Origin: an uncultured Bacilli bacterium
Lineage (GTDB): Bacteria > Bacillota_I > Bacilli_A > RF39 > UBA660
Direction of reading: 5' to 3'
Assembly (NCBI GenBank): GCA_944359055.1
Contig: CALVSO010000001.1
Location: forward strand, 37,460 to 101,459
Length of the DNA stretch: 64,000 nt
A model generated the notes under the pieces. The model worked only from the letters and a program-made list of their open reading frames with translations, did no database searches and was not told the DNA's origin. Shown here in pieces: positions 1-64,000 of this stretch. Numbering within the stretch: position 1 is the first letter of the stretch; the number at the start of each line of letters is the position of its first letter. The translations under genes and the position numbers were made by a program.

Positions 1-2
1 TT

Positions 3-857
3 ATGGCTGCTCAATCAATTGGTGAACCTGGTACTCAGTTAACAATGCGTACTATCAACTCTGGTGGTGTTGCTGGTGACGATATTACTCAAGGTTTACC
101 TCGTGTTCAAGAATTATTCGAAGCACGTAATCCTAAAGGTAAAGCTACTATTTCTGAAATTAATGGTAAAATTACTAAGATTGAAGAATCTAATGGTAAA
201 TATGAAATTACTATTACTAACGATGCTGAAACTAAAGTTCATACAACAAATTATGGTGCTAAGTTATTAGTTGAAGTTAACCAAGAAGTAGAAGCCGGAG
301 ATAAATTATCATTCGGAGCTATCAGTCCAAAAGAATTGTTAGTTGTAACTGATCCAATTACTGTACAACAATATATCTTATTAGAAATTCAAAAAGTTTA
401 TCAATCTCAAGGTGTTAGTATTTCTGATAAACACGTTGAAATTATTGCTAAACGTATGATTTCTAAAATTAAAATTATTTCATCAGGTGATTCATATTAT
501 TTACCAGGTACTATGGTTAATATAAATCATTTTGCCGATACTAATAAACAATTGATCCTTGAAGGAAAAACTCCTGCTTTAGGTAGACCAGTATTATTAG
601 GTATTACTAAAGCAAGTTTGGAAACAGATTCATTCTTATCAGCTGCTTCATTCCAAGAAACAACAAGAATTTTAACTGATGCAGCAATTCATGGTAGAGT
701 AGATGAATTAAACGGATTAAAAGAAAATGTTATTATTGGTAAATTGATTCCAGCTGGTACTGGAGCTAAAAAATATCGTAAAGCTAATTACGATTTAGAA
801 ATACCTTATATTGATGATGAACCATTAGAAGCTTTAGAGCAAGAATTAATGGATTAA
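3..857 (+). CDS. rpoC: DNA-directed RNA polymerase subunit beta' (RpoC), C-terminal portion; the 5' end lies upstream of the window
   Basis: Translation matches the conserved RpoC C-terminus ([44 protein letters not shown]...). The ORF runs in from the window edge and ends at TAA 855-857. Confidence 0.9.
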
Positions 858-858
858 T

Positions 859-886
859 AAAAACACCTATTTTCTAGGTGTTTTTA
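859..886. terminator. Bidirectional rho-independent terminator shared by the convergent rpoC and pgsA-like genes
   Basis: Hairpin AAAACACCTA-ttttc-TAGGTGTTTT with T-run on the + strand and A-run on the - strand. It overlaps the last codons of the minus-strand gene. Confidence 0.5.
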
Positions 887-1631
887 TGTATGTTTTTTCT
901 TTTTCTTCAACTTTAGGTGATGTTAATGATTCCTTTAAAGTTTTTAATTCTTCAATTTGTTTTTTATAAGGACTAATACTTAAGTCTTCATCATCAGTTT
1001 TTTTTTCTTCTATATTCGGATTTTCTTTCTTTTTTTCTTCTTTCTTTTTATCTATTGCATAATATTGAACTGCTGTACCTAATTGTAAAACGTTGGTATA
1101 ACAAGTTAAAGCAAATAATGAAATTGGAATATTTAAGGCTTTTGTTAAATATATTGCTGCTATAAGTACATATAAAACTGTTGTTTTAAATTTTCCTAAT
1201 AAAGTTGATTTAGGATTGTTTCCTTTTATTTGTGCCTTAAAGTTTATACTTCCAATTATTGTTTCTAAAACTATTGTTGATAATATTAAAAGTGGGTTAG
1301 TGATTAAAATAGGTAATGATATTCCTATTACAAATAATTTATCACTAACAGCATCTAGTTTTTGACCATAGTTACTAGTTGCATTCCATTTTCTTGCTAA
1401 GAATCCATCGAAACAATCGGTTAAGCCTAATATAGAAGCTATAATAGTAGCTAAAGCAAAATTACCAACTATTGCACAAGGAATTAAAAAAACTGGTGCA
1501 AAAATTCTTAATCTTGTCAAAAAATTTGGGATTTGCATTTTAATTCTTTGAACTTTATTTTTTTCTTTTTTTAAATTATTTAAATATTCGTTACGATATT
1601 TTTTATATTGATTTATCATCTCATTAAACAT
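867..1631 (-). CDS. CDP-alcohol phosphatidyltransferase (PgsA-like) with an N-terminal extension and a Lys/Glu-rich C-terminal tail
   Basis: Motif DGFLARKWNATSNYGQKLDAVSDKL is typical of CDP-alcohol phosphatidyltransferases. Multiple TM helices. A K/E-rich tail of about 60 aa is unusual. Confidence 0.7.
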   Translation of the reverse strand: MFNEMINQYKKYRNEYLNNLKKEKNKVQRIKMQIPNFLTRLRIFAPVFLIPCAIVGNFALATIIASILGLTDCFDGFLARKWNATSNYGQKLDAVSDKLFVIGISLPILITNPLLILSTIVLETIIGSINFKAQIKGNNPKSTLLGKFKTTVLYVLIAAIYLTKALNIPISLFALTCYTNVLQLGTAVQYYAIDKKKEEKKKENPNIEEKKTDDEDLSISPYKKQIEELKTLKESLTSPKVEEKEKTYIKTPRK

Positions 1632-1827
1632 ATAAATTCCCCCATAAGTATTTTATCATATTTTCGGAACTTTTTAACATTTTGTTGCATATAATATAAT
1701 GTATCTATTGATACATTTAGAAAGCTCGTAGGATTACGGCTTTCTTTTTTATGTAAAAATGTGGTAATTATTATTTTTTAGTGTACAAATTATGTCGAAA
1801 AATGTTATAATTATATAAGGTGAGGGT

Positions 1828-3825
1828 ATGAAAAAGATAATTAATGTTATGTTTGCTATTATTTTTCTTTTTGTTAGTTTAATACCACCTGTTATGGCTT
1901 CGGAAATAAGATATGGCTATGTTAGTTCTACTTTAGGTAATGGTATTTCAGTAAGAAGTGGAGCTGGAACAAGTTATTCTAAATTAAGCGATGGATTGGG
2001 TGAAGGAGAACAAGTTAAAATATTAGCCGAATACAAACCTGATGATGGAACAAATTCTGAGTGTAGTTTATGGTATAAAATAGAATTTTATGAAGTTGAT
2101 TCAGGCGTTGGATATGCATGTGCTGATTTAATTAAATTAATTGAAATTCAAACTGATGAAGACTTTGAAGAAAGTTTAAAAGATTTTCCTGAAAGTTATC
2201 ATGATTCTTTAAGATTATTACATACAATTTATCCTAATGCTATATTTAAAGCATATGATACAAGATTAGATTTTAATACAGTTGTTAAAAATGAAGCAAC
2301 TTTGGGTAAAAGTTTAATTTGGGATTCAAATAATTCAAGAGATGGATTAAAGCACATGGATAGTTATAATTATAAAACAAATAAATTTGCTAATGATTAT
2401 CCAGGCGGTGGCTCTACTTGGTATGCGGCTAGTGAAGAAACACTTGCATATTATATAGATCCTAGAAATTTTCTAAATGAAACTAGAATATTTATGTTTG
2501 AAAGTTTATCATATAGTGCTTCTACTCATACACTTGATGGTGTTTCTGCTATTTTAGCTGGCAGTTTTATGGCTAAAGAAAAAGTTGATGGAGGGAGTAA
2601 ATCTTTTGCCCAAGTTATTTATAGTGCAGGTACATCTTATAAAATAAATCCATATTATTTAGCAAGTCGTATTTTACAAGAAACTGGATATACTAGAAGT
2701 GCTTTAGTAAAAGGAACTTATCCTAGTTATCCACAATTTAATGGTTATTATAATTTCTTTAATTATGGTGCTACAGGAAAAAATGTTGTCTATAATGGTT
2801 TGGAATATGCATATAATAAAGGCTGGAATTCCGAAGAAAAAGCTATTAAAGGTGGTTCTAGCTTAGTTGGTAAAAATTATATTAATGTTGGACAAGATAC
2901 AAATTATTTTCAAAAATGGGATGTTGTTTGTGATAAAACTAATATAAGCAGTTGTAGTTTTTATTCTCATCAATATATGCAAAATATAGAAGCTCCATAT
3001 AGTGAAGCAAATTCTACATATAAAGGATATAAAGAAATATTTGGAGATAAAATGTACGATCAAGTTTTTATATTTACAATACCTGTTTATAAAAATATGC
3101 CTGATAAAACAGTTTTACCTAGTGAAAAAAATCCTATAAATTACTTGAAAACTTTGACCGTTAATGGAAAAAGTGTAGCTAATTTTAATAGTTTAAAAAC
3201 AAATTATTCTATTACTTTACCAGCAAGTACTGGAAGTATAAATGTTGGTGCTAGTGTTATTGAATCAAGATCTTCTGTTAGTGGTACAGGCGATATTAAA
3301 ATTACTAAAGATGGTCAAGTTATACCTGTTACAGTAACAGCTCAAAATGGTGACAAATTAGTATACAATATAACAGTTAAATTAACAGATGCAGAAAATA
3401 TGACTTTAGACGATACAATTAATAATATTAAATCTGGTACTTTTAAAGATGGTTATGTAACAGGTTTAACGAACACTTCAACTATAATAAAAGCAGTAAC
3501 AGATGTAAATGTTTTAGCTGATGTTAAAATAACTGATTTAGATGGTAAAGAAGCAAGCGGATCTGTTGGAACTGGTTATAAAGTAACAATTACTGTTGGT
3601 GACGAAAGTAAAACTTTTGAAGTTGTTATCTATGGTGATACTAATGGTGATGGCGAAATAGATATTTTAGATTTATTAAGAGTTCAAAAACATATTTTAA
3701 AAGCTTCAACTTTAAATGAAACACAAATAAAAGCTAGTGATGTATCTAAAGATGGAACTGTAGATATTTTAGATTTACTTAAAGTTCAAAAACATATTTT
3801 AGGTGCTTCAACGATAAAACAATAA
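1828..3825 (+). CDS. Secreted cell-wall hydrolase: signal peptide, SH3b-like domain, GH73-like glucosaminidase domain, cadherin-like/Ig-like beta-sandwich domains, C-terminal type-I dockerin
   Basis: N-terminal signal peptide (MKKIINVMFAIIFLFVSLIPPVMA). GISVRSGAGTSYSKL...QVKILAEY is SH3b-like. YYLASRILQETGYTRS...NFFNYGATG resembles glucosaminidase (LytD/Atl) motifs. LKTLTVNGKSVANFNSLKTNYSITLP...VTVTAQNGDKLVYNITV is cadherin-like. The C-terminus carries two 22-residue Ca-binding dockerin repeats DTNGDGEIDILDLLRVQKHIL and DVSKDGTVDILDLLKVQKHIL. RBS AAGGTGAGGG. Confidence 0.7.
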   Translation: MKKIINVMFAIIFLFVSLIPPVMASEIRYGYVSSTLGNGISVRSGAGTSYSKLSDGLGEGEQVKILAEYKPDDGTNSECSLWYKIEFYEVDSGVGYACADLIKLIEIQTDEDFEESLKDFPESYHDSLRLLHTIYPNAIFKAYDTRLDFNTVVKNEATLGKSLIWDSNNSRDGLKHMDSYNYKTNKFANDYPGGGSTWYAASEETLAYYIDPRNFLNETRIFMFESLSYSASTHTLDGVSAILAGSFMAKEKVDGGSKSFAQVIYSAGTSYKINPYYLASRILQETGYTRSALVKGTYPSYPQFNGYYNFFNYGATGKNVVYNGLEYAYNKGWNSEEKAIKGGSSLVGKNYINVGQDTNYFQKWDVVCDKTNISSCSFYSHQYMQNIEAPYSEANSTYKGYKEIFGDKMYDQVFIFTIPVYKNMPDKTVLPSEKNPINYLKTLTVNGKSVANFNSLKTNYSITLPASTGSINVGASVIESRSSVSGTGDIKITKDGQVIPVTVTAQNGDKLVYNITVKLTDAENMTLDDTINNIKSGTFKDGYVTGLTNTSTIIKAVTDVNVLADVKITDLDGKEASGSVGTGYKVTITVGDESKTFEVVIYGDTNGDGEIDILDLLRVQKHILKASTLNETQIKASDVSKDGTVDILDLLKVQKHILGASTIKQ

Positions 3826-3835
3826 GGAGGGTATA

Positions 3836-5311
3836 ATGAAGAAAATTAGTTTAATATTATTTAGTATATTTTTAAGTTTTTTAATCGTAAATAAAGTAGA
3901 TGCTTCTAGTGCAACTATAAGTGTTTACTCTTCTAAATCAACAGTTATAGTAGGTGATACAGTAACAGTTACTGTTAAAGTATCATCTTCTGCTAATTTA
4001 GGATCTTGGAATTTTGATGTAGTTCCTTCTTCTAACTTAAGCTTTGTAAGTTCTAGCTTTGGTGGATTATATGTTGCTGAATCAGCTTCAAGTTTAAATA
4101 CAAAATCAAAAACATATACATTTAAATTTAAAGCTAAGTCATCTGGAACTGGATCTGTTAGTATTAAAAATGCTCGTGTTTTAGACATGGATACTGAAAA
4201 AAATATGAGTGTTTCAGCTGGTAAAACTAGTTTCAAAATGATGACGCAATCTGAATTAGAGTCTACTTATAGTAAAAATAATAATTTATCTAGTTTAAAA
4301 ATTGAAGGATATGATTTAGAATTTAATAAAGACACTTTAGAATATAATATTGATTTAAATTTTGATGTTAAGGAAATTAATATTATAGCTGAAGCTGAAG
4401 ATAGTAAATCTTCTATTGATGGAGATGGCAAGGTAACTTTATCACAAGGAATGAATCAAATTAAAATAGTTGTTACTGCTCAAAATGGTAGTACAAAAAC
4501 ATATATTATAAATGCTAATGTTAAAGAGATGAATCCTATTGAAGTAACTATAGATGGTAATACATATACAGTTGTTAGACAACAAGAATTTTTACCTGTT
4601 GCCAGTATGTATTATCAAGGAACAACTGTCAAAATAAATGAAGAAGATGTTCCTGCTTATTATAATCAAACAGTAGATTTTACTTTAGTTGGATTGAAAG
4701 ATAGTAATGGTAACGTTAATTTATATTTATATAAAGATGGTAATTACACTTTATACAATGAATCTAATTTTAATTCTTTAGGTATTTATATTTTAGATAT
4801 GGATGAGTCATTAATTCCTAAGGGATATGTGGAAACTAAAATAAATATTGGTGATAAAGAAGTGGTTGCTTATTCTAAAGATGGTTATGAATATCCATTA
4901 ATATATGGATTAAATTTAGAAAATGGAAGTAAAAATTTATATAAATATGATGCTAAAGAAAATACATTACAAAGATACGAAAATGTTACCATAAATACAG
5001 ATATTTATTTTAATGCATTAATTGGTATGTTTGGATTCATAATAGTTTCATATATTATATTTATAGTATTATTATCAAATAAAAATAAACAACAAAAAAA
5101 CTTTTTAGATAAAACAATGCGTATGAATATTATTGATGTAAATGATAATGCTTTAGAAAATGTTTTAGGTGTTAAAACTAAAAAAGAATTAAAAAAAGAA
5201 AAAAAATTAGCTAAAAAATTAGCTAAAAAGAATAAAGTTGTTGTTGAAAATATAGAAAATAATCCAAACGAAGAAAATGTAAAAGGCGAAGAAGAAATGG
5301 CTAGTTTGTAG
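3836..5311 (+). CDS. Membrane-anchored surface protein with an N-terminal cohesin-like domain, a cadherin-like domain, a C-terminal TM anchor and a basic tail
   Basis: Signal peptide, then ISVYSSKSTVIVGDTVTVTVKVSSSANLGSWNFDVV...KFKAKSSGTGSVSI, which resembles the cohesin beta-sandwich signature. LSSLKIEGYDLEFNKDTLEYNIDL...VVTAQNGSTKTYIINANV is cadherin-like. TM helix FGFIIVSYIIFIVLLS followed by a KKEKKLAKKLAKK tail. RBS AAGGAGGG. Confidence 0.6.
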   Translation: MKKISLILFSIFLSFLIVNKVDASSATISVYSSKSTVIVGDTVTVTVKVSSSANLGSWNFDVVPSSNLSFVSSSFGGLYVAESASSLNTKSKTYTFKFKAKSSGTGSVSIKNARVLDMDTEKNMSVSAGKTSFKMMTQSELESTYSKNNNLSSLKIEGYDLEFNKDTLEYNIDLNFDVKEINIIAEAEDSKSSIDGDGKVTLSQGMNQIKIVVTAQNGSTKTYIINANVKEMNPIEVTIDGNTYTVVRQQEFLPVASMYYQGTTVKINEEDVPAYYNQTVDFTLVGLKDSNGNVNLYLYKDGNYTLYNESNFNSLGIYILDMDESLIPKGYVETKINIGDKEVVAYSKDGYEYPLIYGLNLENGSKNLYKYDAKENTLQRYENVTINTDIYFNALIGMFGFIIVSYIIFIVLLSNKNKQQKNFLDKTMRMNIIDVNDNALENVLGVKTKKELKKEKKLAKKLAKKNKVVVENIENNPNEENVKGEEEMASL

Positions 5312-5354
5312 CCATTTAACTTAAGATATAAAATTTGATATATAATTAAAGAAT

Positions 5355-5386
5355 AAAAAAGTTGCTATAAAAAAGCAATTTTTTTT
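5355..5386 (+). terminator. Rho-independent terminator after the cohesin-like gene
   Basis: AAAAAAGTTGC-tataaaaaa-GCAATTTTTTTT hairpin with T-run. Confidence 0.5.
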
Positions 5387-5436
5387 AAAATTTTGCAGGA
5401 AATCACTATACTTTTGGCGAATAAAACTAATAGGAG

Positions 5437-6296
5437 GTGATTTATATAAAAAAATTCTACACTGCAAAACATGAGCCAGTTTTCATGTATGCTGCTGTTA
5501 AAAAAGAATTTCTAATTGCTATTTTAGAACCAATCATAGATAAAAAAATTGAAGAATTAGAAATACTAAATCCTAATTTAGTTCAAGATTATTTTAAATT
5601 AAGAGGCCAAAGATTAGATTTATTAGTAAAAACAAAAAATGAAATAATTAATGTAGAATTAAATACTAATTATAATGAAGAAATAAAAATTAGAAATCTT
5701 CATTATGTATTTAAATTAGCGAGCGAAAATACGGAAAGAGGAAATAAGTATAAAGTAGGCCATTCGATAGTTCAAGTAAATTTAAACTTTTATAATAGTA
5801 AATATGAAAAAAGTATCTATACATTATATGATAAAACAAATAAAATAGAGTTAACAGATTATATAAAATATATAATGTAGGTATAGACAAATACATAAAA
5901 AACTATTATAATAATGATAAGAAGTTTACCAAAGGTGAAGAAGCATTAATCATGTTAGATTTAGATAAAAAAGAATTAGAAGAATTATCGGAAAAGAGTG
6001 ATATAGTGGATAAGTATAAAAAAGAAGTAATAAAAGCAAATAATGATCAATTTGTAGTAGATTGGATAAGTCGTGAAGAAGAGCAAAAACAATATGAAGA
6101 AGTAATGTATGAGAAAGGTATCACTCAAGGTGTCATTCAAGGAAAACAACAAGGAATAAAAGAAGGAATTTCCCAAGGCATTGAAAAAGCAAATATGGAA
6201 AATGCAAAAAAAATGTTAGAATTAAATATGGATTTAGAGACAATAAGCAAAATAACCAATTTAACTATAGAGCAAATTAAAAATTTAAATTTATAA
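5437..6296 (+). pseudogene. Rpn-family (YhgA-like, PD-(D/E)XK) recombination-promoting nuclease/putative transposase, disrupted into two ORFs (5437-5880 and 5952-6296)
   Basis: The first ORF has an N-terminal-like region (HEPVFMYAAVKKEFLIAILEPII) and a nuclease core (LDLLVKTKNEIINVELNTNYNEEIKIRNLHYVFKL). The second ORF carries the characteristic C-terminal (EKGIxQG)n repeat EKGITQGVIQGKQQGIKEGISQGIEKA and a LETISKITNLTIEQIKNL tail. An in-frame stop and a gap separate the two parts. Confidence 0.55.
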
Positions 6297-6317
6297 TTGG
6301 TTATGCTAATAAAATAT

Positions 6318-6362
6318 TAAAAAAGTACTTTTAAAAATTTTATTAAAAAAGTACTTTTTTTA
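6318..6362. terminator. Bidirectional terminator region between convergent genes (two copies of the palindromic AAAAAGTACTTTT hairpin)
   Basis: aaaaagtacttttaaaaattttattaaaaaagtactttttt. Each copy is self-complementary around GTAC and flanked by A and T runs. Confidence 0.5.
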
Positions 6363-6404
6363 AATATTATTCAAATTTCACTTTATATCAGAAATTCTTG
6401 AATT

Positions 6405-7475
6405 TTAGTTTTTTCTTTTTTTAAATAAATTAAGAGAAAATTTACTTTTATCATGTTCAATAATTATATTAGTTTTTAAAACAAATATTAAAACTAATAA
6501 CATTAAAATTCCATATAATAGATATCCTAATTTATTGTCTATTAATACATAAACAATAGAAGCTAGAGCAAATAAAGAATCAATAAAACATATTATTAAT
6601 ACTGTTTTTCTATGGGAAAAATTCATGTTTAGTAGTTGATGATGAATATGAAATTTATCTGGTTTAGTAATACTTTCATTTTTTAAGTATCTTCTTATTA
6701 TAGCAAATATAGTATCTAGAAAAGGAATTGCTAATATCGTAAATGGAATAATAATAGAAGTCATTGTAACGTTTTTAAATCCTAGAAGTGCAATAACACT
6801 TATTATAAAACCTAAAAACATAGAACCAGTATCGCCCATAAATATTGAAGCAGGATTAGCATTATATTTTAAGAATCCTAAACAAGACCCTAACATAATA
6901 AAACATAATATAAAATCTAATCCTTGTGTATGTTTAAAAATAGCAATACTTCCAACTGTTAAGAAAAATATACTACTAATACCTGTTGCTAGTCCATCTA
7001 AACCATCAATTAAATTCATGCAATTTATAAATGCAAGAATAAAAATTATTGTTACTAAATAAGATAAAATTCCAAAATCAATGTATATTCCAAATGCACT
7101 CATACTTGATAATAATATTTTTCCATAAAACACTACAACTAATGTTGCTGCAATTTGACCACATAATTTTACTTTGGCACTTAATGGCTTTATATCATCG
7201 ATTATACCAGTAATTATAATAATAAAACTTCCTATTAAAATTGAATTCATAACATCAGTATGTTTTCCAAATACCATATAACCAAATAAGAATCCGGCAT
7301 AAATAGCTAAGCCACCTAATCGTGGTATTGGAACTTTATGAACCTTTCTTTCATTTGGAATATCCAATGCTCCAACATGATTTGCTATTTTCTTTACAAT
7401 AGGTACCATTAAATATACAAATAGGTAACAGGTTAATGTTACTAATAATACTTGAATAAAAATTTCGTTTGACAT
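6405..7475 (-). CDS. tagO: Undecaprenyl-phosphate N-acetylhexosamine-1-phosphate transferase (TagO/WecA/MraY family), probable initiating transferase
   Basis: About 11 TM segments. Motifs IIDDIKPLSA, NCMNLIDGLDGLATGIS and FMGDTGSMFLGF are typical of MraY/WecA-family polyprenyl-phosphate HexNAc-1-P transferases. Confidence 0.85.
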   Translation of the reverse strand: MSNEIFIQVLLVTLTCYLFVYLMVPIVKKIANHVGALDIPNERKVHKVPIPRLGGLAIYAGFLFGYMVFGKHTDVMNSILIGSFIIIITGIIDDIKPLSAKVKLCGQIAATLVVVFYGKILLSSMSAFGIYIDFGILSYLVTIIFILAFINCMNLIDGLDGLATGISSIFFLTVGSIAIFKHTQGLDFILCFIMLGSCLGFLKYNANPASIFMGDTGSMFLGFIISVIALLGFKNVTMTSIIIPFTILAIPFLDTIFAIIRRYLKNESITKPDKFHIHHQLLNMNFSHRKTVLIICFIDSLFALASIVYVLIDNKLGYLLYGILMLLVLIFVLKTNIIIEHDKSKFSLNLFKKRKN

Positions 7476-7652
7476 CTTAACACCTCTATTAATAATTTTA
7501 TCAAATTTTTACATTTTAGTCTATATAATTGTTAAATGTTAATTATAATTAAAAAAAATAATTAAAATTAGTAAAATAATGTAAATAGTCTTTTAATATT
7601 AAAGAAAATATTATATAATTAGATTAATGGAATATTAGTGAGGAGAGATGTA

Positions 7653-8615
7653 ATGAAGACATATTTAATTACTGGAGGAGCTGGTTTTATTGGCTCAACT
7701 CTAGCAGATAAATTATTAGAAATGGGTAACAGAGTGGTTGTAATTGATAATTTTTGTGATTTTTACGATCCAAAATATAAAGAAAAGAACATAAAAGAAA
7801 GTTTAAAAAATAAAAATTATTCTTTGTATAGAGTGGATATTAGAAATTATTTAGAATTAGAAAAAGCTTTTAAAGAAAATAATGTTGATTGTATAGTCCA
7901 TTTGGCAGCTATGGCAGGTGTTCGCCCTTCAATAGAAAATCCTATTTTATATCAAGAAGTAAATGGATTAGGCACACAAAATATTTTAGAAATAGCTAAA
8001 AAATATTCAGTAAAAAATTTAGTTATGGCTTCTTCAAGTAGTGTTTATGGTAATTGCGATAAGGTTCCTTTTAAGGAAGATTTTATAGTTGATTATGCTA
8101 TAAGTCCATATGCTGCAACAAAAAAAAGTAATGAAGTTATGGCACATGTTTATCATAAATTATTTAACATGAATATAATCATGCTAAGATTTTTTACAGT
8201 TTATGGTCCAAAACAAAGACCGGATTTAGCTATTAATAAATTTACGAGATTAATGTTAGAAGATAAAGAAATACCAATGTATGGTGATGGTTCTACATCT
8301 AGAGATTATACTTATGTTGATGATATAGTTGATGGAATTATAAAATCAACAGAGTATGTTTTCAATAATGATAATGTTTATGAAATAATTAATATTGGTA
8401 ATTCAACTCCAATTTCATTAAAAGAGATGATTGACATTATTGGTGAGGTTTTAGGAGTAACACCTAAAATTGAACAATTACCTATGCAGCCAGGTGATGT
8501 TGAACGAACTTATGCTGATATAAGTAAAGCAAAAGAACTATTGAATTATGCCCCTAAAACTTCATTTAAAGAAGGAATTAAAAAATTTGTTGAATGGCAT
8601 TTAAAACAAAAATAG
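7653..8615 (+). CDS. NAD-dependent sugar-nucleotide epimerase (UDP-glucuronate 4-epimerase-like, SDR family)
   Basis: TGGAGFIGS Rossmann motif, YAATK catalytic Y-x3-K, and overall GalE/Cap1J-like layout. ATG at 7653 lies 6 nt after GAGGAGAG. The track ORF begins at GTG 7638. Confidence 0.8.
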   Translation: MKTYLITGGAGFIGSTLADKLLEMGNRVVVIDNFCDFYDPKYKEKNIKESLKNKNYSLYRVDIRNYLELEKAFKENNVDCIVHLAAMAGVRPSIENPILYQEVNGLGTQNILEIAKKYSVKNLVMASSSSVYGNCDKVPFKEDFIVDYAISPYAATKKSNEVMAHVYHKLFNMNIIMLRFFTVYGPKQRPDLAINKFTRLMLEDKEIPMYGDGSTSRDYTYVDDIVDGIIKSTEYVFNNDNVYEIINIGNSTPISLKEMIDIIGEVLGVTPKIEQLPMQPGDVERTYADISKAKELLNYAPKTSFKEGIKKFVEWHLKQK

Positions 8616-8627
8616 ACGGAGATTATT

Positions 8628-9620
8628 ATGAAATTAGGAATATTCAAAGAATTTAATAATAAGCATCAAAATTATATTGATGCATGTAACGAATTAAAAG
8701 TTGATTACGAAATTATTGATATATATGCTGACAATTGGATTGAAATTATTAAGAATAGTGATTGTGATGGTTTTTTGGTTCGTCCAAGTTGTGATAAACA
8801 AGATTGGAAGAATATGTATGATGAAAGATTATATTTTATTACAAAATATTTAAACAAAAAAATATATCCATCATATGATGAATGTTATATTTATGAAAGC
8901 AAAAACAGAATGTTTTATTGGCTTGAAGCAAATGGTTTTCCACATGTAGAAACTCATGTTTTTTATGATAAGAATGAAGCATTAAATTTTTTAAACAAAT
9001 GTGAGTATCCATTAGTATACAAGCCAAATTTGGGTAGTTCTTGTGTTGGCATCAAATTTGTTAATAATTATAAAGAAGGGAAAAAACTTGTTAATAAGGC
9101 CTTTCCTTATAAAGGGCTTGGAATGGGTATGATAAAAAAATATAAAACAAGATATAAATTTATAAATCGCCCAGCATTAGATGATAGACAATATAATTAT
9201 ATTATGTTTCAAAAAAAAGAAGATGTAGTTGCAGAGTGGCGAATAATAAAAATAGGAAATTCATTCTTTGGACACCAAAAATTAATTGATAAAAAAGGTT
9301 TTCATAGTGGTGCAGGAATTGGTGCTATTTGGCGAAAACCACCAAAAAAACTATTAGATTTATGCGATAGTATTTGTTCAAAAGGTAATTTTTATTCTAT
9401 GGCTTGTGATATATTTGAAACAAAAGAAAAAAAATATTATGTTAATGAATTACAGACAACCTTTGGATCATATGCTGAATCACAGATGATTATTGACAAT
9501 AAACCAGGAAGATATATTAAAAAGAATAATGATTATATTTTTCAAGAAGGTATTTTTAATAGACATGGAAGCTATTTGTTAAGAGTCGAACATTTTGTTG
9601 AAATTTTGAAAAACAAGTAG
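8628..9620 (+). CDS. ATP-grasp fold protein (RimK-like carboxylate-amine ligase candidate)
   Basis: Central region PLVYKPNLGSSCVGIKFV...AEWRIIKIGNSFFGHQK resembles the ATP-grasp nucleotide-binding core. Assignment rests on weak motif-level similarity only. Confidence 0.45.
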   Translation: MKLGIFKEFNNKHQNYIDACNELKVDYEIIDIYADNWIEIIKNSDCDGFLVRPSCDKQDWKNMYDERLYFITKYLNKKIYPSYDECYIYESKNRMFYWLEANGFPHVETHVFYDKNEALNFLNKCEYPLVYKPNLGSSCVGIKFVNNYKEGKKLVNKAFPYKGLGMGMIKKYKTRYKFINRPALDDRQYNYIMFQKKEDVVAEWRIIKIGNSFFGHQKLIDKKGFHSGAGIGAIWRKPPKKLLDLCDSICSKGNFYSMACDIFETKEKKYYVNELQTTFGSYAESQMIIDNKPGRYIKKNNDYIFQEGIFNRHGSYLLRVEHFVEILKNK

Positions 9621-9640
9621 ATAAATTGTGTTATTGGTAG

Positions 9641-9830
9641 CCTACAAATTGATGATGCAGAGACTGTTATAGCAGATATTTTAAATAATATTTATAAAGA
9701 TTTTGATATAATTGCTTTGCTAATTGAAAAAACTTATGTAGATATAAGTAAAAAAACTATTGAATTATGCCTCTAAAACTTCATTTAAAGAATAAATTAA
9801 AAAATTCGTTGAGAGACTTTAAAAAAAATA
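9641..9830 (+). pseudogene. Fossil chimeric junction: about 100 bp homologous to the 5' end of the GT4 gene at 10846-10950, fused to about 90 bp homologous to the 3' end of the epimerase gene at 8518-8605
   Basis: ttattggtagcctacaaattgatgatgcagagactgttatagcagatattttaaataatatttataaagattttgatataa aligns at about 90% with 10847-10930. cttatgtagatataagtaaaaaaactattgaattatgcctctaaaacttcatttaaagaataaattaaaaaattcgttga aligns at about 85% with 8518-8600. The junction shows microhomology (gaaaaac/ttatg). Confidence 0.7.
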
Positions 9831-9852
9831 ATGAAAGAGGATAGATATTTAA

Positions 9853-10767
9853 ATGTTAACAAAAAAAATAATTAAAATAATAAAAAAACCTAAAAAAATA
9901 ATAATTTTTTTGGCCTCAAAAGGAATTATTCCGTATAATGATGAAAAATATTTAAAATATGTATATAAAGAAAAAACTGGTGATGATTTAAATTTGGATA
10001 ACCCTAAAAACTTTACAGAGAAGCTTCAATGGTTAAAGTTATTTGATAGGAATCCATTATATACAAAATTGGTTGATAAATATGAAGTTAGAGACTATGT
10101 AAAAAAATTAATAGGAGAAAAATATTTAATACCATGTTTAGGAGTTTATGATAATGTTAATGAAATAGATTTTGAACAATTGCCTAATCAATTTGTTTTA
10201 AAAACAACACATGATTCTGGAACTGTTGTTATATGTAAAAATAAAAAAAATTTTGACATATCAAAAGCAAAAAAGTTTTTAAGTAAAAGATTAAAAAGAA
10301 AATATTTTTATTTGTGGAGAGAATGGCCTTATAAAGATGTAAAACCTCGTATAATTGCAGAAAAATATATGGAAGATAAAATATATAAAGGTATTAATGA
10401 TTATAAATTTTATTGTTTTAATGGAGAACCTAAGATTATGTTTATAATATTAGAAAGGAATATAAAGCCTAAGATGTCCTTTTATGATATGAACTTTAAT
10501 AAATTAGATATGCACCAAACATTTCCTGATTATAATAAAAAAATAGAAAAACCTAAAAATTTTGAAAAAATGATTCAGTTCTGTAAAATTTTAGGTAAAA
10601 AATTTTCTCATGTAAGGATTGATTTTTATGAATGTAATGATCAACTTTATTTTGGAGAATTAACTTTTTTTGATAGTGCAGGTTTTGATAAATTTTCACC
10701 AGATGTGTATAATGATATTTTAGGTGAATGGATAGATTTAGAAAGAGTTAATAAATATAATCATTAA
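9853..10767 (+). CDS. TupA-like ATP-grasp protein (teichuronopeptide-type amino acid ligase family)
   Basis: The hallmark N-terminal block NPKNFTEKLQWLKLFDRNPLYTKLVDKYEVRDYV and downstream LPNQFVLKTTHDSGTVVICK...WPYKDVKPRIIAEKYM match the ATPgrasp_TupA family. Confidence 0.75.
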   Translation: MLTKKIIKIIKKPKKIIIFLASKGIIPYNDEKYLKYVYKEKTGDDLNLDNPKNFTEKLQWLKLFDRNPLYTKLVDKYEVRDYVKKLIGEKYLIPCLGVYDNVNEIDFEQLPNQFVLKTTHDSGTVVICKNKKNFDISKAKKFLSKRLKRKYFYLWREWPYKDVKPRIIAEKYMEDKIYKGINDYKFYCFNGEPKIMFIILERNIKPKMSFYDMNFNKLDMHQTFPDYNKKIEKPKNFEKMIQFCKILGKKFSHVRIDFYECNDQLYFGELTFFDSAGFDKFSPDVYNDILGEWIDLERVNKYNH

Positions 10768-10811
10768 ATTTATTAATTTAAGTAATTGAAAATCTCCCTA
10801 AATTAGAAAGA

Positions 10812-11927
10812 TTGGTGTTAATATTGAAAAAAATTTTATTTGTTATTGGTAGCCTACAAATAGGTGGGGCGGAGACTGTTATGGTAGATATTTTAAATAA
10901 TATTTATAAAGATTTTGATATAACAGTTTTATTAATTGAAAAACGTGGAGAGTTGTTAAAAAGTATATCGCCTAATATAAAATTGAAATATTTAACTAAA
11001 GGTGATGAATTTTGTAAATCTTCATTAGAAAAATTTTATAATAAAGTTAAACGAAGTTTAATTTATAGATATTTTGGTAAAAGCAAATTGTATGTAAATT
11101 ATGTATATAAAAAAATTTTAAAAACTAAATATGATACGGAAATTGCTTTTTTAGCTGGGTTACCTTCTAATCTTGTTAAAATGAGTCCAAATAATAGTCA
11201 AAAAATAGTTTGGATACATGCTAGTGTTACTAAAGATGATGTGACAACATATGAAAAATATTCAACTATTTGTAATTCTTTTGATAAGATAATAGGTGTT
11301 AGTGAATCATGTATTAATATTTTTGAAGAAACGTTTCCTGAAAGTAAAGGAAAAATTGAACTAATTCATAATTATGTTGATATAAATAAAATTATAAATA
11401 AATCAAATTTGGAAAACATTTCATTTGATTCAGATAAATTAAACATTTTATCAATTGGAAGAATTGTATCAGAAAAAGGTTTTGATAGAATTATAAATAT
11501 TGCCAAAAAATATGAAAATAAAATAAATTTTTATATTATAGGTGATGGACCATTAAAAGATAAGTTGATGCATAGTTTGGTAGAACAAAAAATTAATAAT
11601 GTTATTTTTTTAGGACTAAAGAAAAATCCTTATCCATATATAAAAAAATGTGATGCTTTTTTACTCAGTTCACGTAGTGAAGCTTATCCGACTGTTGTAA
11701 TTGAGGCAATGGTTTTAAATAAAAGTATTATAGCAACAGATGTTCCAGGGGTTAGTGAAATTTTGAAAGAATATTTAGATAAATTAATTATTCCTAATTT
11801 AGATAATAGTATTGATGAAGGTTTAAATATATGGTTAAGCAGAAAAAATAATAATAAAAATTTAACTAATAATTTTAAAAAAATAAACGATGACAATTTA
11901 AGAAAAGTAAAAAAATTATTTGAGTAG
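10812..11927 (+). CDS. Glycosyltransferase family 4 (GT-B, group 1)
   Basis: N-terminal GSLQIGGAETVMVDIL and C-terminal EAYPTVVIEAMVLNKSIIATDVPGVSEIL (the E-x7-E region). The likely start is the in-frame TTG at 10824 (MKKILFVIG). Confidence 0.85.
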   Translation: MVLILKKILFVIGSLQIGGAETVMVDILNNIYKDFDITVLLIEKRGELLKSISPNIKLKYLTKGDEFCKSSLEKFYNKVKRSLIYRYFGKSKLYVNYVYKKILKTKYDTEIAFLAGLPSNLVKMSPNNSQKIVWIHASVTKDDVTTYEKYSTICNSFDKIIGVSESCINIFEETFPESKGKIELIHNYVDINKIINKSNLENISFDSDKLNILSIGRIVSEKGFDRIINIAKKYENKINFYIIGDGPLKDKLMHSLVEQKINNVIFLGLKKNPYPYIKKCDAFLLSSRSEAYPTVVIEAMVLNKSIIATDVPGVSEILKEYLDKLIIPNLDNSIDEGLNIWLSRKNNNKNLTNNFKKINDDNLRKVKKLFE

Positions 11928-11937
11928 GGTGATTAAC

Positions 11938-14900
11938 ATGAAAACAGATAAATTTACAAAATTATTAATTTTATTTATTATATTACAACCTTTATATGAT
12001 ATTTTTATTTATTTTCTAAATAATGTAATTAATTTTGATTTACCATTCATATCATTTGTTCGTCCATTAATTTCAATTGGAATTTATTTATATTTATTGT
12101 TTAGCTATAAAATTTCAACTAAAGAAAAATTAATTTCATTTATCTATTTATCTATTTATGGAATTTATTGTATCTTACACTTAATAAATATAAGAAATAA
12201 TTTCTTTGAACTATCTTATGGCAATATGTTTAATGAAATAAGATATTTGTGTAATTATGGATATTTTATAATACAATTGATTAATTTTTATTTTATTTTT
12301 AAAATTGTTAATAAAGAAGATAGAAAAAAAATCTTAATTTCTTTCACTCTAGCTATTGGTTTAATGACATTAATGTATTTTATTTCGATTATTACTAACA
12401 CATCGCCATTAACGTATATTTTTTCTAAAGGAAAGGAAGGATGGCGTGGTTGGTCTGTTTCAGCACACTATATAGGTCATTCAATTATTTATGCTTTACC
12501 TGTCATAATTTACACGATTTTTGAAAAAAAATATATAAATAAATGGTATAAATATTTGTTTTTTACTTGCATTTTGATTCCACCTTTTTATTTAGTAGGA
12601 ACAAAAACACCTTTATTTATGACTTTATTTATAGTCCTATTTTATACATTAATGAAAATAATTGTTTCAATAAAAGATAAAAAAATAAGTAAGGATACAA
12701 TATATTTTATAACAATTTCTTTAGTTTTAATATCAACATTCAATTTAACTTACGGATATGCCAATTTTAAAAATCAAATAAGCATTTCTGAAGGTGATGA
12801 AACTGGCGATATCAATTTAATAGAAGATAATATAGATGATTATGAAGATTCAACAATGCAAGAAAATCCTGATTTATCTACTTTTGAAAATAGAATGGTA
12901 TATACATTATATAAATATAGAGATATAAAGAGTTCAGTTTTTGATAATAGAACAATTCAAAAAACATTAAATAAATATTTGTATTCTATAAGCCCTATTA
13001 AGGATAAAATATTTGGTTATGGTCATGATACAATGCCTAATTGTAATTGGGTGGAAACTGATATTTTAACTATATTTTATTGTTATGGATTGGTTGGATT
13101 TTTATTAATAATAGTTTTACCATTAGGTTATATTGCAATCAATGGTTTAAAATGTTTATTTAATATTAAAAAAATGTCAATTTCTAAATTTATTTTAGGT
13201 TTTGGATTTGGTTTATCTTTGGCAATACTTTACTTTGTTGGATATACTATGCAATTTGCTCAAACTGTATTTTATTTAATAATTCTTTTGATTATTGCAA
13301 ATGATTTATTTATTAAAATAACAAATAAAAAAATTAAAAGAGATTATTTATTTATGATAAATGATTTAAGTATAGGTGGAGCAGAAGTTGGCATGGTTGA
13401 TGTTGTTAATGAATTATCAAAAAATGGAAATAAGGTAGATATTGTATTATTACGAAAAAGAGGACCTTTATTAGAAAAATTGGATAAAAACATCAATGTT
13501 TATGAAATTTTAAATTCTGATTATAACAAAATAAAGAAAAAAATTTATCATATATTTTATATGATAGGTGGACCTTTTATAAAATATGTCTACAAAAAAA
13601 CTATAAAAGCTGATTATAATACTGAAGTTGCTTATTTAGAAGGATATCCATCAGTTTTTATTGCATCTAGTAATAATAAAAACTCAACTAAAATAGCGTC
13701 AATAAGAGTAGGCTTAAAAAATCATAAGTTAAAAGCTCATAAGATTCCTTGGGGAGAACAGCTTGTTAAAAATTCTTATAAAAAAATGGATTATATTTAT
13801 ACAGTTTCTGATTTGACTACACAAGAATTTTTAGAAAAATATCCTTTTTGTGAAGGAAAAACAAGTACTATTTATACTTATTTTAATGTTGATGATATTG
13901 TAAAAAAAGCAAAAGAAAAAATAGATTATAAATTTGATCAAAATATGATTAATTTTTTGGCAGTTGGTCGTTTCAATACTCAAAAAGGATATGATAGATT
14001 AATAGAAGCTTTTTCAAAAGTAGTTCAAAAAAATCCAAATGTTTTGTTACATTTTTTAGGAAAGTATGATACTGAAGAAGGAAAAAAAGTTATTGATTTA
14101 ATTGAAAAAAATAATATTAAAGATAAGGTAATACTTCACGGAATAAAATCTAATCCTTATCCATATATGAAACAATGTGACTGTTTGATTAGTTCTTCTT
14201 TATATGAGGGATATCCAAGAGTTATTAATGAAGCTTTATGCTTGAAAAAAATTTGTATAGGAACAAATGTTACTGGTACAAAAGAAGCGTTAAAAAATGG
14301 TAAAATGGGTCTTTTAGTAGATGATTCAATTTCAGGATTGGAAAAAGGAATGCTAGATTTTATAAATGATAAAAATATTTATGATAAATATAAAGAAGAA
14401 ATCGAAAAATTTGATGGTAACAAAGAAAGTTATTTTAAAGGTTTAGAAAAAATCAGCAACAAAAAGAAGAAAATGATTATATATATGCCAAAGTTATCTT
14501 TTGGAGGCATGGAAAAAGCTTTAGTTAATTTAATTAATTATGCTAAGTTAAATGAAAAATATGATTTAACGTTATATTTAGTATATAAGGGTGATATGAA
14601 TTATTTAGAATTATTACCTAAAAATATTAAAATAATTATTGCATGTCCAAATAAATGGAATTTATTTGGAAAAGTAACAGCATTTATAAAATTAATTTTT
14701 AGATATATTTATCAAATATTTGTTAAATATGATATTGCTATTTCATATTCTTATCAGCATCCAATTCTAACTTCTTTAACTAGATTAAGTAGTGAAAATA
14801 GTATAGTTTACATTCATTCAAATTTAATTGATGGAATGAATAAAAAATTACTGCAAAAAAGAATAAAAAAATGTAAATATGAAAAATTTAAAAAAATTAT

Positions 14901-15546
14901 TTGTGTTTCAGAAGATGCAAAGAAAGCATTAGTAGGATTAATTCATAGAAAAGATAATATTTATGTATTAAATAATGTAATAGATGGAGATAAAATATTA
15001 TTACAATCTAATGAAAAAATAGATGATTTTAAATTTGAAAATAATACTATATATTTTATTAATATATGTCGTCATATTGAAGAATCTAAAAAACTTATAA
15101 GAATAATTGAGGCTACTAATAAATTGAACAAAGAAGGATATAAATTTGAAGTTCTTTTTGTAGGTGATGGGGAAGATCATCAGTTGTATATTGATAAAAT
15201 AAAAGAATTAAACATTAACAATATTCATTTGTTAGGAAAAAAGAAAAATCCTTATAAATATTTAAATAAATCGTCAGCCCTCTTATTATCTTCAATAAGA
15301 GAAGGATATCCTGTTGTGTTTGTTGAGTCTCTTGTACTTAATATTCCAATTGTAACAACTAATGTTTCTGATGCAAAAAAAGATATTAAAAATAAATATG
15401 GAATAGTAGTTTCAAATAATGATGAAGCAATTTATGATGGTATGAAAAAATTTATTAATGAAGGATTTAAAATTAAATATAATTTTGATTATATTCAGTA
15501 TAATCAAAAAATTTATTATGAGACTATAAAAATATATGAGGAGTGA
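11938..15546 (+). CDS. Tri-domain fusion: Wzy/O-antigen-polymerase-like polytopic membrane domain (about aa 1-460), then GT4 glycosyltransferase, then a second GT4 glycosyltransferase
   Basis: The N-terminal third has 10 or more TM helices and a large hydrophilic loop (ISEGDETGDINLIEDNIDDYEDSTMQENPD...NCNWVETDILTIFYCYGLVGFLLI) typical of Wzy/EpsG polymerases. GT4 domain 1: DLSIGGAEVGMVDVVNEL...EGYPRVINEALCLKKICIGTNVTGTKEAL. GT4 domain 2: MIIYMPKLSFGGMEKALVNL...EGYPVVFVESLVLNIPIVTTNVSDAKKDI. The 1196-codon ORF (1202 from TTG 11920) is continuous. ATG at 11938 follows RBS AGGGTGA. Confidence 0.7.
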   Translation: MKTDKFTKLLILFIILQPLYDIFIYFLNNVINFDLPFISFVRPLISIGIYLYLLFSYKISTKEKLISFIYLSIYGIYCILHLINIRNNFFELSYGNMFNEIRYLCNYGYFIIQLINFYFIFKIVNKEDRKKILISFTLAIGLMTLMYFISIITNTSPLTYIFSKGKEGWRGWSVSAHYIGHSIIYALPVIIYTIFEKKYINKWYKYLFFTCILIPPFYLVGTKTPLFMTLFIVLFYTLMKIIVSIKDKKISKDTIYFITISLVLISTFNLTYGYANFKNQISISEGDETGDINLIEDNIDDYEDSTMQENPDLSTFENRMVYTLYKYRDIKSSVFDNRTIQKTLNKYLYSISPIKDKIFGYGHDTMPNCNWVETDILTIFYCYGLVGFLLIIVLPLGYIAINGLKCLFNIKKMSISKFILGFGFGLSLAILYFVGYTMQFAQTVFYLIILLIIANDLFIKITNKKIKRDYLFMINDLSIGGAEVGMVDVVNELSKNGNKVDIVLLRKRGPLLEKLDKNINVYEILNSDYNKIKKKIYHIFYMIGGPFIKYVYKKTIKADYNTEVAYLEGYPSVFIASSNNKNSTKIASIRVGLKNHKLKAHKIPWGEQLVKNSYKKMDYIYTVSDLTTQEFLEKYPFCEGKTSTIYTYFNVDDIVKKAKEKIDYKFDQNMINFLAVGRFNTQKGYDRLIEAFSKVVQKNPNVLLHFLGKYDTEEGKKVIDLIEKNNIKDKVILHGIKSNPYPYMKQCDCLISSSLYEGYPRVINEALCLKKICIGTNVTGTKEALKNGKMGLLVDDSISGLEKGMLDFINDKNIYDKYKEEIEKFDGNKESYFKGLEKISNKKKKMIIYMPKLSFGGMEKALVNLINYAKLNEKYDLTLYLVYKGDMNYLELLPKNIKIIIACPNKWNLFGKVTAFIKLIFRYIYQIFVKYDIAISYSYQHPILTSLTRLSSENSIVYIHSNLIDGMNKKLLQKRIKKCKYEKFKKIICVSEDAKKALVGLIHRKDNIYVLNNVIDGDKILLQSNEKIDDFKFENNTIYFINICRHIEESKKLIRIIEATNKLNKEGYKFEVLFVGDGEDHQLYIDKIKELNINNIHLLGKKKNPYKYLNKSSALLLSSIREGYPVVFVESLVLNIPIVTTNVSDAKKDIKNKYGIVVSNNDEAIYDGMKKFINEGFKIKYNFDYIQYNQKIYYETIKIYEE

Positions 15547-15553
15547 TTTTTGT

Positions 15554-16339
15554 ATGAAAAAATTGATGATATTAATATTAACATCAATATTATTGATTGT
15601 AGGCATTTGTATATATTTTAATTTCAAAGAAAGAAAAATAGCAATTTTTGCTTATCATAAAATTGTTCCACAAGAAATAAAAAATGAATATTATAAAGAT
15701 AATAAATGGGTAGATACAGTTGAAAGATTTGAAGAACAAATGAAATATTTATATGAAAACAATTATAAAACCATATCAATGAGTGAATTTGAAAATTGGC
15801 GAAATACTGATAAAAAATATCCAATAAAAACAGTAATGATAACTATAGACGATGGTGATTTAGGAATTTATTATGAAATTTTACCTATTTTGAAAAAATA
15901 TAATTTCAAAGCAACTATGTTTATTATTGGTAATAAAATTAATGATGTATCAGAAGAATATAATCCTGCAAAACAGCAATTCATTGGTAGAGATTTATTA
16001 GAATCTATAAAAAAAGAGTATCCTAATTTAGAAATCCATAGTCATTCATTTGATTTACATAATCTAAATACAAAAGATTTATCTTTAGAAGAAGTAAAAA
16101 ATGATTTTATCAAAATGCAAAAATTTGAAACTAATATTTTTTGTTATCCATATGGTACTTCGTCTGAAAAAATAAAGCAAGTATTAGAAGAAAATAATTA
16201 TAAAATGGCATTTACTCTTGATAAATCTAATTTATCTTCAAAAAAAAATGATAAGTATGAAATTTCAAGAATAGGAATTAACTATGAAACTTCATTCTTA
16301 AATTTTAAAAAATGGTTAATTAAACAATTTATAATGTGA
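15554..16339 (+). CDS. Polysaccharide deacetylase (NodB homology domain, CE4) with an N-terminal membrane anchor
   Basis: TIDDGDLGIYYEILPILKKYNFKATMFIIG matches the NodB motif-1 region. The HSHSFDLH histidine motif is present. N-terminal TM helix. Confidence 0.8.
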   Translation: MKKLMILILTSILLIVGICIYFNFKERKIAIFAYHKIVPQEIKNEYYKDNKWVDTVERFEEQMKYLYENNYKTISMSEFENWRNTDKKYPIKTVMITIDDGDLGIYYEILPILKKYNFKATMFIIGNKINDVSEEYNPAKQQFIGRDLLESIKKEYPNLEIHSHSFDLHNLNTKDLSLEEVKNDFIKMQKFETNIFCYPYGTSSEKIKQVLEENNYKMAFTLDKSNLSSKKNDKYEISRIGINYETSFLNFKKWLIKQFIM

Positions 16340-16346
16340 GGTTAAT

Positions 16347-16811
16347 ATGAAACGAGTTATGTTTATAAGTAGTGTTGGAGGTCATTTAACACAGCTTTTA
16401 GAACTTAAAACAATTTTTAAAGATTATAATTATGTTTTAGTTACTGAAAAAAATGACGTTACTAAAGACATGAAAAAAAAATACAAAATGGAATATTTAA
16501 TTTATGGTTCTCGAGAATATTTATTTAAATATGTATTTATCTTTTTATTTAATATTTTTAAATCATTTTATTTGTTTTTTAAATATCGTCCTAATGTTAT
16601 TGTTACAACGGGAACTCATACAGCGGTTCCAATGTGCTATATTGGTAGATTATTTGGTAAAAAAGTAATATTTATCGAAAGTTATGCAAAAAGAACAAGT
16701 CCTACGTTATCAGGTAGGCTTGTTTATCCAATTGCTAGTACATTTATAGTACAATGGGAAACTATGTTGGAATTTTATCCTAAAGCAAAATATTTTGGAG
16801 GTATTTATTGA
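16347..16811 (+). CDS. Alg14-like glycosyltransferase membrane-anchor subunit (Cps14F/EpsF-like)
   Basis: MFISSVGGHLTQLLELK...PNVIVTTGTHTAVPMCYIGRLFGKKVIFIESYAKRTSPTLSGRL matches the Alg14-like family. Confidence 0.75.
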   Translation: MKRVMFISSVGGHLTQLLELKTIFKDYNYVLVTEKNDVTKDMKKKYKMEYLIYGSREYLFKYVFIFLFNIFKSFYLFFKYRPNVIVTTGTHTAVPMCYIGRLFGKKVIFIESYAKRTSPTLSGRLVYPIASTFIVQWETMLEFYPKAKYFGGIY

Positions 16812-17275
16812 TGATATTAGTAACGTTAGGCACACAAAAACAATCTTTTAATAGATTATTAGATATGATTGAAAAAAGTAATATAAATGATAAAATAATT
16901 GTTCAAGCTGGATATACGAAATATAAAAGTAAAAAAATGAAAATGCTTGATTTTGTTGATTATCAAGAAATGGATAAATTAATAAAGCAAGCTGATTTAA
17001 TAATAACTCATGGTGGTACCGGTTCAATTGTAACAGCAATAAAGCAAGGAAAAAAAGTAATTGCCTGTCCTAGATTAAAAAAGTATGGTGAGCATGTAGA
17101 TGATCACCAAAAACAAATTGTCGATATTTTTTCTGAAGTAGGATATATATTAAAACTAGATGAAAATGACAATTTGGATGAATTAGTACAAAAAATTAAA
17201 ACGAAAAAAATGATTCCATTTAAATCAAATACAACTAATTTTATTAATAATTTAAAAAAGGAAATAGATTGTTAG
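16808..17275 (+). CDS. Alg13-like (GT28 C-terminal domain) glycosyltransferase catalytic subunit (Cps14G/EpsE-like)
   Basis: MILVTLGTQKQSFNRLL...ADLIITHGGTGSIVTAIKQGKKVIACPR matches the Alg13/MurG C-terminal domain. The gene overlaps the preceding Alg14-like gene by 4 nt. Confidence 0.75.
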   Translation: MMILVTLGTQKQSFNRLLDMIEKSNINDKIIVQAGYTKYKSKKMKMLDFVDYQEMDKLIKQADLIITHGGTGSIVTAIKQGKKVIACPRLKKYGEHVDDHQKQIVDIFSEVGYILKLDENDNLDELVQKIKTKKMIPFKSNTTNFINNLKKEIDC

Positions 17276-17278
17276 TTT

Positions 17279-18226
17279 ATGAAAAATATTAAAGTAAGTA
17301 TATGTTGCATTACATATAATCAGGAAAAATACATAGAACAAGCTATTAATAGCTTCCTTAGTCAAAAAACAAATTTTGATTATGAAATAATTATTCATGA
17401 TGATGCATCTAATGATGAAACAGTAAATATATTAACAAAATATCAAAAAAAATATCCAGATAAAATTGTTTTGATGTTAGAAAAAGAGAACCAATATTCA
17501 AAGTGCGCCAATTCTGTTTTAGTTAAAGTTTTAGATAAAGCTAAAGGAAAGTATATTGCATTATGTGATGGAGACGACTTTTGGTGTGATGATAATAAAT
17601 TACAAAAACAAGTCGATTATATGGATTTACACAAAAACATAAGCTTATGTTCTCATAATACAGAAATTATTAATGAAAATAATGAAAAAATAGATTTAAT
17701 AAATTCTTATTTAGAAGGAATTGTAACAATTGAAAATTTTTTATCTAATAACTCTAGTATGCATACTTCTTCAATGTTATTTAGAAAAAAAGATGTTTTA
17801 AAACTTCCAAATTACTATTATGAAGCAACAGTAGGAGATTTACCTTTAAAATTACATTTATTGTCTAAAGGTAATTGTTATCATTTTAATAATGTGATGT
17901 CATGTTATAGAACTAATGCTATTAATTCATGGAGTGTAGCTCAAAAAAATAATGATATTGTTAAACATAAAAATTTTGAAATGGAAATTCAAGTATATAA
18001 TTCTTTCAACAAGGAAACAAAATATGTTTACGATGATTTAATCAAAAATAAAATTTTATATAGAAGTTTTTGCTATTTCAAGGATAAAAATGATTTAAAT
18101 GAAATAAAAAAAGAAAAATATGCAAAATATTATAAGAAATTATCATTAAATGAAAAAATAAAATTACAATTAAAAAACAGTAAAGTTATATATAAACTTT
18201 ATTTAAAAATTAAAAAGCAGAAATAA
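17279..18226 (+). CDS. Glycosyltransferase family 2
   Basis: VSICCITYNQEKYIEQAINSFLSQ...IIIHDDASNDET...LCDGDDFW. GT2 DxD motifs are present. Confidence 0.85.
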   Translation: MKNIKVSICCITYNQEKYIEQAINSFLSQKTNFDYEIIIHDDASNDETVNILTKYQKKYPDKIVLMLEKENQYSKCANSVLVKVLDKAKGKYIALCDGDDFWCDDNKLQKQVDYMDLHKNISLCSHNTEIINENNEKIDLINSYLEGIVTIENFLSNNSSMHTSSMLFRKKDVLKLPNYYYEATVGDLPLKLHLLSKGNCYHFNNVMSCYRTNAINSWSVAQKNNDIVKHKNFEMEIQVYNSFNKETKYVYDDLIKNKILYRSFCYFKDKNDLNEIKKEKYAKYYKKLSLNEKIKLQLKNSKVIYKLYLKIKKQK

Positions 18227-18352
18227 AATATAGCATACGTATCTTAAAAATTGTTTGGTGTATAAGTGAATTTTAGTATTTAATATTTCAATAAATATAC
18301 TAATATTTATTAAGATGATTTTTTTGGTAAATAGCTAGTTTGAGGTGATTTT

Positions 18353-19813
18353 TTGAAAAATGAAAATATAAAAAATGAAGTAATTTCTTCCTTAATTTGG
18401 AAATTTTTAGAGCGTATTGGAACTCAAGGTGTTCAATTTATTGTTTCAATCATATTAGCAAGATTATTACTTCCAAGTGATTATGGAGTAGTATCTATGA
18501 TATTGGTTTTTACAGCAATTGCTAATGTTTTTATTCAAACAGGATTTAGTACATCATTGATTCAAAAAAAAGATTCTGATGAATTGGATTTTTCATCAGT
18601 ATTCTATATTAGCTTATTGATTGCAGCAATTTGTTATGTGATATTGTTTTTTGCAGCACCTATTATAGCTAGTTTTTATAATATGCCTGCTATTACTTCG
18701 ATATTAAGAGTTATATCATTGACATTATTTTTTGGAGCAATTAATTCGGTTCAAAATGCAAAAATTGCTAAAGAAATGAAATTTAAAAAATTATTTTTAA
18801 GTGGTTTAGTGGCTATTTTAATATCTGGGACTACAGGTGTCTTAATGGCATATAAAGGATTTGGACCATGGGCGCTAGTAGGTCAACAAATTGCTAATTC
18901 TATAGCAACAACTATTATTCTATGGTTTACTTCTGGTTGGCAGCCAAAGTTAATGTTTTCAATTAATAGGGTAAAGTCATTGTTATCTTATGGCTGGAAA
19001 ATATTATGTTCAGCTCTTTTAGATACTATTTATCAAAATATTTATAATTTAGTTATTGGTAAATTTTATAGTAGTAGTACTTTAGGTAATTATAATAAAG
19101 GTGAACAATTTCCTAAATTAATTGCGGTTAATGTTGATGGTGCAATAAGTTCAGTAATGTTACCAGCCTATTCAAAACAACAAGATAGAAAAGACAAATT
19201 AAAGAAAATGGTTAGAAGATCTATAGTAACAAGTTCGTTGTTGTTATTTCCTATGATGTTTGGATTGGCGGCTGTGGCAGAAACTGTTGTTAAAGTACTG
19301 CTAACAGAAAATTGGTTAGGGTGTGTTCCGTTCATGCAATTATTATGTATTGTATATGCTTTATATCCTATTAATACTGCAAATCTACAGGTAATAAAAG
19401 CATTAGGAAAAAGTGATTATTTTTTAAAACTAGAAATAATTAAAAAAATTATTGGTTTAATTGTTTTAATAGTAACTTTACCATTTGGTGTTCTTCAAAT
19501 GGCTATTGGACAAGTATTAGTAGCTATTTTATCAACTTTTATAAATGCTTTCCCTAATCGCAAGTTATTAAATTATAATTACTTTGAACAAATAAAAGAT
19601 TTGTTTCCAAGCTTAATTATTTCAATTATAATGTTTATAATTGTATATTCATTTAATTTTATTAATTTAAATATGTATATTTTATTAATCATTCAAATAT
19701 TAGTTGGAGTGATTATATATTTTGGATTGGCTTATATTTTCAAATTGGAATCATTAAATTATATGATAGAAATATTAAAATCGTTTTTAAAAAAGAAAGA
19801 GGCGTTAAAATGA
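18353..19813 (+). CDS. wzx: Wzx-type polysaccharide flippase (MOP/PST family)
   Basis: 486 aa with about 12-14 TM helices and a PST-family profile. TTG start follows RBS TGAGGTGA. Confidence 0.85.
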   Translation: MKNENIKNEVISSLIWKFLERIGTQGVQFIVSIILARLLLPSDYGVVSMILVFTAIANVFIQTGFSTSLIQKKDSDELDFSSVFYISLLIAAICYVILFFAAPIIASFYNMPAITSILRVISLTLFFGAINSVQNAKIAKEMKFKKLFLSGLVAILISGTTGVLMAYKGFGPWALVGQQIANSIATTIILWFTSGWQPKLMFSINRVKSLLSYGWKILCSALLDTIYQNIYNLVIGKFYSSSTLGNYNKGEQFPKLIAVNVDGAISSVMLPAYSKQQDRKDKLKKMVRRSIVTSSLLLFPMMFGLAAVAETVVKVLLTENWLGCVPFMQLLCIVYALYPINTANLQVIKALGKSDYFLKLEIIKKIIGLIVLIVTLPFGVLQMAIGQVLVAILSTFINAFPNRKLLNYNYFEQIKDLFPSLIISIIMFIIVYSFNFINLNMYILLIIQILVGVIIYFGLAYIFKLESLNYMIEILKSFLKKKEALK

Positions 19814-20553
19814 AATTAGGAATAATGCAACCATACTTTTTTCCATATTTAGGTTATTTTAGTTTAATAAAAAATACTGATGAATTTATATTATTTGATT
19901 CTGTACAATTTATAAAACATGGTTGGATTGAAAGAAATAGAATATTGAAACAAGGAGGAGATTGGCAATATGTTGCAGTTCCTTTAGAAAAACATTCTTT
20001 AGATACAAAAATTATGGATATTAAGATTAGAAATAGTGAAGATTGGAAAAATAAAATTTTAAGCCAATTAACTCAATATAAAAGAAAAGCTCCATATTAT
20101 AATCAAACAATAGAAGTTGTAAAAAAAGCTTTAGATATTGATACTGATAGTATTGTAGTTTTAAATAAACATATTTTAGAAGTAGTATGTGAATATTTAG
20201 GATTTTGTCCTAATATTAAGATTTTCTCAGAAATGAATTTAAAAATAGAAGAGGCAAAAGCGCCTGACGAATGGGCTTTAAATATTTGTGTTGCTATGGG
20301 TAATGTAAATGAATATTGGAATCCTCCAGGAGGAATTAGTTTTTTCGATAAAACAAAATATGATAAAAAGAATATCGAATTAAAATTTCAATCTATTAAT
20401 TTACAACCTTATGTTCAAAGAATTGGTTATTTTGAACCAGGATTATCTATAATTGATGTTATGATGTTTAATCAACCAAGTGATATATTAAAATTTTTAG
20501 ATGATTATAAATTTATAGAACCTGAAGTGGAGAAAACTATATGCAAGAAATAG
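19810..20553 (+). CDS. WbqC-like family protein
   Basis: N-terminus MKLGIMQPYFFPYLGYFSLI is the signature start of the WbqC-like family. Its start overlaps the wzx stop by 4 nt. Confidence 0.7.
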   Translation: MKLGIMQPYFFPYLGYFSLIKNTDEFILFDSVQFIKHGWIERNRILKQGGDWQYVAVPLEKHSLDTKIMDIKIRNSEDWKNKILSQLTQYKRKAPYYNQTIEVVKKALDIDTDSIVVLNKHILEVVCEYLGFCPNIKIFSEMNLKIEEAKAPDEWALNICVAMGNVNEYWNPPGGISFFDKTKYDKKNIELKFQSINLQPYVQRIGYFEPGLSIIDVMMFNQPSDILKFLDDYKFIEPEVEKTICKK

Positions 20554-21488
20554 GTGGATATATTGAATTTGGTGGTTTAATTAATAAGCCTTATCATAAA
20601 AATTGTCTTGATTTTAATAGTTCAAGAAATGCATTAAAGTATTTTATAAGATTTAATAAAATTAAAAAAATTTATTTACCAATTTATTTGTGTGAAGTGG
20701 TTTATAGAGCTTGTGTAGATGAAAAATGTGATATTGTTTTATACCATATCGATAAAGATTTTATGCCTATACTTGATGATTATGATGGCTACTCATATAT
20801 TTATTTAGTTAATTATTATGGATTGATTTCAAATGATAAAATAAAAAAGATGATGAATAAATATAAAAATTTAATAGTAGATAATACTCATTCTTTTTTT
20901 CAAAAGCCAGTAACAAATTCTATATATAATTGCAGAAAATATTTTGGAGTTGCTGACGGAGCATATTTATATAGTAACATTAAAAAAAATGATGAAATAG
21001 AACCCTATGTTGTTAATGATAAAATAGGACATTTAATAGGACGATTAGAAGAAAATGCAGCCACTTATTATACTGAATTTTCTAATAACGATAAAAAATT
21101 TGATAAAGGTAATATTTATAAAATGTCAAATTTTTCTAAGATTATAATGGGAGCTATTGATTATAAAAGTTCTTATAAAATAAGAATAGATAATTTTAAT
21201 TATTTAAATGAAAAATTAAAAAAGTTTCAGAAATTATCTTTACCTAATAATTTAACTTTTATGTATCCTTTATATGTTGATGAAGGAAAAAAAGTAAGAG
21301 ATTATTTAATTTCTAAAAAAATATATATACCTAAATTGTGGCCTAATATTGTTGAAGAAAACAATTTAAGTAAAATAGAATTAGAATATATAAATAATAT
21401 TTTGCCATTGCCAATTGATCAACGATATTCTAAAGAAGATATGGACTTTATTATAAGTAGTTTGGAGGAAATTTGTGAAGAAGTATAA
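20541..21488 (+). CDS. Hypothetical protein, possibly a degenerate PLP-fold (DegT-like) protein
   Basis: It is translationally coupled (13-nt overlap) within the sugar-modification module. There is weak resemblance to the DegT N-terminal region (NSSRNALKYFIRFNKIKKIYLPIYLCEVV), but no clear catalytic-Lys motif. Confidence 0.35.
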   Translation: MQEIGGYIEFGGLINKPYHKNCLDFNSSRNALKYFIRFNKIKKIYLPIYLCEVVYRACVDEKCDIVLYHIDKDFMPILDDYDGYSYIYLVNYYGLISNDKIKKMMNKYKNLIVDNTHSFFQKPVTNSIYNCRKYFGVADGAYLYSNIKKNDEIEPYVVNDKIGHLIGRLEENAATYYTEFSNNDKKFDKGNIYKMSNFSKIIMGAIDYKSSYKIRIDNFNYLNEKLKKFQKLSLPNNLTFMYPLYVDEGKKVRDYLISKKIYIPKLWPNIVEENNLSKIELEYINNILPLPIDQRYSKEDMDFIISSLEEICEEV

Positions 21489-22770
21489 TGTATTAATTTT
21501 TCCAGCAGGTGGAGAAAATGCTATAAATATTCATGATTCGTTAAAATATAATATTCATTTTAATTTATTTGGAGCTTCTTCTTTAGTTGATTATGGTAAA
21601 GAATTATATCCTAAATCTAATTATTGTATTGAAAATTTATATATATCTGATGAGAATTTTATAAATCGTTTTAATTGTTTAATTAATAAATTTCAAATAG
21701 ATTTGATAATTCCAACTCATGATACTATAGCATTATTTTTAATGGAAAATGAAAAAAACATAAATGCCAAAATAGTTTGCTCTCCACTTGAAACCACAAG
21801 AATTGCTCATAGTAAGAAATTGATTTTTGATAATTTAAAAAATAAATTTTATTGTCCAAAAATTTATAATAATATTGATGAAGTTAAAGATTATCCTGTT
21901 TTTTTAAAGCCAAATATTGGAGCTGGAGGAAAAGGAACATATTTAGCTAAAGATTATGAAGAACTATCTTTAAAACTAAGCTCAAATAATGATTTAGTAA
22001 TATGTGAAAATTTACCTGGTGATGAAATTACAGTAGATTGTTTCACTAATTTTAAAAGACAATTATTATTTGTTGGCCCAAGAACAAGAAAAAGAATTAC
22101 TATGGGAATTTCTTTTGAATCAAAAACAATTCCTCTTTCTGAAGAAATAGAAAAAATAGCTATAGATTTAAACAATACATTTGTATTTAGAGGAGCTTGG
22201 TTTTTTCAGTTAAAGAGAGATATTAATGGAAAATATAAATTAATGGAATTTTCTGTTAGACAAGCAGGGACAATGGCCTTGTATCGTACGTTAGGAATCA
22301 ATTTCGCACTTTTATCATTGTTTGATGCATTAGAATTAGATACAAATATTTTATATAATAAATATGATTTAACTTTAAGTAGACGTTTAAAAAATTCTTA
22401 TAATTTAAATTTTTCTTATGATAATATTTATATTGATTTTGATGATACTTTAATTATAAATAATAAAGTTAATTCAAAAGCTATGGCTTTTATTTATCAA
22501 TGTTTAAATAAAAATAAAAAAATTTATTTAATATCAAAGCATAGTACTAATATTTATGATTCATTAAAAAAATATAAAATAGATAAGTCAATTTTTGATG
22601 AAATAATAATTATAAATGAATTAGATAGTAAATCAGATTTTATTAAACATAAAAAAGCTATATTTATTGATAATTATTATAAAGAAAGAAAAGAAGTTTT
22701 TGAAAAAAAACATATTCCTGTATTTGATGTTGATGTGATAGAAAATTTGATTGATTATTCTGATATTTAA
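21475..22770 (+). CDS. ATP-grasp domain protein fused to a C-terminal HAD-like hydrolase domain
   Basis: ATP-grasp core YPVFLKPNIGAGGKGTYLAKDYEEL...ITVDCF...WFFQLKRDINGKYKLMEFSVRQAG. HAD motif I IYIDFDDTLI is in the C-terminal third. Confidence 0.65.
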   Translation: MKKYNVLIFPAGGENAINIHDSLKYNIHFNLFGASSLVDYGKELYPKSNYCIENLYISDENFINRFNCLINKFQIDLIIPTHDTIALFLMENEKNINAKIVCSPLETTRIAHSKKLIFDNLKNKFYCPKIYNNIDEVKDYPVFLKPNIGAGGKGTYLAKDYEELSLKLSSNNDLVICENLPGDEITVDCFTNFKRQLLFVGPRTRKRITMGISFESKTIPLSEEIEKIAIDLNNTFVFRGAWFFQLKRDINGKYKLMEFSVRQAGTMALYRTLGINFALLSLFDALELDTNILYNKYDLTLSRRLKNSYNLNFSYDNIYIDFDDTLIINNKVNSKAMAFIYQCLNKNKKIYLISKHSTNIYDSLKKYKIDKSIFDEIIIINELDSKSDFIKHKKAIFIDNYYKERKEVFEKKHIPVFDVDVIENLIDYSDI

Positions 22771-22783
22771 GGAGTGACTAAAT

Positions 22784-23881
22784 TTGAATAAAATTAATGT
22801 AACAAGATCTTCAATGCCAACATTTGAAGAATATATAAATGAAATAAAACCACTTTGGGATTCAAGATGGCTAACTAATTGTGGAATTTTGCACAATGAA
22901 TTAGAAGAACAATTAGAAAAATATTTAAATGTTAAAAATGTTTCTTTATTTAATAATGGACATTTAGCACTATATACTGCTATTAATAGTTTAGATTTAA
23001 AAGGAGAAGTTATAACAACACCATTTACTTTTGTTTCTACAACTAATGCAATTGTTCAAAATAATTTAAAACCTGTTTTTTGTGATATTAATGAAGAAGA
23101 TTATACAATTGATGTAGATAAAATTGAACAACTGATAACTGATAAGACAAGTGCTATAGTGGCAGTTCATGTTTATGGTAATGTTTGTAATGTAGATAAA
23201 ATAGAAAAAATTGCAAAAAAACATAATTTAAAAGTAATATATGATGCTGCACATGCATTTGGTGTTGAGTATAATGGAAAAACTATTGGCAATTATGGTG
23301 ATATATCAATGATGAGCTTTCATGCTACAAAAGTTTTTCATACTATAGAAGGTGGAGCATTATTATACAATTCAAATATAAAAGAAAAAATAAAAAGTTT
23401 AAGAAATTTTGGTATTATAAATCAAGAGGAATGTGAATATATAGGGATGAATACCAAAATGAGTGAATTTCATGCAGCTATGGGAATATGTAATTTGAGA
23501 CATATTGATGAAGAAATATTAAAAAGAAAAAAAATAGTTGAAAGATATCAAGAAAAATTAAAAGATATTCCAGGAATAAAATGTTGGCAAAAGCAAAAAA
23601 ATGTAAAAGCTAATTATATTTATTTTCCTATTTATATTGATGAAAAAAAATATGGAATATCAAGAGATTTATTATTCGAAAAATTAAAAGAAAAAGGAAT
23701 AATTGCTAGAAAATATTTTTATCCGTTAGTAACAGATTTTAAATGTTACAAAAATTATGCTTCAAATACGCCAATTGCTAAAAAAATAGCTAATGGTATT
23801 TTAACTTTACCCTTGTATTCAGATTTAAATTTTGATCAAGTTGATTATATTTGTGATATAATAAAGATGAAAGGAAAGTAG
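22784..23881 (+). CDS. DegT/DnrJ/EryC1/StrS-family PLP-dependent sugar aminotransferase
   Basis: Conserved SFHATKVFHTIEGGALL (PLP-lysine region) and the N-terminal layout. TTG start 9 nt after AAGGAG. Confidence 0.85.
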   Translation: MNKINVTRSSMPTFEEYINEIKPLWDSRWLTNCGILHNELEEQLEKYLNVKNVSLFNNGHLALYTAINSLDLKGEVITTPFTFVSTTNAIVQNNLKPVFCDINEEDYTIDVDKIEQLITDKTSAIVAVHVYGNVCNVDKIEKIAKKHNLKVIYDAAHAFGVEYNGKTIGNYGDISMMSFHATKVFHTIEGGALLYNSNIKEKIKSLRNFGIINQEECEYIGMNTKMSEFHAAMGICNLRHIDEEILKRKKIVERYQEKLKDIPGIKCWQKQKNVKANYIYFPIYIDEKKYGISRDLLFEKLKEKGIIARKYFYPLVTDFKCYKNYASNTPIAKKIANGILTLPLYSDLNFDQVDYICDIIKMKGK

Positions 23882-23883
23882 TT

Positions 23884-24750
23884 ATGAAAGGAATAATTTT
23901 AGCTGGTGGTAAAGGAACTAGGTTATACCCAATGACTAAATCAGTTTCTAAACAACTTTTGCCACTTTATGATAAACCAATGATATATTATCCATTATCA
24001 GTATTGCTTTTAGCAGAAATAAAAGAAATATTGATTATATCTACGCCTGACGATATTGATGATTATAAAAAACTTTTAGGTGATGGATCAAATATTGGAG
24101 TTAAATTTACTTATGCTATTCAAGAAAAACCAAAAGGTTTAGCAGATGCTTTTATAATTGGAGAAAAATTTATTGGTAAAGATAATGTATGTTTAATTTT
24201 AGGTGATAATATTTTTTATGGAAGTAATCTTTCAGAAATTTTAGCTAATGCTCAAAAAAACAAAGGTGCTACTATTTTTGCTTGTACTGTTAAAGATCCA
24301 AAATCTTTTGGTGTTATAGAATTAGATAAAAATAGAAATATTATTTCAATTGAAGAAAAACCACAAAATCCTAAATCTAATTTAGCGATTCCAGGTTTAT
24401 ATTTTTATGATAATACTGTTATTGAAAAAGCTAAAAATGTAAAACCTTCCCCAAGAGGTGAAATAGAAATTACTGCAATTAATGAAGCTTATTTAAAAGA
24501 AAATAATCTTAATGTGAGCATGATGGGAAGAGGAATAGCATGGTTAGATACTGGAACACCTCAAAATTTGTTAAAAGCAGCTGAATTTGTTGAAGCTATT
24601 CAATCGAGACAAGGATATTATATTTCTTGCATTGAAGAAATAGCTTGGAGAAAAAAATTTATTTCAAATGAAAAATTAAAAGAAATAGGTGAACAATTAA
24701 AAATGACAGATTATGGTAAATATCTATTATCTTTATTAGAGGAGGAGTAG
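23884..24750 (+). CDS. rmlA: Glucose-1-phosphate thymidylyltransferase
   Basis: MKGIILAGGKGTRLYPMT...GLADAF...GDNIFYG are canonical RmlA motifs. Confidence 0.9.
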   Translation: MKGIILAGGKGTRLYPMTKSVSKQLLPLYDKPMIYYPLSVLLLAEIKEILIISTPDDIDDYKKLLGDGSNIGVKFTYAIQEKPKGLADAFIIGEKFIGKDNVCLILGDNIFYGSNLSEILANAQKNKGATIFACTVKDPKSFGVIELDKNRNIISIEEKPQNPKSNLAIPGLYFYDNTVIEKAKNVKPSPRGEIEITAINEAYLKENNLNVSMMGRGIAWLDTGTPQNLLKAAEFVEAIQSRQGYYISCIEEIAWRKKFISNEKLKEIGEQLKMTDYGKYLLSLLEEE

Positions 24751-24751
24751 T

Positions 24752-25762
24752 ATGAAAGTATTAGTAACAGGAGGAGCTGGATTTATTGGTAGCAATTTTT
24801 TACACTATATGGTAAATAAGTATCCAGAATATTATTTCGTATGTTATGATGCATTAACTTATGCAGGAAACTATGAAAATTTATCTTATATATTGGATAA
24901 AACTAATTTTGAATTTGTAAAAGGTGATATAACTAACAAAGAGGAAGTAGAAAAATTATTTCAAGAAAACAATTTTGATTGGGTAATTAATTTTGCTGCT
25001 GAAAGCCATGTGGATAATTCTATTAAAAATCCAAGTGTCTTTTTGAAAACAAATATTATAGGTACCCAGATTTTAATGGATGCTTCTAGAAAATATGGAA
25101 TTAAAAGGTATCACCAAATATCTACTGATGAAGTTTATGGAGATTTACCTTTAGATAAAAAAGAATTGAAATTTAAAGAAACAACACCTATTAAGACATC
25201 TAGTCCTTATTCAGCTTCTAAAGCTTCAGCTGATTTATTGGTTTTGGCATATATAAGAACTTATGGTTTCCCAGCAACAATTTCAAGATGTTCAAATAAT
25301 TATGGGCCATATCAATTTCCAGAAAAATTAATTCCTGTAGTAATAAGCAAAGCTTTAAAAAATGAAAATATTCCAGTTTATGGTAACGGATTAAATGTTA
25401 GGGATTGGATATATGTTAAAGATCATAATATAGCAGTAGATTTAATTATGCATAAAGGAAAAATTGGTGAAGTTTATAATATAGGCGGAAATAGTGAAAA
25501 GTCTAATATTGATTTAGTTAAAATAATTTTAAAAGAGTTAAATAAATCGGAAGAATTAATTACATTTGTAAAAGATAGAGCTGGTCATGATATGAGATAT
25601 GCTATTGATTCTTCAAAAATAGAAAAAGAATTAGGCTGGAAAAGAACTGTTAACTTTGAAGAAGGTATTGTTAAAACTATTAAATGGTATTTAGATAATC
25701 AAGTATGGATAAACAATATTGAAAATGGTTCATATAAAGATTTTTATAAGGAGGTAAAATAA
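24752..25762 (+). CDS. rmlB: dTDP-glucose 4,6-dehydratase
   Basis: VTGGAGFIGSNF...YSASKASADLLV (Y-x3-K). RmlB-like length and order after rmlA. Confidence 0.9.
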   Translation: MKVLVTGGAGFIGSNFLHYMVNKYPEYYFVCYDALTYAGNYENLSYILDKTNFEFVKGDITNKEEVEKLFQENNFDWVINFAAESHVDNSIKNPSVFLKTNIIGTQILMDASRKYGIKRYHQISTDEVYGDLPLDKKELKFKETTPIKTSSPYSASKASADLLVLAYIRTYGFPATISRCSNNYGPYQFPEKLIPVVISKALKNENIPVYGNGLNVRDWIYVKDHNIAVDLIMHKGKIGEVYNIGGNSEKSNIDLVKIILKELNKSEELITFVKDRAGHDMRYAIDSSKIEKELGWKRTVNFEEGIVKTIKWYLDNQVWINNIENGSYKDFYKEVK

Positions 25763-25763
25763 T

Positions 25764-27086
25764 ATGAAAATAGCAGTAGCAGGTACAGGATATGTAGGTT
25801 TAGTCACAGGAGTTGCTTTAGCACATATTGGCCATAATGTTAAGTGTGTTGATGTAGATGAAAAGAAAATTGAATTGATGAAAAGTGGTAAAAGTCCGAT
25901 ATATGAAAAAGATTTAGAAGAATTAATGTTAAAAAACAAAAAAAGATTAGATTATACGACAGATTATAAAGAAGCATATAAAGATGCAGAAATAATAATT
26001 ATTGGTGTTGGAACACCAGAAAGAGCAGACGGCTCAGCTAATTTAGATTATGTATATAGTGTATGTGAGCAAATAGCTGAAGTTTTAGAAAATGATTGTG
26101 TGGTTGTTGTAAAATCAACTGTCCCAATTGGAACTAATGATAATGTTGAAAAATATTTAAAGGAACATGTTAAAAACAATTTAAATATCTATGTTGCAAG
26201 CAATCCAGAGTTCTTAGCTCAAGGAACTGCGGTTAGAGATACATTATATGCTTCTAGAATAGTTATTGGTACAGAAGATGATAAAGCAAAAGAAATACTA
26301 ACAAAAATGTATGAACCATTGACAAAAGATCCATATAATGTACCATTTTTAGCTACAAATAGAAGAAGTGCTGAAATGATAAAATATGCGTCTAATGATT
26401 TTTTAGCTTTAAAAATTTCTTATGTTAATGAAATTGCAAATTTATGTGAAAAATTAGGCGCTAATATAGAAGACGTTACTAAAGGTATGGGTTTAGATAG
26501 TAGAATAGGTAATAAATTTTTAAATGCCGGAATTGGTTATGGAGGAAGTTGTTTCCCAAAAGATACAAAAGCTTTACATTGGCTAAGTGTTAGTGAAGGT
26601 GTTGAGTTAAAAACAGTAAAGGCATGTATTGAAGTTAATAAGGCTCAAAAAATTAAATTATATGAAAAATTACATAATGATATTCCTGATTTAAAAGGTA
26701 AAACAATAGCAGTTTTGGGATTAACATTTAAACCTGGAACAGATGATCTTCGTGAAGCACCTTCAATAGATAACATTGAATTATTGCTTGATGCTGGGGC
26801 TAATATAAAAGCATATGACCCAGTAGGAATTGAAAATTTTAAAAAGAAAATAGCTTATAAACTAGAACAAGATGGAATAACTGGTACTATAAATTATTTT
26901 AATAATATAGATGATGCTATTGAAAATGCAGATGCTACTTTAATAATGACAGAGTGGTCTGACATAAAAAATTATGATATTAATAAATATAAAAAATTAA
27001 TGAAAAATCCTTTAATCTATGATGGAAGAAATTGTTATTCTTTAAGTGCTATGAATGGACTTACATATAAATCAATTGGTAGATAA
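25764..27086 (+). CDS. ugd: UDP-glucose 6-dehydrogenase
   Basis: MKIAVAGTGYVGLV...GYGGSCFPKDTKAL (catalytic Cys) ...LGLTFKPGTDDLREAPS. Confidence 0.9.
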   Translation: MKIAVAGTGYVGLVTGVALAHIGHNVKCVDVDEKKIELMKSGKSPIYEKDLEELMLKNKKRLDYTTDYKEAYKDAEIIIIGVGTPERADGSANLDYVYSVCEQIAEVLENDCVVVVKSTVPIGTNDNVEKYLKEHVKNNLNIYVASNPEFLAQGTAVRDTLYASRIVIGTEDDKAKEILTKMYEPLTKDPYNVPFLATNRRSAEMIKYASNDFLALKISYVNEIANLCEKLGANIEDVTKGMGLDSRIGNKFLNAGIGYGGSCFPKDTKALHWLSVSEGVELKTVKACIEVNKAQKIKLYEKLHNDIPDLKGKTIAVLGLTFKPGTDDLREAPSIDNIELLLDAGANIKAYDPVGIENFKKKIAYKLEQDGITGTINYFNNIDDAIENADATLIMTEWSDIKNYDINKYKKLMKNPLIYDGRNCYSLSAMNGLTYKSIGR

Positions 27087-27114
27087 TTTTTAAAAATATT
27101 ATAGAAAATGTACT

Positions 27115-27148
27115 AAAAATCAATAATTGTAAAAATTATTGATTTTTA
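27115..27148 (+). terminator. Rho-independent terminator ending the polysaccharide operon
   Basis: Perfect 13-bp stem AAAATCAATAATT-gtaaa-AATTATTGATTTT followed by T/A-rich sequence. Confidence 0.7.
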
Positions 27149-27186
27149 TATTGGATATATGATATACTACAATTGAGGTTATTAGT

Positions 27187-27426
27187 ATGATTTACAAAAA
27201 CTATTTGAAAAGGTTGTTTGATTTATTATTTTCTCTTTTATTAATTTTTTTGTTATGGCCTTTATTTTTATTAATTTATTTAATAATTTTGATATTTGAT
27301 GGCAGACCGGTTTTATATAAACAACTTAGAACAGGAAAAGATGGTGAAGATTTTTTTGTGTATAAATATAGAACGATGAATAATGTTTTAAAAGAGAAAG
27401 AAATTTTGGAAATATTATTATACTAA
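27187..27426 (+). pseudogene. Truncated remnant (first ~65 codons) of a polyprenyl-phosphate sugar phosphotransferase (WbaP/CpsE/WcaJ 'bacterial sugar transferase' family)
   Basis: YLKRLFDLLFSLLLIFLLWPLFLLIYLIILIFDGRPVLYKQLRTGKDGEDFFVYKYRTM is the diagnostic start of the bacterial sugar-transferase catalytic domain. The ORF stops 15 codons later. No continuation is recognisable in any frame, so the rest appears deleted. Confidence 0.7.
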
Positions 27427-27676
27427 AGGGTATGATTATGTTTTAAAAAAATATACACCTCTTGGAGAAAAATATATTATTAAAAATAAAATTAAGAAAA
27501 ATGTTTCTAAATTAATACCTATTAGATTAAAAAATAAAATAAAAAATATACTAAAATAATTACCATATTTTCCCATTAATCTAACACATATTTTCTATAT
27601 TTATGCTTTATAATGAATATAGAAATGAGGTGAGATTATAAACATTAAAATAATTGGAACTAATTGTAGTAATGGT

Positions 27677-27868
27677 ATGAAATTATCTAAAATGGTCGAT
27701 AAAGCAGTAGAAGAAATGAATTGTAATGCTGTTATTGATAAATTAGATGATTCATCTAAAAATAAATATGGAATTAAAAATGTTCCAGGTCTAGTAATTA
27801 ATGGCCAAATAGTTAGTCAAGGAAAGGTGTTGTCTATAAGGGAAATAAAAAAATTATTATTAGCTTAA
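27677..27868 (+). CDS. Thioredoxin-fold protein (redox-active disulfide protein 2 / TM0 family-like). Homology extends upstream of the ATG to about 27635 in frame, implying a non-ATG start or a degraded gene.
   Basis: The in-frame upstream translation (I)INIKIIGTNCSNG-MKLSKMVDKAVEEM...GIKNVPGLVINGQIVSQGKVLSIREIKKLL parallels the family pattern MKIEVLGSGCxNC...PALVINGKVV. RBS AAATGAGGTGAG ends at 27634. Only ATT/ATA codons are available upstream. The CxxC motif is degenerate (CSNG). Confidence 0.4.
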   Translation: MKLSKMVDKAVEEMNCNAVIDKLDDSSKNKYGIKNVPGLVINGQIVSQGKVLSIREIKKLLLA

Positions 27869-27896
27869 AAGATTCAATTTTGAATCTTTTTTTCTT
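27866..27896 (+). terminator. Rho-independent terminator
   Basis: AAAGATTCAA-tt-TTGAATCTTT hairpin followed by TTTTTC. Confidence 0.6.
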
Positions 27897-27927
27897 GTCT
27901 TTTTTTTTAATATAAAGTATAATTTAT

Positions 27928-28449
27928 ATGGTGATAAAAATGGATAAGAATAAGAAAAAAGAAATAGTTAAAATGTTATTAAAAAGTAAAGAAGAAATTG
28001 ATGAAGAAGAATTAATGGAATTATTATTTGATCAACCAATTGCTGTAGATGTTGATAAATTAGATAAAAATAATATGAAATTTTCGGATAAAGTAGCTGA
28101 TACAATAACAGCTATAGCTGGTAGTTGGTATTTTATAATAGGATTTACTTTATTTTTAATAATTTGGATATTGTTAAATGTTTATTTATGGGATAACGTT
28201 GATCCATATCCATTTATTTTATTAAATTTGTTATTGTCATGTATTGCAGCTTTACAAGCTCCAATTATTATGATGAGTCAAAATAGACAAGCAAAGAAAG
28301 ATAGTTTGCGAAATCAAAATGATTATCGTACTGATTTAAAAAGTGAATTAATATTAGAACAACTTCACGATCATATTGAATTAATTATTTCTAATCAAAG
28401 AAAAATTATTAAAAAATTAGAAGAGAAAGATATTGACTTAAGCAAATAA
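27928..28449 (+). CDS. DUF1003-family membrane protein
   Basis: Two TM helices and the conserved segment PYPFILLNLLLSCIAALQAPIIMMSQNRQAKKD typical of DUF1003. Confidence 0.65.
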   Translation: MVIKMDKNKKKEIVKMLLKSKEEIDEEELMELLFDQPIAVDVDKLDKNNMKFSDKVADTITAIAGSWYFIIGFTLFLIIWILLNVYLWDNVDPYPFILLNLLLSCIAALQAPIIMMSQNRQAKKDSLRNQNDYRTDLKSELILEQLHDHIELIISNQRKIIKKLEEKDIDLSK

Positions 28450-28501
28450 TTATTATATAATTATATTGAAGTAGGAATGATTACTACTTTCGAGGTGATT
28501 C

Positions 28502-28867
28502 ATGAAATATTCTAAACAACGACAAAAGATACTTGAAATTATAAATAATAGTTATGATCATCCAACTGCTTATATGGTTTATGAAAAGGTAAAAAAAGAA
28601 ATACCGGATATAAGTTTAGGCACAATTTATCGTAATTTAAATAGTTTAGTAGAGAACAAGTTAATAAAAAAAATACCTTTAACTATTGATAGATACGATA
28701 AAAATACTGATCATTGTCATTTATGTTGTATGAAATGTGATAAAATAATCGATATTGGTTTATTGAACATTGATAAATACATTTTAGATAATTATAATTT
28801 TAAAGTATTAAGTAGTGATGTTGTTTTAATGGGAATATGTAATGATTGTATGGAAAGGATGAATTAA
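28502..28867 (+). CDS. perR: Fur-family peroxide-responsive repressor (PerR-like)
   Basis: [36 protein letters not shown] is the Fur winged-helix. Two Cys pairs (CCMKC ... CNDC) form the structural Zn site. It sits immediately upstream of rubrerythrin. Confidence 0.8.
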
Positions 28868-28869
28868 TT

Positions 28870-29409
28870 ATGGAATTAAAAGGAAGTAAAACAGAACAAA
28901 ATTTAATGGCAGCTTTTGCAGGTGAATCTCAAGCAAGAAATAAGTACACTTATTATGCATCAAAAGCAAAAAAAGAAGGATATGAACAAATAGCAGCTAT
29001 ATTTGAAGAAACTGCTGGTAATGAAAAAGAACATGCTAAAATTTGGTTTAAATTATTACATGGTGGTAATGTTCCAAGCACTATAGAAAACTTAGAAGAT
29101 GCAGCTGCTGGAGAAAATTATGAATGGACAGATATGTATGCTGGATTTGCTAAAGAAGCTAAAGAAGAAGGATTTGATCATATTGCATTCTTATTTGAAA
29201 GCGTTGGTAAAATCGAAAAAGATCATGAAGAAAGATATAAAGCTTTATTAGAAAATGTTAAAGCTGAAAAAGTATTCAATAAAGGTACTGAAGAAATGTG
29301 GATTTGTCGTAATTGTGGTCATGTTCATTTTGGTAAATCTGCACCTAAAGTATGCCCAGTATGTGAACATCCACAAAGTTATTTCGAATTAAGAAAAGTA
29401 AATTATTAA
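28870..29409 (+). CDS. rbr: Rubrerythrin
   Basis: Di-iron ferritin-like motifs (E..EAxAxxxYT, EKEH twice) and a C-terminal rubredoxin-like CRNCGH...CPVCEHP. ATG at 28870 follows GGAAAGGA. The track ORF starts earlier at 28846. Confidence 0.9.
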
Positions 29410-29438
29410 AAAATTCTATTTAAATAGAATTTTTTTTA
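29408..29438 (+). terminator. Rho-independent terminator after rbr
   Basis: AAAAATTCTATTT-a-AAATAGAATTTTTTTT. Confidence 0.6.
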
Positions 29439-29466
29439 TGCTATACTATTTATTGGAGATGATATT

Positions 29467-30675
29467 ATGGATATTCGAATTAAAGAAGCTTTAGAAAAAG
29501 AAAAATTAAGACAACAAAATAATATTGAATTAATTGCTTCTGAAAATTATGTTTCTAAAGATGTTTTAGAATTACAAGGAAGTATTTTTACAAATAAATA
29601 TGCTGAAGGATATTCTGGCAAAAGATATTATGGTGGTTGTGTTAATGTTGATACTGTTGAAGATTTAGCTATTGAATATGTAACTAAATTATTTGATTGT
29701 AAATATGCTAATGTTCAACCTCATTCTGGTAGTAGTGCTAATATGGCAGTATATAAAGCATTATTAAATGTTGGTGATAAAGTAATGGGAATGAATTTAT
29801 CTCATGGTGGACATTTAACACATGGCCATCCTATTAATTTTAGTGGTTTAGAATATGAAATAATTAGTTATGATGTTGATCCTAAAATAGAAGAAATTGA
29901 TTATGATAAATTAGAAGAATTAGCCTTAGAAAATAAACCTAAAATGATTATAGCTGGAGCTTCAGCTTATTCTAGAATAATAGATTTTAAAAGATTTAGA
30001 GAAATTGCTGACAAAGTAGGGGCATATTTAATGGTGGATATGGCTCATATTGCTGGTTTAGTGGCAACCGGATTACATCCATCACCAATTCCTTATGCTG
30101 ATGTAGTAACTTCTACTACTCATAAAACGTTAAGGGGACCAAGAGGTGGAATAATTTTAACTAATAATGAAGAAATAATAAAAAAAATAAATAAAATTAT
30201 TTTCCCAGGTATTCAAGGCGGACCTTTGATGCATGTTATTGCTGCTAAAGCACAGTGTTTCTATGAAGCGTTACAACCTTCATTTAAAGTATATCAAGAA
30301 CAAGTATTAAAAAATATTAAAGCTTTATCTAATGTTTTAACAAATAATGGTCTAAGGATAGTATCTGGTGGTACCGATAATCATTTAATATTAGTAGATG
30401 TTACAAGTTTAAATATGACAGGTAAAGAAGCTGAAAGTTTATTAGATGAAGTAAATATTACAGTTAATAAAAATACAATTCCATTTGATAAAGAATCACC
30501 TTTTAAAACTAGTGGTATTAGATTAGGAAGTCCTGCCATGACTACTAGAGGATTAAAAGAAGAAGATTTTATAGAAATAGGTAATATTATAGTTGATACT
30601 TTAAAAGGTGGTAACAAAGAAGAATTGAAATTAAGAGTAAAAAAACTAACTGATAAGTATCCATTGGAGGGATAA
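29467..30675 (+). CDS. glyA: Serine hydroxymethyltransferase
   Basis: [21 protein letters not shown]...[14 protein letters not shown] (PLP-Lys) are canonical SHMT motifs. Confidence 0.95.
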
Positions 30676-30676
30676 T

Positions 30677-31504
30677 ATGATATTAGATGGCAAAACTTTA
30701 AGTGACAAAATAAAAAGTGATATTAAATCTAAAGTTAAGAATTATTTAATTAAACCTACTTTAGCTGTTATTCAAATAGGTAATGATGAAGCAAGTAATA
30801 TATATATTAATTCAAAAAGGAAAGCATGTGAAAATGTTGGTATTAACTTTATACATGCCAAGTTTGATGAAGATACAAATGAGCAAGAAATTATTAATAG
30901 AATAATTGAATTAAATAATGATTCTTATGTTAATGGTATTTTAATTCAATTACCAATACCTAAAAAATTTGATACATATAAATTGTTAAATTTAATAAAT
31001 AAAAATAAAGATGTTGATGGATTAACTGATATAAATATGGGACTATTATTTAAAGATAATAATAATCTAATACCATGTACACCCCAAGGAATAATAAAAT
31101 TATTAGAAGAATATAATATAGATTTATTAGGTAAACATGCAGTAGTTGTTGGTAAATCTAATTTAGTAGGTAAACCGCTTGCTATGTTGTTATTACAAAA
31201 TGGCGCAACTGTTACTATTTGTCATTCTAAAACAGTAGATTTAAAACAATATACTAAACAAGCTGATATATTGATATGTGCAGTTGGTAAAAAAGATTTA
31301 ATAACTAAAGATATGGTTAAAGAAAATGTTGTTGTTGTCGATGTAGGAATAAATAGAGTAGATGGTAAATTGTATGGTGATGTAGATTTTGAAAACATTA
31401 AAGATATTGCTTCTTATATAACACCTGTACCAGGTGGAGTAGGACCTATGACAGTTGCTATGTTACTTTCTAATGTTTTAAAAAATTATGAAAAAAATTT
31501 ATAA
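30677..31504 (+). CDS. folD: Bifunctional methylenetetrahydrofolate dehydrogenase/methenyltetrahydrofolate cyclohydrolase
   Basis: ILDGKTLSDKIK...GILIQLPIP...VVGKSNLVGKPLAMLL...ITPVPGGVGPMTVAMLL. Confidence 0.9.
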   Translation: MILDGKTLSDKIKSDIKSKVKNYLIKPTLAVIQIGNDEASNIYINSKRKACENVGINFIHAKFDEDTNEQEIINRIIELNNDSYVNGILIQLPIPKKFDTYKLLNLINKNKDVDGLTDINMGLLFKDNNNLIPCTPQGIIKLLEEYNIDLLGKHAVVVGKSNLVGKPLAMLLLQNGATVTICHSKTVDLKQYTKQADILICAVGKKDLITKDMVKENVVVVDVGINRVDGKLYGDVDFENIKDIASYITPVPGGVGPMTVAMLLSNVLKNYEKNL

Positions 31505-31556
31505 AAGTATTGTCAAAATTGAACTAATATGGTATTATTATATTGTTCAATTTTTC

Positions 31557-31633
31557 GGCGAGATAGCTCAGTTGGCTAGAGCAACTGGTTCATACCCAGT
31601 AGGTCGAGGGTTCGAATCCCCCTCTCGCTACCA
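31557..31633 (+). tRNA. tRNA with CAU anticodon (elongator tRNA-Met or lysidine-modified tRNA-Ile2), CCA encoded
   Basis: Cloverleaf read manually: acceptor GGCGAGA/TCTCGCT, D-arm GCTC-AGTTGGCTA-GAGC, anticodon arm ACTGG-TTCATAC-CCAGT, variable AGGTC, T-arm GAGGG-TTCGAAT-CCCCC, 3' ACCA. Confidence 0.85.
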
Positions 31634-31644
31634 TTTAAAAACGT

Positions 31645-31697
31645 ACTCGAACTTTTCGAGTTTAAGACTAATTCAGAAATGAGTTAGTTTTTTTTAA
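31645..31697 (+). terminator. Tandem hairpins and terminator after the tRNA
   Basis: ACTCGAA-cttt-TTCGAGT, then GACTAATTC-agaaat-GAGTTAGT followed by TTTTTTTT. Confidence 0.6.
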
Positions 31698-31848
31698 TAT
31701 GAATAAACTTTTTTGTTCATTTATATGATATTTTTAAGATAAAGATATTGTAATTTAGATTCAAGCAAAAAAGATAATAGCTTAGGATTTTATTGATAAA
31801 TGTTATTAAATTTATGATATAATAAAAAACTAAAAGGAGATGGTAAAC

Positions 31849-32778
31849 ATGCTTGATGCCGAACAATTAAATAAATATGTAAATGCTTTACTTTCAAAAT
31901 CAGAAGAAGCGTATCTTATGGCAATAGAAATTATTAATAAGCCAACAATTAATTATAGAACTGAAGGTTTTTGCTTCTTTATATGTAATGCTTGGGAATT
32001 GTTACTTAAAGCATATTTGATAAATAAAGCAAATGATATAAATGTTATAAATTACAAAGATGGATCAAATAGGACTATAGGATTAGATGAATGTGTTGAA
32101 AAAGTATTTACTAGTACAACTGATAAAACAAAGAATAATATAACGTTAATTAGAAACATTAGAAATAAAGCAACTCACTTGATACTTCCTGATTTTGATT
32201 ATACATTAGCTCCTGCTTTTCAAAGATGCTTGACTAACTATAATAAATTTTTTAAAAAACAATTTCCAAATTTTAAATTGAATAATAAAATAACACCATA
32301 TATAGCGTTAGTAAATCCTGGAAATAATCAAGATATATCATCATTAATTTTAAATCCTGCTAATTTGTTACTATTAGAAAAAGTAAAACAAGAATTAGGA
32401 AGTGATGATACATTAACTCAAACATTACGTCTAGTATCTACTAAGAAAGAATCAGAAGCAGATATTAAATATACAATTGTTAAAGATGGTGGCCAACCTG
32501 TTCAAACTATAAATGTCCCAAAAGATATTGAAAAAACACATCCATATACAACAAATCAAATTATTAAAAAAATTTCTGAAACTATTGAATTATCATTAGG
32601 ACCAAATCATGGATTTACATCAAATAAATTTCAGGATATATGTAAAAGAAAAAATATAAAAACAAATCAAGATTATTGTTATCAATTTCCATATTACAAT
32701 ACCAAAATTAACAAATATAGTGATTTAGCAATTGAATACATAAGTGAGGTTTACATAGAAGAATATAAAAATAAATAA
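31849..32778 (+). CDS. Solitary HEPN-motif protein (putative RNase / abortive-infection-type defence protein)
   Basis: R-x4-H HEPN signature in IRNIRNKATHLIL, preceded by a helical N-terminal region (AYLMAIEIINKPTINYRTEGFCFFICNAWELLLKAYLI). Own RBS AAAGGAG-8nt-ATG. Sits between the tRNA/terminator and the next promoter. Confidence 0.5.
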   Translation: MLDAEQLNKYVNALLSKSEEAYLMAIEIINKPTINYRTEGFCFFICNAWELLLKAYLINKANDINVINYKDGSNRTIGLDECVEKVFTSTTDKTKNNITLIRNIRNKATHLILPDFDYTLAPAFQRCLTNYNKFFKKQFPNFKLNNKITPYIALVNPGNNQDISSLILNPANLLLLEKVKQELGSDDTLTQTLRLVSTKKESEADIKYTIVKDGGQPVQTINVPKDIEKTHPYTTNQIIKKISETIELSLGPNHGFTSNKFQDICKRKNIKTNQDYCYQFPYYNTKINKYSDLAIEYISEVYIEEYKNK

Positions 32779-32953
32779 AAAATGTATCATAATTATCTAA
32801 TTATGTTATAATATATATGTAGATGAGAACTTGTGAAGGATTATCGATGTGTTGGTTAGACCAGTAAGCATATTTATATGTGAGCATTCATCTCGCCTGG
32901 GGTTCTCATCAATGTTGTAATTAAAGATTCCTTTTTGGAATCTTTTTGCGATA

Positions 32954-32982
32954 TTGACAAACAAACTAAAAAGTTCTATAAT
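32954..32982 (+). promoter_or_regulatory. Sigma-A-type promoter (TTGACA-17-TATAAT) for the T-box leader and GluRS-like gene
   Basis: Perfect -35 TTGACA at 32954-32959, 17-nt spacer, perfect -10 TATAAT at 32977-32982. Confidence 0.65.
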
Positions 32983-32989
32983 TTATTTA

Positions 32990-33225
32990 TATTTTTGAAA
33001 GCAATGAAGAAGAATAGTAAAATATATTTAATACATAGAGAGTTATTGGCTGGTGTAAAATAACATTTAAAATATTTGAATGAAGCTTTGGAGCAAAATA
33101 ATGTATACAAGTTATTTCGTTAATCGCGTTAAGATGTAGAGGCATATAATTGTTAGCTGATTATATAAATTAAGGTGGTACCACGATAGATTCGTCCTTA
33201 TTGGATGAATCTATTTTTTTTGTTT
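32990..33225 (+). promoter_or_regulatory. T-box riboswitch leader upstream of the GluRS-like gene
   Basis: Conserved T-box sequence AAATTAAGGTGGTACCACG at about 33168-33185, then intrinsic terminator ATAGATTC-gtccttattggat-GAATCTAT and TTTTTTTT (33188-33221). Confidence 0.7.
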
Positions 33226-33244
33226 AAAGAGAGGATTGATAAAA

Positions 33245-34876
33245 ATGAATTATAATGATTTGGCCGATTTATTGTATCCAGATGTCACAAAAACAATTGA
33301 AGATTTAGAAAAAATGTATCCTAAAAGAATTTTACCTGAAGGAGCTCAAGTAACGAGATTTGCACCTAGTCCAACAGGTAGAATGCATTTGGGTAATTTA
33401 TATGCATCTTTTATTCCAGAAGTAATAGCAACACAAACTAATGGAGTATTTATAGTTAGAATTGAGGATACAGATCAAAAAAGAAAAATAGAGAATGGTA
33501 TTGAATTAGGAATAAATGATTTAGAACACTATAACTATAAAGTAGATGAACATCCAATTAAAGGTGGAAAGTATGGTCCATATATTCAATCTAAAAGATT
33601 AGAAATATATCATACTGTTGCTAAACATCTTGTTTCTATTGGTAGAGCATATCCTTGTTTTTGCTCTGAAGAAGATTTGAATAATATGAGAAAAGTTCAA
33701 GAAAGACGAAAAGATAGAATTGGATATTATGGACATTATGCGAAGTGTCGTAATTTAACATACGATGAAATAAAAGCACATATTGATAATGGAGATAAAT
33801 GGGTATTAAGATTAAAATCAAATGGAAACTTTGATAATCAAATAATATTTAAAGATTTAGTTAAGGGGACAATAAAATTGCCGGAAAATGATTTGGATCA
33901 AGTATTAGTTAAATCTGATAGTATACCGCCATATGCTTTTGCTCATGTGTGTGATGATCATTTTATGAGAGTAACAATTGTTACGAGAGATGATTCTTAT
34001 ATCTCTTCTGTTCCTTATCATTTAGAATTATGGAAAGCTTGTGGATTTGAAATACCTAAATTTGCACATCTTTTACCATTAAATATAAAAGATGGTGATT
34101 CAATTAGAAAAATTAGTAAAAGAAAAGATCCAGAGGCAGCAGCAATATATTATCATGAAAAAGGGGTTCCTGTAGAAGCAATTAAATTGTATTTTGCAAC
34201 TTTAATGAATTCTAATTTTGATAGTTGGTATTTACAAAATCCAGCTAAATCCTATAGAGATTTTGAGTTTTCTTTTAGTAAGATGAGTAAAAATGGAGCA
34301 TTATTCGATTTAAATAAAATTGTAAATATATCAAGAAACTACATTTCAAAATTAACTGCAACAGAAGTTTATGATAATATGTTACAATGGGCTTTAGAAT
34401 TTGATAAATCATTTGCTGAATTAATAACTAAATATAAATTATATACTATTGATATTTTAAATATAGAGAGAGAACAAAACAAACCTAGAAAAGATTTTAG
34501 TTGTTATTCTGAAATAAAATCGTATATATGGTACATGTATAATGAAATGTTTAATAACTTTGAATATGAATGGCAAAATATAAGGGATATAAATGAAATT
34601 AGAACTATTTTAACTGATTATGTTAATAATTATTATGCCACATCCGATGATAAAGATATTTGGTTTAATAAGATGAAAGAATTATCTGATAAACATGGAT
34701 ATTGTTCGGATGTAAAAGTGTACAAAGAAAACCCTAATCATTATAAAGGAAGTATTATTGATATAAGCATGATTATTAGAGTCGCATTGACAAGCAAATC
34801 AATGACACCAGATTTATATGAAATAATGAAATTGTTAGGAATAGAAAATATTAAAAACAGAATAAATTTATTATAA
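33245..34876 (+). CDS. gltX: Glutamyl-tRNA synthetase-like class I aaRS (divergent GluRS/GlxRS)
   Basis: RFAPSPTGRMHLGNLYASF (HIGH-type) ...FIVRIEDTDQKR... and a KMSKS-type element IRKISKRKD. ATG at 33245 lies 9 nt after AAAGAGAGGA. Confidence 0.7.
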   Translation: MNYNDLADLLYPDVTKTIEDLEKMYPKRILPEGAQVTRFAPSPTGRMHLGNLYASFIPEVIATQTNGVFIVRIEDTDQKRKIENGIELGINDLEHYNYKVDEHPIKGGKYGPYIQSKRLEIYHTVAKHLVSIGRAYPCFCSEEDLNNMRKVQERRKDRIGYYGHYAKCRNLTYDEIKAHIDNGDKWVLRLKSNGNFDNQIIFKDLVKGTIKLPENDLDQVLVKSDSIPPYAFAHVCDDHFMRVTIVTRDDSYISSVPYHLELWKACGFEIPKFAHLLPLNIKDGDSIRKISKRKDPEAAAIYYHEKGVPVEAIKLYFATLMNSNFDSWYLQNPAKSYRDFEFSFSKMSKNGALFDLNKIVNISRNYISKLTATEVYDNMLQWALEFDKSFAELITKYKLYTIDILNIEREQNKPRKDFSCYSEIKSYIWYMYNEMFNNFEYEWQNIRDINEIRTILTDYVNNYYATSDDKDIWFNKMKELSDKHGYCSDVKVYKENPNHYKGSIIDISMIIRVALTSKSMTPDLYEIMKLLGIENIKNRINLL

Positions 34877-34984
34877 AATATTTAATTAATTATTAATTTA
34901 TAGTATTATTGTTTTAGTAATTAGTTGTTTATCAACTATTCCAAATGTTTCAGATATACTATTTATTCATACCATTAAATAAAT

Positions 34985-35016
34985 TAAACTAACTTAAAAA
35001 TAAGTTAGTTTTTTTA
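34985..35016 (+). terminator. Rho-independent terminator after the gltX-like gene
   Basis: AAACTAACTTA-aaaa-TAAGTTAGTTTTTTT. Confidence 0.6.
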
Positions 35017-35092
35017 GTTGAAATTAATGATATTATTTAAAAGAATGATATTTTATGATATTATATTAATGTAGTTAATAAAGGAGGAATAT

Positions 35093-36556
35093 ATGAAAGA
35101 ATTTTTAGAATATCAAAAAGAAATTTCAAATTTGCAGTATACAATTAATTTGTTGTTATGGGAATTAAAAATAACCGCTCCAAAAGATTCTCAAAGTGAT
35201 TTGGTAGATTTAATAGCACATTTTCAAAGAATGGTTTTTGAATTGCAAACGAACAATCATTATGGAGAATTGTTGAATGAAATTATTTCTTGTGATGAAT
35301 TTAATGATTTGAAAGAACCAGAAAAAAGATATATTAAAAATCTTTTAAGACATTATGAAGAATATAAAAAAGTTCCAGTAGATTTTTATGAAGAATATAA
35401 TAAAATTATAAATGAGTCAAATATTGCATGGAGAGAAGCTAAAGAAAGTAATAATTATGATTTATTTAAGCCTCATTTAAAAAGAGTTATTGAAATAACA
35501 AAACAATATTATAGTTATATTGATAGTAAAAATTCAAATTTGTATGATGTAATGTTAAACAAATATGAAATAGGAACAAAAAGTGAAAACTTGGATAAAT
35601 TATTTGATGAATTAAAAGAAGGAATTTTACCTTTGATACCTGAAAATAATGTTGAAACAACAAAATTAAATTATAATTATACAAAACAAGAATTAATCGA
35701 ATGTGCTAAATTTTTATTAGATTATATCGGTTTTGATTTAAAAAAAGGTATTATTGATATATATCCTCATGGTTTTACAGAAAAAATGAATCCTAACGAC
35801 ATAAGAATAACTTTTAGAGAAACTACGGATCCTATAGATTTTGTAACAACTGTTATTCATGAAGGCGGTCATGGTATTTTTGAACAAAATATAAGTCCTA
35901 ATTTATCAAAATATGAAAATACAGTGATTGATAATTTATATGCATTTCATGAAAGTCAATCAAGATTTTATGAAAATATACTAGGAAGAAACAAAAATTT
36001 TTGGATACCGATTTATGATAAATTAAAACAAATGTTACATTTACAAATTGATATTGATGAATTTATAAAATTATTAAATACACCGCAATGTAGTATCGAA
36101 AGAGTTTCAGCAGATGAATTAACTTACTGTATGCACATAATTATGCGCTATGAAATTGAAAAAATGATATTTAATGAACAACTAGATATTTCTCAATTAC
36201 CAAAAATATGGAATCAAAAAACTTTGGAATATTTAAAAGTTGAAGTAAAAAATGATGCAGAAGGATTAATGCAAGATGTCCATTGGTCAGAGGGGAATTT
36301 TGGTTATTTTCCTTCATATCTATTAGGTGCAATTTATGATGGAATCTTATTAGAAATTATTGAGAAAGAATTAGGAAATATTGACGATATTTTAAAAGAT
36401 GGTAAAATAAAAGAAATAACTCAATATTTAATTGAAAATATTTATGTCAATGGTGGTGCTTATACATCATTTGAAATTTTTAATAAATTGTATGGTAAAG
36501 AAATTACTGCAAAACCTTTAATTAAATATTTTAAAAATAAATATTCTAAAAATTAA
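35093..36556 (+). CDS. M32-family carboxypeptidase (Taq-like metallocarboxypeptidase)
   Basis: HExxH zinc site in TTVIHEGGHGIFEQ, DIRIT.R motif region (NDIRITFRETTD) and family-typical length. RBS AAAGGAGG. Confidence 0.85.
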   Translation: MKEFLEYQKEISNLQYTINLLLWELKITAPKDSQSDLVDLIAHFQRMVFELQTNNHYGELLNEIISCDEFNDLKEPEKRYIKNLLRHYEEYKKVPVDFYEEYNKIINESNIAWREAKESNNYDLFKPHLKRVIEITKQYYSYIDSKNSNLYDVMLNKYEIGTKSENLDKLFDELKEGILPLIPENNVETTKLNYNYTKQELIECAKFLLDYIGFDLKKGIIDIYPHGFTEKMNPNDIRITFRETTDPIDFVTTVIHEGGHGIFEQNISPNLSKYENTVIDNLYAFHESQSRFYENILGRNKNFWIPIYDKLKQMLHLQIDIDEFIKLLNTPQCSIERVSADELTYCMHIIMRYEIEKMIFNEQLDISQLPKIWNQKTLEYLKVEVKNDAEGLMQDVHWSEGNFGYFPSYLLGAIYDGILLEIIEKELGNIDDILKDGKIKEITQYLIENIYVNGGAYTSFEIFNKLYGKEITAKPLIKYFKNKYSKN

Positions 36557-36677
36557 TTTTATAATAGTTTTAAAAAATAAATTATTAGAAGCATAAAATA
36601 TTCTTGACATTTATAAAATATAATATATAATTGTTGGTAAGGAGGTAGTACTTATATATTATAAGTAAAATGTATTT

Positions 36678-37544
36678 ATGAAAAAAGAAAAGGCGTTAGT
36701 TACATCAAGAGTTTTATTCGTATCAATTTTAGACAAAATTTATTTATTATCTTTAGCAATCATATTTGTTTCTATGACATATTCTAATTTGTCAACTTAT
36801 TATGGTTCTTATCCATTTTGGGAAAAAATGTCAAATCAACTTTTTATTTTTATATTCTTAGTAATACTTTATTTCATATTTAATTGGTTTTATAAATGTG
36901 CTATTAAAACAATGCTTTGCGTAACAAAAAAAGAAGTATATGGTGAAATTTATTTTCCATTTATAAAAATTGAAAAAAACATACCTTTAAATAAAATAAC
37001 AAAAGTTTCAACATATAATTATTTTTGGATTTTTAGAGCATTAGTTATATATCAATATAATAAATTACCTTTAATTTTTTTCACGTGGAACAATAAAGAA
37101 TTTAAAAATAAATTAAGAGAATTAATTATTGAAGCTGATGAAGAAATTGAAAATGAATTTGAAAATAAAAATTTAATTTCAAGGAATAATATTAAATATA
37201 TTGGAATAATTTTAGGAATTTTGACAGGTTTAACAGTAATCATAGGTTTATATAATTATATATCTGATCCAATCAAAAGAATACCTGGGACTTATTCTTA
37301 TGAAGATAAAAACATTATATTAAATAAAGATGGTAGTTGTAATATAGATGATATTGTAGATTCTTATCATAATTGTACATGGGAATATAATAAGTCTTTA
37401 GAAAGTTTAAGTATTGAATATGATTATAGTTATTTTTCATACTATGCAAATAAGTATATAACTTCTAGTAGAAGTTTAGATGTTGATTATGTTTTAAAAG
37501 ATAAGACATTAATATATGATGATGATACGTATAAAAAAAATTGA
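36678..37544 (+). CDS. Hypothetical membrane protein
   Basis: Three to four predicted TM helices and no recognisable motifs. Preceded by a promoter-like TTGACA...TATAAT. Confidence 0.4.
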   Translation: MKKEKALVTSRVLFVSILDKIYLLSLAIIFVSMTYSNLSTYYGSYPFWEKMSNQLFIFIFLVILYFIFNWFYKCAIKTMLCVTKKEVYGEIYFPFIKIEKNIPLNKITKVSTYNYFWIFRALVIYQYNKLPLIFFTWNNKEFKNKLRELIIEADEEIENEFENKNLISRNNIKYIGIILGILTGLTVIIGLYNYISDPIKRIPGTYSYEDKNIILNKDGSCNIDDIVDSYHNCTWEYNKSLESLSIEYDYSYFSYYANKYITSSRSLDVDYVLKDKTLIYDDDTYKKN

Positions 37545-37587
37545 TACAAAAATAACAAACAAAATTGTTTGTTATTTTCATATGTAA

Positions 37588-37616
37588 GTTGACAAAAACA
37601 AAATATTTTGTTAAAA
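37588..37616 (+). promoter_or_regulatory. Sigma-A-type promoter (TTGACA-17-TAAAAT) for the T-box leader and argS
   Basis: TTGACA at 37588-37593, 17-nt spacer, TAAAAT at 37611-37616. Confidence 0.6.
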
Positions 37617-37619
37617 TTA

Positions 37620-37835
37620 AGTACATTGAAAACGAGGAAGAGAAATAGTAATAAAATCAATTATTTATAGTGAGTTATCGGTTGGTGGAAGATAATGATA
37701 ATATTTTATGAACGCGTCTTGGAGTTTTAAAGCAGATCTGCTATAAAGATTAGAGTGTATAGTCTTCTATAAAATAAGGTGGTACCGCGAATAATTCGTC
37801 CTTATGTTATAGGGGCTTTTTATTTTGAAAGGGTG
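37620..37835 (+). promoter_or_regulatory. T-box riboswitch leader upstream of argS
   Basis: Conserved T-box sequence AATAAGGTGGTACCGCG at 37774-37790, followed by a hairpin and GGGGCTTTTTATTTT. Confidence 0.7.
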
Positions 37836-37840
37836 ATTTT

Positions 37841-39499
37841 ATGTATAAAGATTATATTATTAAATTAGTTAAAGAAATTATTAAGGATAAGGAAGTTGTA
37901 GTTGAAACTCCACCTAAACCAAATATGGGTGATTATAGTGTACCATGTTTTAATTTTAGAGATGAAACTAATAAAAAACCATTAGAAATAAGCAAAATGA
38001 TTAAAGAAAATATAAAAGATGAAGAAAATATATTTTCTAAAATTGAGGTAATGGGACCTTATGTTAATTTTTATTTGAATTATGATAAAGTAAGTAATGT
38101 TATTAATGAAATTTTGAATAATAAAAACTACGGCTCTTTAAATCAAGGTCATAATGATGCGTTATTAATCGAACATACTTCAATTAATCCTAATGCTGAA
38201 CCACATATGGGAAGATGTAGAAATAGTTTGATAGGAGATTTTTTGTCTAGATTGTATCAATTCGTAGGATATAAAGTTGAAAGACATTATTTTATTAATG
38301 ATTTGGGTAAAAAAATAGCGCTATTGGTAATTGGTGTTGAAAAGTATGGTTTAAAAGATGATTCTTTTAAAAGTATTTTAGATGTTTATGTTAAAATATC
38401 TAATGATGCTAAAAACGATACAACTATTGAACAAATGGCTTTTGATTATTTAGAGTTAGTCGAAAGTGGAAATGAAGAAATGATTAATAAGTTTAAGACT
38501 ATTACTGATAAATGTGTTAATGGTCAAATGAAGATATTTGATGAATTAGATATTCATTTTGATGTTTTTACCCATGAATCTGATTATGTATATAATAATT
38601 ATTTGACTAATATTTTAAATAAATTGGCTGAAAAAGGAAAATTAAGAGTTGATGAAAATGGTAGAAATTATGTTGATTTAAGTGATTATGATATTCCTAC
38701 TAAAGAACCTGTTTTAGTATTAACTAGATCTAATAAAACATCATTATATCCAATCAAAGATATTGCTTATACAATGCACAAAATGGATTTGAATAGTAAA
38801 AATAATTATATTGTTTTAGGTGAAGACCAAGAAGTATATATGAAACAAATAGCTGCTACTTTAGATATATTAGGGTATAAAGCACCTAAATTAATTAGTT
38901 ATTCTTATGTTTTATTAGATGGAGATAAAATGAGTACTTCTAATGGTACTTTAGTATTAGTAACTGATTTTATTAAAGCGTTAAAAGATAAAATAAAATT
39001 AGAATTTAATAATAGAAATTTGGAATGTAATCAAGACACTTTAAATATTTTAACTAATGCTTGTATCAAATATACTATGTTAAATGTATCAAAAAATAAA
39101 ATAGTTAATTTTAATTTTGATAATGCTACTAGTTTTCAAGGAGAATCAGCAATCTATATTTTATATAGTATTGTAAGAATTAATTCTATTTTAAGAAACA
39201 ATAAATATAATAATGTTGAAATAAAATTAACAGATGATTTAGAATACAAAATAGTTAAAGATTTAATTGAATTTCCAAGTTTAGTAAATGATTTATTAAA
39301 AACAGCAGAACCAGTATTGTTAACTAAATATATCTTTAATTTAACGCAAAAATTCTCATCTTATTATGAAAAAATAAATATAAGTAATATAGAAGATGAA
39401 CAAATTAAATATTCTAAATTAATGTTATTAGAAGCAATTAAAATAGTTTTAACTAATGGACTTGGTATATTAGGTATAAAAACAATTGAAAAGATGTAA
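37841..39499 (+). CDS. argS: Arginyl-tRNA synthetase
   Basis: Class I ArgRS layout: HTSINPNAEPHMGRCRNSLIGDFLSRL (HIGH-equivalent region), C-terminal DALR-type anticodon-binding domain, 552 aa. Confidence 0.85.
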   Translation: MYKDYIIKLVKEIIKDKEVVVETPPKPNMGDYSVPCFNFRDETNKKPLEISKMIKENIKDEENIFSKIEVMGPYVNFYLNYDKVSNVINEILNNKNYGSLNQGHNDALLIEHTSINPNAEPHMGRCRNSLIGDFLSRLYQFVGYKVERHYFINDLGKKIALLVIGVEKYGLKDDSFKSILDVYVKISNDAKNDTTIEQMAFDYLELVESGNEEMINKFKTITDKCVNGQMKIFDELDIHFDVFTHESDYVYNNYLTNILNKLAEKGKLRVDENGRNYVDLSDYDIPTKEPVLVLTRSNKTSLYPIKDIAYTMHKMDLNSKNNYIVLGEDQEVYMKQIAATLDILGYKAPKLISYSYVLLDGDKMSTSNGTLVLVTDFIKALKDKIKLEFNNRNLECNQDTLNILTNACIKYTMLNVSKNKIVNFNFDNATSFQGESAIYILYSIVRINSILRNNKYNNVEIKLTDDLEYKIVKDLIEFPSLVNDLLKTAEPVLLTKYIFNLTQKFSSYYEKINISNIEDEQIKYSKLMLLEAIKIVLTNGLGILGIKTIEKM

Positions 39500-39519
39500 A
39501 CTCTAAATAGAGTTTTTTC
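39498..39519 (+). terminator. Rho-independent terminator after argS
   Basis: AACTCTA-aat-TAGAGTT followed by TTTTT. Confidence 0.55.
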
Positions 39520-39539
39520 TTGCTTTAAAGGAGGTAAAA

Positions 39540-40418
39540 ATGAATAAAATAAATAACTTTTATATTTATATAAGCACGATTTTAGATGTAAATGTTAAAT
39601 ATGTTAGTTTAATATTTAATACAATTTTATGTTATATTATTTTATTAATTTTGAGAAATCTTATAAAAATAATCATTAATTTAATTATAAAAAACGAAAG
39701 AAAACATTATATATATATTCAAAATATTAAAATTACATTTAACATAATTTATATAATTTTTTTGTTGTTTATATGGGAAGGCTATATTAAAAATTTAATT
39801 ACATTAATAAGTTTTTTATCAGCTGCTTTCGCTATTGCATTAAGAGATATAATATTAAATTTTTTCTGTGGAATATATATAAAAATTAAAAAAATTTTTA
39901 AAATAGAAGATAGAATTCAAATAGAAGATATTAAAGGAGATGTTACTAATATATCTTCTTTAGAATTTAGTATATTAGAAATCGATTCGAAGCAAGAAAA
40001 CGGTCAATCAACTGGTGTTATGGTTACTTTTCCTAATTCAGTTATATTTTCAAAACCTATAAAAAATTATACAAAATTATTTAAATATGTTTGGGATGAA
40101 ATGACTATAAAAGTGCCAATTGATTGTGACTTAGTAAAAGTAAAAAAAGAATTATATAGAATTATAAATAGTAATGAAATAGTAAAACTAATTCCTAAAA
40201 AGATGGAAAAACAAATAAATCATACTAATGATGACTTTAGAGTATATTATAATAAATTTGAACCAATAATTTATACAAAGGTAGTAGATAATTATATAGA
40301 ATTAACTTTAAGATACTTAATTCATCCTAAAAAAGCTAGATATGTAAATAGCGTTATATGGAATAATATTATAACCGCTTATAAAGATAAAAAAATTGAT
40401 TTATATATTAAAAATTAA
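39540..40418 (+). CDS. MscS-family small-conductance mechanosensitive channel
   Basis: Three N-terminal TM helices, then the MscS beta-domain region DIKGDVTNISSLEFSILEIDSKQENGQSTGVMVTFPNSVIFSKPIKNYT. Confidence 0.7.
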   Translation: MNKINNFYIYISTILDVNVKYVSLIFNTILCYIILLILRNLIKIIINLIIKNERKHYIYIQNIKITFNIIYIIFLLFIWEGYIKNLITLISFLSAAFAIALRDIILNFFCGIYIKIKKIFKIEDRIQIEDIKGDVTNISSLEFSILEIDSKQENGQSTGVMVTFPNSVIFSKPIKNYTKLFKYVWDEMTIKVPIDCDLVKVKKELYRIINSNEIVKLIPKKMEKQINHTNDDFRVYYNKFEPIIYTKVVDNYIELTLRYLIHPKKARYVNSVIWNNIITAYKDKKIDLYIKN

Positions 40419-40641
40419 TTTTTTTTGATATAATTAAAATGGTGGAATTATGAATATACTTGAAAATAATAATTTGCAAAAATTTATTTTGAAATCATTA
40501 AAATCAAATTATGATTTTAGTTATTTTGTAAATTATTTAAAGAAGAATTTAAGATTAGGTATGATGAAATATGTGATCAACTTATAAAAATGATTTCATC
40601 AGATGGTAATGCACCTAATTTATAATAAGGAGTGGAGTGGT

Positions 40642-41157
40642 ATGATGTATGATGATTATGTAGTTTTTGATATCGAAACTACTGGACTTAATAAAGATTT
40701 TGATAAAATAATTGAAATAGGAGCTTTAAAATATAGAAATAATATTTTAGTAAGTGAATTTAATTATTTAATTAATCCTAAGATTAAATTGCCAGAAATA
40801 ATAACAACAATAACTGGTATTAAAGATGAAGATTTAGTAAATGAGGATACTATCGATATTGTATTACCTAAATTTATTGATTTTATTGAAGATTTACCTT
40901 TGATTGCTCATAATAATGAATTTGATTTGGGATTTATTAATGTTAATTTAAATAAATTAAATATGAGCAAATTAAATAATAAAAATGTCGATACTTTATT
41001 TCTTGCTAAAAAGTATTTGCCACAAATGTATAATTATAAATTAGAAACTTTAAAAAAATATTTTAAGATTAATCAAATATCTCATCGAGCAGTGGGAGAT
41101 TGTTATACAGCAAATTATGTTTATCAAGAATGTAAGAAAAAAGCTTGTTTGAAATAA
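40642..41157 (+). CDS. DEDDh 3'-5' exonuclease (DnaQ / DNA polymerase III epsilon-like)
   Basis: Exo I VVFDIETTG, Exo II IAHNNEFDLGFI, Exo III HRAVGDCYTA. ATG at 40642 lies 4 nt after AAGGAGTGGAGTGG. The track ORF starts at 40603. Confidence 0.75.
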   Translation: MMYDDYVVFDIETTGLNKDFDKIIEIGALKYRNNILVSEFNYLINPKIKLPEIITTITGIKDEDLVNEDTIDIVLPKFIDFIEDLPLIAHNNEFDLGFINVNLNKLNMSKLNNKNVDTLFLAKKYLPQMYNYKLETLKKYFKINQISHRAVGDCYTANYVYQECKKKACLK

Positions 41158-41169
41158 AACAAGCTTTTA

Positions 41170-41460
41170 TTATTTATTATTCATGAGTCTTTCCCATTTA
41201 TCTTTAATAAATGAATTTCCATTTAAATCATTAATATAATGATCATACATTTCATAAGCCCTATTTTTTTGACATTCAGTTATTTTTTCATTATTTTCTA
41301 CTCTTGCTAAGAAATCAACCAAAAAATTTTTACATTGATTTTTTTCTAAATCAGTTATTTTTTTATAAATGGGAGTAAATATTTTATTAATATTTGTTAA
41401 AATAACTCCAACCGCTATAATTAAAGAAGAAATTTTAATAATTAAATCTATTATATCCAT
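41170..41460 (-). CDS. Small hypothetical membrane protein (single N-terminal TM)
   Basis: 96 aa with a TM helix LIIKISSLIIAVGVILTNI. No known motifs. Convergent with the exonuclease gene. Confidence 0.35.
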   Translation of the reverse strand: MDIIDLIIKISSLIIAVGVILTNINKIFTPIYKKITDLEKNQCKNFLVDFLARVENNEKITECQKNRAYEMYDHYINDLNGNSFIKDKWERLMNNK

Positions 41461-41558
41461 CTAAAATCACCTATATTAGATTATGATATATTTAATAATT
41501 CAATAATATATTTTAACTATTTTTCTTTACTTTATTATGTTTTTTTTGTATAATTAGT

Positions 41559-42269
41559 ATGGTGAAAGGTATGCAAGAAAGATTAGTTTGGTTATTGGAT
41601 AATAAATTAGATATTATAAAAAATAAAACTGTATTGATAATTGGTTTAGGGGGTGTAGGAAGTTACGCTTTAGAAACTTTAGCACGTACTTATTTTAATA
41701 AATTGATAATAGTAGATAATGATAAAATTGATGTATCTAATTTAAATCGTCAGTTAATGACTAATATAGAAAATATTGGATTATACAAGACTGATGTATG
41801 GTATGATAGAATTAAAAAAATTAATCCTAATTGCAATGTAATTAAAATAACTGAATTTATTACAAAAGATAACTTAAATTTATTATTTAAAGAAAAAGTT
41901 GATTATGTAATTGATGCATGTGATACCTTAGAAACTAAAAAAGAAATAATAAAATATTGTTTAAAAAATAAAATTAAATTTATATCATCAATGGGTATGG
42001 CTAATAGAATAGATGCTAGTAAAATAAAAATTAGTTATTTAGATAAAACCTGTTATGATCCTTTAGCTAGAAAATTAAGAAATATAATAAAAAAAGAAAA
42101 TATTAAAGGTAAAATTCCTGTTGTTTATAGCGAAGAACAACCTTTAAAAATAAACAAATTAGGTTCTATTAGTTATGTAGTAGGAACTGCTGGATTATTA
42201 TGTACAAATTATATAGTTAATGACATTTTAAAAGAGGTTAATAATGAAAGAGTTAAAAAAAATAATTAA
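41559..42269 (+). CDS. tcdA: tRNA threonylcarbamoyladenosine dehydratase (ThiF/MoeB/HesA family; TcdA/CsdL)
   Basis: VLIIGLGGVGSYALETLARTYFNKLIIVDNDKIDVSNLNRQ Rossmann/E1-like motif. About 236 aa, typical of TcdA. Confidence 0.8.
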   Translation: MVKGMQERLVWLLDNKLDIIKNKTVLIIGLGGVGSYALETLARTYFNKLIIVDNDKIDVSNLNRQLMTNIENIGLYKTDVWYDRIKKINPNCNVIKITEFITKDNLNLLFKEKVDYVIDACDTLETKKEIIKYCLKNKIKFISSMGMANRIDASKIKISYLDKTCYDPLARKLRNIIKKENIKGKIPVVYSEEQPLKINKLGSISYVVGTAGLLCTNYIVNDILKEVNNERVKKNN

Positions 42270-42744
42270 AAATTTAGATGGTAATGTATTAGGTATTGGT
42301 TTATCTGAAGATTTAATAAAAGAAATTGAAAATAATGATAAAATAATAAATTGTAATTTATTAAATCCTTACATTAAAGGAAAAAAGAAGTTTAGCTTAT
42401 TTAATAAAACAATCAAAATTAAAAAAATAAGAAAAGTTTTTAAGAAGAAGAAAATTGATTATATAATTTGTAATTATGATGAAATAAATAACCATTTTAA
42501 TACTTTTATTAAAGATAGTGTTTATATAAATAAAAAGAAAATATATTATTTTGGTAATGTTGATATTGGTTTGTTAAAATATAGATATAGTAGATATGAT
42601 ACAAATATTATAATCAAAAATAAAAATTTAATTGAAATAGATAATAGTAAAGCAAAAAATAATTTTTTTAAAGACAATTATTATCATTTAAAAGATTTTA
42701 AAGACAAATTAATTGAATTTATTGGTGATATATTAATGAATTAG
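42244..42744 (+). CDS. Hypothetical protein
   Basis: 166-aa ORF that overlaps the tcdA end by 26 nt. Lys/Asn-rich with no recognisable motifs. Confidence 0.35.
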   Translation: MKELKKIIKNLDGNVLGIGLSEDLIKEIENNDKIINCNLLNPYIKGKKKFSLFNKTIKIKKIRKVFKKKKIDYIICNYDEINNHFNTFIKDSVYINKKKIYYFGNVDIGLLKYRYSRYDTNIIIKNKNLIEIDNSKAKNNFFKDNYYHLKDFKDKLIEFIGDILMN

Positions 42745-42754
42745 GAGGATAATT

Positions 42755-43588
42755 ATGAAAAAGGGTTTTACTTTAGCAGAATTGTTAGGAGTTATAGTCA
42801 TTTTGGCTGCTTTATTATTAATTAGCATTCCTGTTGTTGATAAAATTATTAAGCAAAGCCAAGAAGATTTATATAATAAGCAAATAGATTCTATAAAACT
42901 TGCTATGAATTTATGGATTAGTGATAAATATAAATTAAATGAAGGAGAATCTATAGCTTTAACGCTTAGTCAGTTAAAAGAAGAGGGATTAGTTGAATTT
43001 GATATAACAAATCCAATTACCAAAGAATTATTTCCTAATGATATGATTTTAACTATAGAAAATAAAGAAGGTCAATTAGAATATAATGTTTCAGATGAAG
43101 GAACTAACATTGAAAATTACGAAAATATTCCACGAATATCTATAAATGGCAATGTATTAACTTATGTTGAAATAAACACCGAATATATTGAAAAGGATGT
43201 TGTTGCTACTGATAATAATGGAAATATAATAACTAGTACTAAGTCATTTGAACCACAATTAAATACATCTTTAAAAGGTACTTATTTAGAAAAATATACA
43301 GTTAATAATAATGGTCATACTAATTTTGTTTATCGCACTATTATAGTAAGAGATACTATAGGCCCTGAAATAATATTTTCTAATAATTTAGTACTTACGT
43401 ATGAGCAAGCAGAAAGTTATGATTTTGAATCTGACATAATAGTTAGAGATAATAGCGGTGATAATGTAGAAATAGTAATTGAAGATAACATTACCATTTT
43501 GCCAGGTGAATATACAGTTAAATATACAGCAAAAGATTCTTCAGGTAATGAAACAACTAAATTAAGAAAAGTAACAATAAAGGAGTAA
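42755..43588 (+). CDS. Prepilin-type N-terminal cleavage/methylation-domain protein (type IV pilin/pseudopilin-like) with two Ig-like (DUF5011-like) C-terminal domains
   Basis: Class III signal MKKG|FTLAELLGVIVILAALLLISIPVV with Glu at +5. C-terminal repeats RDTIGPEIIFS...YTAKDSSGNETTKLRKVTI resemble DUF5011 Ig-like modules. RBS TTAGGAGG. Confidence 0.6.
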   Translation: MKKGFTLAELLGVIVILAALLLISIPVVDKIIKQSQEDLYNKQIDSIKLAMNLWISDKYKLNEGESIALTLSQLKEEGLVEFDITNPITKELFPNDMILTIENKEGQLEYNVSDEGTNIENYENIPRISINGNVLTYVEINTEYIEKDVVATDNNGNIITSTKSFEPQLNTSLKGTYLEKYTVNNNGHTNFVYRTIIVRDTIGPEIIFSNNLVLTYEQAESYDFESDIIVRDNSGDNVEIVIEDNITILPGEYTVKYTAKDSSGNETTKLRKVTIKE

Positions 43589-43592
43589 CATT

Positions 43593-46520
43593 ATGTATTT
43601 AAAAGCTATAAAAGCACATGGTTTTAAATCATTTGCTGATAAAACAATTATTGAATTAGATAATAAAATAACTGGTATTGTTGGCCCTAATGGAAGCGGT
43701 AAAAGCAATGTTGTAGATGCTGTAAGATGGGTGTTAGGAGAACAATCGGTAAAATCATTAAGAGGAGATGGAAATATGATAGACGTCATATTTTCTGGTA
43801 GTAAAACAAGAAATCCTTCTAATGTAGCATCTGTTACTTTATTATTTGATAATACTGATAAATATTTACCTTTAGAATTTAATGAAGTTGCTATTAAAAG
43901 AAGAGTTTATAAAGATGGTAGTAATGAATATTTTTTAAATAATGAAAAAGTAAGACTAAAAGATATAACTAATTTGTTGTTAGATAGTGGAGTTGCTAAA
44001 GAAAGCTTTAATATAATATCTCAAGGTAAAATAGAAGAAATTTTATCTAATAAACCAGATGATAGAAGAATCATATTTGAAGAAGCTTCTGGAGTTTTGA
44101 AATATAAAAAAAGAAAAGAAGAAGCTTTAAGAAAATTAGATAAAACTCATGATAATATGAACCGTATAAATGATATTATTAATGAATTGGAAGATAGAAT
44201 AGAACCTTTAAAAGAACAAAAAGAAAAAGCAATTAAATATAAAGAATTAAATATTGAATTAGAAAACATTGAAATTGCTTTGATAAGCGAAGATATAACT
44301 AATTTAAATTTTGATTACCAAAATAATAAAAATAAAATAGAAACACTTAAATTAGAAATATCTAAATTAACTACTGATAATAGTACTCATGAAGTAAAAA
44401 TAGAAGAATATAAGAAAAAAATTATTGATATAGATAACGAAATAAAAAAATATCAAGATTATTTAATTAAACTAACTGGTGATGTTGAAAAAATAAATAG
44501 TCGTAAAGCTATTATTTTAGAAAGACAAAAATATAATGTTCAAGATAGTAAAGTTCATGAAAATTTAATATTATTAAAAGAAAAAGAATTAAAATTAACT
44601 ACTGAATTAAACAATATTAAAAATGAAAAAAGCATAATTGAAAACGAAATAATTGAATTAAGTAAAAAAATTGATGATTTAAACAATCAACTTAATAATA
44701 TAAAAGAAAATAAACAAAAATTAGATATATCTTTACAAAATAATTTAAGAAATCAAAATAATTTAAATTTGCAAATTGAATCATTAAGATATAGTATTGA
44801 TAATAATAGTAGTTTACCAACATCTGTTAAAAAAGTATTAGATAATCCAAAATTAAATGGTATTCATGATATCATTGGTAATTTATTTGATGTATCTGAA
44901 GAATATTCTTTAGCTATTTCAACTGTTTTGGGTGTTGCTTCTACTAATATTGTAGTTGATAATGAAAATTGTGCTAAAGAAGCAATTAAATATTTAAAAG
45001 AAAATAAATTAGGTCGTGCTACATTTTTTCCTTTAAATATTATTAAACCTAAAAGTATTGATATAGAAATTAATTTACCTGGTTTTATTGATATTGCTAG
45101 TAATCTAATTAAATATGATTCAAAATACTCTAATATAATATTAAATCAATTAGGTAATGTATTAGTAGTTGACAATATAGATAATGCGAATGTAATTGCG
45201 AAAGCTATAAATTATAAATATCGCATAGTTACTTTAGATGGTGAATTACTTCATGTTGGAGGTTCTTTAACCGGTGGAAATACTGTTAAAGCAAGAAATA
45301 TTATATTGGAAAAATATGAATTGGAAAATAAAATAAAAGAAGTTAAAATAATTTCTGATAACATAAGTAAAATAGAAGAAAAAATAAATGAAATAGATAA
45401 TAATTATAAAGAAATAGAAGATAAAATATATTTAATAAATAAGGAAAAATTAAATAAAGAAGTAGTGTTAGAAAATTACAAAAAAGATATAACTAATAAA
45501 ACAGAACTATTAAAAGAAACAACTTATGAAATAATGGGTAATAATAATATTTTAGATAATAAGCTGGTTGATGAAGAACAACAAGTATTAAAAGAATATT
45601 ATGAGACATTAGAAAATAAAAATAAAGTAAGTTTATATTTAAATAGTTTATTAAAGAAAAAAGATGAATTAAATAGTGAATTATCTGATTTTGAATTAAC
45701 TGTTAAAAAAGAAAATATTTTGTATAATGAGAAAAAAGAGGTATTAAATAATTTAGAAATTTCTGTTAACAGACTAGATGTTAAAATTGATAATTTGTTA
45801 AATACTTTATCAGAAAATTATTCTATTACTTATGATACAGCTATATCTAGATACAAATTAGATATGGATATCGATATAGCTAGAAATAAAGTAAATAGCT
45901 TAAAAAGACAACTTAAAGAAATTGGGAATGTTAATTTAGACTCAATAGAAGAATTTGAAGCTGTTAATGAAAGATATGAATTTTTAAATAATCAAAGAGA
46001 TGATTTAACAAAAGCTGAAAATACTTTATTAGAGATTATATCTGAAATGGATAAAGTAATGGAAAAAGAATTTGTTAAAACATTTAAAGTTATTAAAGAA
46101 AATTTTAATACTACATTTAAAGAATTATTTAAAGGCGGAACAGCCGATTTAAAATTAACTGATCCAAATAATATTTTAGAAACAGGCATTGAAATAGTAG
46201 CATCTCCTCCAGGTAAAAAACTAACAACAATTTCATTATTGTCTGGTGGTGAGAAAACATTTACTGCCATCAGTTTGTTATTTGCTATATTAAAATCTAA
46301 ACCAGTTCCATTTTGTATATTAGATGAAGTAGAAGCTGCTTTAGATGATGTTAATGTTGATTCTTTTGGTAAGTATGTTTGTGGCTTGAAAGATAAAACA
46401 CAATTTATAATTATTACCCATAAGAAAAAAACAATGGAATATGTTGATACTTTATATGGTATAACAATGCAAGAGTCTGGAGTTAGTAAATTAGTAAGTG
46501 TTAAATTAGAGGAAATTTAA
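43593..46520 (+). CDS. smc: Chromosome segregation protein SMC (short, about 975-aa form)
   Basis: N-terminal Walker A GPNGSGKSNVVDAVRWVLGEQS, long coiled coils with a central hinge (GNLFDVSEEYSLAISTVLG...), and C-terminal signature LSGGEKTFTAISLLFAI plus Walker B CILDEVEAALDD. Confidence 0.9.
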   Translation: MYLKAIKAHGFKSFADKTIIELDNKITGIVGPNGSGKSNVVDAVRWVLGEQSVKSLRGDGNMIDVIFSGSKTRNPSNVASVTLLFDNTDKYLPLEFNEVAIKRRVYKDGSNEYFLNNEKVRLKDITNLLLDSGVAKESFNIISQGKIEEILSNKPDDRRIIFEEASGVLKYKKRKEEALRKLDKTHDNMNRINDIINELEDRIEPLKEQKEKAIKYKELNIELENIEIALISEDITNLNFDYQNNKNKIETLKLEISKLTTDNSTHEVKIEEYKKKIIDIDNEIKKYQDYLIKLTGDVEKINSRKAIILERQKYNVQDSKVHENLILLKEKELKLTTELNNIKNEKSIIENEIIELSKKIDDLNNQLNNIKENKQKLDISLQNNLRNQNNLNLQIESLRYSIDNNSSLPTSVKKVLDNPKLNGIHDIIGNLFDVSEEYSLAISTVLGVASTNIVVDNENCAKEAIKYLKENKLGRATFFPLNIIKPKSIDIEINLPGFIDIASNLIKYDSKYSNIILNQLGNVLVVDNIDNANVIAKAINYKYRIVTLDGELLHVGGSLTGGNTVKARNIILEKYELENKIKEVKIISDNISKIEEKINEIDNNYKEIEDKIYLINKEKLNKEVVLENYKKDITNKTELLKETTYEIMGNNNILDNKLVDEEQQVLKEYYETLENKNKVSLYLNSLLKKKDELNSELSDFELTVKKENILYNEKKEVLNNLEISVNRLDVKIDNLLNTLSENYSITYDTAISRYKLDMDIDIARNKVNSLKRQLKEIGNVNLDSIEEFEAVNERYEFLNNQRDDLTKAENTLLEIISEMDKVMEKEFVKTFKVIKENFNTTFKELFKGGTADLKLTDPNNILETGIEIVASPPGKKLTTISLLSGGEKTFTAISLLFAILKSKPVPFCILDEVEAALDDVNVDSFGKYVCGLKDKTQFIIITHKKKTMEYVDTLYGITMQESGVSKLVSVKLEEI

Positions 46521-46522
46521 AT

Positions 46523-47182
46523 ATGGCATATATCAGTAGAATAGAAAAAAGAAGTTATCATGGTTATTCGTTTTTTATGACTTTGATAATGTTTATATTT
46601 AGTATATTAACATTTGATATTTTTAGTATTATATATAGTATGTTATATGCTTTATTTATATTTCATAATGATGCTCCATATATGGAAAAGTCTAAAATTA
46701 TAATTAGCTATAAAAATCGTCAAATTACTGCTATATTGGAAATTATAATTGTTTTGATTTATAATTATGCAATTTGTTTATATATTGATTGTGGTTATTA
46801 TTCAGCGGTTAATTTCTTTCATAGTAAAGCAATAATATTAATTTTAACTCTTATAATTTTATTTATTGTTTACTTTAAAAGTAAAAGAATGAATGATAGA
46901 AGAAAAAAAATTAATGCGAAATATTATTATATTATGTTATTTTCTTTAGTTCCTATCCTTAATTTTAATTTAACGATAAATTTTTATATAAGTTTTATTA
47001 ATATTTTAATAAATATAATATTAATAATTTTTCATAATAAAATTTCTAATTATAAATTATTATATATATATTTATTGATGTTTTTAATAAGTATTGTATC
47101 TTTTAATTTTTATAGTACAATAGTTATAGTAGATATAATAAATGAACAAAAAAAATCATTGAAAAAAGAAGTGATTAAATAA
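46523..47182 (+). CDS. Hypothetical polytopic membrane protein
   Basis: 219 aa, Ile/Leu/Phe-rich, about 6 TM helices, no motifs. Confidence 0.4.
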   Translation: MAYISRIEKRSYHGYSFFMTLIMFIFSILTFDIFSIIYSMLYALFIFHNDAPYMEKSKIIISYKNRQITAILEIIIVLIYNYAICLYIDCGYYSAVNFFHSKAIILILTLIILFIVYFKSKRMNDRRKKINAKYYYIMLFSLVPILNFNLTINFYISFINILINIILIIFHNKISNYKLLYIYLLMFLISIVSFNFYSTIVIVDIINEQKKSLKKEVIK

Positions 47183-47259
47183 AATCACTTTTTTATATTC
47201 AAAAAATGTGTTATAATGAAGAAGAGCCACTAGACTCTCAAAGGTTTGGAGGTTTTTTT

Positions 47260-48858
47260 ATGTCAAGATTTATTTTTGTGACAGGTGGAGTTGTGTCAGG
47301 ATTGGGTAAAGGTATAACAGCTTCCAGTATTGCTTTATTGTTAAAAGCGAGAGGGTATAAGGTTTTTATGCAAAAATTTGATCCTTATATTAATGTTGAT
47401 CCAGGTACTATGTCCCCTTATCAACATGGAGAAGTTTTTGTAACTTATGATGGTGTGGAAACAGATTTAGATTTAGGCCATTATGAAAGATTTATTGATG
47501 AGGAATTAAATTATTCTTCTAATTGTACAACTGGTAAAATATTTTCTTCAGTCATAGAAAAAGAAAGAAGAGGAGATTATTTAGGTGCAACTGTACAATT
47601 TGTACCACATATTACAAATGAAATAAAAAATAAGATTTTTGAAGCTAGTTCTACTAGTAATGCGGATTTTGTTATAATAGAAATTGGTGGTACAATTGGT
47701 GATATTGAATCTCAAATATATTTAGAATCTTTAAGGCAATTAAGAAATGATTTAGGTAAACAAAAAACTTTATTTGTTCATACAACATTGATACCATATA
47801 TTTATGGTTCGAATGAATTAAAAACCAAACCAACTCAACATTCAGTAATTGAATTAAGAGGTTTGGGTGTTCAACCTGATGTAATAGTTTGTAGAACTCC
47901 TTTTAAATTGGATTTTGATATAAAAAAGAAATTAAGTTTATATTGCAGTGTGGATATTAACAATATTATTGATGCTGTTGATACTAAAAATATATATCAA
48001 ATACCTTTAAACTTTTATAATCAAAAATTAGATGAGGTTATTTTAAAACAATTTAATTTAGATATTAAAGAATCTAATATAAACTATTGGCAAAATTTAG
48101 TTAATAAAGTTGATAACTTAAAAGATGAAATAGAGATTGCTTTGGTTGGTAAATATGTTGAATTGCCTGATGCTTATATATCTGTTGTCGAAAGTTTAAA
48201 ACATGCAGGCTATAAATATGGTACAAAGATAAAAATTAATTGGGTTGATTCAGAAAAAATTAATGATTTAGATGAAACTTTTAAAAATAGTAAAGGTATT
48301 ATTGTACCAGGTGGATTTGGAAGTAGGGGAATAGAAGGAAAAATAAAAGCTATTCAATATGCTAGAGAAAATAATGTTCCATTTTTAGGGATTTGCTTAG
48401 GTATGCAATTAGCTTGTATCGAATTTGCTAGAAATGTATGTAAAATTGAAACTGCTAATTCAACTGAATTTGATGAATTTACTAATGATCCAATTATTGA
48501 TTTAATGAGTGATCAAAAACAAATAATCAATATTGGTGGTACTTTGAGATTAGGTAATTATGATTGTAAAATAAAAAAAGATACATTAGCTTATAAATTA
48601 TATAATAAAGAATATATTAAAGAAAGACATAGACATCGTTATGAGTTTAACAACACATATAAAAAAATACTAGAAAAAAATGGTTTTATTTTTTCTGGTA
48701 TTAATGAAAACTCTAATTTAGTTGAAATAGTTGAATATGAAAATCATCCTTTTTTCATAGCTTGTCAATTTCATCCTGAGTTTAAAAGTAGACCAACTAG
48801 ACCTCATCCACTATTCGATGGATTTATAAAAAGTAGTATTGAAAAAAGCGTTATTTAA
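47260..48858 (+). CDS. pyrG: CTP synthase
   Basis: MSRFIFVTGGVVSGLGKG N-terminus and C-terminal glutamine amidotransferase domain GICLGMQLACIEFARN (catalytic Cys). ATG at 47260 follows GGAGG. The track ORF starts at 47206. Confidence 0.95.
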   Translation: MSRFIFVTGGVVSGLGKGITASSIALLLKARGYKVFMQKFDPYINVDPGTMSPYQHGEVFVTYDGVETDLDLGHYERFIDEELNYSSNCTTGKIFSSVIEKERRGDYLGATVQFVPHITNEIKNKIFEASSTSNADFVIIEIGGTIGDIESQIYLESLRQLRNDLGKQKTLFVHTTLIPYIYGSNELKTKPTQHSVIELRGLGVQPDVIVCRTPFKLDFDIKKKLSLYCSVDINNIIDAVDTKNIYQIPLNFYNQKLDEVILKQFNLDIKESNINYWQNLVNKVDNLKDEIEIALVGKYVELPDAYISVVESLKHAGYKYGTKIKINWVDSEKINDLDETFKNSKGIIVPGGFGSRGIEGKIKAIQYARENNVPFLGICLGMQLACIEFARNVCKIETANSTEFDEFTNDPIIDLMSDQKQIINIGGTLRLGNYDCKIKKDTLAYKLYNKEYIKERHRHRYEFNNTYKKILEKNGFIFSGINENSNLVEIVEYENHPFFIACQFHPEFKSRPTRPHPLFDGFIKSSIEKSVI

Positions 48859-48864
48859 CGCTTT

Positions 48865-49413
48865 TTATATTAATCTAATTTCATTTTCATTAAAGAATGG
48901 TTTATCTTTATTTATTCTATCGTAAAATAATATTCCATTTAAATGATCTATCTCGTGTTGAAAGGCGATTGATAAGTCTTCTCTTGCTCTTACTTTTATT
49001 TTATTGCCATCGATATCGTATCCTTCAATTGTCACTCTTGCATATCTAGGAACATGTCCTTCAACTTCACGATTAACGGATAAACATCCCTCACCAACAT
49101 CAGCAGCTATCATTTCATTAGAATATGATACTATTTTAGGATTTACAAATACATATTCGTTAAATACACCTTCTTTTACTTCATGAACAATGATAATGAT
49201 TCTTTTATTTAGACCTAATTGAGGAAATGCCAATCCCATTCCTGGTCTTAAATCATATTTTTCTGCTAAAGTTTCTATTTGACTATAAGTTAATTCATCA
49301 ATTGCTCTTTTAATTAATTCTTTATCTTTTTCTGCTAAAGGAAATGTAGCATCTTTACTAATCATTCTTAATCTTTTATCTTTTTCATCTAATATATTTA
49401 ATTTTTTAAACAT
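48865..49413 (-). CDS. def: Peptide deformylase
   Basis: Motif 1 GLAFPQLG, motif 2 EGCLS, motif 3 HEIDHLNG. ATG at 49413 (minus strand) is preceded by GGGAG. The track ORF extends to 49449. Confidence 0.9.
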   Translation of the reverse strand: MFKKLNILDEKDKRLRMISKDATFPLAEKDKELIKRAIDELTYSQIETLAEKYDLRPGMGLAFPQLGLNKRIIIIVHEVKEGVFNEYVFVNPKIVSYSNEMIAADVGEGCLSVNREVEGHVPRYARVTIEGYDIDGNKIKVRAREDLSIAFQHEIDHLNGILFYDRINKDKPFFNENEIRLI

Positions 49414-49480
49414 AAGAATCAACTCCCACAACAACGAATATTTTACCACATTTTATAAAAAAAGCAAAATAAAAGGAAGA

Positions 49481-49663
49481 TTATCTTCCTTGGCAAGGTG
49501 ATTGAGTGTGACAACCGCAGTTGTTTTCGAATGCTCTAGCACCTATAATTATTACTAATAAAATAAATAAAACTAAAATGATAGCAGCTCCGTAACCAGA
49601 ACCATTTCCATAACCGTATGGTTGACCGTAACCATAACCGCTATATCCTCCGTAGTAATACAT
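49481..49663 (-). CDS. YjcZ-like small Gly/Tyr-rich membrane protein with a Cys-rich C-terminal extension
   Basis: MYYYGGYSGYGYGQPYGYGNGSGYGAAIILVLFILLVIIIGARAF resembles the YjcZ-family sporulation proteins (GY-rich N-terminus plus hydrophobic helix). The extra tail ENNCGCHTQSPCQGR has four Cys. Confidence 0.5.
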   Translation of the reverse strand: MYYYGGYSGYGYGQPYGYGNGSGYGAAIILVLFILLVIIIGARAFENNCGCHTQSPCQGR

Positions 49664-49790
49664 ACTTATTACCTCCTTCTAGCTAATATATTTTATTAAT
49701 ATATGTATAAATTGTTCATTTAAAACACCTAAATTTCTTTTTTTGTATTTTCAAATTAATAAATATGTGATATCATATTATAAGGTGGAA

Positions 49791-50972
49791 GGTATGAAAA
49801 AGTTTTTAAAAAACCTTAAAGATTTATTTAGTAAAATGGATAGATCATTATTTATTATTACTATTTTATTTTTCTTATTTGGTTTATTAAATATAGTTAC
49901 TGCATCTAGTCGTGAGGCTGTTGTAAGATATGAATTATCAACTTATCATTACTTTTTTAAACAATCACAAATGTTGATAGCTGGACTTATAGGGTCATAT
50001 ATTATTTTAAATCTAAAAACCAAAGCATATAAAGATTTAGTTTGGTTAGCGTACATCTTTGTTTTAGGATTAGTTATCCTTTTATTTCCATTTGGTAAAG
50101 AAGTAAATGGCGCTACTAACTGGTTACCTATACCAGGATTTGGAACATTACAACCTAGTGAATTTGCTAAACCAGTAATGATTGTTTTATTTGCTATTAT
50201 GTTTGAAAAATATTATCGTATTTTAAATTCTGATAACCCTAAAAGATGGTCTAAAATAGGTTTGATATTAATAGTAGCATTAATAATTCCTCTTTTAACT
50301 TTTGTTCAAAAGGATTTAGGTGGAGCACTTATAATGTTAGGTATATTTGGCGTTATGTTTTTAGCAAGTCCAATAAGAAGAATTGATAAATTAAAAACTA
50401 TAGGATTAGGCGTTGGTGTGTTGATTGTTATGATGTCTATCATAGTATTAAGACAGGGTTATTTATTAAGTGATACTCAGATGGCGAGATTTGATTTCTT
50501 TAATCCTTGTTCAAAATATGAAACAACAGGTTATCAAATATGTAATGGTTTTATAGCTTTAAATGATGGTGGCTTATTTGGCTTAGGTATTGGTAAAAGT
50601 AAGCAAAAATATTCTTATATCCCAGAACCACATACAGATAGTATATTTGCTATTATAGGCGAAGAATATGGAGCTATAAAATGTAGTTTTATCTTTTTAA
50701 CTTATATATTTGTTTTATTTAGAATTCTTAAGATTTCTACTAATGCAACCACATTAAGAGGTAGATATATTTGTTTAGGAATGGCTACTTATATATTTAT
50801 GCATATATTTATTAATTTAGGTGGCTTATTTGGTATAATACCTTTAACAGGGGTACCTTTACCATTTCTATCTTATGGTGGAACATTTGCAATCAGTTTA
50901 ATGTGTTCTTTAGCAGTTGTTCAAAGAGTACATATTGAAACAAAATTAGAAAAATTTAAATTAAATCATTGA
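49791..50972 (+). CDS. ftsW: SEDS-family peptidoglycan glycosyltransferase (FtsW/RodA/SpoVE)
   Basis: About 10 TM helices and conserved NWLPIPGFGTLQPSEFAKP plus C-terminal PLTGVPLPFLSYGGT. ATG at 49791 follows GGTGGAAGG. Confidence 0.85.
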   Translation, partial: GMKKFLKNLKDLFSKMDRSLFIITILFFLFGLLNIVTASSREAVVRYELSTYHYFFKQSQMLIAGLIGSYIILNLKTKAYKDLVWLAYIFVLGLVILLFPFGKEVNGATNWLPIPGFGTLQPSEFAKPVMIVLFAIMFEKYYRILNSDNPKRWSKIGLILIVALIIPLLTFVQKDLGGALIMLGIFGVMFLASPIRRIDKLKTIGLGVGVLIVMMSIIVLRQGYLLSDTQMARFDFFNPCSKYETTGYQICNGFIALNDGGLFGLGIGKSKQKYSYIPEPHTDSIFAIIGEEYGAIKCSFIFLTYIFVLFRILKISTNATTLRGRYICLGMATYIFMHIFINLGGLFGIIPLTGVPLPFLSYGGTFAISLMCSLAVVQRVHIETKLEKFKLNH

Positions 50973-51051
50973 AATGACAAAATTTTGATGATTTTTTTTT
51001 TATAATTTAAATAGAGGTGATACATATACGAAAATATACTTAGATTTAATA

Positions 51052-51795
51052 ATGATTTTAAATTTTGTATTTGATTTTTTGTTATTATTATCTATTTCGA
51101 TATTACTTAGAAGAAATGTAAGTATTTATAAAATAATAGGTGGTGCTTTTATTGGTGGTATTAGTATACTATTTTTATTTATTAGTAACTCTTTATTATT
51201 ATTTATATATAAAGTATTAATGAGTATTGTTATGGTTATTGTTAGCTTTGGTTATAAAGATATAAAATATACTTTAAAAAACATTTTATATTTATATATG
51301 ACTAGTATTGTTTTAGGCGGCTTTTTGTATTTTTTAAATGTTGAATTTTCATATAAACAATATGGCATTATTTTCATAAATAATGGCTTGTCAATTAATT
51401 TTATATTTTTAATCATATTTAGTCCAATTATTATATATATTTATATTAAACAAGGATTATGGTTAAAAAATAATTATAGTAATTATTATAAAATAAGTAT
51501 TTACTATAATAATAAAAAGTATTTATTTAATTCATTTTTAGATACAGGTAATAATTTAGTTACACCTATAACAAACAAACCGGTTATACTAATAGATAAA
51601 GAAATAAAACTAGATAATTTTTTTTATATTCCTTATAAATGTGTCAAAGGAGATGGATTAATTAAATGCTTTAAAGTAGATAAAATAGAGATAGAAGGAA
51701 TGATTAAAAAGAACGTAATTGTAGGTATTTTAAAAGATAAAATTAAAATAGATGGCGTTGATTGCTTATTAAATAAAAAAATATTGGAGGGATAA
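51052..51795 (+). CDS. spoIIGA: Sporulation sigma-E processing peptidase SpoIIGA. The true start may be a non-ATG codon about 18-21 nt upstream.
   Basis: N-terminal polytopic membrane domain and C-terminal aspartic-protease motif FLDTGNNLVTP (D-S/T-G-N). The in-frame upstream translation KIYLDLIM precedes the track ATG and mirrors the usual SpoIIGA N-terminus (M-x-IYLD...), with RBS AGAGGTGA at 51013-51020. Confidence 0.8.
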   Translation: MILNFVFDFLLLLSISILLRRNVSIYKIIGGAFIGGISILFLFISNSLLLFIYKVLMSIVMVIVSFGYKDIKYTLKNILYLYMTSIVLGGFLYFLNVEFSYKQYGIIFINNGLSINFIFLIIFSPIIIYIYIKQGLWLKNNYSNYYKISIYYNNKKYLFNSFLDTGNNLVTPITNKPVILIDKEIKLDNFFYIPYKCVKGDGLIKCFKVDKIEIEGMIKKNVIVGILKDKIKIDGVDCLLNKKILEG

Positions 51796-51796
51796 A

Positions 51797-52480
51797 ATGT
51801 TAACAAAATTAAAGAATTTAATTATAAAATTATTTACACAAGAAATTTTTTATGTTGGTAGTGCTGATAAATTACCAGCTCCTTTATCAAAAGAAGAAGA
51901 AATATTATATGTTACAAAATCGATGGAAGGGGACGAAGTTGCTCGTGCTAAATTAATTGAACATAATTTAAGATTAGTAGTTTTTTTAGCTAAAAAATAT
52001 GAAAATACAAAAGTCGATTTAGAAGATTTGGTAAGCATTGGAACAATTGGTTTAATTAAAGGAGTTAATACTTATAAACTAGATAAAAATATAAAACTCG
52101 CAACTTATGCATCTCGTTGTATTGATAATGAAATATTGATGTTTTTAAGAAAAAATAAAAAAAGAAAAGGAGAAGTTAGCTTTGAAGATAGTTTAAGTTA
52201 TGATTCTGAAGGAAATGAATTACATTTAGAAGATATTCTAGGAACAGAACCTGATATTGTGACTAAAGGATTGGAAGAAGAAACCAATAGAAAATTATTA
52301 TATGAAGAAATAAATAATTTAAATAAAAGAGATAAAGAAATAATGATTTTGCGATATGGCTTATATAATAATGAAGAAAAAACACAAAAAGATGTAGCGG
52401 AATTACTTGGTATATCGCAATCATATATTTCAAGAATTGAGAAAAAAGTAATTAGAAGACTTAAAAGAATGCAACATTAA
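51797..52480 (+). CDS. sigE: RNA polymerase sporulation sigma factor sigma-E (pro-sigma-E)
   Basis: Immediately downstream of spoIIGA. N-terminal pro-sequence, region 2 LIEHNLRLVVFLAKKY...LVSIGTIGLIKGVNTY and region 4 DVAELLGISQSYISRIEKKVIRRL. Confidence 0.85.
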   Translation: MLTKLKNLIIKLFTQEIFYVGSADKLPAPLSKEEEILYVTKSMEGDEVARAKLIEHNLRLVVFLAKKYENTKVDLEDLVSIGTIGLIKGVNTYKLDKNIKLATYASRCIDNEILMFLRKNKKRKGEVSFEDSLSYDSEGNELHLEDILGTEPDIVTKGLEEETNRKLLYEEINNLNKRDKEIMILRYGLYNNEEKTQKDVAELLGISQSYISRIEKKVIRRLKRMQH

Positions 52481-52490
52481 GTCTTTTTGC
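52455..52490 (+). terminator. Rho-independent terminator overlapping the sigE stop
   Basis: AAGACTTAA-aagaatgcaaca-TTAAGTCTT followed by TTTTG. Confidence 0.55.
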
Positions 52491-52535
52491 GATATTATAT
52501 AATAAGAATAGTCAATTTGACTTTTATCAAATATT

Positions 52536-53177
52536 TTGGTAGAATTATCAAACACGAAAGGAGTTGGTATTTTGAATATAGATGACTTTGACTCGATTAT
52601 GAAAAAGTATACTTTAGCAAAAGAAAAAATTGAAAATGAATTAAAGATTATGATGAATAATTTTATAAATAAATATAATTATAATCCAATAGAACATTAT
52701 AAAAGTAGAATAAAAAGTAAAGAAAGTATTGTTAATAAACTAAGAAAGAAAAATTTAGATGTTAATGTTGAAAATATGATTAATAACATAAGAGATGTTG
52801 TAGGGGTTAGATTAGTATGTTCTTTTTTAACTGATATTTATGATATTGTAAGTTTAATTTCTAATATTCCAGACATAAATATTATTGAAAGAAAAGATTA
52901 TATAAGCAATCCAATGGATAATGGGTATACAAGTTATCATTTAATTGTGTCAGTACCTATCAAATATAATAATATAAAGGAATATGTTAATGTAGAAATA
53001 CAGATAAGAACAGTAGCTCAAGATTTCTGGGCATCTTTAAATCATAAAATTCAATATAAGCATGAAGAAAATGTTCCAGATAATATAAAAGAGGAAATGT
53101 ATGAATATTCTATGATTATAAATCAATTAGATAGAAAAATGGTTAATTTAAATAAAGTAGTTAATGGTGGTAAGTAA
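52536..53177 (+). CDS. relQ: Small alarmone synthetase (RelQ/RelP-type GTP pyrophosphokinase)
   Basis: Synthetase-domain motifs DVVGVRLVCSF, YTSYHLIV and EIQIRTVAQDFWASLNHKIQYK. About 200 aa, typical of single-domain SAS. The start may instead be the in-frame TTG at 52571 (L13) or ATG at 52599 (M22), both downstream of RBS AAAGGAG. Confidence 0.8.
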   Translation: MVELSNTKGVGILNIDDFDSIMKKYTLAKEKIENELKIMMNNFINKYNYNPIEHYKSRIKSKESIVNKLRKKNLDVNVENMINNIRDVVGVRLVCSFLTDIYDIVSLISNIPDINIIERKDYISNPMDNGYTSYHLIVSVPIKYNNIKEYVNVEIQIRTVAQDFWASLNHKIQYKHEENVPDNIKEEMYEYSMIINQLDRKMVNLNKVVNGGK

Positions 53178-53179
53178 TT

Positions 53180-53902
53180 ATGAATGTAGTAGAAAAATCT
53201 TTAAAATTTGCTGTTTTGGCTCATAAAAATCAAGTAAGAAAAGCGGAAAAAGAAAAGCCTTATATTATTCATCCAATCGATGTATCTAATATATTGAAAG
53301 AATATGGATGTAATGATAATTTAATTTCGGCTGGCTTGCTACATGATATTTTAGAAGATACAGATTATGATTTTGATTTTATTAAACAAGAATTTGGTGA
53401 AGATATTGCTAATCTTGTTAATTCGGCAACAGAACAAAATAAAAACGAATCTTGGGAAAAAAGAAAACAAGCAACAATTAATAAAATTAAAAATATGTCT
53501 TTAGAACAAAAAATATTATTATGTGCTGATAAATTAAGTAATCTAGAAGATATGTATATTTTATTTAATATTAAAGGCAAAAAAGATTTTTCTTCATTTA
53601 ATAGAAGTGAACAACAACAAAAATGGTATTATGATAATTTATATAATAGCTTTATATTTAATGGTAATCACGAAATTTTTGATAGATTAAAAAATTTAAT
53701 TAATAAAGTTTTTGTGGAAGAATTTATTCCTAACAAAGATAATTTTTTAAAAAAAGATGTAATAAAATTAAGTAAATATTTTAATGATAAAATTAATTTT
53801 GATAATAAAATTGAAATATATAATAAAGACAAATTAATAATTATTTTTGATGATTTAGATAGTACAAAAAAATATTATATCGAAAAATACAAAAATATTT
53901 AA
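53180..53902 (+). CDS. Standalone HD-domain hydrolase (RelA/SpoT-type (p)ppGpp hydrolase domain; small alarmone hydrolase candidate)
   Basis: YIIHPIDVSNILKEYGCNDNLISAGLLHDILEDTD matches the HD motif of RSH hydrolase domains (H...HD...D). No synthetase or TGS/ACT domains. It starts 3 nt after the SAS stop. Confidence 0.7.
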   Translation: MNVVEKSLKFAVLAHKNQVRKAEKEKPYIIHPIDVSNILKEYGCNDNLISAGLLHDILEDTDYDFDFIKQEFGEDIANLVNSATEQNKNESWEKRKQATINKIKNMSLEQKILLCADKLSNLEDMYILFNIKGKKDFSSFNRSEQQQKWYYDNLYNSFIFNGNHEIFDRLKNLINKVFVEEFIPNKDNFLKKDVIKLSKYFNDKINFDNKIEIYNKDKLIIIFDDLDSTKKYYIEKYKNI

Positions 53903-53928
53903 TTGTCTTTTTTGTTACAAAAAAAATC

Positions 53929-53957
53929 TTGACATACTATAAATAATAGTGTATAAA
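53929..53957 (+). promoter_or_regulatory. Sigma-A-type promoter upstream of topA
   Basis: TTGACA (53929-53934), 17-nt spacer, TATAAA (53952-53957). Confidence 0.5.
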
Positions 53958-53979
53958 TTATATTCGAGGAGTGATAATA

Positions 53980-56001
53980 TTGAAATTAGTTATTGTTGAG
54001 TCCCCAAGTAAAAGTAAAACAATTGAAAAATACCTAGGTAAAGATTATGAAGTTTTATCTAGTAAAGGACATATAAGAGACTTATCTACTAAAGGTAAAT
54101 ATGGTTTAGGTGTCGATTTAGAAAATGATTTTAAACCTGATTATGTTACTATTAAAGGTAAATCTAAATTAATTAATGATTTAAAAAAAGAAGTTAAAAA
54201 AGCAGATTTTGTTTATCTTGCAACCGATCCCGATCGTGAAGGAGAAGCCATTTCTTGGCATTTATTTGATACTTTAAATCTTAAAGATGAAAATTATCAA
54301 AGAATAGTATTTAATGAAATAACTAAAGATGCGGTTATTAACTCATTTAAACATGCTAGAAAAATAGATCAAGATTTAGTTAATAGTCAAGAAACAAGAA
54401 GAATACTAGATCGAATAATAGGTTTTAGATTGAGTAAGTTAATGCAAGCTAAAACTGATGGAACTTCAGCTGGTAGAGTACAAAGCGTTGCTTTAAAATT
54501 AATTGTTGATAGAGAACGAGAAATAAATAAATTTAATCCTGAAGAATACTGGACAATTACAGGCATTTTTAAAGATTTTGAAGCTGATTTATTTAATTAT
54601 AATAATAAAGAAATAAAAATACCTAATGAAGCAAAAGCTAATGAAATATTAAATGAATTAAGTAATACATTTAAAATAGTTAGTGTTGATAAGAAGAATA
54701 AAAATAAAAAATCTAATCCACCATTTATTACAAGTACTTTACAGAGATTAGCATCAACTAAATTAGGCTTTAATGCAAAAAAAACAATGTCTTTAGCGCA
54801 AAAATTATATGAAGGAATCGAACTTAAAGATGAAACTGTCGGACTTATTTCTTATATGAGAACAGATTCAGTAAGATTATCTGATGAGTTCATCAAATCT
54901 ACTTATGGTTATATTAAAAATAAATTTGGTGAAGAATATATTGGATATGTTAAAGTTAGCAAAAAGACAGAAAATGTTCAAGATGCTCATGAAGCGATTA
55001 GACCAACTAGTATCAATAGAACTCCTGAATCAGTTAAACCTTATTTATCTAATGATGAATATAAATTATATAAAATGATTTATTATCGTGCTTTAGCTAG
55101 TTTAATGAAAGATGCTACTACTATCAATACTACAGTAATTTTAGATAACAATAATTATCAGTTTAAAGCTACTGGCCAAATTATTAGTTTTGATGGTTAT
55201 TTAAAAGTGTATAATGAATATGAAGAAACTAAAGATAAAAATTTACCACCTTTAGAAACTTATAATTCTAATGTGTTAGTGTCTAATGAAATAACTAAAG
55301 AGCAACACTTTACAAAACCTCCAAGTAGATATACAGAAGCAAAATTGATTGAAGAAATGGAAAAATTAGGTATTGGTAGACCTAGTACATATGCTACAAC
55401 AATGGAAACTTTAAAACAAAGAAATTATGTTACTATTGAAGACAAAAAATTTATTCCAACTGAAATTGGTATCGAAATAACTGATAAATTACAAGAATGT
55501 TTTAGCCATTTGATTAATGTCGAATATACAGCTAATATGGAAAATGATTTAGATAAAATAGCTGAAGGAAAAGAAAATTGGGTTAAAACTTTAAGAGAGT
55601 TTTATAATGATTTTGAACCTGCTTTAAAAAATGCTTTTGATTTATTGCCTAAAAAAGAAGCTACTAAAACAGGTGAGGTATGCCCTGAATGTGGTAGTGA
55701 TTTGGTTATTAGAAAAGGAAAATATGGTGAATTTACAGCTTGTAGTAATTACCCTAATTGTAAATATATAAAACCAAGTGAGGTAAAAGAAATTATTGAT
55801 TGCCCTAATTGTGATGGTAAAATAATTGAGAAAAAAAGTAAAAAAGGAAAAGTATTTTATGGATGTAATAATTTTCCTAAATGTAAAACTGCTTTTTGGG
55901 ATAAACCAATAGATGAAAAATGTCCTAATTGTAATAATCTATTAACAGTTAAAGGTAAAAAGATAAAATGCTCTAGTTGTGATTATGTTAAAGAAGATTA
56001 A
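53980..56001 (+). CDS. topA: DNA topoisomerase I with C-terminal zinc ribbons
   Basis: Toprim LVIVESPSKSKTI...DPDREGE, and the active-site Tyr region. Three C-terminal C4 zinc ribbons (CPECGSDL, CPNCDG, CPNCNN). The likely start is TTG 53980, 9 nt after GAGGAG. The track ORF starts at GTG 53971. Confidence 0.9.
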   Translation: MKLVIVESPSKSKTIEKYLGKDYEVLSSKGHIRDLSTKGKYGLGVDLENDFKPDYVTIKGKSKLINDLKKEVKKADFVYLATDPDREGEAISWHLFDTLNLKDENYQRIVFNEITKDAVINSFKHARKIDQDLVNSQETRRILDRIIGFRLSKLMQAKTDGTSAGRVQSVALKLIVDREREINKFNPEEYWTITGIFKDFEADLFNYNNKEIKIPNEAKANEILNELSNTFKIVSVDKKNKNKKSNPPFITSTLQRLASTKLGFNAKKTMSLAQKLYEGIELKDETVGLISYMRTDSVRLSDEFIKSTYGYIKNKFGEEYIGYVKVSKKTENVQDAHEAIRPTSINRTPESVKPYLSNDEYKLYKMIYYRALASLMKDATTINTTVILDNNNYQFKATGQIISFDGYLKVYNEYEETKDKNLPPLETYNSNVLVSNEITKEQHFTKPPSRYTEAKLIEEMEKLGIGRPSTYATTMETLKQRNYVTIEDKKFIPTEIGIEITDKLQECFSHLINVEYTANMENDLDKIAEGKENWVKTLREFYNDFEPALKNAFDLLPKKEATKTGEVCPECGSDLVIRKGKYGEFTACSNYPNCKYIKPSEVKEIIDCPNCDGKIIEKKSKKGKVFYGCNNFPKCKTAFWDKPIDEKCPNCNNLLTVKGKKIKCSSCDYVKED

Positions 56002-56062
56002 TTTCTTCTTTTTTTCTTGACTATATATTTTAATTTTTGTATACTTTTAGTAGGTGAGGAGT

Positions 56063-56863
56063 ATGGAAAGAACATTAAGTTTAGTATTAGATGATGAATG
56101 TAAAATAAGTTTAACGTTAATGAAAGATGATGCTGTTAAAATAGATGAATTTACTAGTAAAAAATTTGAAGATTCTGATCAAATAAGAGAACGTTTTAAA
56201 AAACAAATAGATGCTTTTTTAGAACAAAATAAAAATTATATTGATGGAATTACAAAAAAATCTGGGAAAAGATTTAGAGGTAGAATTGTTATATTAGAAG
56301 CAAGAAAAAATAATAATTCTATTGAATATATTGAAAAAAGAGTATTATACAAAAAACATTTAGTTGCTTTTAAAGAAATAATAAAAGATAGAGATACAAT
56401 GTTAAAATTTCTTCAGTTAGAAAAAATTGGTTATAGTGAACGCGGTTTTAGAAAATTAATTTCTCCATTTTTATGTAGAGAAATTAAATATGCAAATTAT
56501 AAAGTAGTAAGTCAAATTGATTTTTTAAGAAGAGAATTAAAAAAAGATAAAAACAATTTTTATGATATATTAAGAATTATTGTAAAAGCTTATGATATTG
56601 AAAGAAAAAAAAGAAATTTAAAAACTATTGATGCTATATATAAACAAAGCAAGACAAAAGTGGAGCATAAAAAATCAACTATTCCTTCTGCTACATCATC
56701 TTTTGAAAATAATAATGAGTCTGATTTTTATTATATTGATGGTATATCTTATCATGAAGATGAAATACCTTTTGACTTAGATGAATTAAGTAAAATGGAA
56801 GCTGATGGAATTATAATTGATAGAAAACCAGATGGATTAGGGTTAAATGAAAGAACTAGATAA
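56063..56863 (+). CDS. Hypothetical protein
   Basis: 266 aa, charged, no TM and no motifs. Preceded by promoter-like TTGACT-17-TATACT (56018-56046). Overlaps the xerC start by 17 nt. Confidence 0.4.
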   Translation: MERTLSLVLDDECKISLTLMKDDAVKIDEFTSKKFEDSDQIRERFKKQIDAFLEQNKNYIDGITKKSGKRFRGRIVILEARKNNNSIEYIEKRVLYKKHLVAFKEIIKDRDTMLKFLQLEKIGYSERGFRKLISPFLCREIKYANYKVVSQIDFLRRELKKDKNNFYDILRIIVKAYDIERKKRNLKTIDAIYKQSKTKVEHKKSTIPSATSSFENNNESDFYYIDGISYHEDEIPFDLDELSKMEADGIIIDRKPDGLGLNERTR

Positions 56864-57719
56864 TTTTTATAAATACCTAGAAGGTAAAGGATATTCTCTT
56901 AATACTATATTAAGTTATCAAAAAGATTTAAATCAGTTTAAAGAATATTGTAAAGATATTAAAATTAAAGAAATTGATTATAATTTTATTAGAACATATT
57001 TACAATTTTTACATAATAAAAAATATACTAATAAAAGTATTGCTCGTCATATAAGTAGTTTAAAAAGTTTTTTTAAATATTTGACTAAAACTGAAGTTAT
57101 TAAAGAAAATCCTTGTTTGTTAATTAGTAATCCTAAAATAGAAAAGAAATTACCTAATTATATTAATTATAATGATCTAGAAGTATTATTTAGCATACCT
57201 GACAAAAATGATGTATTAGGTTTAAGAAATTTACTTATTTTAGAGCTTTTATATTCATGTGGAGTACGTGTTAGTGAATTAGTGAATATTAAAATAAGTG
57301 ATATTGATTTTATTAATAATCGCATTCTTATTTTAGGTAAAGGTAATAAAGAAAGATTTGTTTTATATGGTAAAGTATGTAGTGATTTATTGAAAGAGTA
57401 TTTAAATAAAAGTAGAAGTAAATTAAATAAAGATAGCGATTATTTATTATTAAATAAATTTGGTAATAAAATAACTGATCGTGCCATTAGAATGATTATT
57501 GATGATATTGTTAAAAAAAGTAGCTTAAAATTAAATATATCACCCCATACTTTAAGGCATACTTTCGCAACTCATTTATTAAATGAAGGAGCAGATTTAA
57601 AAATTGTTCAGGAGTTATTAGGTCATGAAAATATATCTACTACTGGCATATATACTCATGTTTCTAATGAACATTTAAGAAAGGTATATTTAGATGCTCA
57701 TCCTAGAGCTAGGAGGTAG
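56847..57719 (+). CDS. xerC: Tyrosine recombinase XerC/XerD-type
   Basis: Catalytic R...HxxR...Y box: HTLRHTFATHLLNEGADLKIVQELLGHENISTTGIYTH. N-terminal core-binding domain. Confidence 0.85.
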   Translation: MKELDNFYKYLEGKGYSLNTILSYQKDLNQFKEYCKDIKIKEIDYNFIRTYLQFLHNKKYTNKSIARHISSLKSFFKYLTKTEVIKENPCLLISNPKIEKKLPNYINYNDLEVLFSIPDKNDVLGLRNLLILELLYSCGVRVSELVNIKISDIDFINNRILILGKGNKERFVLYGKVCSDLLKEYLNKSRSKLNKDSDYLLLNKFGNKITDRAIRMIIDDIVKKSSLKLNISPHTLRHTFATHLLNEGADLKIVQELLGHENISTTGIYTHVSNEHLRKVYLDAHPRARR

Positions 57720-57721
57720 TT

Positions 57722-58327
57722 ATGGCAAAATTATATTTTAATTATGGAGCAATGAGTGCAGGTAAAACGATTGAAGTAATTGAAACTGCTTATAAATATA
57801 ATTCGAGAGGCATGAAAGCTTTATTAATTAAACCTTCTATTGATACTAAAGGAAATGATTCAGTTACATCAAGAATTGGTATGTCAAAAGAAGTTGATAT
57901 TGTTTTAAAGCCAGACGATAGTTTAATTGATTATATTAAAAATTATGAAAATTTAACTTGTTTAGTAATTGATGAAGCTCAATTTTTAACAGAAAAACAA
58001 GTTTATGAATTAGTAATTATAACTAAAAACTTTGATATTCCTGCTATATGTTATGGTTTAAAAGTTGATTTTAAAGGTAATTTATTTAAAGGAAGTGAAG
58101 CTTTAATAAGATATGCAGATTCTTTAAATGAATTAGTTGCAATTTGTGATTGTGGTAAAAAAGCAAGATTTAATGCAAGAAAAGTGAATGGGGAATACGT
58201 TTATGATGGAGAACAAGTGTTAATAGGTGCAGATGAATCATATGATCCGTTATGTGAAACTTGTTTTTTGAATAAAGTTTTAATACCTCATTCTAAAGAA
58301 TTTCAAAAAATATTGAAAAGGGGTTAA
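57722..58327 (+). CDS. tdk: Thymidine kinase
   Basis: P-loop YGAMSAGKT and C-terminal zinc-ribbon cysteines (CDCG...CETCF). Confidence 0.9.
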   Translation: MAKLYFNYGAMSAGKTIEVIETAYKYNSRGMKALLIKPSIDTKGNDSVTSRIGMSKEVDIVLKPDDSLIDYIKNYENLTCLVIDEAQFLTEKQVYELVIITKNFDIPAICYGLKVDFKGNLFKGSEALIRYADSLNELVAICDCGKKARFNARKVNGEYVYDGEQVLIGADESYDPLCETCFLNKVLIPHSKEFQKILKRG

Positions 58328-58329
58328 TT

Positions 58330-59970
58330 ATGAAAAAGATTATATTTTTAATTGTTACGTTTTTATTTAGTATTAGTGTTGTATCAGCTAAAAATAATAT
58401 TTATAGTATTGATATAAAAGTTTATTTAGATGAAGAAGGAAATGCTGATATTGAAGAAGTTTGGAATGTTAAAGGATCTGACGGAACTGAATGGTATAAA
58501 GTTTTAAACAATATGGATAATATGGAATTATCTAATTTTAAAGTATATATGGATGGTAATTTGTTAAATTATAAAGAATGGGATGTTGATGAATCATTAA
58601 GTGAGAAAAAAGGGTATTATGGTATTAATAAAACTTATAGTGGATTAGAATTATGTTTTGGTAAGTATGATTATAATAAGCATATATTTAAATTAGAATA
58701 TGAATTAAGTAATTTTATATTTAATACCAATGATGCTCAAGTTATTTATTATAATTTTATAGATAAGTTATCTGATGTAAACTTTGATAGTTTTACATTA
58801 GAAATATCAAGTTTTTATAATTTTCCTGATACATTAGATGTTTGGGGTTACGGATATAAAGGATATGCTTATGTTTATGATGGCAAAATATATATGTCAA
58901 ATGAATCAGATATGGATGGTAATTATGCTGCTTTATTAGCTAAATTTCCTTTAAATACTTTTAATACAACTAATAAAACTAAATATGATTCATTTGAAGA
59001 AGTATATAATATAGCAGAGCAAGGAACTTTTGATTATGATTATTCTAATAATACATTTGGTATTTTAGATTTTATATTTGGAATTTTAAATGTTTTATTA
59101 TGTTTTCTTCCATTTATAATTGTTATTTTAATAGCTCGTGGTACTTTATATGGATATAAAGATAATAAAAAAATAACTAAAAAAAATACACCATTATTTA
59201 GAGATATTCCTTGCAATAAAGATATTTATTATGCTAATGCATTGGCGGGTTTAAATCAATGGTCAAAATCATCTGCAAGTATTTTAGGAGCAATATTATT
59301 AAAATGGATTAGGGAAGATAAAGTTCAAATATTAAAAGAAAAATCTACTAAAATTGTTCTTAATAAAGATATCAAATTAGATATAAAAGAAGAACAAGAT
59401 TTATATGATATGATGTATAAAGCAAGTGGTGATGGAATATTAGAATCCAAAGAGTTAGAAAAATGGGCTAAAAATAATTATAGTAAATATTTAAATTTAT
59501 TTGATAAAATTAAAAATAATAAAATTAGGGAATTAAAAGAACAAGGCCATATTTATAAAAGAACTAATCGCAAAGAATGCAAATATAGAAATGTTATGGA
59601 TGATGTTTTATATGAAGATTCTAAAAAGTTATATGGTTTAAAATTGTTCTTAGAAGAATTTTCATCTATTAACACTAAAGAAGCTATTGAAGTTAAACTA
59701 TGGGATGAATATTTAATGTTTGCTTATATATTTGGTATAGCTGATAAAGTTGCTAAGCAATTTAAAAATTTATATCCTGAATATATTGAAAATTTAGATA
59801 CTGTTGATTTTGATACTGTTATATTTTTGAATACTATATCAACTAGATCAGTATCAGCAGCTTCAACTGCAAGAAGTAGAGCTGAATCATATTCAGCTGG
59901 TGGTGGCGGATTCTCATCAGGTGGCGGAGGAGGAGGTTCCTTCGGCGGCGGTGGCGGAGGAAGCCGTTAA
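58330..59970 (+). CDS. DUF2207-family membrane protein with a Gly-rich C-terminal tail
   Basis: Signal peptide, large extracytoplasmic domain, central TM (ILNVLLCFLPFIIVILIA), cytoplasmic domain and terminal SAGGGGFSSGGGGGGSFGGGGGGSR, as is typical for DUF2207 proteins. Confidence 0.65.
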   Translation: MKKIIFLIVTFLFSISVVSAKNNIYSIDIKVYLDEEGNADIEEVWNVKGSDGTEWYKVLNNMDNMELSNFKVYMDGNLLNYKEWDVDESLSEKKGYYGINKTYSGLELCFGKYDYNKHIFKLEYELSNFIFNTNDAQVIYYNFIDKLSDVNFDSFTLEISSFYNFPDTLDVWGYGYKGYAYVYDGKIYMSNESDMDGNYAALLAKFPLNTFNTTNKTKYDSFEEVYNIAEQGTFDYDYSNNTFGILDFIFGILNVLLCFLPFIIVILIARGTLYGYKDNKKITKKNTPLFRDIPCNKDIYYANALAGLNQWSKSSASILGAILLKWIREDKVQILKEKSTKIVLNKDIKLDIKEEQDLYDMMYKASGDGILESKELEKWAKNNYSKYLNLFDKIKNNKIRELKEQGHIYKRTNRKECKYRNVMDDVLYEDSKKLYGLKLFLEEFSSINTKEAIEVKLWDEYLMFAYIFGIADKVAKQFKNLYPEYIENLDTVDFDTVIFLNTISTRSVSAASTARSRAESYSAGGGGFSSGGGGGGSFGGGGGGSR

Positions 59971-59979
59971 AAAATATGT

Positions 59980-60008
59980 AAAAAGAATAAAATTTTATTC
60001 TTTTTTTA
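59980..60008 (+). terminator. Rho-independent terminator
   Basis: AAAAGAATAAAATTTTATTCTTTTTTTT palindrome with T-run. Confidence 0.5.
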
Positions 60009-60060
60009 ATATATATATGTTATAATTTAAGTGTGTTAGATAATGAGGAGGGCAAGATAT

Positions 60061-62691
60061 ATGACACAATATGTTTATTCTTTTAATGAAGGAAACAAAG
60101 ATATGAGAAATCTATTAGGTGGTAAAGGTGCCAATTTAGCAGAAATGAAAAGTATTGGATTACCTGTTCCTGATGGATTTACAGTTACAACAGAAGCTTG
60201 TAATAAATATTATGATGATGGTGAAAAAATAGCTGATGAAGTTATTGAACAAATTATGACTAAATTAGCTAATTTAGAAAAAACATCAGGTAAAAAAATG
60301 GGTGATTTAAATAAGCCATTATTAGTTTCAGTAAGAAGTGGTGCTAGAGCTAGTATGCCTGGTATGATGGATACTGTACTTAATTTAGGATTAAATGATG
60401 AAGTAGCTAAAAATTTTAGTGAAAAAATAAATAATCCTAGATTTGTTTATGATTCATATAGAAGATTTATTCAAATGTTCGCAGATGTTGTTAAAGGATA
60501 TCCTAAATCTAGTTTTGAAAGAGTGTTAGATGAATTTAAAGAAAATAAAGGTGTTTCATATGATACAGATTTAAATGCTGATGATATGAAAGAGATTACT
60601 AAAAAATTCAAAGATATTTATAAAGATTTAGCTGGCGAAGAATTCCCACAAGATCCTAAAGTTCAATTAATTGAAGCAGTTACTGCTGTATTTAGATCTT
60701 GGAATAATGAAAGAGCTATCATTTATAGAAGAATGAATGATATTCCAGGTAGTTGGGGAACTGCTGTTAATGTTCAAGAAATGGTTTATGGTAATAGTGG
60801 TGATAAATCAGGTACTGGTGTTGCATTCACAAGAAATCCTGCTACTGGAGAAAATAAATTATATGGTGAATATTTGATTAATGCACAAGGAGAAGATGTT
60901 GTTGCAGGTATTAGAACACCACAACCTATTTCAACCTTAAAAGAGGTAATGCCAGATGTTTATAAACAATTTAGTGAAATAGCTAAAACATTAGAAAATC
61001 ATTACAAAGATATGCAAGATATGGAATTTACTATTGAAAATGGTAAACTATTTATGCTACAAACAAGAAATGGTAAGAGAACAGCTCAAGCCGCTTTAAA
61101 AGTTGCTGTTGATTTAGTAAATGAAGGTATGATTACTCCAAAAGAAGCTTTACTAAAAGTTGAACCAAAACAATTAGATCAATTATTACATCCAATGTTT
61201 GATAATGATGCGTTAAAGAAAGCTAAAGTTATTGCTAAAGGATTAGCGGCTTCACCTGGAGCTGGTGCTGGTAAAATTTATTTTACTGCTAGTGATGTAA
61301 GTGAAGCTAAAAAAAGAGGAGAAGAAACTTTATTAGTAAGATTAGAAACTTCACCTGAAGATATTCAAGGTATGAATGATGCTAATGGTATTTTAACTAT
61401 TAGAGGTGGAATGACTTCACATGCTGCTGTTGTTGCTCGTGGTATGGGTAGATGCTGTGTATCTGGATGTGGTGAATTAATTATTGATGAGGAAAACAAA
61501 ACTTTAAAAACTAAAGATGGTTTAGTATTTAAAGAAGGAGATTATTTATCTATCGATGGATCTACTGGTAATGTTTATGGTGAAAATGTTAAAACAGTAG
61601 AAGCAAGTATCAGTGGTGATTTTGAAACATTTATGAAATGGGCTGATGAAACTAGAAAATTAAAAGTTAGAGCTAATGCTGATACTCCAAAAGATGCTAT
61701 TCAAGCTAGAAAGTTTGGTGCTGAAGGAATTGGACTATGTCGTACTGAACACATGTTCTTTGAAACTGACAGAATTTTCAACTTTAGAAGAATGATTTTA
61801 GCTGATACTTTAGAACAAAGAGAAGAAGCCTTAAGTAAAATTTTACCTTATCAAAGAGATGACTTTGAAAAATTATTTGAAGCTATGGAAGGTGATCCAG
61901 TTGTTATTAGATATTTAGATCCACCATTACATGAATTCTTGCCTCATACTAAAGAAGAAATGGAACCATTAGCAAAAAGTTTAAATATCAGCTTAGAAAC
62001 TATTCAAAATAGAATAGATGCTCTAAAAGAATTTAATCCAATGATGGGACATCGTGGTTGTAGATTAGCAATTACTTATCCTGAAATTGCAAGAATGCAA
62101 ACTAGAGCTGTTATTGAAGCTGCTATCAATGTAAATAAAAAAGGAATGAATGTAACTCCTGAAATAATGATACCATTAGTTGGTGACGTTAAAGAATTAG
62201 AATATGTTAAAAAGGTAGTTGTTGAAACAGCAGATAAAATAATTAAAGAAAACAATGTTAAAATGAAATATGAAATTGGTACAATGATTGAAATACCAAG
62301 AGCTGCTTTAACTGCTGATGAAATTGCTAAACAAGCTGAATTCTTTAGCTTTGGAACTAACGATTTAACACAAATGACTTATGGTTTCTCAAGAGATGAT
62401 GCTGGTAAATTCTTAAATGATTATTATGATAAAAAAATATTTGAAAGTGATCCATTTGCTAAATTAGATCAAACTGGTGTTGGTCAATTAGTTGAAATGG
62501 CTGCACGTAAAGGTAAATCTACTAGACCTGATATCACTTTAGGAATTTGTGGTGAACACGGAGGAGAACCATCTAGTGTTGAATTTTGTCATAGAGTTGG
62601 CTTAAATTATGTATCTTGTTCTCCATTTAGAGTGCCAATTGCTAGACTTGCTGCTGCTCAAGCTGCTATCAAGAATGGTGGGCAATTATAA
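60061..62691 (+). CDS. ppdK: Pyruvate, phosphate dikinase
   Basis: GGKGANLAEM ATP-grasp N-terminus, phosphohistidine domain GGMTSHAAVVARGMG, PEP-utilising C-terminal CGEHGGEP. ATG at 60061 follows GGAGGG. Confidence 0.95.
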   Translation: MTQYVYSFNEGNKDMRNLLGGKGANLAEMKSIGLPVPDGFTVTTEACNKYYDDGEKIADEVIEQIMTKLANLEKTSGKKMGDLNKPLLVSVRSGARASMPGMMDTVLNLGLNDEVAKNFSEKINNPRFVYDSYRRFIQMFADVVKGYPKSSFERVLDEFKENKGVSYDTDLNADDMKEITKKFKDIYKDLAGEEFPQDPKVQLIEAVTAVFRSWNNERAIIYRRMNDIPGSWGTAVNVQEMVYGNSGDKSGTGVAFTRNPATGENKLYGEYLINAQGEDVVAGIRTPQPISTLKEVMPDVYKQFSEIAKTLENHYKDMQDMEFTIENGKLFMLQTRNGKRTAQAALKVAVDLVNEGMITPKEALLKVEPKQLDQLLHPMFDNDALKKAKVIAKGLAASPGAGAGKIYFTASDVSEAKKRGEETLLVRLETSPEDIQGMNDANGILTIRGGMTSHAAVVARGMGRCCVSGCGELIIDEENKTLKTKDGLVFKEGDYLSIDGSTGNVYGENVKTVEASISGDFETFMKWADETRKLKVRANADTPKDAIQARKFGAEGIGLCRTEHMFFETDRIFNFRRMILADTLEQREEALSKILPYQRDDFEKLFEAMEGDPVVIRYLDPPLHEFLPHTKEEMEPLAKSLNISLETIQNRIDALKEFNPMMGHRGCRLAITYPEIARMQTRAVIEAAINVNKKGMNVTPEIMIPLVGDVKELEYVKKVVVETADKIIKENNVKMKYEIGTMIEIPRAALTADEIAKQAEFFSFGTNDLTQMTYGFSRDDAGKFLNDYYDKKIFESDPFAKLDQTGVGQLVEMAARKGKSTRPDITLGICGEHGGEPSSVEFCHRVGLNYVSCSPFRVPIARLAAAQAAIKNGGQL

Positions 62692-62758
62692 GAAGTAGAT
62701 AAACCCTTATTTTATAGAGATTTTCTATTGCTTATATAAAGCTTATTTAATAATATAA

Positions 62759-62810
62759 AGACTAAATCTGAATATATAATCGCATATATTCGCTGATTTG
62801 GTCTTTTTTA
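62759..62810 (+). terminator. Rho-independent terminator after ppdK; the GC-content transition point
   Basis: Imperfect inverted repeat AGACTAAATCTGAATAT...ATATTCGCTGATTTGGTCT followed by TTTTTT. Confidence 0.55.
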
Positions 62811-62847
62811 GTGGTATTCTGCGATGAGTATTGGAGGTAATTTATTG

Positions 62848-63324
62848 ATGAAATTGATGTATTCAAGACCAATTTTAAGAGATTTATCGCAAGGCTCAAG
62901 GATAGCTTTTGCAAGGCAGTTTAGAGGTAAGACACAAGATGAGATATCTGGTTTATTAGGCGCTACAGGTGCTAATAGACGTCGTACAATGACTAGATAT
63001 GAGAAGGGTGATAGAAATCCTAATGTAACTAGAACTAAGCTTATTGCTGATTTATTGGGTGTTAGCTATCATGCAATTAAGCAATATGATTACAATGATT
63101 CATTAGACTTTATTTATATCTTACTATGGCTGGAAGAACTATTACCAAATTATCATTTTGATGTTGATGATGTGGTTATTACTGATCGAGATTTTATTGA
63201 TAATGTTAAGATGTTTTTAAAAGAGTGGGACACCATGAGGAAAAGAAGAAGGAATAGAGAGATAAAGTATTCCACATATATAGATTGGAAACTAACTTAT
63301 TTCCAAGGTAGTAAAGATGAGTAA
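62848..63324 (+). CDS. XRE-family helix-turn-helix transcriptional regulator, in a region of distinctly higher GC
   Basis: HTH IAFARQFRGKTQDEISGLLGATGANRRRTMTRYEKGDRNPNVTRTKLIADLLGVS. ATG at 62848 follows TGGAGG. Local GC is about 36-38%, against about 25% elsewhere. Confidence 0.6.
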   Translation: MKLMYSRPILRDLSQGSRIAFARQFRGKTQDEISGLLGATGANRRRTMTRYEKGDRNPNVTRTKLIADLLGVSYHAIKQYDYNDSLDFIYILLWLEELLPNYHFDVDDVVITDRDFIDNVKMFLKEWDTMRKRRRNREIKYSTYIDWKLTYFQGSKDE

Positions 63325-64000
63325 TGCAAAGAAGATTAGGTTAGTTGATATTATGCCATTTAAAGATCATCCATTTAATGTTGAAGTAGATAGTTCATTA
63401 CATGAACTAGCCCAAAGCATTAAGGAAAATGGCTTATTAAATCCTGTTATCGTTAGACCTAGAGACAATAAGTTTGAAATGGTATCAGGACATAGGAGAT
63501 TAAAAGCACTTGAGATTAATGGTGCAGATGAAGTTGATGCTTATATTAAGGAGCTGACTGATGATGATGCTGTAATATTTATGGTTGATTCTAATCTTCA
63601 AAGAGAAAAGTTATTACCTAGTGAAAAAGCATTTGCATACAAAATGAAAATGGATGCCATGAAGCACCAAGGAAAGAAATTAAGTACTTCGGCAACCGAG
63701 TTGCACAAGTCAAGAGATGCTATTGCTAAAGGTGAATCTGGTGAAATGGTTAGGAGATATATTAGGTTAACTTATCTCATACCTGAATTATTGAGGATAG
63801 TAGATAATACTGCCAAGTATAATGATAAGCATAATATTACCATGGGTATTAAGCCTGCTGTAGAGCTTTCATATTTGACTAAAGATGAACAAACATTAGT
63901 TTATTCTACAATGATTTATGATGATTTGAGTCCTTCTCATGCTCAAACAATAAGAATAAGGAAACTAAGTGAGCAAAAGAGGTTGAATGCAGAAGAATTG
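63317..64000 (+). CDS. ParB/Srx-type N-terminal nuclease-domain protein (ParB-like partition/ICE-associated protein); the 3' end lies beyond the window
   Basis: GLLNPVIVRPRDNKFEMVSGHRRLKA is the ParB N-domain GxxRxxA motif region. The ORF is open to the window end. Its start overlaps the preceding gene by 8 nt. Confidence 0.65.
   Translation, partial: MSNAKKIRLVDIMPFKDHPFNVEVDSSLHELAQSIKENGLLNPVIVRPRDNKFEMVSGHRRLKALEINGADEVDAYIKELTDDDAVIFMVDSNLQREKLLPSEKAFAYKMKMDAMKHQGKKLSTSATELHKSRDAIAKGESGEMVRRYIRLTYLIPELLRIVDNTAKYNDKHNITMGIKPAVELSYLTKDEQTLVYSTMIYDDLSPSHAQTIRIRKLSEQKRLNAEEL

What the first reader, a model, noticed from the sequence alone, without database searches (positions are those of the whole stretch)
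11938..15546. Single 1200-aa polypeptide fusing a Wzy-like polymerase membrane domain to two complete GT4 glycosyltransferase domains
Residues ~1-460 form a polytopic domain with the large hydrophilic loop typical of O-antigen/EPS polymerases. Residues ~475-840 and ~850-1208 are two full GT-B GT4 modules, each with its own N-terminal GG(A/M)E motif and C-terminal E-x7-E region. Polymerase-glycosyltransferase fusions are uncommon. Such a fusion would physically couple the two glycosyl transfers to polymerisation, though it could also be an assembly or frameshift artefact.
Basis: seen in the sequence. Interest (0 to 1): 0.55.

Follow-up and report, generated by a model that had tools for sequence, protein, structure and literature searches.

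The report
Polymerase-like membrane enzyme fused to two glycosyltransferases
A gut bacterium of the uncultured RF39 group really does encode one 1202-residue protein that joins a Wzy/O-antigen-ligase-type membrane enzyme to two cytoplasmic sugar transferases; hundreds of independent assemblies carry it, but it is a compacted form of a gene pair that stays separate in other bacteria.

Summary
Window 11938-15546 (+) is one uninterrupted ORF of 1202 aa from its ATG.

- **Architecture.** Residues 4-450 match the full Pfam PF13425 "O-antigen ligase-like" profile. Two complete GT4/GT-B modules follow (about 467-840 and 844-1202), each keeping GG(A/M)E, R/K and E-x7-E motifs.
- **Not an artefact.** The exact protein sits on 9 contigs. 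About 38 clusters of 1196-1229 aa share the architecture at 50-97% identity. Seven other genomes of related species have intact ORFs, and all three modules are under purifying selection.
- **Membrane domain.** It models confidently (pLDDT 93) as 12 helices with both ends inside. Its only credible PDB fold match is the WaaL ligase. Its conserved residues (K223, R338, E373) face outward.
- **Locus role.** It is the only Wzy candidate in a Wzx-type polysaccharide locus.
- **Split orthologues.** Two other lineages keep a stand-alone PF13425 gene overlapping a 732-738 aa di-GT4 gene, so the covalent link is dispensable.
- **Coupling.** The transferase and polymerase sites lie on opposite membrane faces, with flipping in between. 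Direct coupling is therefore unlikely.

Polymerase versus ligase remains unproven. The closest precedent is Brucella WadA. Verdict: new variant of a known kind, moderate interest.

The parts
11938..15546 (+). Complete fusion ORF, 1202 aa plus stop. An alternative TTG start at 11920 would overlap the upstream GT4 gene.
   Evidence: same length in the 42-member 90% cluster
11926..11932 (+). Shine-Dalgarno-like AGGGTGA, 5 nt upstream of the ATG. It overlaps the stop codon of the upstream GT4 gene.
   Evidence: read directly from the sequence
11938..13323 (+). N-terminal GT-C membrane domain (residues 1-462), PF13425 O-antigen-ligase-like/Wzy-like. It has 12 TM helices with N-in and C-in, and a large outer loop at about residues 286-374.
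   Evidence: Pfam E 6.8e-38; hydropathy and positive-inside pattern; AF2 pLDDT 93.3, pTM 0.92; Foldseek WaaL 7tpg E 3.7e-3, prob 1.00
12604..12606 (+). K223 of the GTK motif. It aligns with the Und-PP-binding Arg of WaaL (R191 in C. metallidurans, R215 in E. coli).
   Evidence: weak alignments with a consistent register; G221 is invariant and T222/K223 at least 90% conserved
12949..12951 (+). R338 in the large outer loop (DNR motif), invariant in the 82-sequence family alignment. Candidate diphosphate-binding Arg.
13054..13056 (+). E373 (W-V-E-x-D), invariant, at the end of the outer loop just before TM10. It falls in register with the catalytic His313 of WaaL. Candidate general base.
   Evidence: interpretation follows PMC10920833
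13324..13335 (+). Short K/R-rich linker (about residues 460-466, NKKIKRD) between TM12 and the first strand of GT4 module 1.
   Evidence: full-length model; it matches the gene boundary in the split orthologue L029
13336..14457 (+). GT4 module 1 (residues 467-840), a complete GT-B fold with GGAE 480-483, R678/K683 and E757-x7-E765.
14467..15543 (+). GT4 module 2 (residues 844-1202), a complete GT-B fold with GGME 856-859, R1045/K1051 and E1122-x7-E1130. It is joined to module 1 by about 4 residues.
6405..7475 (-). WecA/TagO-family polyprenyl-phosphate sugar-1-phosphate transferase. Candidate initiating enzyme of the locus.
   Evidence: PF00953 E 4e-38; WecA model 160 bits, below its cutoff
7638..11927 (+). 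Upstream locus genes: SDR epimerase/dehydratase (7638-8615), ATP-grasp (8628-9620), TupA-like ATP-grasp (9853-10767) and a stand-alone GT4 (10812-11927).
   Evidence: synteny in related genomes
15536..18226 (+). Downstream locus genes: polysaccharide deacetylase (15536-16339, overlapping the fusion ORF by 11 nt), Alg14-like/Alg13-like split GT pair (16347-17275) and a GT2 (17279-18226).
18353..19813 (+). Wzx-type flippase (Polysacc_synt_3). With the WecA-like protein and the fusion it is one of only three polytopic proteins in the locus.
   Evidence: PF13440 E 5.5e-99; TM counts
19810..27086 (+). Sugar-precursor and decoration genes: WbqC-like, unknown 315 aa, ATP-grasp, DegT aminotransferase, RmlA, RmlB and UDP-glucose dehydrogenase.

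Best explanation
The gene encodes a three-module enzyme of a Wzx/Wzy-type cell-surface polysaccharide pathway in an RF39-order gut bacterium (Candidatus Faecisoma, 97-98% identical to two MAGs).

The two C-terminal GT4 (retaining, GT-B) modules sit in the cytoplasm, tethered a few residues below the last transmembrane helix. Each adds one sugar from a nucleotide-sugar donor to the undecaprenyl-diphosphate-linked repeat unit. That unit is started by the WecA-like enzyme and extended by the other locus transferases.

The finished unit is flipped by the locus Wzx. The N-terminal 12-helix GT-C domain then acts at the outer face. It is the only Wzy candidate in the locus. It most likely polymerises repeat units with inversion, using K223/R338 to hold the diphosphate and E373 as base.

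The fusion does not channel substrate. It is a compacted form of a conserved, translationally coupled gene pair (Wzy gene overlapping a di-GT4 gene). It enforces 1:1:1 stoichiometry, membrane recruitment of the transferases, and co-inheritance of the polymerase with the transferases that probably build the sugars it recognises.

Shown here: ORF integrity, domain identities, topology pattern, fold, conservation, locus context and split orthologues. Inferred: polymerase activity, inverting chemistry, the order of transfers and the reason for fusion.
For: ORF and domains.

Independent assemblies:
- The exact protein lies on 9 contigs, and all 15 listed members of its 42-member 90% cluster are 1152-1203 aa.
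- Sister clusters have 247 and 249 members.
- 38 clusters of 1196-1229 aa show the same Pfam architecture.
- Intact ORFs are present in 7 genomes of other species.

Selection and motifs:
- Purifying selection acts on each module, with dN/dS 0.07-0.46.
- Catalytic motifs of both GT4 modules are invariant.
- GT-B folds match BshA, PglH, PglA, TarM and WaaG.

Membrane domain:
- AF2 pLDDT 93.3, 12 helices, K/R-rich inner loops.
- The only credible PDB fold match is WaaL 7tpg.
- Family-invariant R338 and E373, and GTK223 aligned to WaaL R191/R215.
- This fits the GT-C1 clan pattern of 1-2 Arg plus an Asp/Glu in place of the ligase His (PMC10920833).

Locus:
- The locus has a WecA-like initiator, a Wzx, four further GT genes and no other polytopic protein.
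- Synteny is conserved across the clade.

Split orthologues with GGAGG-GTG overlapping the stop codon: L029/L030 and L033/L034.
Against: - No activity data exist for any member of this subfamily.
- PF13425 also includes candidate ligases, such as B. anthracis WpaA/WpaB (PMC6030368).
- No Wzz/CpsC-type chain-length regulator or LCP ligase was found in the locus or the window.
- The residue correspondences with WaaL rest on statistically weak alignments (E 0.43 and 0.014).
- The Foldseek TM-score is only 0.40-0.45.
- The inter-domain geometry of the full-length model is only moderately confident (pTM 0.70), and its coordinates could not be inspected.
Confidence: 0.6

Rival explanations
1. The N-terminal domain is not a polymerase. 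It is a ligase or O-oligosaccharyltransferase that moves the flipped, unpolymerised oligosaccharide from undecaprenyl diphosphate onto an acceptor. The acceptor could be a surface protein, a glycolipid or a cell-wall linkage unit. The protein would then be a Gram-positive, three-module analogue of Brucella WadA, in which the fused transferases build the glycan that the same polypeptide later ligates.
For: - The best Pfam match is 'O-antigen ligase-like', and NCBI names a cluster member 'O-antigen ligase family protein'.
- The only PDB fold match is a ligase, WaaL.
- WadA shows that ligase-GT fusions exist and work (PMC9938171).
- No chain-length regulator is present in the locus.
- Dockerin and cadherin-like surface-protein genes lie just upstream, and do so also in L001, L004 and L009.
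Against: - The position in register with the catalytic His of WaaL holds an invariant Glu. In the CAZy analysis that marks polymerase families rather than GT121 ligases.
- The locus would then lack any polymerase, although it has a Wzx and about six transferases, typical of repeat-unit polymers.
- No WaaL-type lipid A-core acceptor is expected in a member of the Bacilli.
Confidence: 0.22
2. The membrane domain is catalytically inert. It serves only as a membrane anchor or scaffold that places the two GT4 modules at the lipid-linked substrate, and polymerisation is done elsewhere or not at all.
For: The membrane part diverges faster than the GT4 parts: 43-65% against 59-75% identity, with the higher dN/dS in every comparison with a different species.
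Against: - Outward-facing polar residues are invariant. R338, E373 and G221 are invariant across 82 family members at 20-40% identity, and many more across the 28 full-length homologues.
- dN/dS stays below 0.5.
- Fast divergence is normal for Wzy proteins.
- There is no other Wzy candidate in the locus.
Confidence: 0.06
3. The long ORF is an assembly, frameshift or read-through artefact, or the cell mostly makes separate proteins from internal starts at M473 and M846.
For: - Met codons sit at both junctions (YLFM473, KKKKM846), and an A7 run lies near junction 1.
- Split gene pairs exist in other lineages.
Against: - The same frame is open in hundreds of independent assemblies from NCBI, ENA, Logan and JGI, and across 50-97% identity.
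- No strong Shine-Dalgarno sequence precedes either internal Met.
- The junction 2 sequence is not a long homopolymer.
Confidence: 0.03

Closest known systems
WadA of Brucella abortus/melitensis, a bimodular GT25 + GT121 O-antigen ligase (Servais et al. 2023, PMC9938171; Meitil et al. 2024, PMC10920833)
   Same: One polypeptide joins a WaaL/Wzy-superfamily GT-C membrane domain, acting outside, to a cytoplasmic nucleotide-sugar glycosyltransferase acting inside. The two catalytic sites lie on opposite membrane faces. The fused transferase builds part of the glycan that the membrane domain later handles.
   Different: - WadA has one GT25 (GT-A) module at the N-terminus; here two GT4 (GT-B) modules sit at the C-terminus.
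- WadA is a His-type LPS ligase of a Gram-negative; here there is a Glu-type PF13425 domain in a Wzx-type locus of a member of the Bacilli, most likely a polymerase.
- There is no detectable sequence relationship beyond the clan.
Wzy-type bacterial polysaccharide polymerases of the inverting GT-C1 clan (CAZy GT125-GT129; Meitil et al. 2024)
   Same: - Polytopic (12 TM) with a long outer loop near the C-terminus.
- 1-2 conserved Arg/Lys plus a conserved Glu/Asp, all on the outer face.
- Encoded beside a Wzx and the repeat-unit transferases.
   Different: - Described Wzy proteins are stand-alone proteins of about 350-500 aa.
- A 2025 review of Wzy polymerases mentions no natural Wzy-GT fusion (PMC12004945).
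- Assignment to a particular CAZy family could not be tested here.
WaaL O-antigen ligase (PDB 7TPG, Cupriavidus metallidurans; E. coli WaaL)
   Same: - It is the only credible structural neighbour in the PDB (Foldseek E 3.7e-3, prob 1.00).
- The GTK223 motif aligns with GTR191 / TQTR215.
   Different: - Sequence similarity is not significant (E 0.43).
- The catalytic His position holds Glu.
- No LPS acceptor is expected.
- TM-score is only 0.40-0.45.
PF13425 members in the literature: Flavobacterium psychrophilum serotype-specific Wzy (PMC5601056) and Bacillus anthracis WpaA/WpaB (PMC6030368)
   Same: They belong to the same Pfam family and are predicted polymerases and/or ligases of surface or secondary cell-wall polysaccharides.
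   Different: They are stand-alone proteins, and none has a demonstrated enzymatic activity.
Split orthologous module: stand-alone PF13425 gene (477-508 aa) plus an overlapping di-GT4 gene (732-738 aa) in metagenomic contigs L029/L030 and L033/L034
   Same: - 41% identity to the membrane domain and 47.6% to the di-GT4 part, over full length for L029.
- Same neighbours: Alg14/Alg13-like pair and TupA-like ATP-grasp.
   Different: - Two polypeptides, with a GGAGG ribosome-binding site and a GTG start overlapping the TGA stop.
- L029 comes from an organism with 52% GC.

Membership tests
Wzy-type polysaccharide polymerase (GT-C, WaaL/Wzy/SEDS superfamily) | Polytopic membrane protein of 10-14 TM helices with cytoplasmic termini | tested here: met
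   12 helices in the AF2 model. K/R-rich loops alternate as expected for N-in/C-in. No dedicated topology predictor was available.
Wzy-type polysaccharide polymerase (GT-C, WaaL/Wzy/SEDS superfamily) | Large extracytoplasmic loop near the C-terminus carrying conserved Arg and an acidic or His residue; conserved residues on the outer face | tested here: met
   The loop spans about residues 286-374. R338 and E373 are invariant in 82 sequences, and K223, D336, N337 and D375 are conserved.
Wzy-type polysaccharide polymerase (GT-C, WaaL/Wzy/SEDS superfamily) | Fold shared with solved members of the superfamily | tested here: met
Wzy-type polysaccharide polymerase (GT-C, WaaL/Wzy/SEDS superfamily) | Encoded in a locus with a Wzx flippase and an initiating phosphoglycosyltransferase, as the locus polymerase candidate | tested here: met
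   WecA-like gene at 6405-7475 and Wzx at 18353-19813. No other polytopic protein lies in 6405-27086.
Wzy-type polysaccharide polymerase (GT-C, WaaL/Wzy/SEDS superfamily) | Partner chain-length regulator (Wzz/CpsC-type) in the pathway | tested here: inconclusive
   None was found in the locus or among the window ORFs scanned. The rest of the genome was not available.
Wzy-type polysaccharide polymerase (GT-C, WaaL/Wzy/SEDS superfamily) | Polymerises Und-PP-linked repeat units | not testable with these tools
   This requires biochemistry or genetics.
CAZy BP-Pol families GT125-GT129 (clan GT-C1) | Significant match to a family HMM | not testable with these tools
   The CAZy/dbCAN models were not available. 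Only the clan-level residue pattern could be compared.
O-antigen ligase WaaL (CAZy GT121) | Catalytic His in the large outer loop (H313 in C. metallidurans WaaL) | tested here: not met
   The profile alignment register puts the invariant E373 opposite H313. That alignment segment is not itself significant, so the result is suggestive only.
O-antigen ligase WaaL (CAZy GT121) | Significant sequence similarity to WaaL | tested here: not met
   phmmer found no WaaL hit. The profile search gave E 0.43. hhalign against E. coli WaaL gave probability 3%, E 0.014.
O-antigen ligase WaaL (CAZy GT121) | Lipid A-core acceptor (LPS-producing organism) | not testable with these tools
   The organism is placed in RF39 (Bacilli) through 97-98% identical MAGs. 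The window encodes FtsW/RodA. A whole-genome check for LPS genes was not possible.
GT4 retaining glycosyltransferases (GT-B) | Pfam GT4 models above gathering score, for each of two modules | tested here: met
   PF00534 scores 163.6 bits with 2 stretches and PF13439 scores 51.1 bits with 2 stretches.
GT4 retaining glycosyltransferases (GT-B) | Two Rossmann-like halves and the E-x7-E motif in the C-terminal half | tested here: met
   The full-length model shows alternating strand/helix GT-B folds. Foldseek matches BshA, PglH, PglA and WaaG at TMt 0.65-0.79. E757-E765 and E1122-E1130 are invariant.
PglJ / PglH equivalogs (Campylobacter N-glycan GalNAc transferases) | Score above the NCBIfam equivalog cutoff | tested here: not met
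   PglJ scores 159.7 bits against a cutoff of 500, and PglH 57.9 against 600. The resemblance is at family level only, so donor sugars are not assigned.
WadA-type bimodular ligase | GT25 module N-terminal to a GT121 domain | tested here: not met
   The modules here are GT4, number two, and are C-terminal. This is an analogy of design, not family membership.

The most novel reading that the evidence does not exclude
The covalent Wzy-GT4-GT4 fusion, its translationally coupled split orthologues and the other PF13425-GT fusions may be 'Rosetta-stone' evidence for a physical complex. On this reading, the cytoplasmic repeat-unit transferases and the outward-facing polymerase of Wzx/Wzy pathways work as one complex, probably with Wzx. 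The lipid-linked unit would be finished, flipped and polymerised within a single membrane machine. The fused GT4 modules would make exactly the terminal sugars that the polymerase domain recognises as its acceptor. The RF39 protein would then be a natural single-chain minimal assembly line, well suited to structural work on a pathway whose polymerase has resisted study.
Probability: 0.25. Interest if true: 0.6.

Novelty: new variant of a known kind. Interest (0 to 1): 0.4.

Why it matters
Wzy polymerases are central to capsule, O-antigen and cell-wall polysaccharide synthesis, yet they remain poorly understood, and how they cooperate with the cytoplasmic transferases and Wzx is unsettled.

A natural protein that ties a Wzy-like domain to two transferases is abundant in gut metagenomes, stable over long evolutionary distances and confidently modelled. 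It offers three things:
- genetic evidence that these enzymes belong together functionally;
- a convenient single-chain target for cryo-EM and for in vitro reconstitution;
- a second, independent example, after Brucella WadA, of a membrane enzyme with active sites on both faces of the membrane.

It also shows that automatic annotation ('O-antigen ligase family protein') hides about 740 residues of transferase in these proteins. The finding does not reveal a new kind of chemistry or pathway.

Tried and rejected
- **Sequence searches against the PDB.** phmmer of the N-domain gave nothing relevant. The family profile gave WaaL only at E 0.43.
- **hhalign against E. coli proteins.** The family profile against E. 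coli WaaL was weak. Against the E. coli O16 polymerase WbbH there was no similarity, so this is not a WbbH-type Wzy.
- **NCBIfam equivalogs.** PglJ, PglH, TuaC, TuaG and WecA all score far below their cutoffs, so donor and acceptor sugars are not assigned.
- **Literature.** Searches for natural Wzy-glycosyltransferase fusions found none. The only precedent was the ligase WadA.
- **Slippery or phase-variable junctions.** Junction 2 has no long homopolymer and junction 1 has only an A7 run. Rejected as an explanation.
- **Second Wzy, Wzz/CpsCD or LCP gene.** None was found among the window ORFs scanned.
- **Model geometry.** Coordinates of the AF2 models could not be read, so the spatial clustering of K223/R338/E373 and the orientation of the GT active sites toward the membrane were not measured.


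Full report
**1. The observation**

Window 11920-15546 (+) is a single open frame. The ATG at 11938 follows AGGGTGA at 11926-11932, which overlaps the stop codon of the upstream GT4 gene. This start gives a 1202-aa product.

The segment is 21.6% G+C. A random frame would carry a stop about every 10 codons, so P(no stop in 1202 codons) is about 1e-57. The two other frames of the same strand have 133 and 173 stops.

[quoted passage not shown] It also finds two sets of GT4 domains, PF13439 plus PF00534/PF13692.

**2. Not an artefact**

- The exact 1202-aa sequence is recorded on 9 contigs from NCBI, Logan and ENA. All 15 listed members of its 42-member 90% cluster are 1152-1203 aa (the shortest is partial). 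Two sister clusters have 247 and 249 members, and one member of these was seen on 68 contigs.
- A database search found 38 clusters of 1196-1229 aa with the same Pfam architecture at 50-97% identity.
- Among GTDB species representatives, the ORF is intact in seven genomes besides the window's own species (L001, L003-L008). It is cut only by a contig end in L002.
- dN/dS is below 0.5 in all three modules in every comparison.
- In 28 full-length homologues the nucleotide-sugar and catalytic motifs of both GT4 modules are invariant: GG-x-E, R678/K683 and R1045/K1051, and both E-x7-E motifs.

**3. Organism and locus**

The window is 97-98% identical at protein level to an 'uncultured Bacilli' MAG and to Candidatus Faecisoma merdavium. 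That genus corresponds to GTDB CAG-878, family CAG-822, order RF39 (PMC8035907). NCBI files it under Mycoplasmatota incertae sedis. The window also encodes an FtsW/RodA protein, so a peptidoglycan wall is expected.

The ORF lies in a co-oriented, tightly packed polysaccharide locus at 6405-27086:
- a WecA/TagO-like initiating enzyme;
- an SDR epimerase;
- two ATP-grasp enzymes, one of them TupA-like;
- a stand-alone GT4;
- the fusion;
- a polysaccharide deacetylase;
- an Alg14/Alg13-like pair;
- a GT2;
- a Wzx flippase;
- WbqC-like, unknown, ATP-grasp, DegT, RmlA, RmlB and UDP-glucose dehydrogenase genes.

Apart from the WecA-like protein and Wzx, the fusion is the only polytopic membrane protein. 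It is therefore the only Wzy candidate. The gene order is conserved across the clade.

**4. The membrane domain**

With an 82-sequence family alignment, AlphaFold2 gives a confident model (pLDDT 93.3, pTM 0.92). It has twelve membrane helices and a large loop at about residues 286-374. K/R-rich short loops alternate in the pattern expected for N-in and C-in.

The only credible PDB fold match is the WaaL O-antigen ligase (7tpg_B, E 3.7e-3, probability 1.00, TM 0.40/0.45). All other hits have E above 1.

Sequence similarity to WaaL is not significant, but two alignments agree on the register. The GTK223 motif aligns with GTR191 of C. metallidurans WaaL and with TQTR215 of E. coli WaaL. The invariant E373 falls opposite the catalytic His313. 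Across the family, R338 and E373 are invariant.

This matches the pattern reported for the inverting GT-C1 clan. There, polymerase families carry one or two Arg and a Glu/Asp where ligases carry His, and all conserved residues face outward (PMC10920833). There is no similarity to the E. coli O16 polymerase WbbH.

I therefore read the domain as a WaaL-like-fold, Glu-type enzyme and most likely an inverting polymerase. The ligase alternative is not excluded. PF13425 includes both predicted polymerases (F. psychrophilum; PMC5601056) and candidate polymerase/ligases (B. anthracis WpaA/WpaB; PMC6030368).

**5. The transferase modules**

The full-length model (pLDDT 88.7, pTM 0.70) shows TM12 ending at residue 459 and the first strand of module 1 at 467. 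Module 1's last helix ends at 839, and the first strand of module 2 starts at 844. The linkers are thus only about 7 and 4 residues long.

Both modules are complete GT-B folds. They match retaining GT4 enzymes such as BshA, PglH, PglA, TarM, HepE, PimA and WaaG. NCBIfam similarity to PglJ and PglH is far below the equivalog cutoffs, so sugars cannot be assigned. The three GT4 units of the locus are only about 30% identical to each other, so they are old paralogues and not recent duplicates.

**6. How the fusion arose, and what it implies**

The N-domain family is small: 242 representatives at E ≤ 1e-3 among 1.84 billion. Most are stand-alone proteins of 430-520 aa. Twenty of the best 150 are 611-1259 aa.

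The ten long representatives scanned have these architectures:
- PF13425 with one C-terminal GT4 (P0078, P0196, P0150, P0176);
- PF13425 with two GT4 matches (P0041);
- GT2 followed by PF13425 (P0087);
- PF13425 with an unassigned C-terminal extension (P0167, P0072, P0067, P0075).

The closest stand-alone relatives are revealing. In L029/L030 a 477-aa PF13425 gene is followed by a 732-aa di-GT4 gene. The di-GT4's GTG start overlaps the TGA stop and is preceded by GGAGG. The membrane protein is 41% identical to our N-domain, and the di-GT4 is 47.6% identical over residues 468-1201. The contig has 52% G+C. L033/L034 show the same arrangement with 508-aa and 738-aa products overlapping by 4 nt. 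In both, Alg14/Alg13-like genes lie beside the pair, and TupA-like genes do so in L029 and L033.

In L009 the membrane domain is fused to module 1 only, and the next gene is a different GT4 fused to Alg14.

So a conserved Wzy plus di-GT4 module exists in several lineages. In the compact, AT-rich RF39 genomes the two genes have merged.

**7. Mechanism**

The GT4 modules need nucleotide sugars and are tethered to the cytoplasmic end of TM12. The conserved residues of the membrane domain face outward. The two chemistries are therefore separated by the membrane and by Wzx-mediated flipping.

The fusion cannot channel a substrate directly, and the split orthologues show that covalent linkage is dispensable. 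I infer that the likely benefits are fixed stoichiometry, membrane recruitment of the transferases, and co-inheritance of a polymerase with the transferases that probably build the sugars it recognises.

The same logic was proposed for Brucella WadA. There a cytoplasmic GT25 adds the core sugar onto which the fused ligase domain later attaches O-antigen (PMC9938171).

**8. Comparison with what is known, and novelty**

[quoted passage not shown] Literature searches found no description of a natural Wzy-transferase fusion. A 2025 review of Wzy polymerases does not mention one.

The sequences themselves are already in public databases. One partial member is annotated 'O-antigen ligase family protein'.

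The finding is a new variant of a known kind. It is a three-module, GT4-bearing, probably polymerase-type counterpart of WadA, and it is widespread in an uncultured gut lineage. Interest is moderate. It does not overturn anything. It does provide genetic evidence that links repeat-unit transferases to the polymerase, and a tractable single-chain target for a poorly understood enzyme class.

**9. Limits**

- No activity is known for any member of this subfamily.
- The polymerase-versus-ligase call rests on locus logic and a weakly supported residue correspondence.
- Model coordinates could not be inspected.
- The rest of the genome could not be checked for LCP, Wzz or another Wzy.

Noticed in passing
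window 8628-9620, compared with L001 8391-8470: The first ATP-grasp gene of the locus is present in the window but has no tblastn match of at least 50% coverage in the 97-98% identical MAG L001. There the epimerase gene is followed almost directly by the TupA-like gene. This looks like a strain-level gene indel inside the polysaccharide locus.
   Followed up: partly
window 19810-22770, compared with L002 8630-9194: In the Ca. Faecisoma merdavium MAG (L002) the WbqC-like, unknown 315-aa and ATP-grasp genes between Wzx and DegT gave no tblastn match, and only about 560 bp lie between Wzx and DegT. L002 also carries about 1 kb of unmatched sequence between GT2 and Wzx. This suggests that sugar decoration varies between close strains.
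   Followed up: no
window 11938-15546, compared with L001 and L002: Divergence inside the fusion gene is mosaic. Against L001, dS is 0.13 in the Wzy part, 0.10 in GT4 module 1 and 0.01 in module 2. Against L002, module 1 is 99% identical but module 2 only 91%. This suggests recombination breakpoints within the gene.
   Followed up: partly
window 5312-6404 (ORFs 5437-5880 and 5952-6296): A PD-(D/E)XK family transposase-like fragment (PF12784) and a 114-aa ORF with no Pfam match lie between the cadherin-like gene and the WecA-like gene. In L001 those two genes are only about 10 bp apart, so this is probably an insertion remnant in the window's strain.
   Followed up: partly
L009 12595-14196: In a Hadza gut MAG the gene after a two-module Wzy-GT4 protein (875 aa) encodes a 533-aa fusion of a different GT4 with an Alg14-like domain. 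It is another unusual transferase fusion in the same locus type.
   Followed up: partly
window 1828-5311; also L001, L004, L009: A 665-aa protein with an SH3_3 domain and a type I dockerin, and a 491-aa cadherin-like-domain protein, lie just upstream of the polysaccharide locus. Homologues at 35-42% identity lie upstream of the locus in other species too: both genes in L004, the cadherin-like one in L009. A dockerin in an RF39 genome is unexpected, and its partner is unknown.
   Followed up: no
window 31557-32778: A tRNA-Met gene is followed by a DUF3644 / EC042_2821 restriction-endonuclease-like gene. This could be a small integrated element or defence gene next to a tRNA.
   Followed up: no
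window 1-64000: GC skew is positive in every 2-kb bin and cumulative skew rises steadily. Nearly all ORFs of at least 90-100 aa are on the + strand, and many adjacent genes overlap by 4-14 nt. The region is a strongly co-oriented, compact leading-strand stretch at 20-32% G+C.
   Followed up: no
L010 5263-8247 (Muribaculaceae MAG); P0055 (Proteiniphilum): PF13425-GT4 fusions also occur in Bacteroidota. The Muribaculaceae copy is 31% (membrane domain) and 43% (GT4) identical to the RF39 protein. It sits next to a WecA-like gene that is 62% identical, which hints at horizontal transfer of the module between gut phyla.
   Followed up: partly
window 20541-21488: A 315-aa ORF is conserved in L001 (97%) and L005 (67%) between the WbqC-like and ATP-grasp genes. 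It has no Pfam or NCBIfam match and no predicted TM segment, so its function in the sugar-decoration part of the locus is unknown.
   Followed up: no

What the first reader, a model, noticed from the sequence alone, without database searches (positions are those of the whole stretch)
19810..23881. Translationally coupled sugar-modification module: WbqC-like, unknown protein, ATP-grasp-HAD fusion and DegT aminotransferase, adjacent to rmlA and rmlB but without rmlC/rmlD
The four genes overlap by 4-14 nt, which indicates co-translation. With rmlA and rmlB present but no 3,5-epimerase or 4-reductase, the dTDP-4-keto-6-deoxyglucose intermediate is most plausibly transaminated by the DegT enzyme to a dTDP-4-amino-4,6-dideoxyhexose of viosamine type. 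The ATP-grasp-HAD fusion and the WbqC-like protein are candidates for N-acylation of that amine with an amino acid or hydroxy acid, as in the N-acyl viosamine and perosamine derivatives of Gram-negative O-antigens. The ATP-grasp plus HAD domain combination itself is unusual.
Basis: inference. Interest (0 to 1): 0.6.

Follow-up and report, generated by a model that had tools for sequence, protein, structure and literature searches.

The report
Operon for an amino-acid-decorated viosamine sugar

Summary
The genes are real and sit where stated. Three junctions overlap (wzx/wbqC 4 nt, wbqC/next 13 nt, next/ATP-grasp 14 nt). The ATP-grasp and DegT genes are separated by a 13-nt spacer.

- RmlA and RmlB pass NCBIfam cut-offs. 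No rmlC or rmlD lies in the 64 kb.
- The DegT is VioA/DesI-like (46% identical to E. coli VioA).
- The 'unknown' protein is a divergent DegT-fold PLP enzyme that keeps the PLP lysine and aspartate.
- The C-terminus of the ATP-grasp protein carries all four HAD phosphatase motifs. No Pfam model covers it.

Comparative genomics shows a three-slot cassette:
1. WbqC or a Ddl-like ATP-grasp.
2. The PLP protein.
3. A GNAT or this ATP-grasp-HAD.

DegT is always nearby and RmlA/RmlB usually are. E. coli O121 (N-acetylglycyl-Qui4N) has WbqC and a GNAT. O123 (3-hydroxybutanoyl-D-alanyl-Qui4N) has WbqC, the PLP protein and a GNAT.

The window therefore probably makes dTDP-Qui4N, then adds an aminoacyl group (possibly made D), then a cap installed by the ATP-grasp-HAD, probably from a phosphorylated acid. 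All chemistry is inferred.

The fusion is uncharacterised but common (438 species genomes). I rate this a new variant of a known kind, interest about 0.55.

The parts
18353..19813 (+). Wzx-type flippase. Its stop overlaps the wbqC start by 4 nt (ATGA).
   Evidence: PF13440 at 331 bits. Junction shown. It takes the same position in the collinear cassettes L094 and L098.
19810..20553 (+). WbqC-family protein. Proposed role: slot 1, attaching an amino acid (Gly/Ala type) to the 4-amino group of dTDP-Qui4N.
   Evidence: PF08889 at 221 bits. The AF2 model has pLDDT 92.8 and no PDB fold match. It is 33-35% identical to the WbqC of E. coli O121 and O123, whose O antigens carry glycyl- and D-alanyl-Qui4N. 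In other loci a Ddl-like ATP-grasp ligase takes its place. The function is inferred.
20541..21488 (+). The 'unknown' gene: a divergent DegT-fold PLP-dependent protein of 315 aa with no Pfam or NCBIfam model. Proposed role: slot 2, acting on the aminoacyl residue, most likely as an L-to-D epimerase.
   Evidence: AF2 pLDDT 89.9. The top Foldseek PDB hits are all sugar aminotransferases, best E 3e-12, probability 1.0. hhalign against the window DegT gives E 1.2e-5, with D114 and K133 aligned to the PLP Asp and Lys. It is 31% identical (E 6e-47) to the 'hypothetical protein' of the E. coli O123 cluster. No homologue is present in O121.
21475..22374 (+). ATP-grasp part (about residues 1-300) of the 431-aa fusion protein. 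Proposed role: slot 3, an ATP-dependent amide ligase that caps the free amine.
   Evidence: PF15632 and PF02655 score above their cut-offs. The best PDB match is 2pn1, a CPS-like ATP-grasp, at 1.6e-12 with the family profile. It occupies the position a GNAT holds in the collinear loci L094 and L098. DegT lies within 7 kb in 64 of 78 related loci.
22390..22767 (+). C-terminal HAD-like phosphatase domain (residues 306-431) of the same protein.
   Evidence: Conserved motifs: DxDxT (D321, D323, T325), S/T-K-H (K355 in at least 90% of sequences, H356), K386 and D399-N400, which reads DD in divergent members. With profile A5, all 10 PDB hits are HAD proteins, best E 0.008. The weak NCBIfam hits are mostly HAD families. 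There is no Pfam hit. The domain is found almost only fused to this ATP-grasp.
22784..23881 (+). DegT-family aminotransferase of VioA/DesI type. Proposed reaction: dTDP-4-keto-6-deoxy-D-glucose to dTDP-4-amino-4,6-dideoxy-D-glucose (Qui4N).
   Evidence: PF01041 at 338 bits. The best NCBIfam model is DesI (TIGR04427) at 299.5 bits, below its cut-off of 650. The best PDB match is DesI 2po3 at 3.8e-59. It is 46% identical to annotated E. coli VioA and 49% to the O123 DegT. The cluster holds no 3,4-ketoisomerase-sized gene.
23884..24750 (+). RmlA, glucose-1-phosphate thymidylyltransferase.
   Evidence: TIGR01207 at 444.7 bits against a cut-off of 360.65.
24752..25762 (+). RmlB, dTDP-glucose 4,6-dehydratase.
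   Evidence: TIGR01181 at 477.9 bits against a cut-off of 365.1.

Best explanation
The segment is the nucleotide-sugar part of a Wzx-dependent surface-polysaccharide operon in an uncultured Bacilli bacterium. It builds a viosamine (Qui4N) whose 4-amino group carries a two-part side chain.

Proposed steps:
1. RmlA and RmlB make dTDP-4-keto-6-deoxy-D-glucose. This follows from homology above curated cut-offs.
2. The VioA/DesI-like DegT aminates C4 to give dTDP-Qui4N. This is inferred from homology and context.
3. WbqC attaches an amino acid of the Gly/Ala type to that amine. This is inferred from E. coli O121 and O123, and from WbqC being interchangeable with Ddl-like ATP-grasp ligases.
4. The former 'unknown' protein, a DegT-fold PLP enzyme, acts on the free alpha-amino acyl group. 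My best guess is that it inverts it from L to D. This is inferred from its presence in O123 (D-alanyl) and absence in O121 (glycyl).
5. The ATP-grasp half of the fusion protein activates a carboxylic acid as an acyl phosphate and ligates it to the remaining free amine. This is the job a GNAT does in sister cassettes. The fused HAD phosphatase implies that the acid enters as a phosphate ester, such as 3-phosphoglycerate or another small phospho-acid, and is dephosphorylated after ligation. That would leave a hydroxy-acyl cap, for example glyceroyl. The identity of the acid is a guess.
For: Enzyme identities:
- RmlA, RmlB, the DegT and WbqC are identified.
- The unknown protein has a DegT fold with the PLP Lys and Asp retained.
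- The HAD motifs are invariant, and 10 of 10 weak PDB profile hits are HAD proteins.

Neighbourhood of the fusion protein (78 related genome loci):
- DegT lies within 7 kb in 64, WbqC in 27-28, RmlB in 25, RmlA in 21 and Ugd in only 2.
- In 10 of the 13 closest relatives, the PLP protein sits immediately upstream of the fusion gene.

Neighbourhood of the PLP protein (9 of 9 sampled contexts):
- It is accompanied by a DegT and by either WbqC (5) or an orthologous Ddl-like ATP-grasp (4). The slot-1 gene lies immediately upstream in 7.
- It is usually followed by a GNAT.
- L094 and L098 are collinear with the window: Wzx-WbqC-PLP-[GNAT]-DegT-RmlA-RmlB, most proteins 43-70% identical (one WbqC 33%). 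The window has the ATP-grasp-HAD where they have the GNAT.

Chemical anchors:
- E. coli O121 carries N-acetylglycyl-Qui4N and O123 carries N-[(S)-3-hydroxybutanoyl]-D-alanyl-Qui4N (PMC7685785; other N-acyl-aminoacyl Qui4N sugars in PMC3210612).
- Their clusters read rfbB-rfbA-DegT-WbqC-GNAT and rfbB-rfbA-wzx-DegT-WbqC-PLP homologue-GNAT-MaoC.

Precedents:
- In C. jejuni, the ATP-dependent amidoligase Cj1438C uses a phosphorylated substrate, and the HAD phosphatase Cj1435 then removes the phosphate (PMC12409886 and PMC13276843).
- In Neisseria, the ATP-grasp domain of PglB2 gives a 4-glyceramido trideoxyhexose (PMC11130364).
Against: - No biochemical or structural data exist for any of the three key families. 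All function is inferred from context.
- The D/L argument for the PLP protein rests on only two O antigens of known structure.
- Many fusion-protein loci lack both WbqC and the PLP protein (Bacillus, Oscillospiraceae). There the enzyme must acylate Qui4N directly, so its acceptor in the window could also be Qui4N itself.
- One close relative (L017) has the PLP protein and the fusion but no slot-1 ligase within 7 kb.
- The HAD assignment has no significant single hit. There is no Pfam hit, the best PDB E-value is 0.008, and hhalign against GmhB aligned only motif I.
- The DegT scores below the DesI equivalog cut-off.
- The phosphorylated acid is not identified by any neighbouring gene.
Confidence: 0.55

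Rival explanations
1. The components are the same but the order differs. The ATP-grasp-HAD acylates the 4-amino group of dTDP-Qui4N directly. The acyl group could be a phospho-amino acid such as O-phosphoserine, which is then dephosphorylated. WbqC and the PLP protein would act afterwards on that residue, or on a different acceptor.
For: In most related loci the fusion gene occurs with DegT but without WbqC or the PLP protein. Direct acylation of Qui4N must therefore be its activity there. L017 has the PLP protein and the fusion but no slot-1 ligase.
Against: In the collinear cassettes the fusion gene replaces the GNAT (the capping step), not WbqC. In E. coli O121, which has no ATP-grasp, WbqC is the only candidate for the amino-acid transfer to Qui4N and a GNAT adds the cap. 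The closest relatives of the window protein keep the PLP gene directly upstream.
Confidence: 0.2
2. The HAD domain works before ligation rather than after it. It would dephosphorylate a central metabolite, for example turning 3- or 2-phosphoglycerate into glycerate or phosphoglycolate into glycolate. That would supply a scarce free hydroxy acid, which the ATP-grasp then ligates.
For: Fused phosphatases often supply the substrate of the partner domain. The HAD motifs, including the Asp+2 general acid, are invariant. No other gene in the loci would make the acid.
Against: The only documented parallel in polysaccharide synthesis ligates the phosphorylated compound first and dephosphorylates afterwards. 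The sequence does not discriminate between the two orders.
Confidence: 0.15
3. This is a Campylobacter-type glucuronamide system. The ATP-grasp would amidate the carboxylate of a glucuronic acid residue (Ugd lies downstream) with a phosphorylated amine made by one of the two PLP enzymes. The HAD domain would then remove the phosphate.
For: Ugd lies at 25764-27086. The C. jejuni system has the same set of parts: two PLP enzymes, an ATP-dependent amidoligase, a HAD phosphatase and Ugd.
Against: Ugd lies near the fusion gene in only 2 of 78 loci, against DegT in 64 and RmlA/RmlB in 21-25. The DegT is 46% identical to VioA and best matches DesI. The window has two other ATP-grasp genes (8628-9620 and 9853-10767) that could serve a uronic acid.
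Confidence: 0.07
4. This is an ordinary rhamnose locus. rmlC and rmlD would lie elsewhere in the genome, and the DegT would be a 3-aminotransferase or unrelated to the ATP-grasp.
For: Only 64 kb of the genome is visible, so rmlC and rmlD elsewhere cannot be excluded.
Against: - No rmlC or rmlD lies in the window.
- The cluster holds no 3,4-ketoisomerase.
- The DegT ranks DesI and VioA above the 3-aminotransferases QdtB and DesV.
- The fusion gene and DegT are linked in 64 of 78 loci.
Confidence: 0.03

Closest known systems
[quoted passage not shown]
   Same: Both have RmlA and RmlB, a VioA-like DegT (49% identical), WbqC (33-35%) and a homologue of the DegT-fold PLP protein (31%, E 6e-47). Both keep the WbqC-then-PLP-protein order next to wzx.
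   Different: In E. coli a GNAT plus a MaoC hydratase add the cap, using an acyl-CoA. In the window an ATP-grasp-HAD fusion does this job. The host here is a low-GC Gram-positive-lineage bacterium. None of the O123 genes has been tested biochemically, as far as the held literature shows.
E. coli O121 / Shigella dysenteriae 7 genes for N-acetylglycyl-Qui4N (origin of the name WbqC)
   Same: The order rfbB-rfbA-DegT-WbqC followed by a capping acyltransferase is shared. The product is an aminoacyl-Qui4N with an N-cap.
   Different: O121 has no PLP protein and no ATP-grasp. Its amino acid, glycine, is achiral.
Campylobacter jejuni capsule enzymes Cj1438C (ATP-dependent amidoligase) and Cj1435 (HAD phosphatase)
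   Same: The logic matches. ATP-dependent amide formation uses a phosphorylated small molecule, and a HAD phosphatase then removes the phosphate, all within polysaccharide synthesis.
   Different: In C. jejuni the sugar supplies the carboxylate (GlcA) and the small molecule supplies the amine, and the two enzymes are separate proteins. Here the sugar side supplies the amine and the two activities are fused.
Neisseria PglB2 (ATP-grasp domain) that makes glyceramido-acetamido-trideoxyhexose
   Same: An ATP-grasp domain replaces an acetyltransferase to put a hydroxy-acyl (glyceroyl) group on the 4-amino group of a 4-amino-6-deoxy sugar.
   Different: PglB2 acts on a UDP-linked bacillosamine precursor. 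It is fused to a phosphoglycosyl transferase, not to a HAD domain. Homology to the window protein was not tested.
VioA/VioB and DesI pathways (dTDP-Qui4N and dTDP-Qui4NAc)
   Same: RmlA, RmlB and a C4 aminotransferase of the same subfamily are shared.
   Different: The window has no VioB-type acetyltransferase. Three other enzymes follow the amination step.

Membership tests
DegT/DnrJ/EryC1 sugar aminotransferases, VioA/DesI (C4, gluco) subtype: gene 22784-23881 | A Pfam PF01041 match above the gathering score, with the PLP lysine in the SFHxxK motif. | tested here: met
   338 bits against a cut-off of 19.8. The motifs 'SFHATK' and 'DAAHAF' are present in the translation.
DegT/DnrJ/EryC1 sugar aminotransferases, VioA/DesI (C4, gluco) subtype: gene 22784-23881 | An equivalog-level match to a characterised dTDP-4-keto-6-deoxyglucose 4-aminotransferase. 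| tested here: not met
   TIGR04427 (DesI) is the best model, but it scores 299.5 bits against a cut-off of 650. The protein is 46% identical to annotated E. coli VioA. The subtype is therefore likely but not assured.
DegT/DnrJ/EryC1 sugar aminotransferases, VioA/DesI (C4, gluco) subtype: gene 22784-23881 | A substrate supply from RmlA and RmlB, with no 3,4-ketoisomerase that would move the keto group to C3. | tested here: met
   RmlA and RmlB are adjacent. Every ORF of at least 100 aa in 6405-27086 is assigned, and none is a cupin isomerase.
WbqC family (PF08889): gene 19810-20553 | A Pfam match above the gathering score. | tested here: met
   221 bits against a cut-off of 21.3, covering the full length of the model.
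WbqC family (PF08889): gene 19810-20553 | Aminoacyl ('glycine') transferase activity on Qui4N. | not testable with these tools
   There are only database names such as 'putative glycine transferase' and the correlation with O121 and O123 chemistry. There is no solved fold relative.
DegT-fold (fold-type I) PLP enzymes: gene 20541-21488 | A three-dimensional fold like that of sugar aminotransferases. | tested here: met
   The AF2 model has pLDDT 89.9. The top 50 Foldseek hits are all DegT-type or closely related aminotransferases, with E down to 3e-12 and TM about 0.6-0.69.
DegT-fold (fold-type I) PLP enzymes: gene 20541-21488 | The Schiff-base lysine and the pyridine-N aspartate are conserved. 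| tested here: met
   D114 and K133 are invariant in 32 homologues. They align to the DegT Asp and Lys in hhalign, E 1.2e-5.
DegT-fold (fold-type I) PLP enzymes: gene 20541-21488 | A match to the Pfam or NCBIfam DegT sequence models. | tested here: not met
   There are no Pfam or NCBIfam hits, and the family profile finds no PDB sequence. The protein also lacks about 50 N-terminal residues of DegT. I therefore file it as a separate, unnamed family with a DegT fold, not as a DegT aminotransferase.
ATP-grasp superfamily: residues 1-300 of gene 21475-22770 | Pfam ATP-grasp models above the gathering score. | tested here: met
   PF15632 scores 49.1 against 29.1 and PF02655 scores 27.2 against 23.2. 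The family profile hits ATP-grasp structure 2pn1 at 1.6e-12.
HAD phosphatase superfamily: residues 306-431 of gene 21475-22770 | The four catalytic motifs in order: I DxDxT with Asp+2, II S/T, III Lys, IV DD or DN. | tested here: met
   D321, D323, T325, H356, K386, D399 and N400 are invariant in 26 homologues, and K355 is conserved in at least 90% of them. Motif IV reads 'FIDDSF' in divergent members.
HAD phosphatase superfamily: residues 306-431 of gene 21475-22770 | Significant sequence or profile similarity to known HAD proteins. | tested here: inconclusive
   There are no Pfam hits. The NCBIfam hits are weak but mostly HAD families, best E 0.0036. Profile A5 finds 10 PDB chains, all HAD, best E 0.008. 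hhalign against GmhB aligned motif I only.
HAD phosphatase superfamily: residues 306-431 of gene 21475-22770 | A Rossmannoid HAD fold. | not tested
Campylobacter-type amidoligase/phosphatase pair (Cj1438C/Cj1435) | An ATP-dependent amide ligase together with a HAD phosphatase in a polysaccharide locus. | tested here: met
   The domain content is shown. The precedent is described.
Campylobacter-type amidoligase/phosphatase pair (Cj1438C/Cj1435) | The acceptor is a uronic acid carboxylate, so the genes are linked to Ugd. | tested here: not met
   Ugd lies near the fusion gene in 2 of 78 loci, against DegT in 64. The module works like this system but is not a member of it.

The most novel reading that the evidence does not exclude
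The operon would hold three new enzyme activities.
1. WbqC would be an amide-forming aminoacyl transferase with a fold not seen in solved structures. It might use aminoacyl-tRNA, since WbqC genes also sit in operons with a dedicated tRNA-Pro and prolyl-tRNA synthetase (PMC10404621).
2. The DegT-fold PLP enzyme would epimerise an amino acid while it hangs on a nucleotide sugar.
3. The ATP-grasp-HAD fusion would install a hydroxy-acyl cap by ligating a phosphorylated central metabolite such as 3-phosphoglycerate and then removing the phosphate.

The product would be a sugar not yet described, for example N-glyceroyl-D-alanyl-viosamine, on the surface of a gut Bacilli lineage.
Probability: 0.2. 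Interest if true: 0.75.

Novelty: new variant of a known kind. Interest (0 to 1): 0.55.

Why it matters
N-acyl-aminoacyl derivatives of viosamine are known serotype-defining parts of O antigens, including those of STEC O121 and O123. As far as I could find in the literature held here, the enzymes that attach the amino acid and set its configuration have never been assigned experimentally.

This locus and its relatives give a simple, testable three-slot scheme. It assigns roles to three large unannotated or vaguely annotated families:
- WbqC, with more than 7,000 database hits.
- A DegT-fold PLP family with about 3,500 hits and no Pfam model.
- An ATP-grasp-HAD fusion present in 438 species genomes.

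If the scheme is confirmed, annotation of thousands of polysaccharide loci would improve. It would also supply new amide-forming enzymes for glyco-engineering and predict new surface antigens in uncultured gut bacteria.

Tried and rejected
- Sequence searches of the 'unknown' protein, alone and as a 32-sequence profile, against the PDB found nothing. Only the predicted structure revealed the DegT fold.
- Pfam on the C-terminal domain, alone and for 17 family members, gave no HAD hit. A narrow profile against the PDB gave nothing. hhalign against E. coli GmhB aligned only motif I.
- A whole-library phmmer search with the C-terminal domain reached only its own family and no canonical HAD proteins.
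- Literature searches found no functional study. The queries were WbqC; ATP-grasp with viosamine or Qui4N; ATP-grasp with HAD; and ATP-grasp with dTDP amino sugars.
- Three key papers were not held: Chamot-Rooke 2007, Wang 2007 and Riegert 2022 on the amidoligase.
- The promoter and terminator scan was uninformative in this 23% GC DNA.
- No tRNA gene lies near the module. The only one is tRNA-Met at 31557.
- I considered and rejected reading the second PLP protein as a free alanine racemase. Its fold is that of nucleotide-sugar enzymes, and E. coli already has D-alanine.
- I considered and ranked low the idea that it transaminates a 2-oxoacyl group. O121 makes glycyl-Qui4N without it.

Full report
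**What is in the sequence**

The window is very AT-rich, about 23% G+C. Positions 6405-27086 hold a surface-polysaccharide locus read almost entirely on the + strand. The four genes of the finding are at the stated coordinates.

The junctions:

| Junction | Overlap or spacer |
|---|---|
| wzx / wbqC | 4-nt overlap (ATGA) |
| wbqC / next gene | 13-nt overlap |
| next gene / ATP-grasp gene | 14-nt overlap |
| ATP-grasp / DegT | 13-nt spacer with an AAGGAG |
| DegT / rmlA | 2-nt spacer |
| rmlA / rmlB | 1-nt spacer |
| rmlB / ugd | 1-nt spacer |

The operon is therefore tightly packed, but 'four genes overlapping by 4-14 nt' is only partly right.

The same gene order is found on five independent metagenome contigs. 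It also occurs at 98% identity in a MAG labelled 'uncultured Bacilli bacterium' (L006).

**Identity of the parts**

- RmlA (TIGR01207) and RmlB (TIGR01181) score above NCBI's equivalog cut-offs.
- E. coli RfbC and RfbD find nothing anywhere in the 64 kb.
- The DegT protein matches PF01041 at 338 bits. Its best curated model is DesI, though below that model's cut-off, and its best solved relative is DesI 2po3 at 3.8e-59. It is 46% identical to a protein NCBI annotates as E. coli VioA and 49% identical to the DegT of the O123 cluster.
- The cluster has no gene that could be a 3,4-ketoisomerase. Amination at C4 of the RmlB product, giving Qui4N (viosamine), is therefore the straightforward reading.
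- WbqC is a clear PF08889 member.

**The 'unknown' protein**

It has no Pfam, NCBIfam or PDB sequence match, even as a profile. It does have about 3,500 database relatives. In an alignment of 32 of them, 'VDN..FF' and 'CRKyFGVpDGaY' are nearly invariant.

An AlphaFold model is confident (pLDDT 89.9). Its top Foldseek hits are all sugar aminotransferases such as ArnB, WlaRG, DesV, PglE and perosamine synthase, with E down to 3e-12.

Profile alignment to the window's own DegT (E 1.2e-5) places D114 on the PLP-binding aspartate and K133 on the Schiff-base lysine. It is therefore a divergent, N-terminally shortened, probably active PLP enzyme with a DegT fold.

**The ATP-grasp protein**

Residues of about 110-290 match ATP-grasp models. 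The last 125 residues match no Pfam model.

In 26 homologues this tail keeps D321-x-D323-x-T325, an S/T-K-H motif, K386 and D399-N400 invariant or nearly so. This is the order and spacing of HAD motifs I-IV. The Asp+2 marks phosphatases, by the established classification of the superfamily. More distant members read 'FIDDSF' at motif IV.

A profile of 30 diverse domains found ten PDB chains at E <= 10. All ten are HAD proteins, the best at E 0.008. The weak NCBIfam hits are also mostly HAD families. I accept the HAD assignment as likely. The fold itself was not modelled.

A search of 1.8 billion representative proteins found 745 clusters with this domain. Nearly all are about 430 aa long with the domain at the C-terminus, and the shorter entries are fragments that still show ATP-grasp sequence. 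The fusion is thus a fixed, widespread architecture. 438 species genomes from Bacillota, Bacteroidota, Proteobacteria, Chloroflexota, Verrucomicrobiota, Patescibacteria and others encode a relative. It is uncharacterised, not rare.

**Context across genomes**

In 78 loci around relatives of the fusion gene, the counts within 7 kb are:

| Neighbour | Loci (of 78) |
|---|---|
| VioA-like DegT | 64 |
| WbqC | 27-28 |
| RmlB | 25 |
| RmlA | 21 |
| DegT-fold PLP protein | 13 |
| Ugd | 2 |

Among the 13 closest relatives, 10 have the PLP gene immediately upstream of the fusion gene.

Starting instead from the PLP protein, I looked at seven further loci plus E. coli O123 and the window.
- In 9 of 9 a DegT is present.
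- In 9 of 9 the PLP gene is accompanied by WbqC (5) or by an orthologous family of Ddl-like ATP-grasp ligases (4). That gene lies immediately upstream of the PLP gene in 7 of the 9. The same ligase family also appears in three of the fusion loci.
- The gene after it is usually a GNAT.

Two loci, L094 and L098, read Wzx-WbqC-PLP-GNAT-DegT-RmlA-RmlB. Most of their proteins are 43-70% identical to the window's, with one WbqC at 33%. The window differs only in having the ATP-grasp-HAD where they have the GNAT.

**Chemical anchors**

The E. coli O-antigen review lists N-acetylglycine for O121. [quoted passage not shown] Other Qui4N sugars with N-acetyl-D-alanyl or hydroxybutyryl-L-alanyl groups are known (PMC3210612).

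- The O121 cluster reads rfbB-rfbA-DegT-WbqC-GNAT.
- The O123 cluster reads rfbB-rfbA-wzx-DegT-WbqC-'hypothetical'-GNAT-MaoC. The 'hypothetical' protein is a homologue of the window's PLP protein (31% identity, E 6e-47).

In O121 no candidate other than WbqC exists for joining glycine to Qui4N. This fits the database label 'putative glycine transferase' and WbqC's interchangeability with amino-acid ligases. The PLP protein appears when the amino acid is D-alanine and is missing when it is glycine. That suggests it sets the configuration of the sugar-bound residue. A fold-type I PLP epimerase acting on an aminoacyl side chain has a precedent in isopenicillin N epimerase (from my own knowledge, not checked here). 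The GNAT caps the amino acid's amine.

**Proposed mechanism for the window**

1. RmlA and RmlB act first. This step is established by homology.
2. The DegT gives dTDP-Qui4N (inferred, strong).
3. WbqC adds a Gly/Ala-type amino acid (inferred, moderate).
4. The PLP protein modifies it, probably from L to D (inferred, weak to moderate).
5. The ATP-grasp half of the fusion ligates a carboxylic acid to the free amine through an acyl phosphate, which is the general ATP-grasp mechanism.
6. The HAD half removes a phosphate that the acid carried.

The last idea is modelled on C. jejuni. There the ATP-dependent amidoligase Cj1438C couples ethanolamine phosphate or serinol phosphate, and the HAD phosphatase Cj1435 then hydrolyses the phosphate. 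It also draws on Neisseria PglB2, whose ATP-grasp domain yields a 4-glyceramido sugar.

3-Phosphoglycerate is my best guess for the acid. It is abundant, activating its carboxylate would give an enzyme-bound 1,3-bisphosphoglycerate, and no gene for making a special acid accompanies the fusion. This remains a guess.

**Rivals**

- The fusion may acylate Qui4N directly, as it must in the many loci without WbqC and the PLP protein. WbqC would then act afterwards.
- The HAD domain may act before ligation.
- A Campylobacter-like glucuronamide role is unlikely given the linkage statistics. The window also has two other ATP-grasp genes that could serve Ugd's product.
- A plain rhamnose pathway is very unlikely.

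**Novelty and verdict**

The type of sugar (N-acyl-aminoacyl-viosamine) is known. The enzymes for the side chain are not described in the literature I could search. The window shows a variant in which an ATP-grasp-HAD fusion replaces the usual GNAT cap enzyme, in a Gram-positive-lineage gut bacterium.

I class it as a new variant of a known kind, interest about 0.55. Its main value is a testable three-slot scheme that assigns roles to three large unannotated families.

Noticed in passing
window 27187-27426 (+): A 79-aa remnant of a Bac_transf (PF02397) phosphoglycosyl transferase lies directly after ugd. It is truncated and probably a pseudogene. The initiating enzyme of the locus is then probably the WecA/MraY-like gene at 6405-7475 (-).
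   Followed up: partly
window 7638-10767 (+) and 25764-27086 (+): The locus holds a second possible amide-forming unit: a GalE/TviC-like SDR, a RimK/LysX-like ATP-grasp (8628-9620) and a TupA-like ATP-grasp (9853-10767). Together with UDP-glucose dehydrogenase, this suggests an amino-acid-amidated uronic acid in the same polymer.
   Followed up: partly
window 11920-15546 (+): A 1208-aa fusion joins an O-antigen-ligase/polymerase-like membrane domain to two GT1 glycosyltransferase domains.
   Followed up: no
P0403 (733 aa; relative of the window protein 21475-22770): This is a triple fusion: ATP-grasp, the HAD-like domain, and a C-terminal Acetyltransf_6 (Fem-like GNAT) domain at E 2.9e-4, just below the Pfam cut-off. 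It hints that aminoacyl or acyl transfer is physically coupled to this enzyme in some lineages.
   Followed up: partly
L015, L020-L041, L048, L056 (Bacteroidota and Proteobacteria loci): In these loci two tandem genes for GH32-like beta-propeller proteins and two class-I methyltransferases flank the ATP-grasp-HAD gene. Bacillus loci carry a TagF-like glycerophosphotransferase instead, and Oscillospiraceae loci carry LicD. The meaning is unexplained.
   Followed up: partly
window 19810-20553 and homologues P0242-P0360: The window's WbqC belongs to a subfamily kept at 60-78% identity across distant phyla (Clostridia, Marinimicrobia, Elusimicrobia). That is far more conserved than the neighbouring genes. 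A second WbqC subfamily, about 33% identical, includes the E. coli O121 and O123 proteins.
   Followed up: no
literature: PMC10404621, Figure 2: In some bacteria, WbqC genes lie in operons with a dedicated tRNA-Pro variant, a special prolyl-tRNA synthetase, a GT4, LmbE and MurG. This would fit an aminoacyl-tRNA-dependent transfer to a deacetylated amino sugar. The authors do not propose this.
   Followed up: partly
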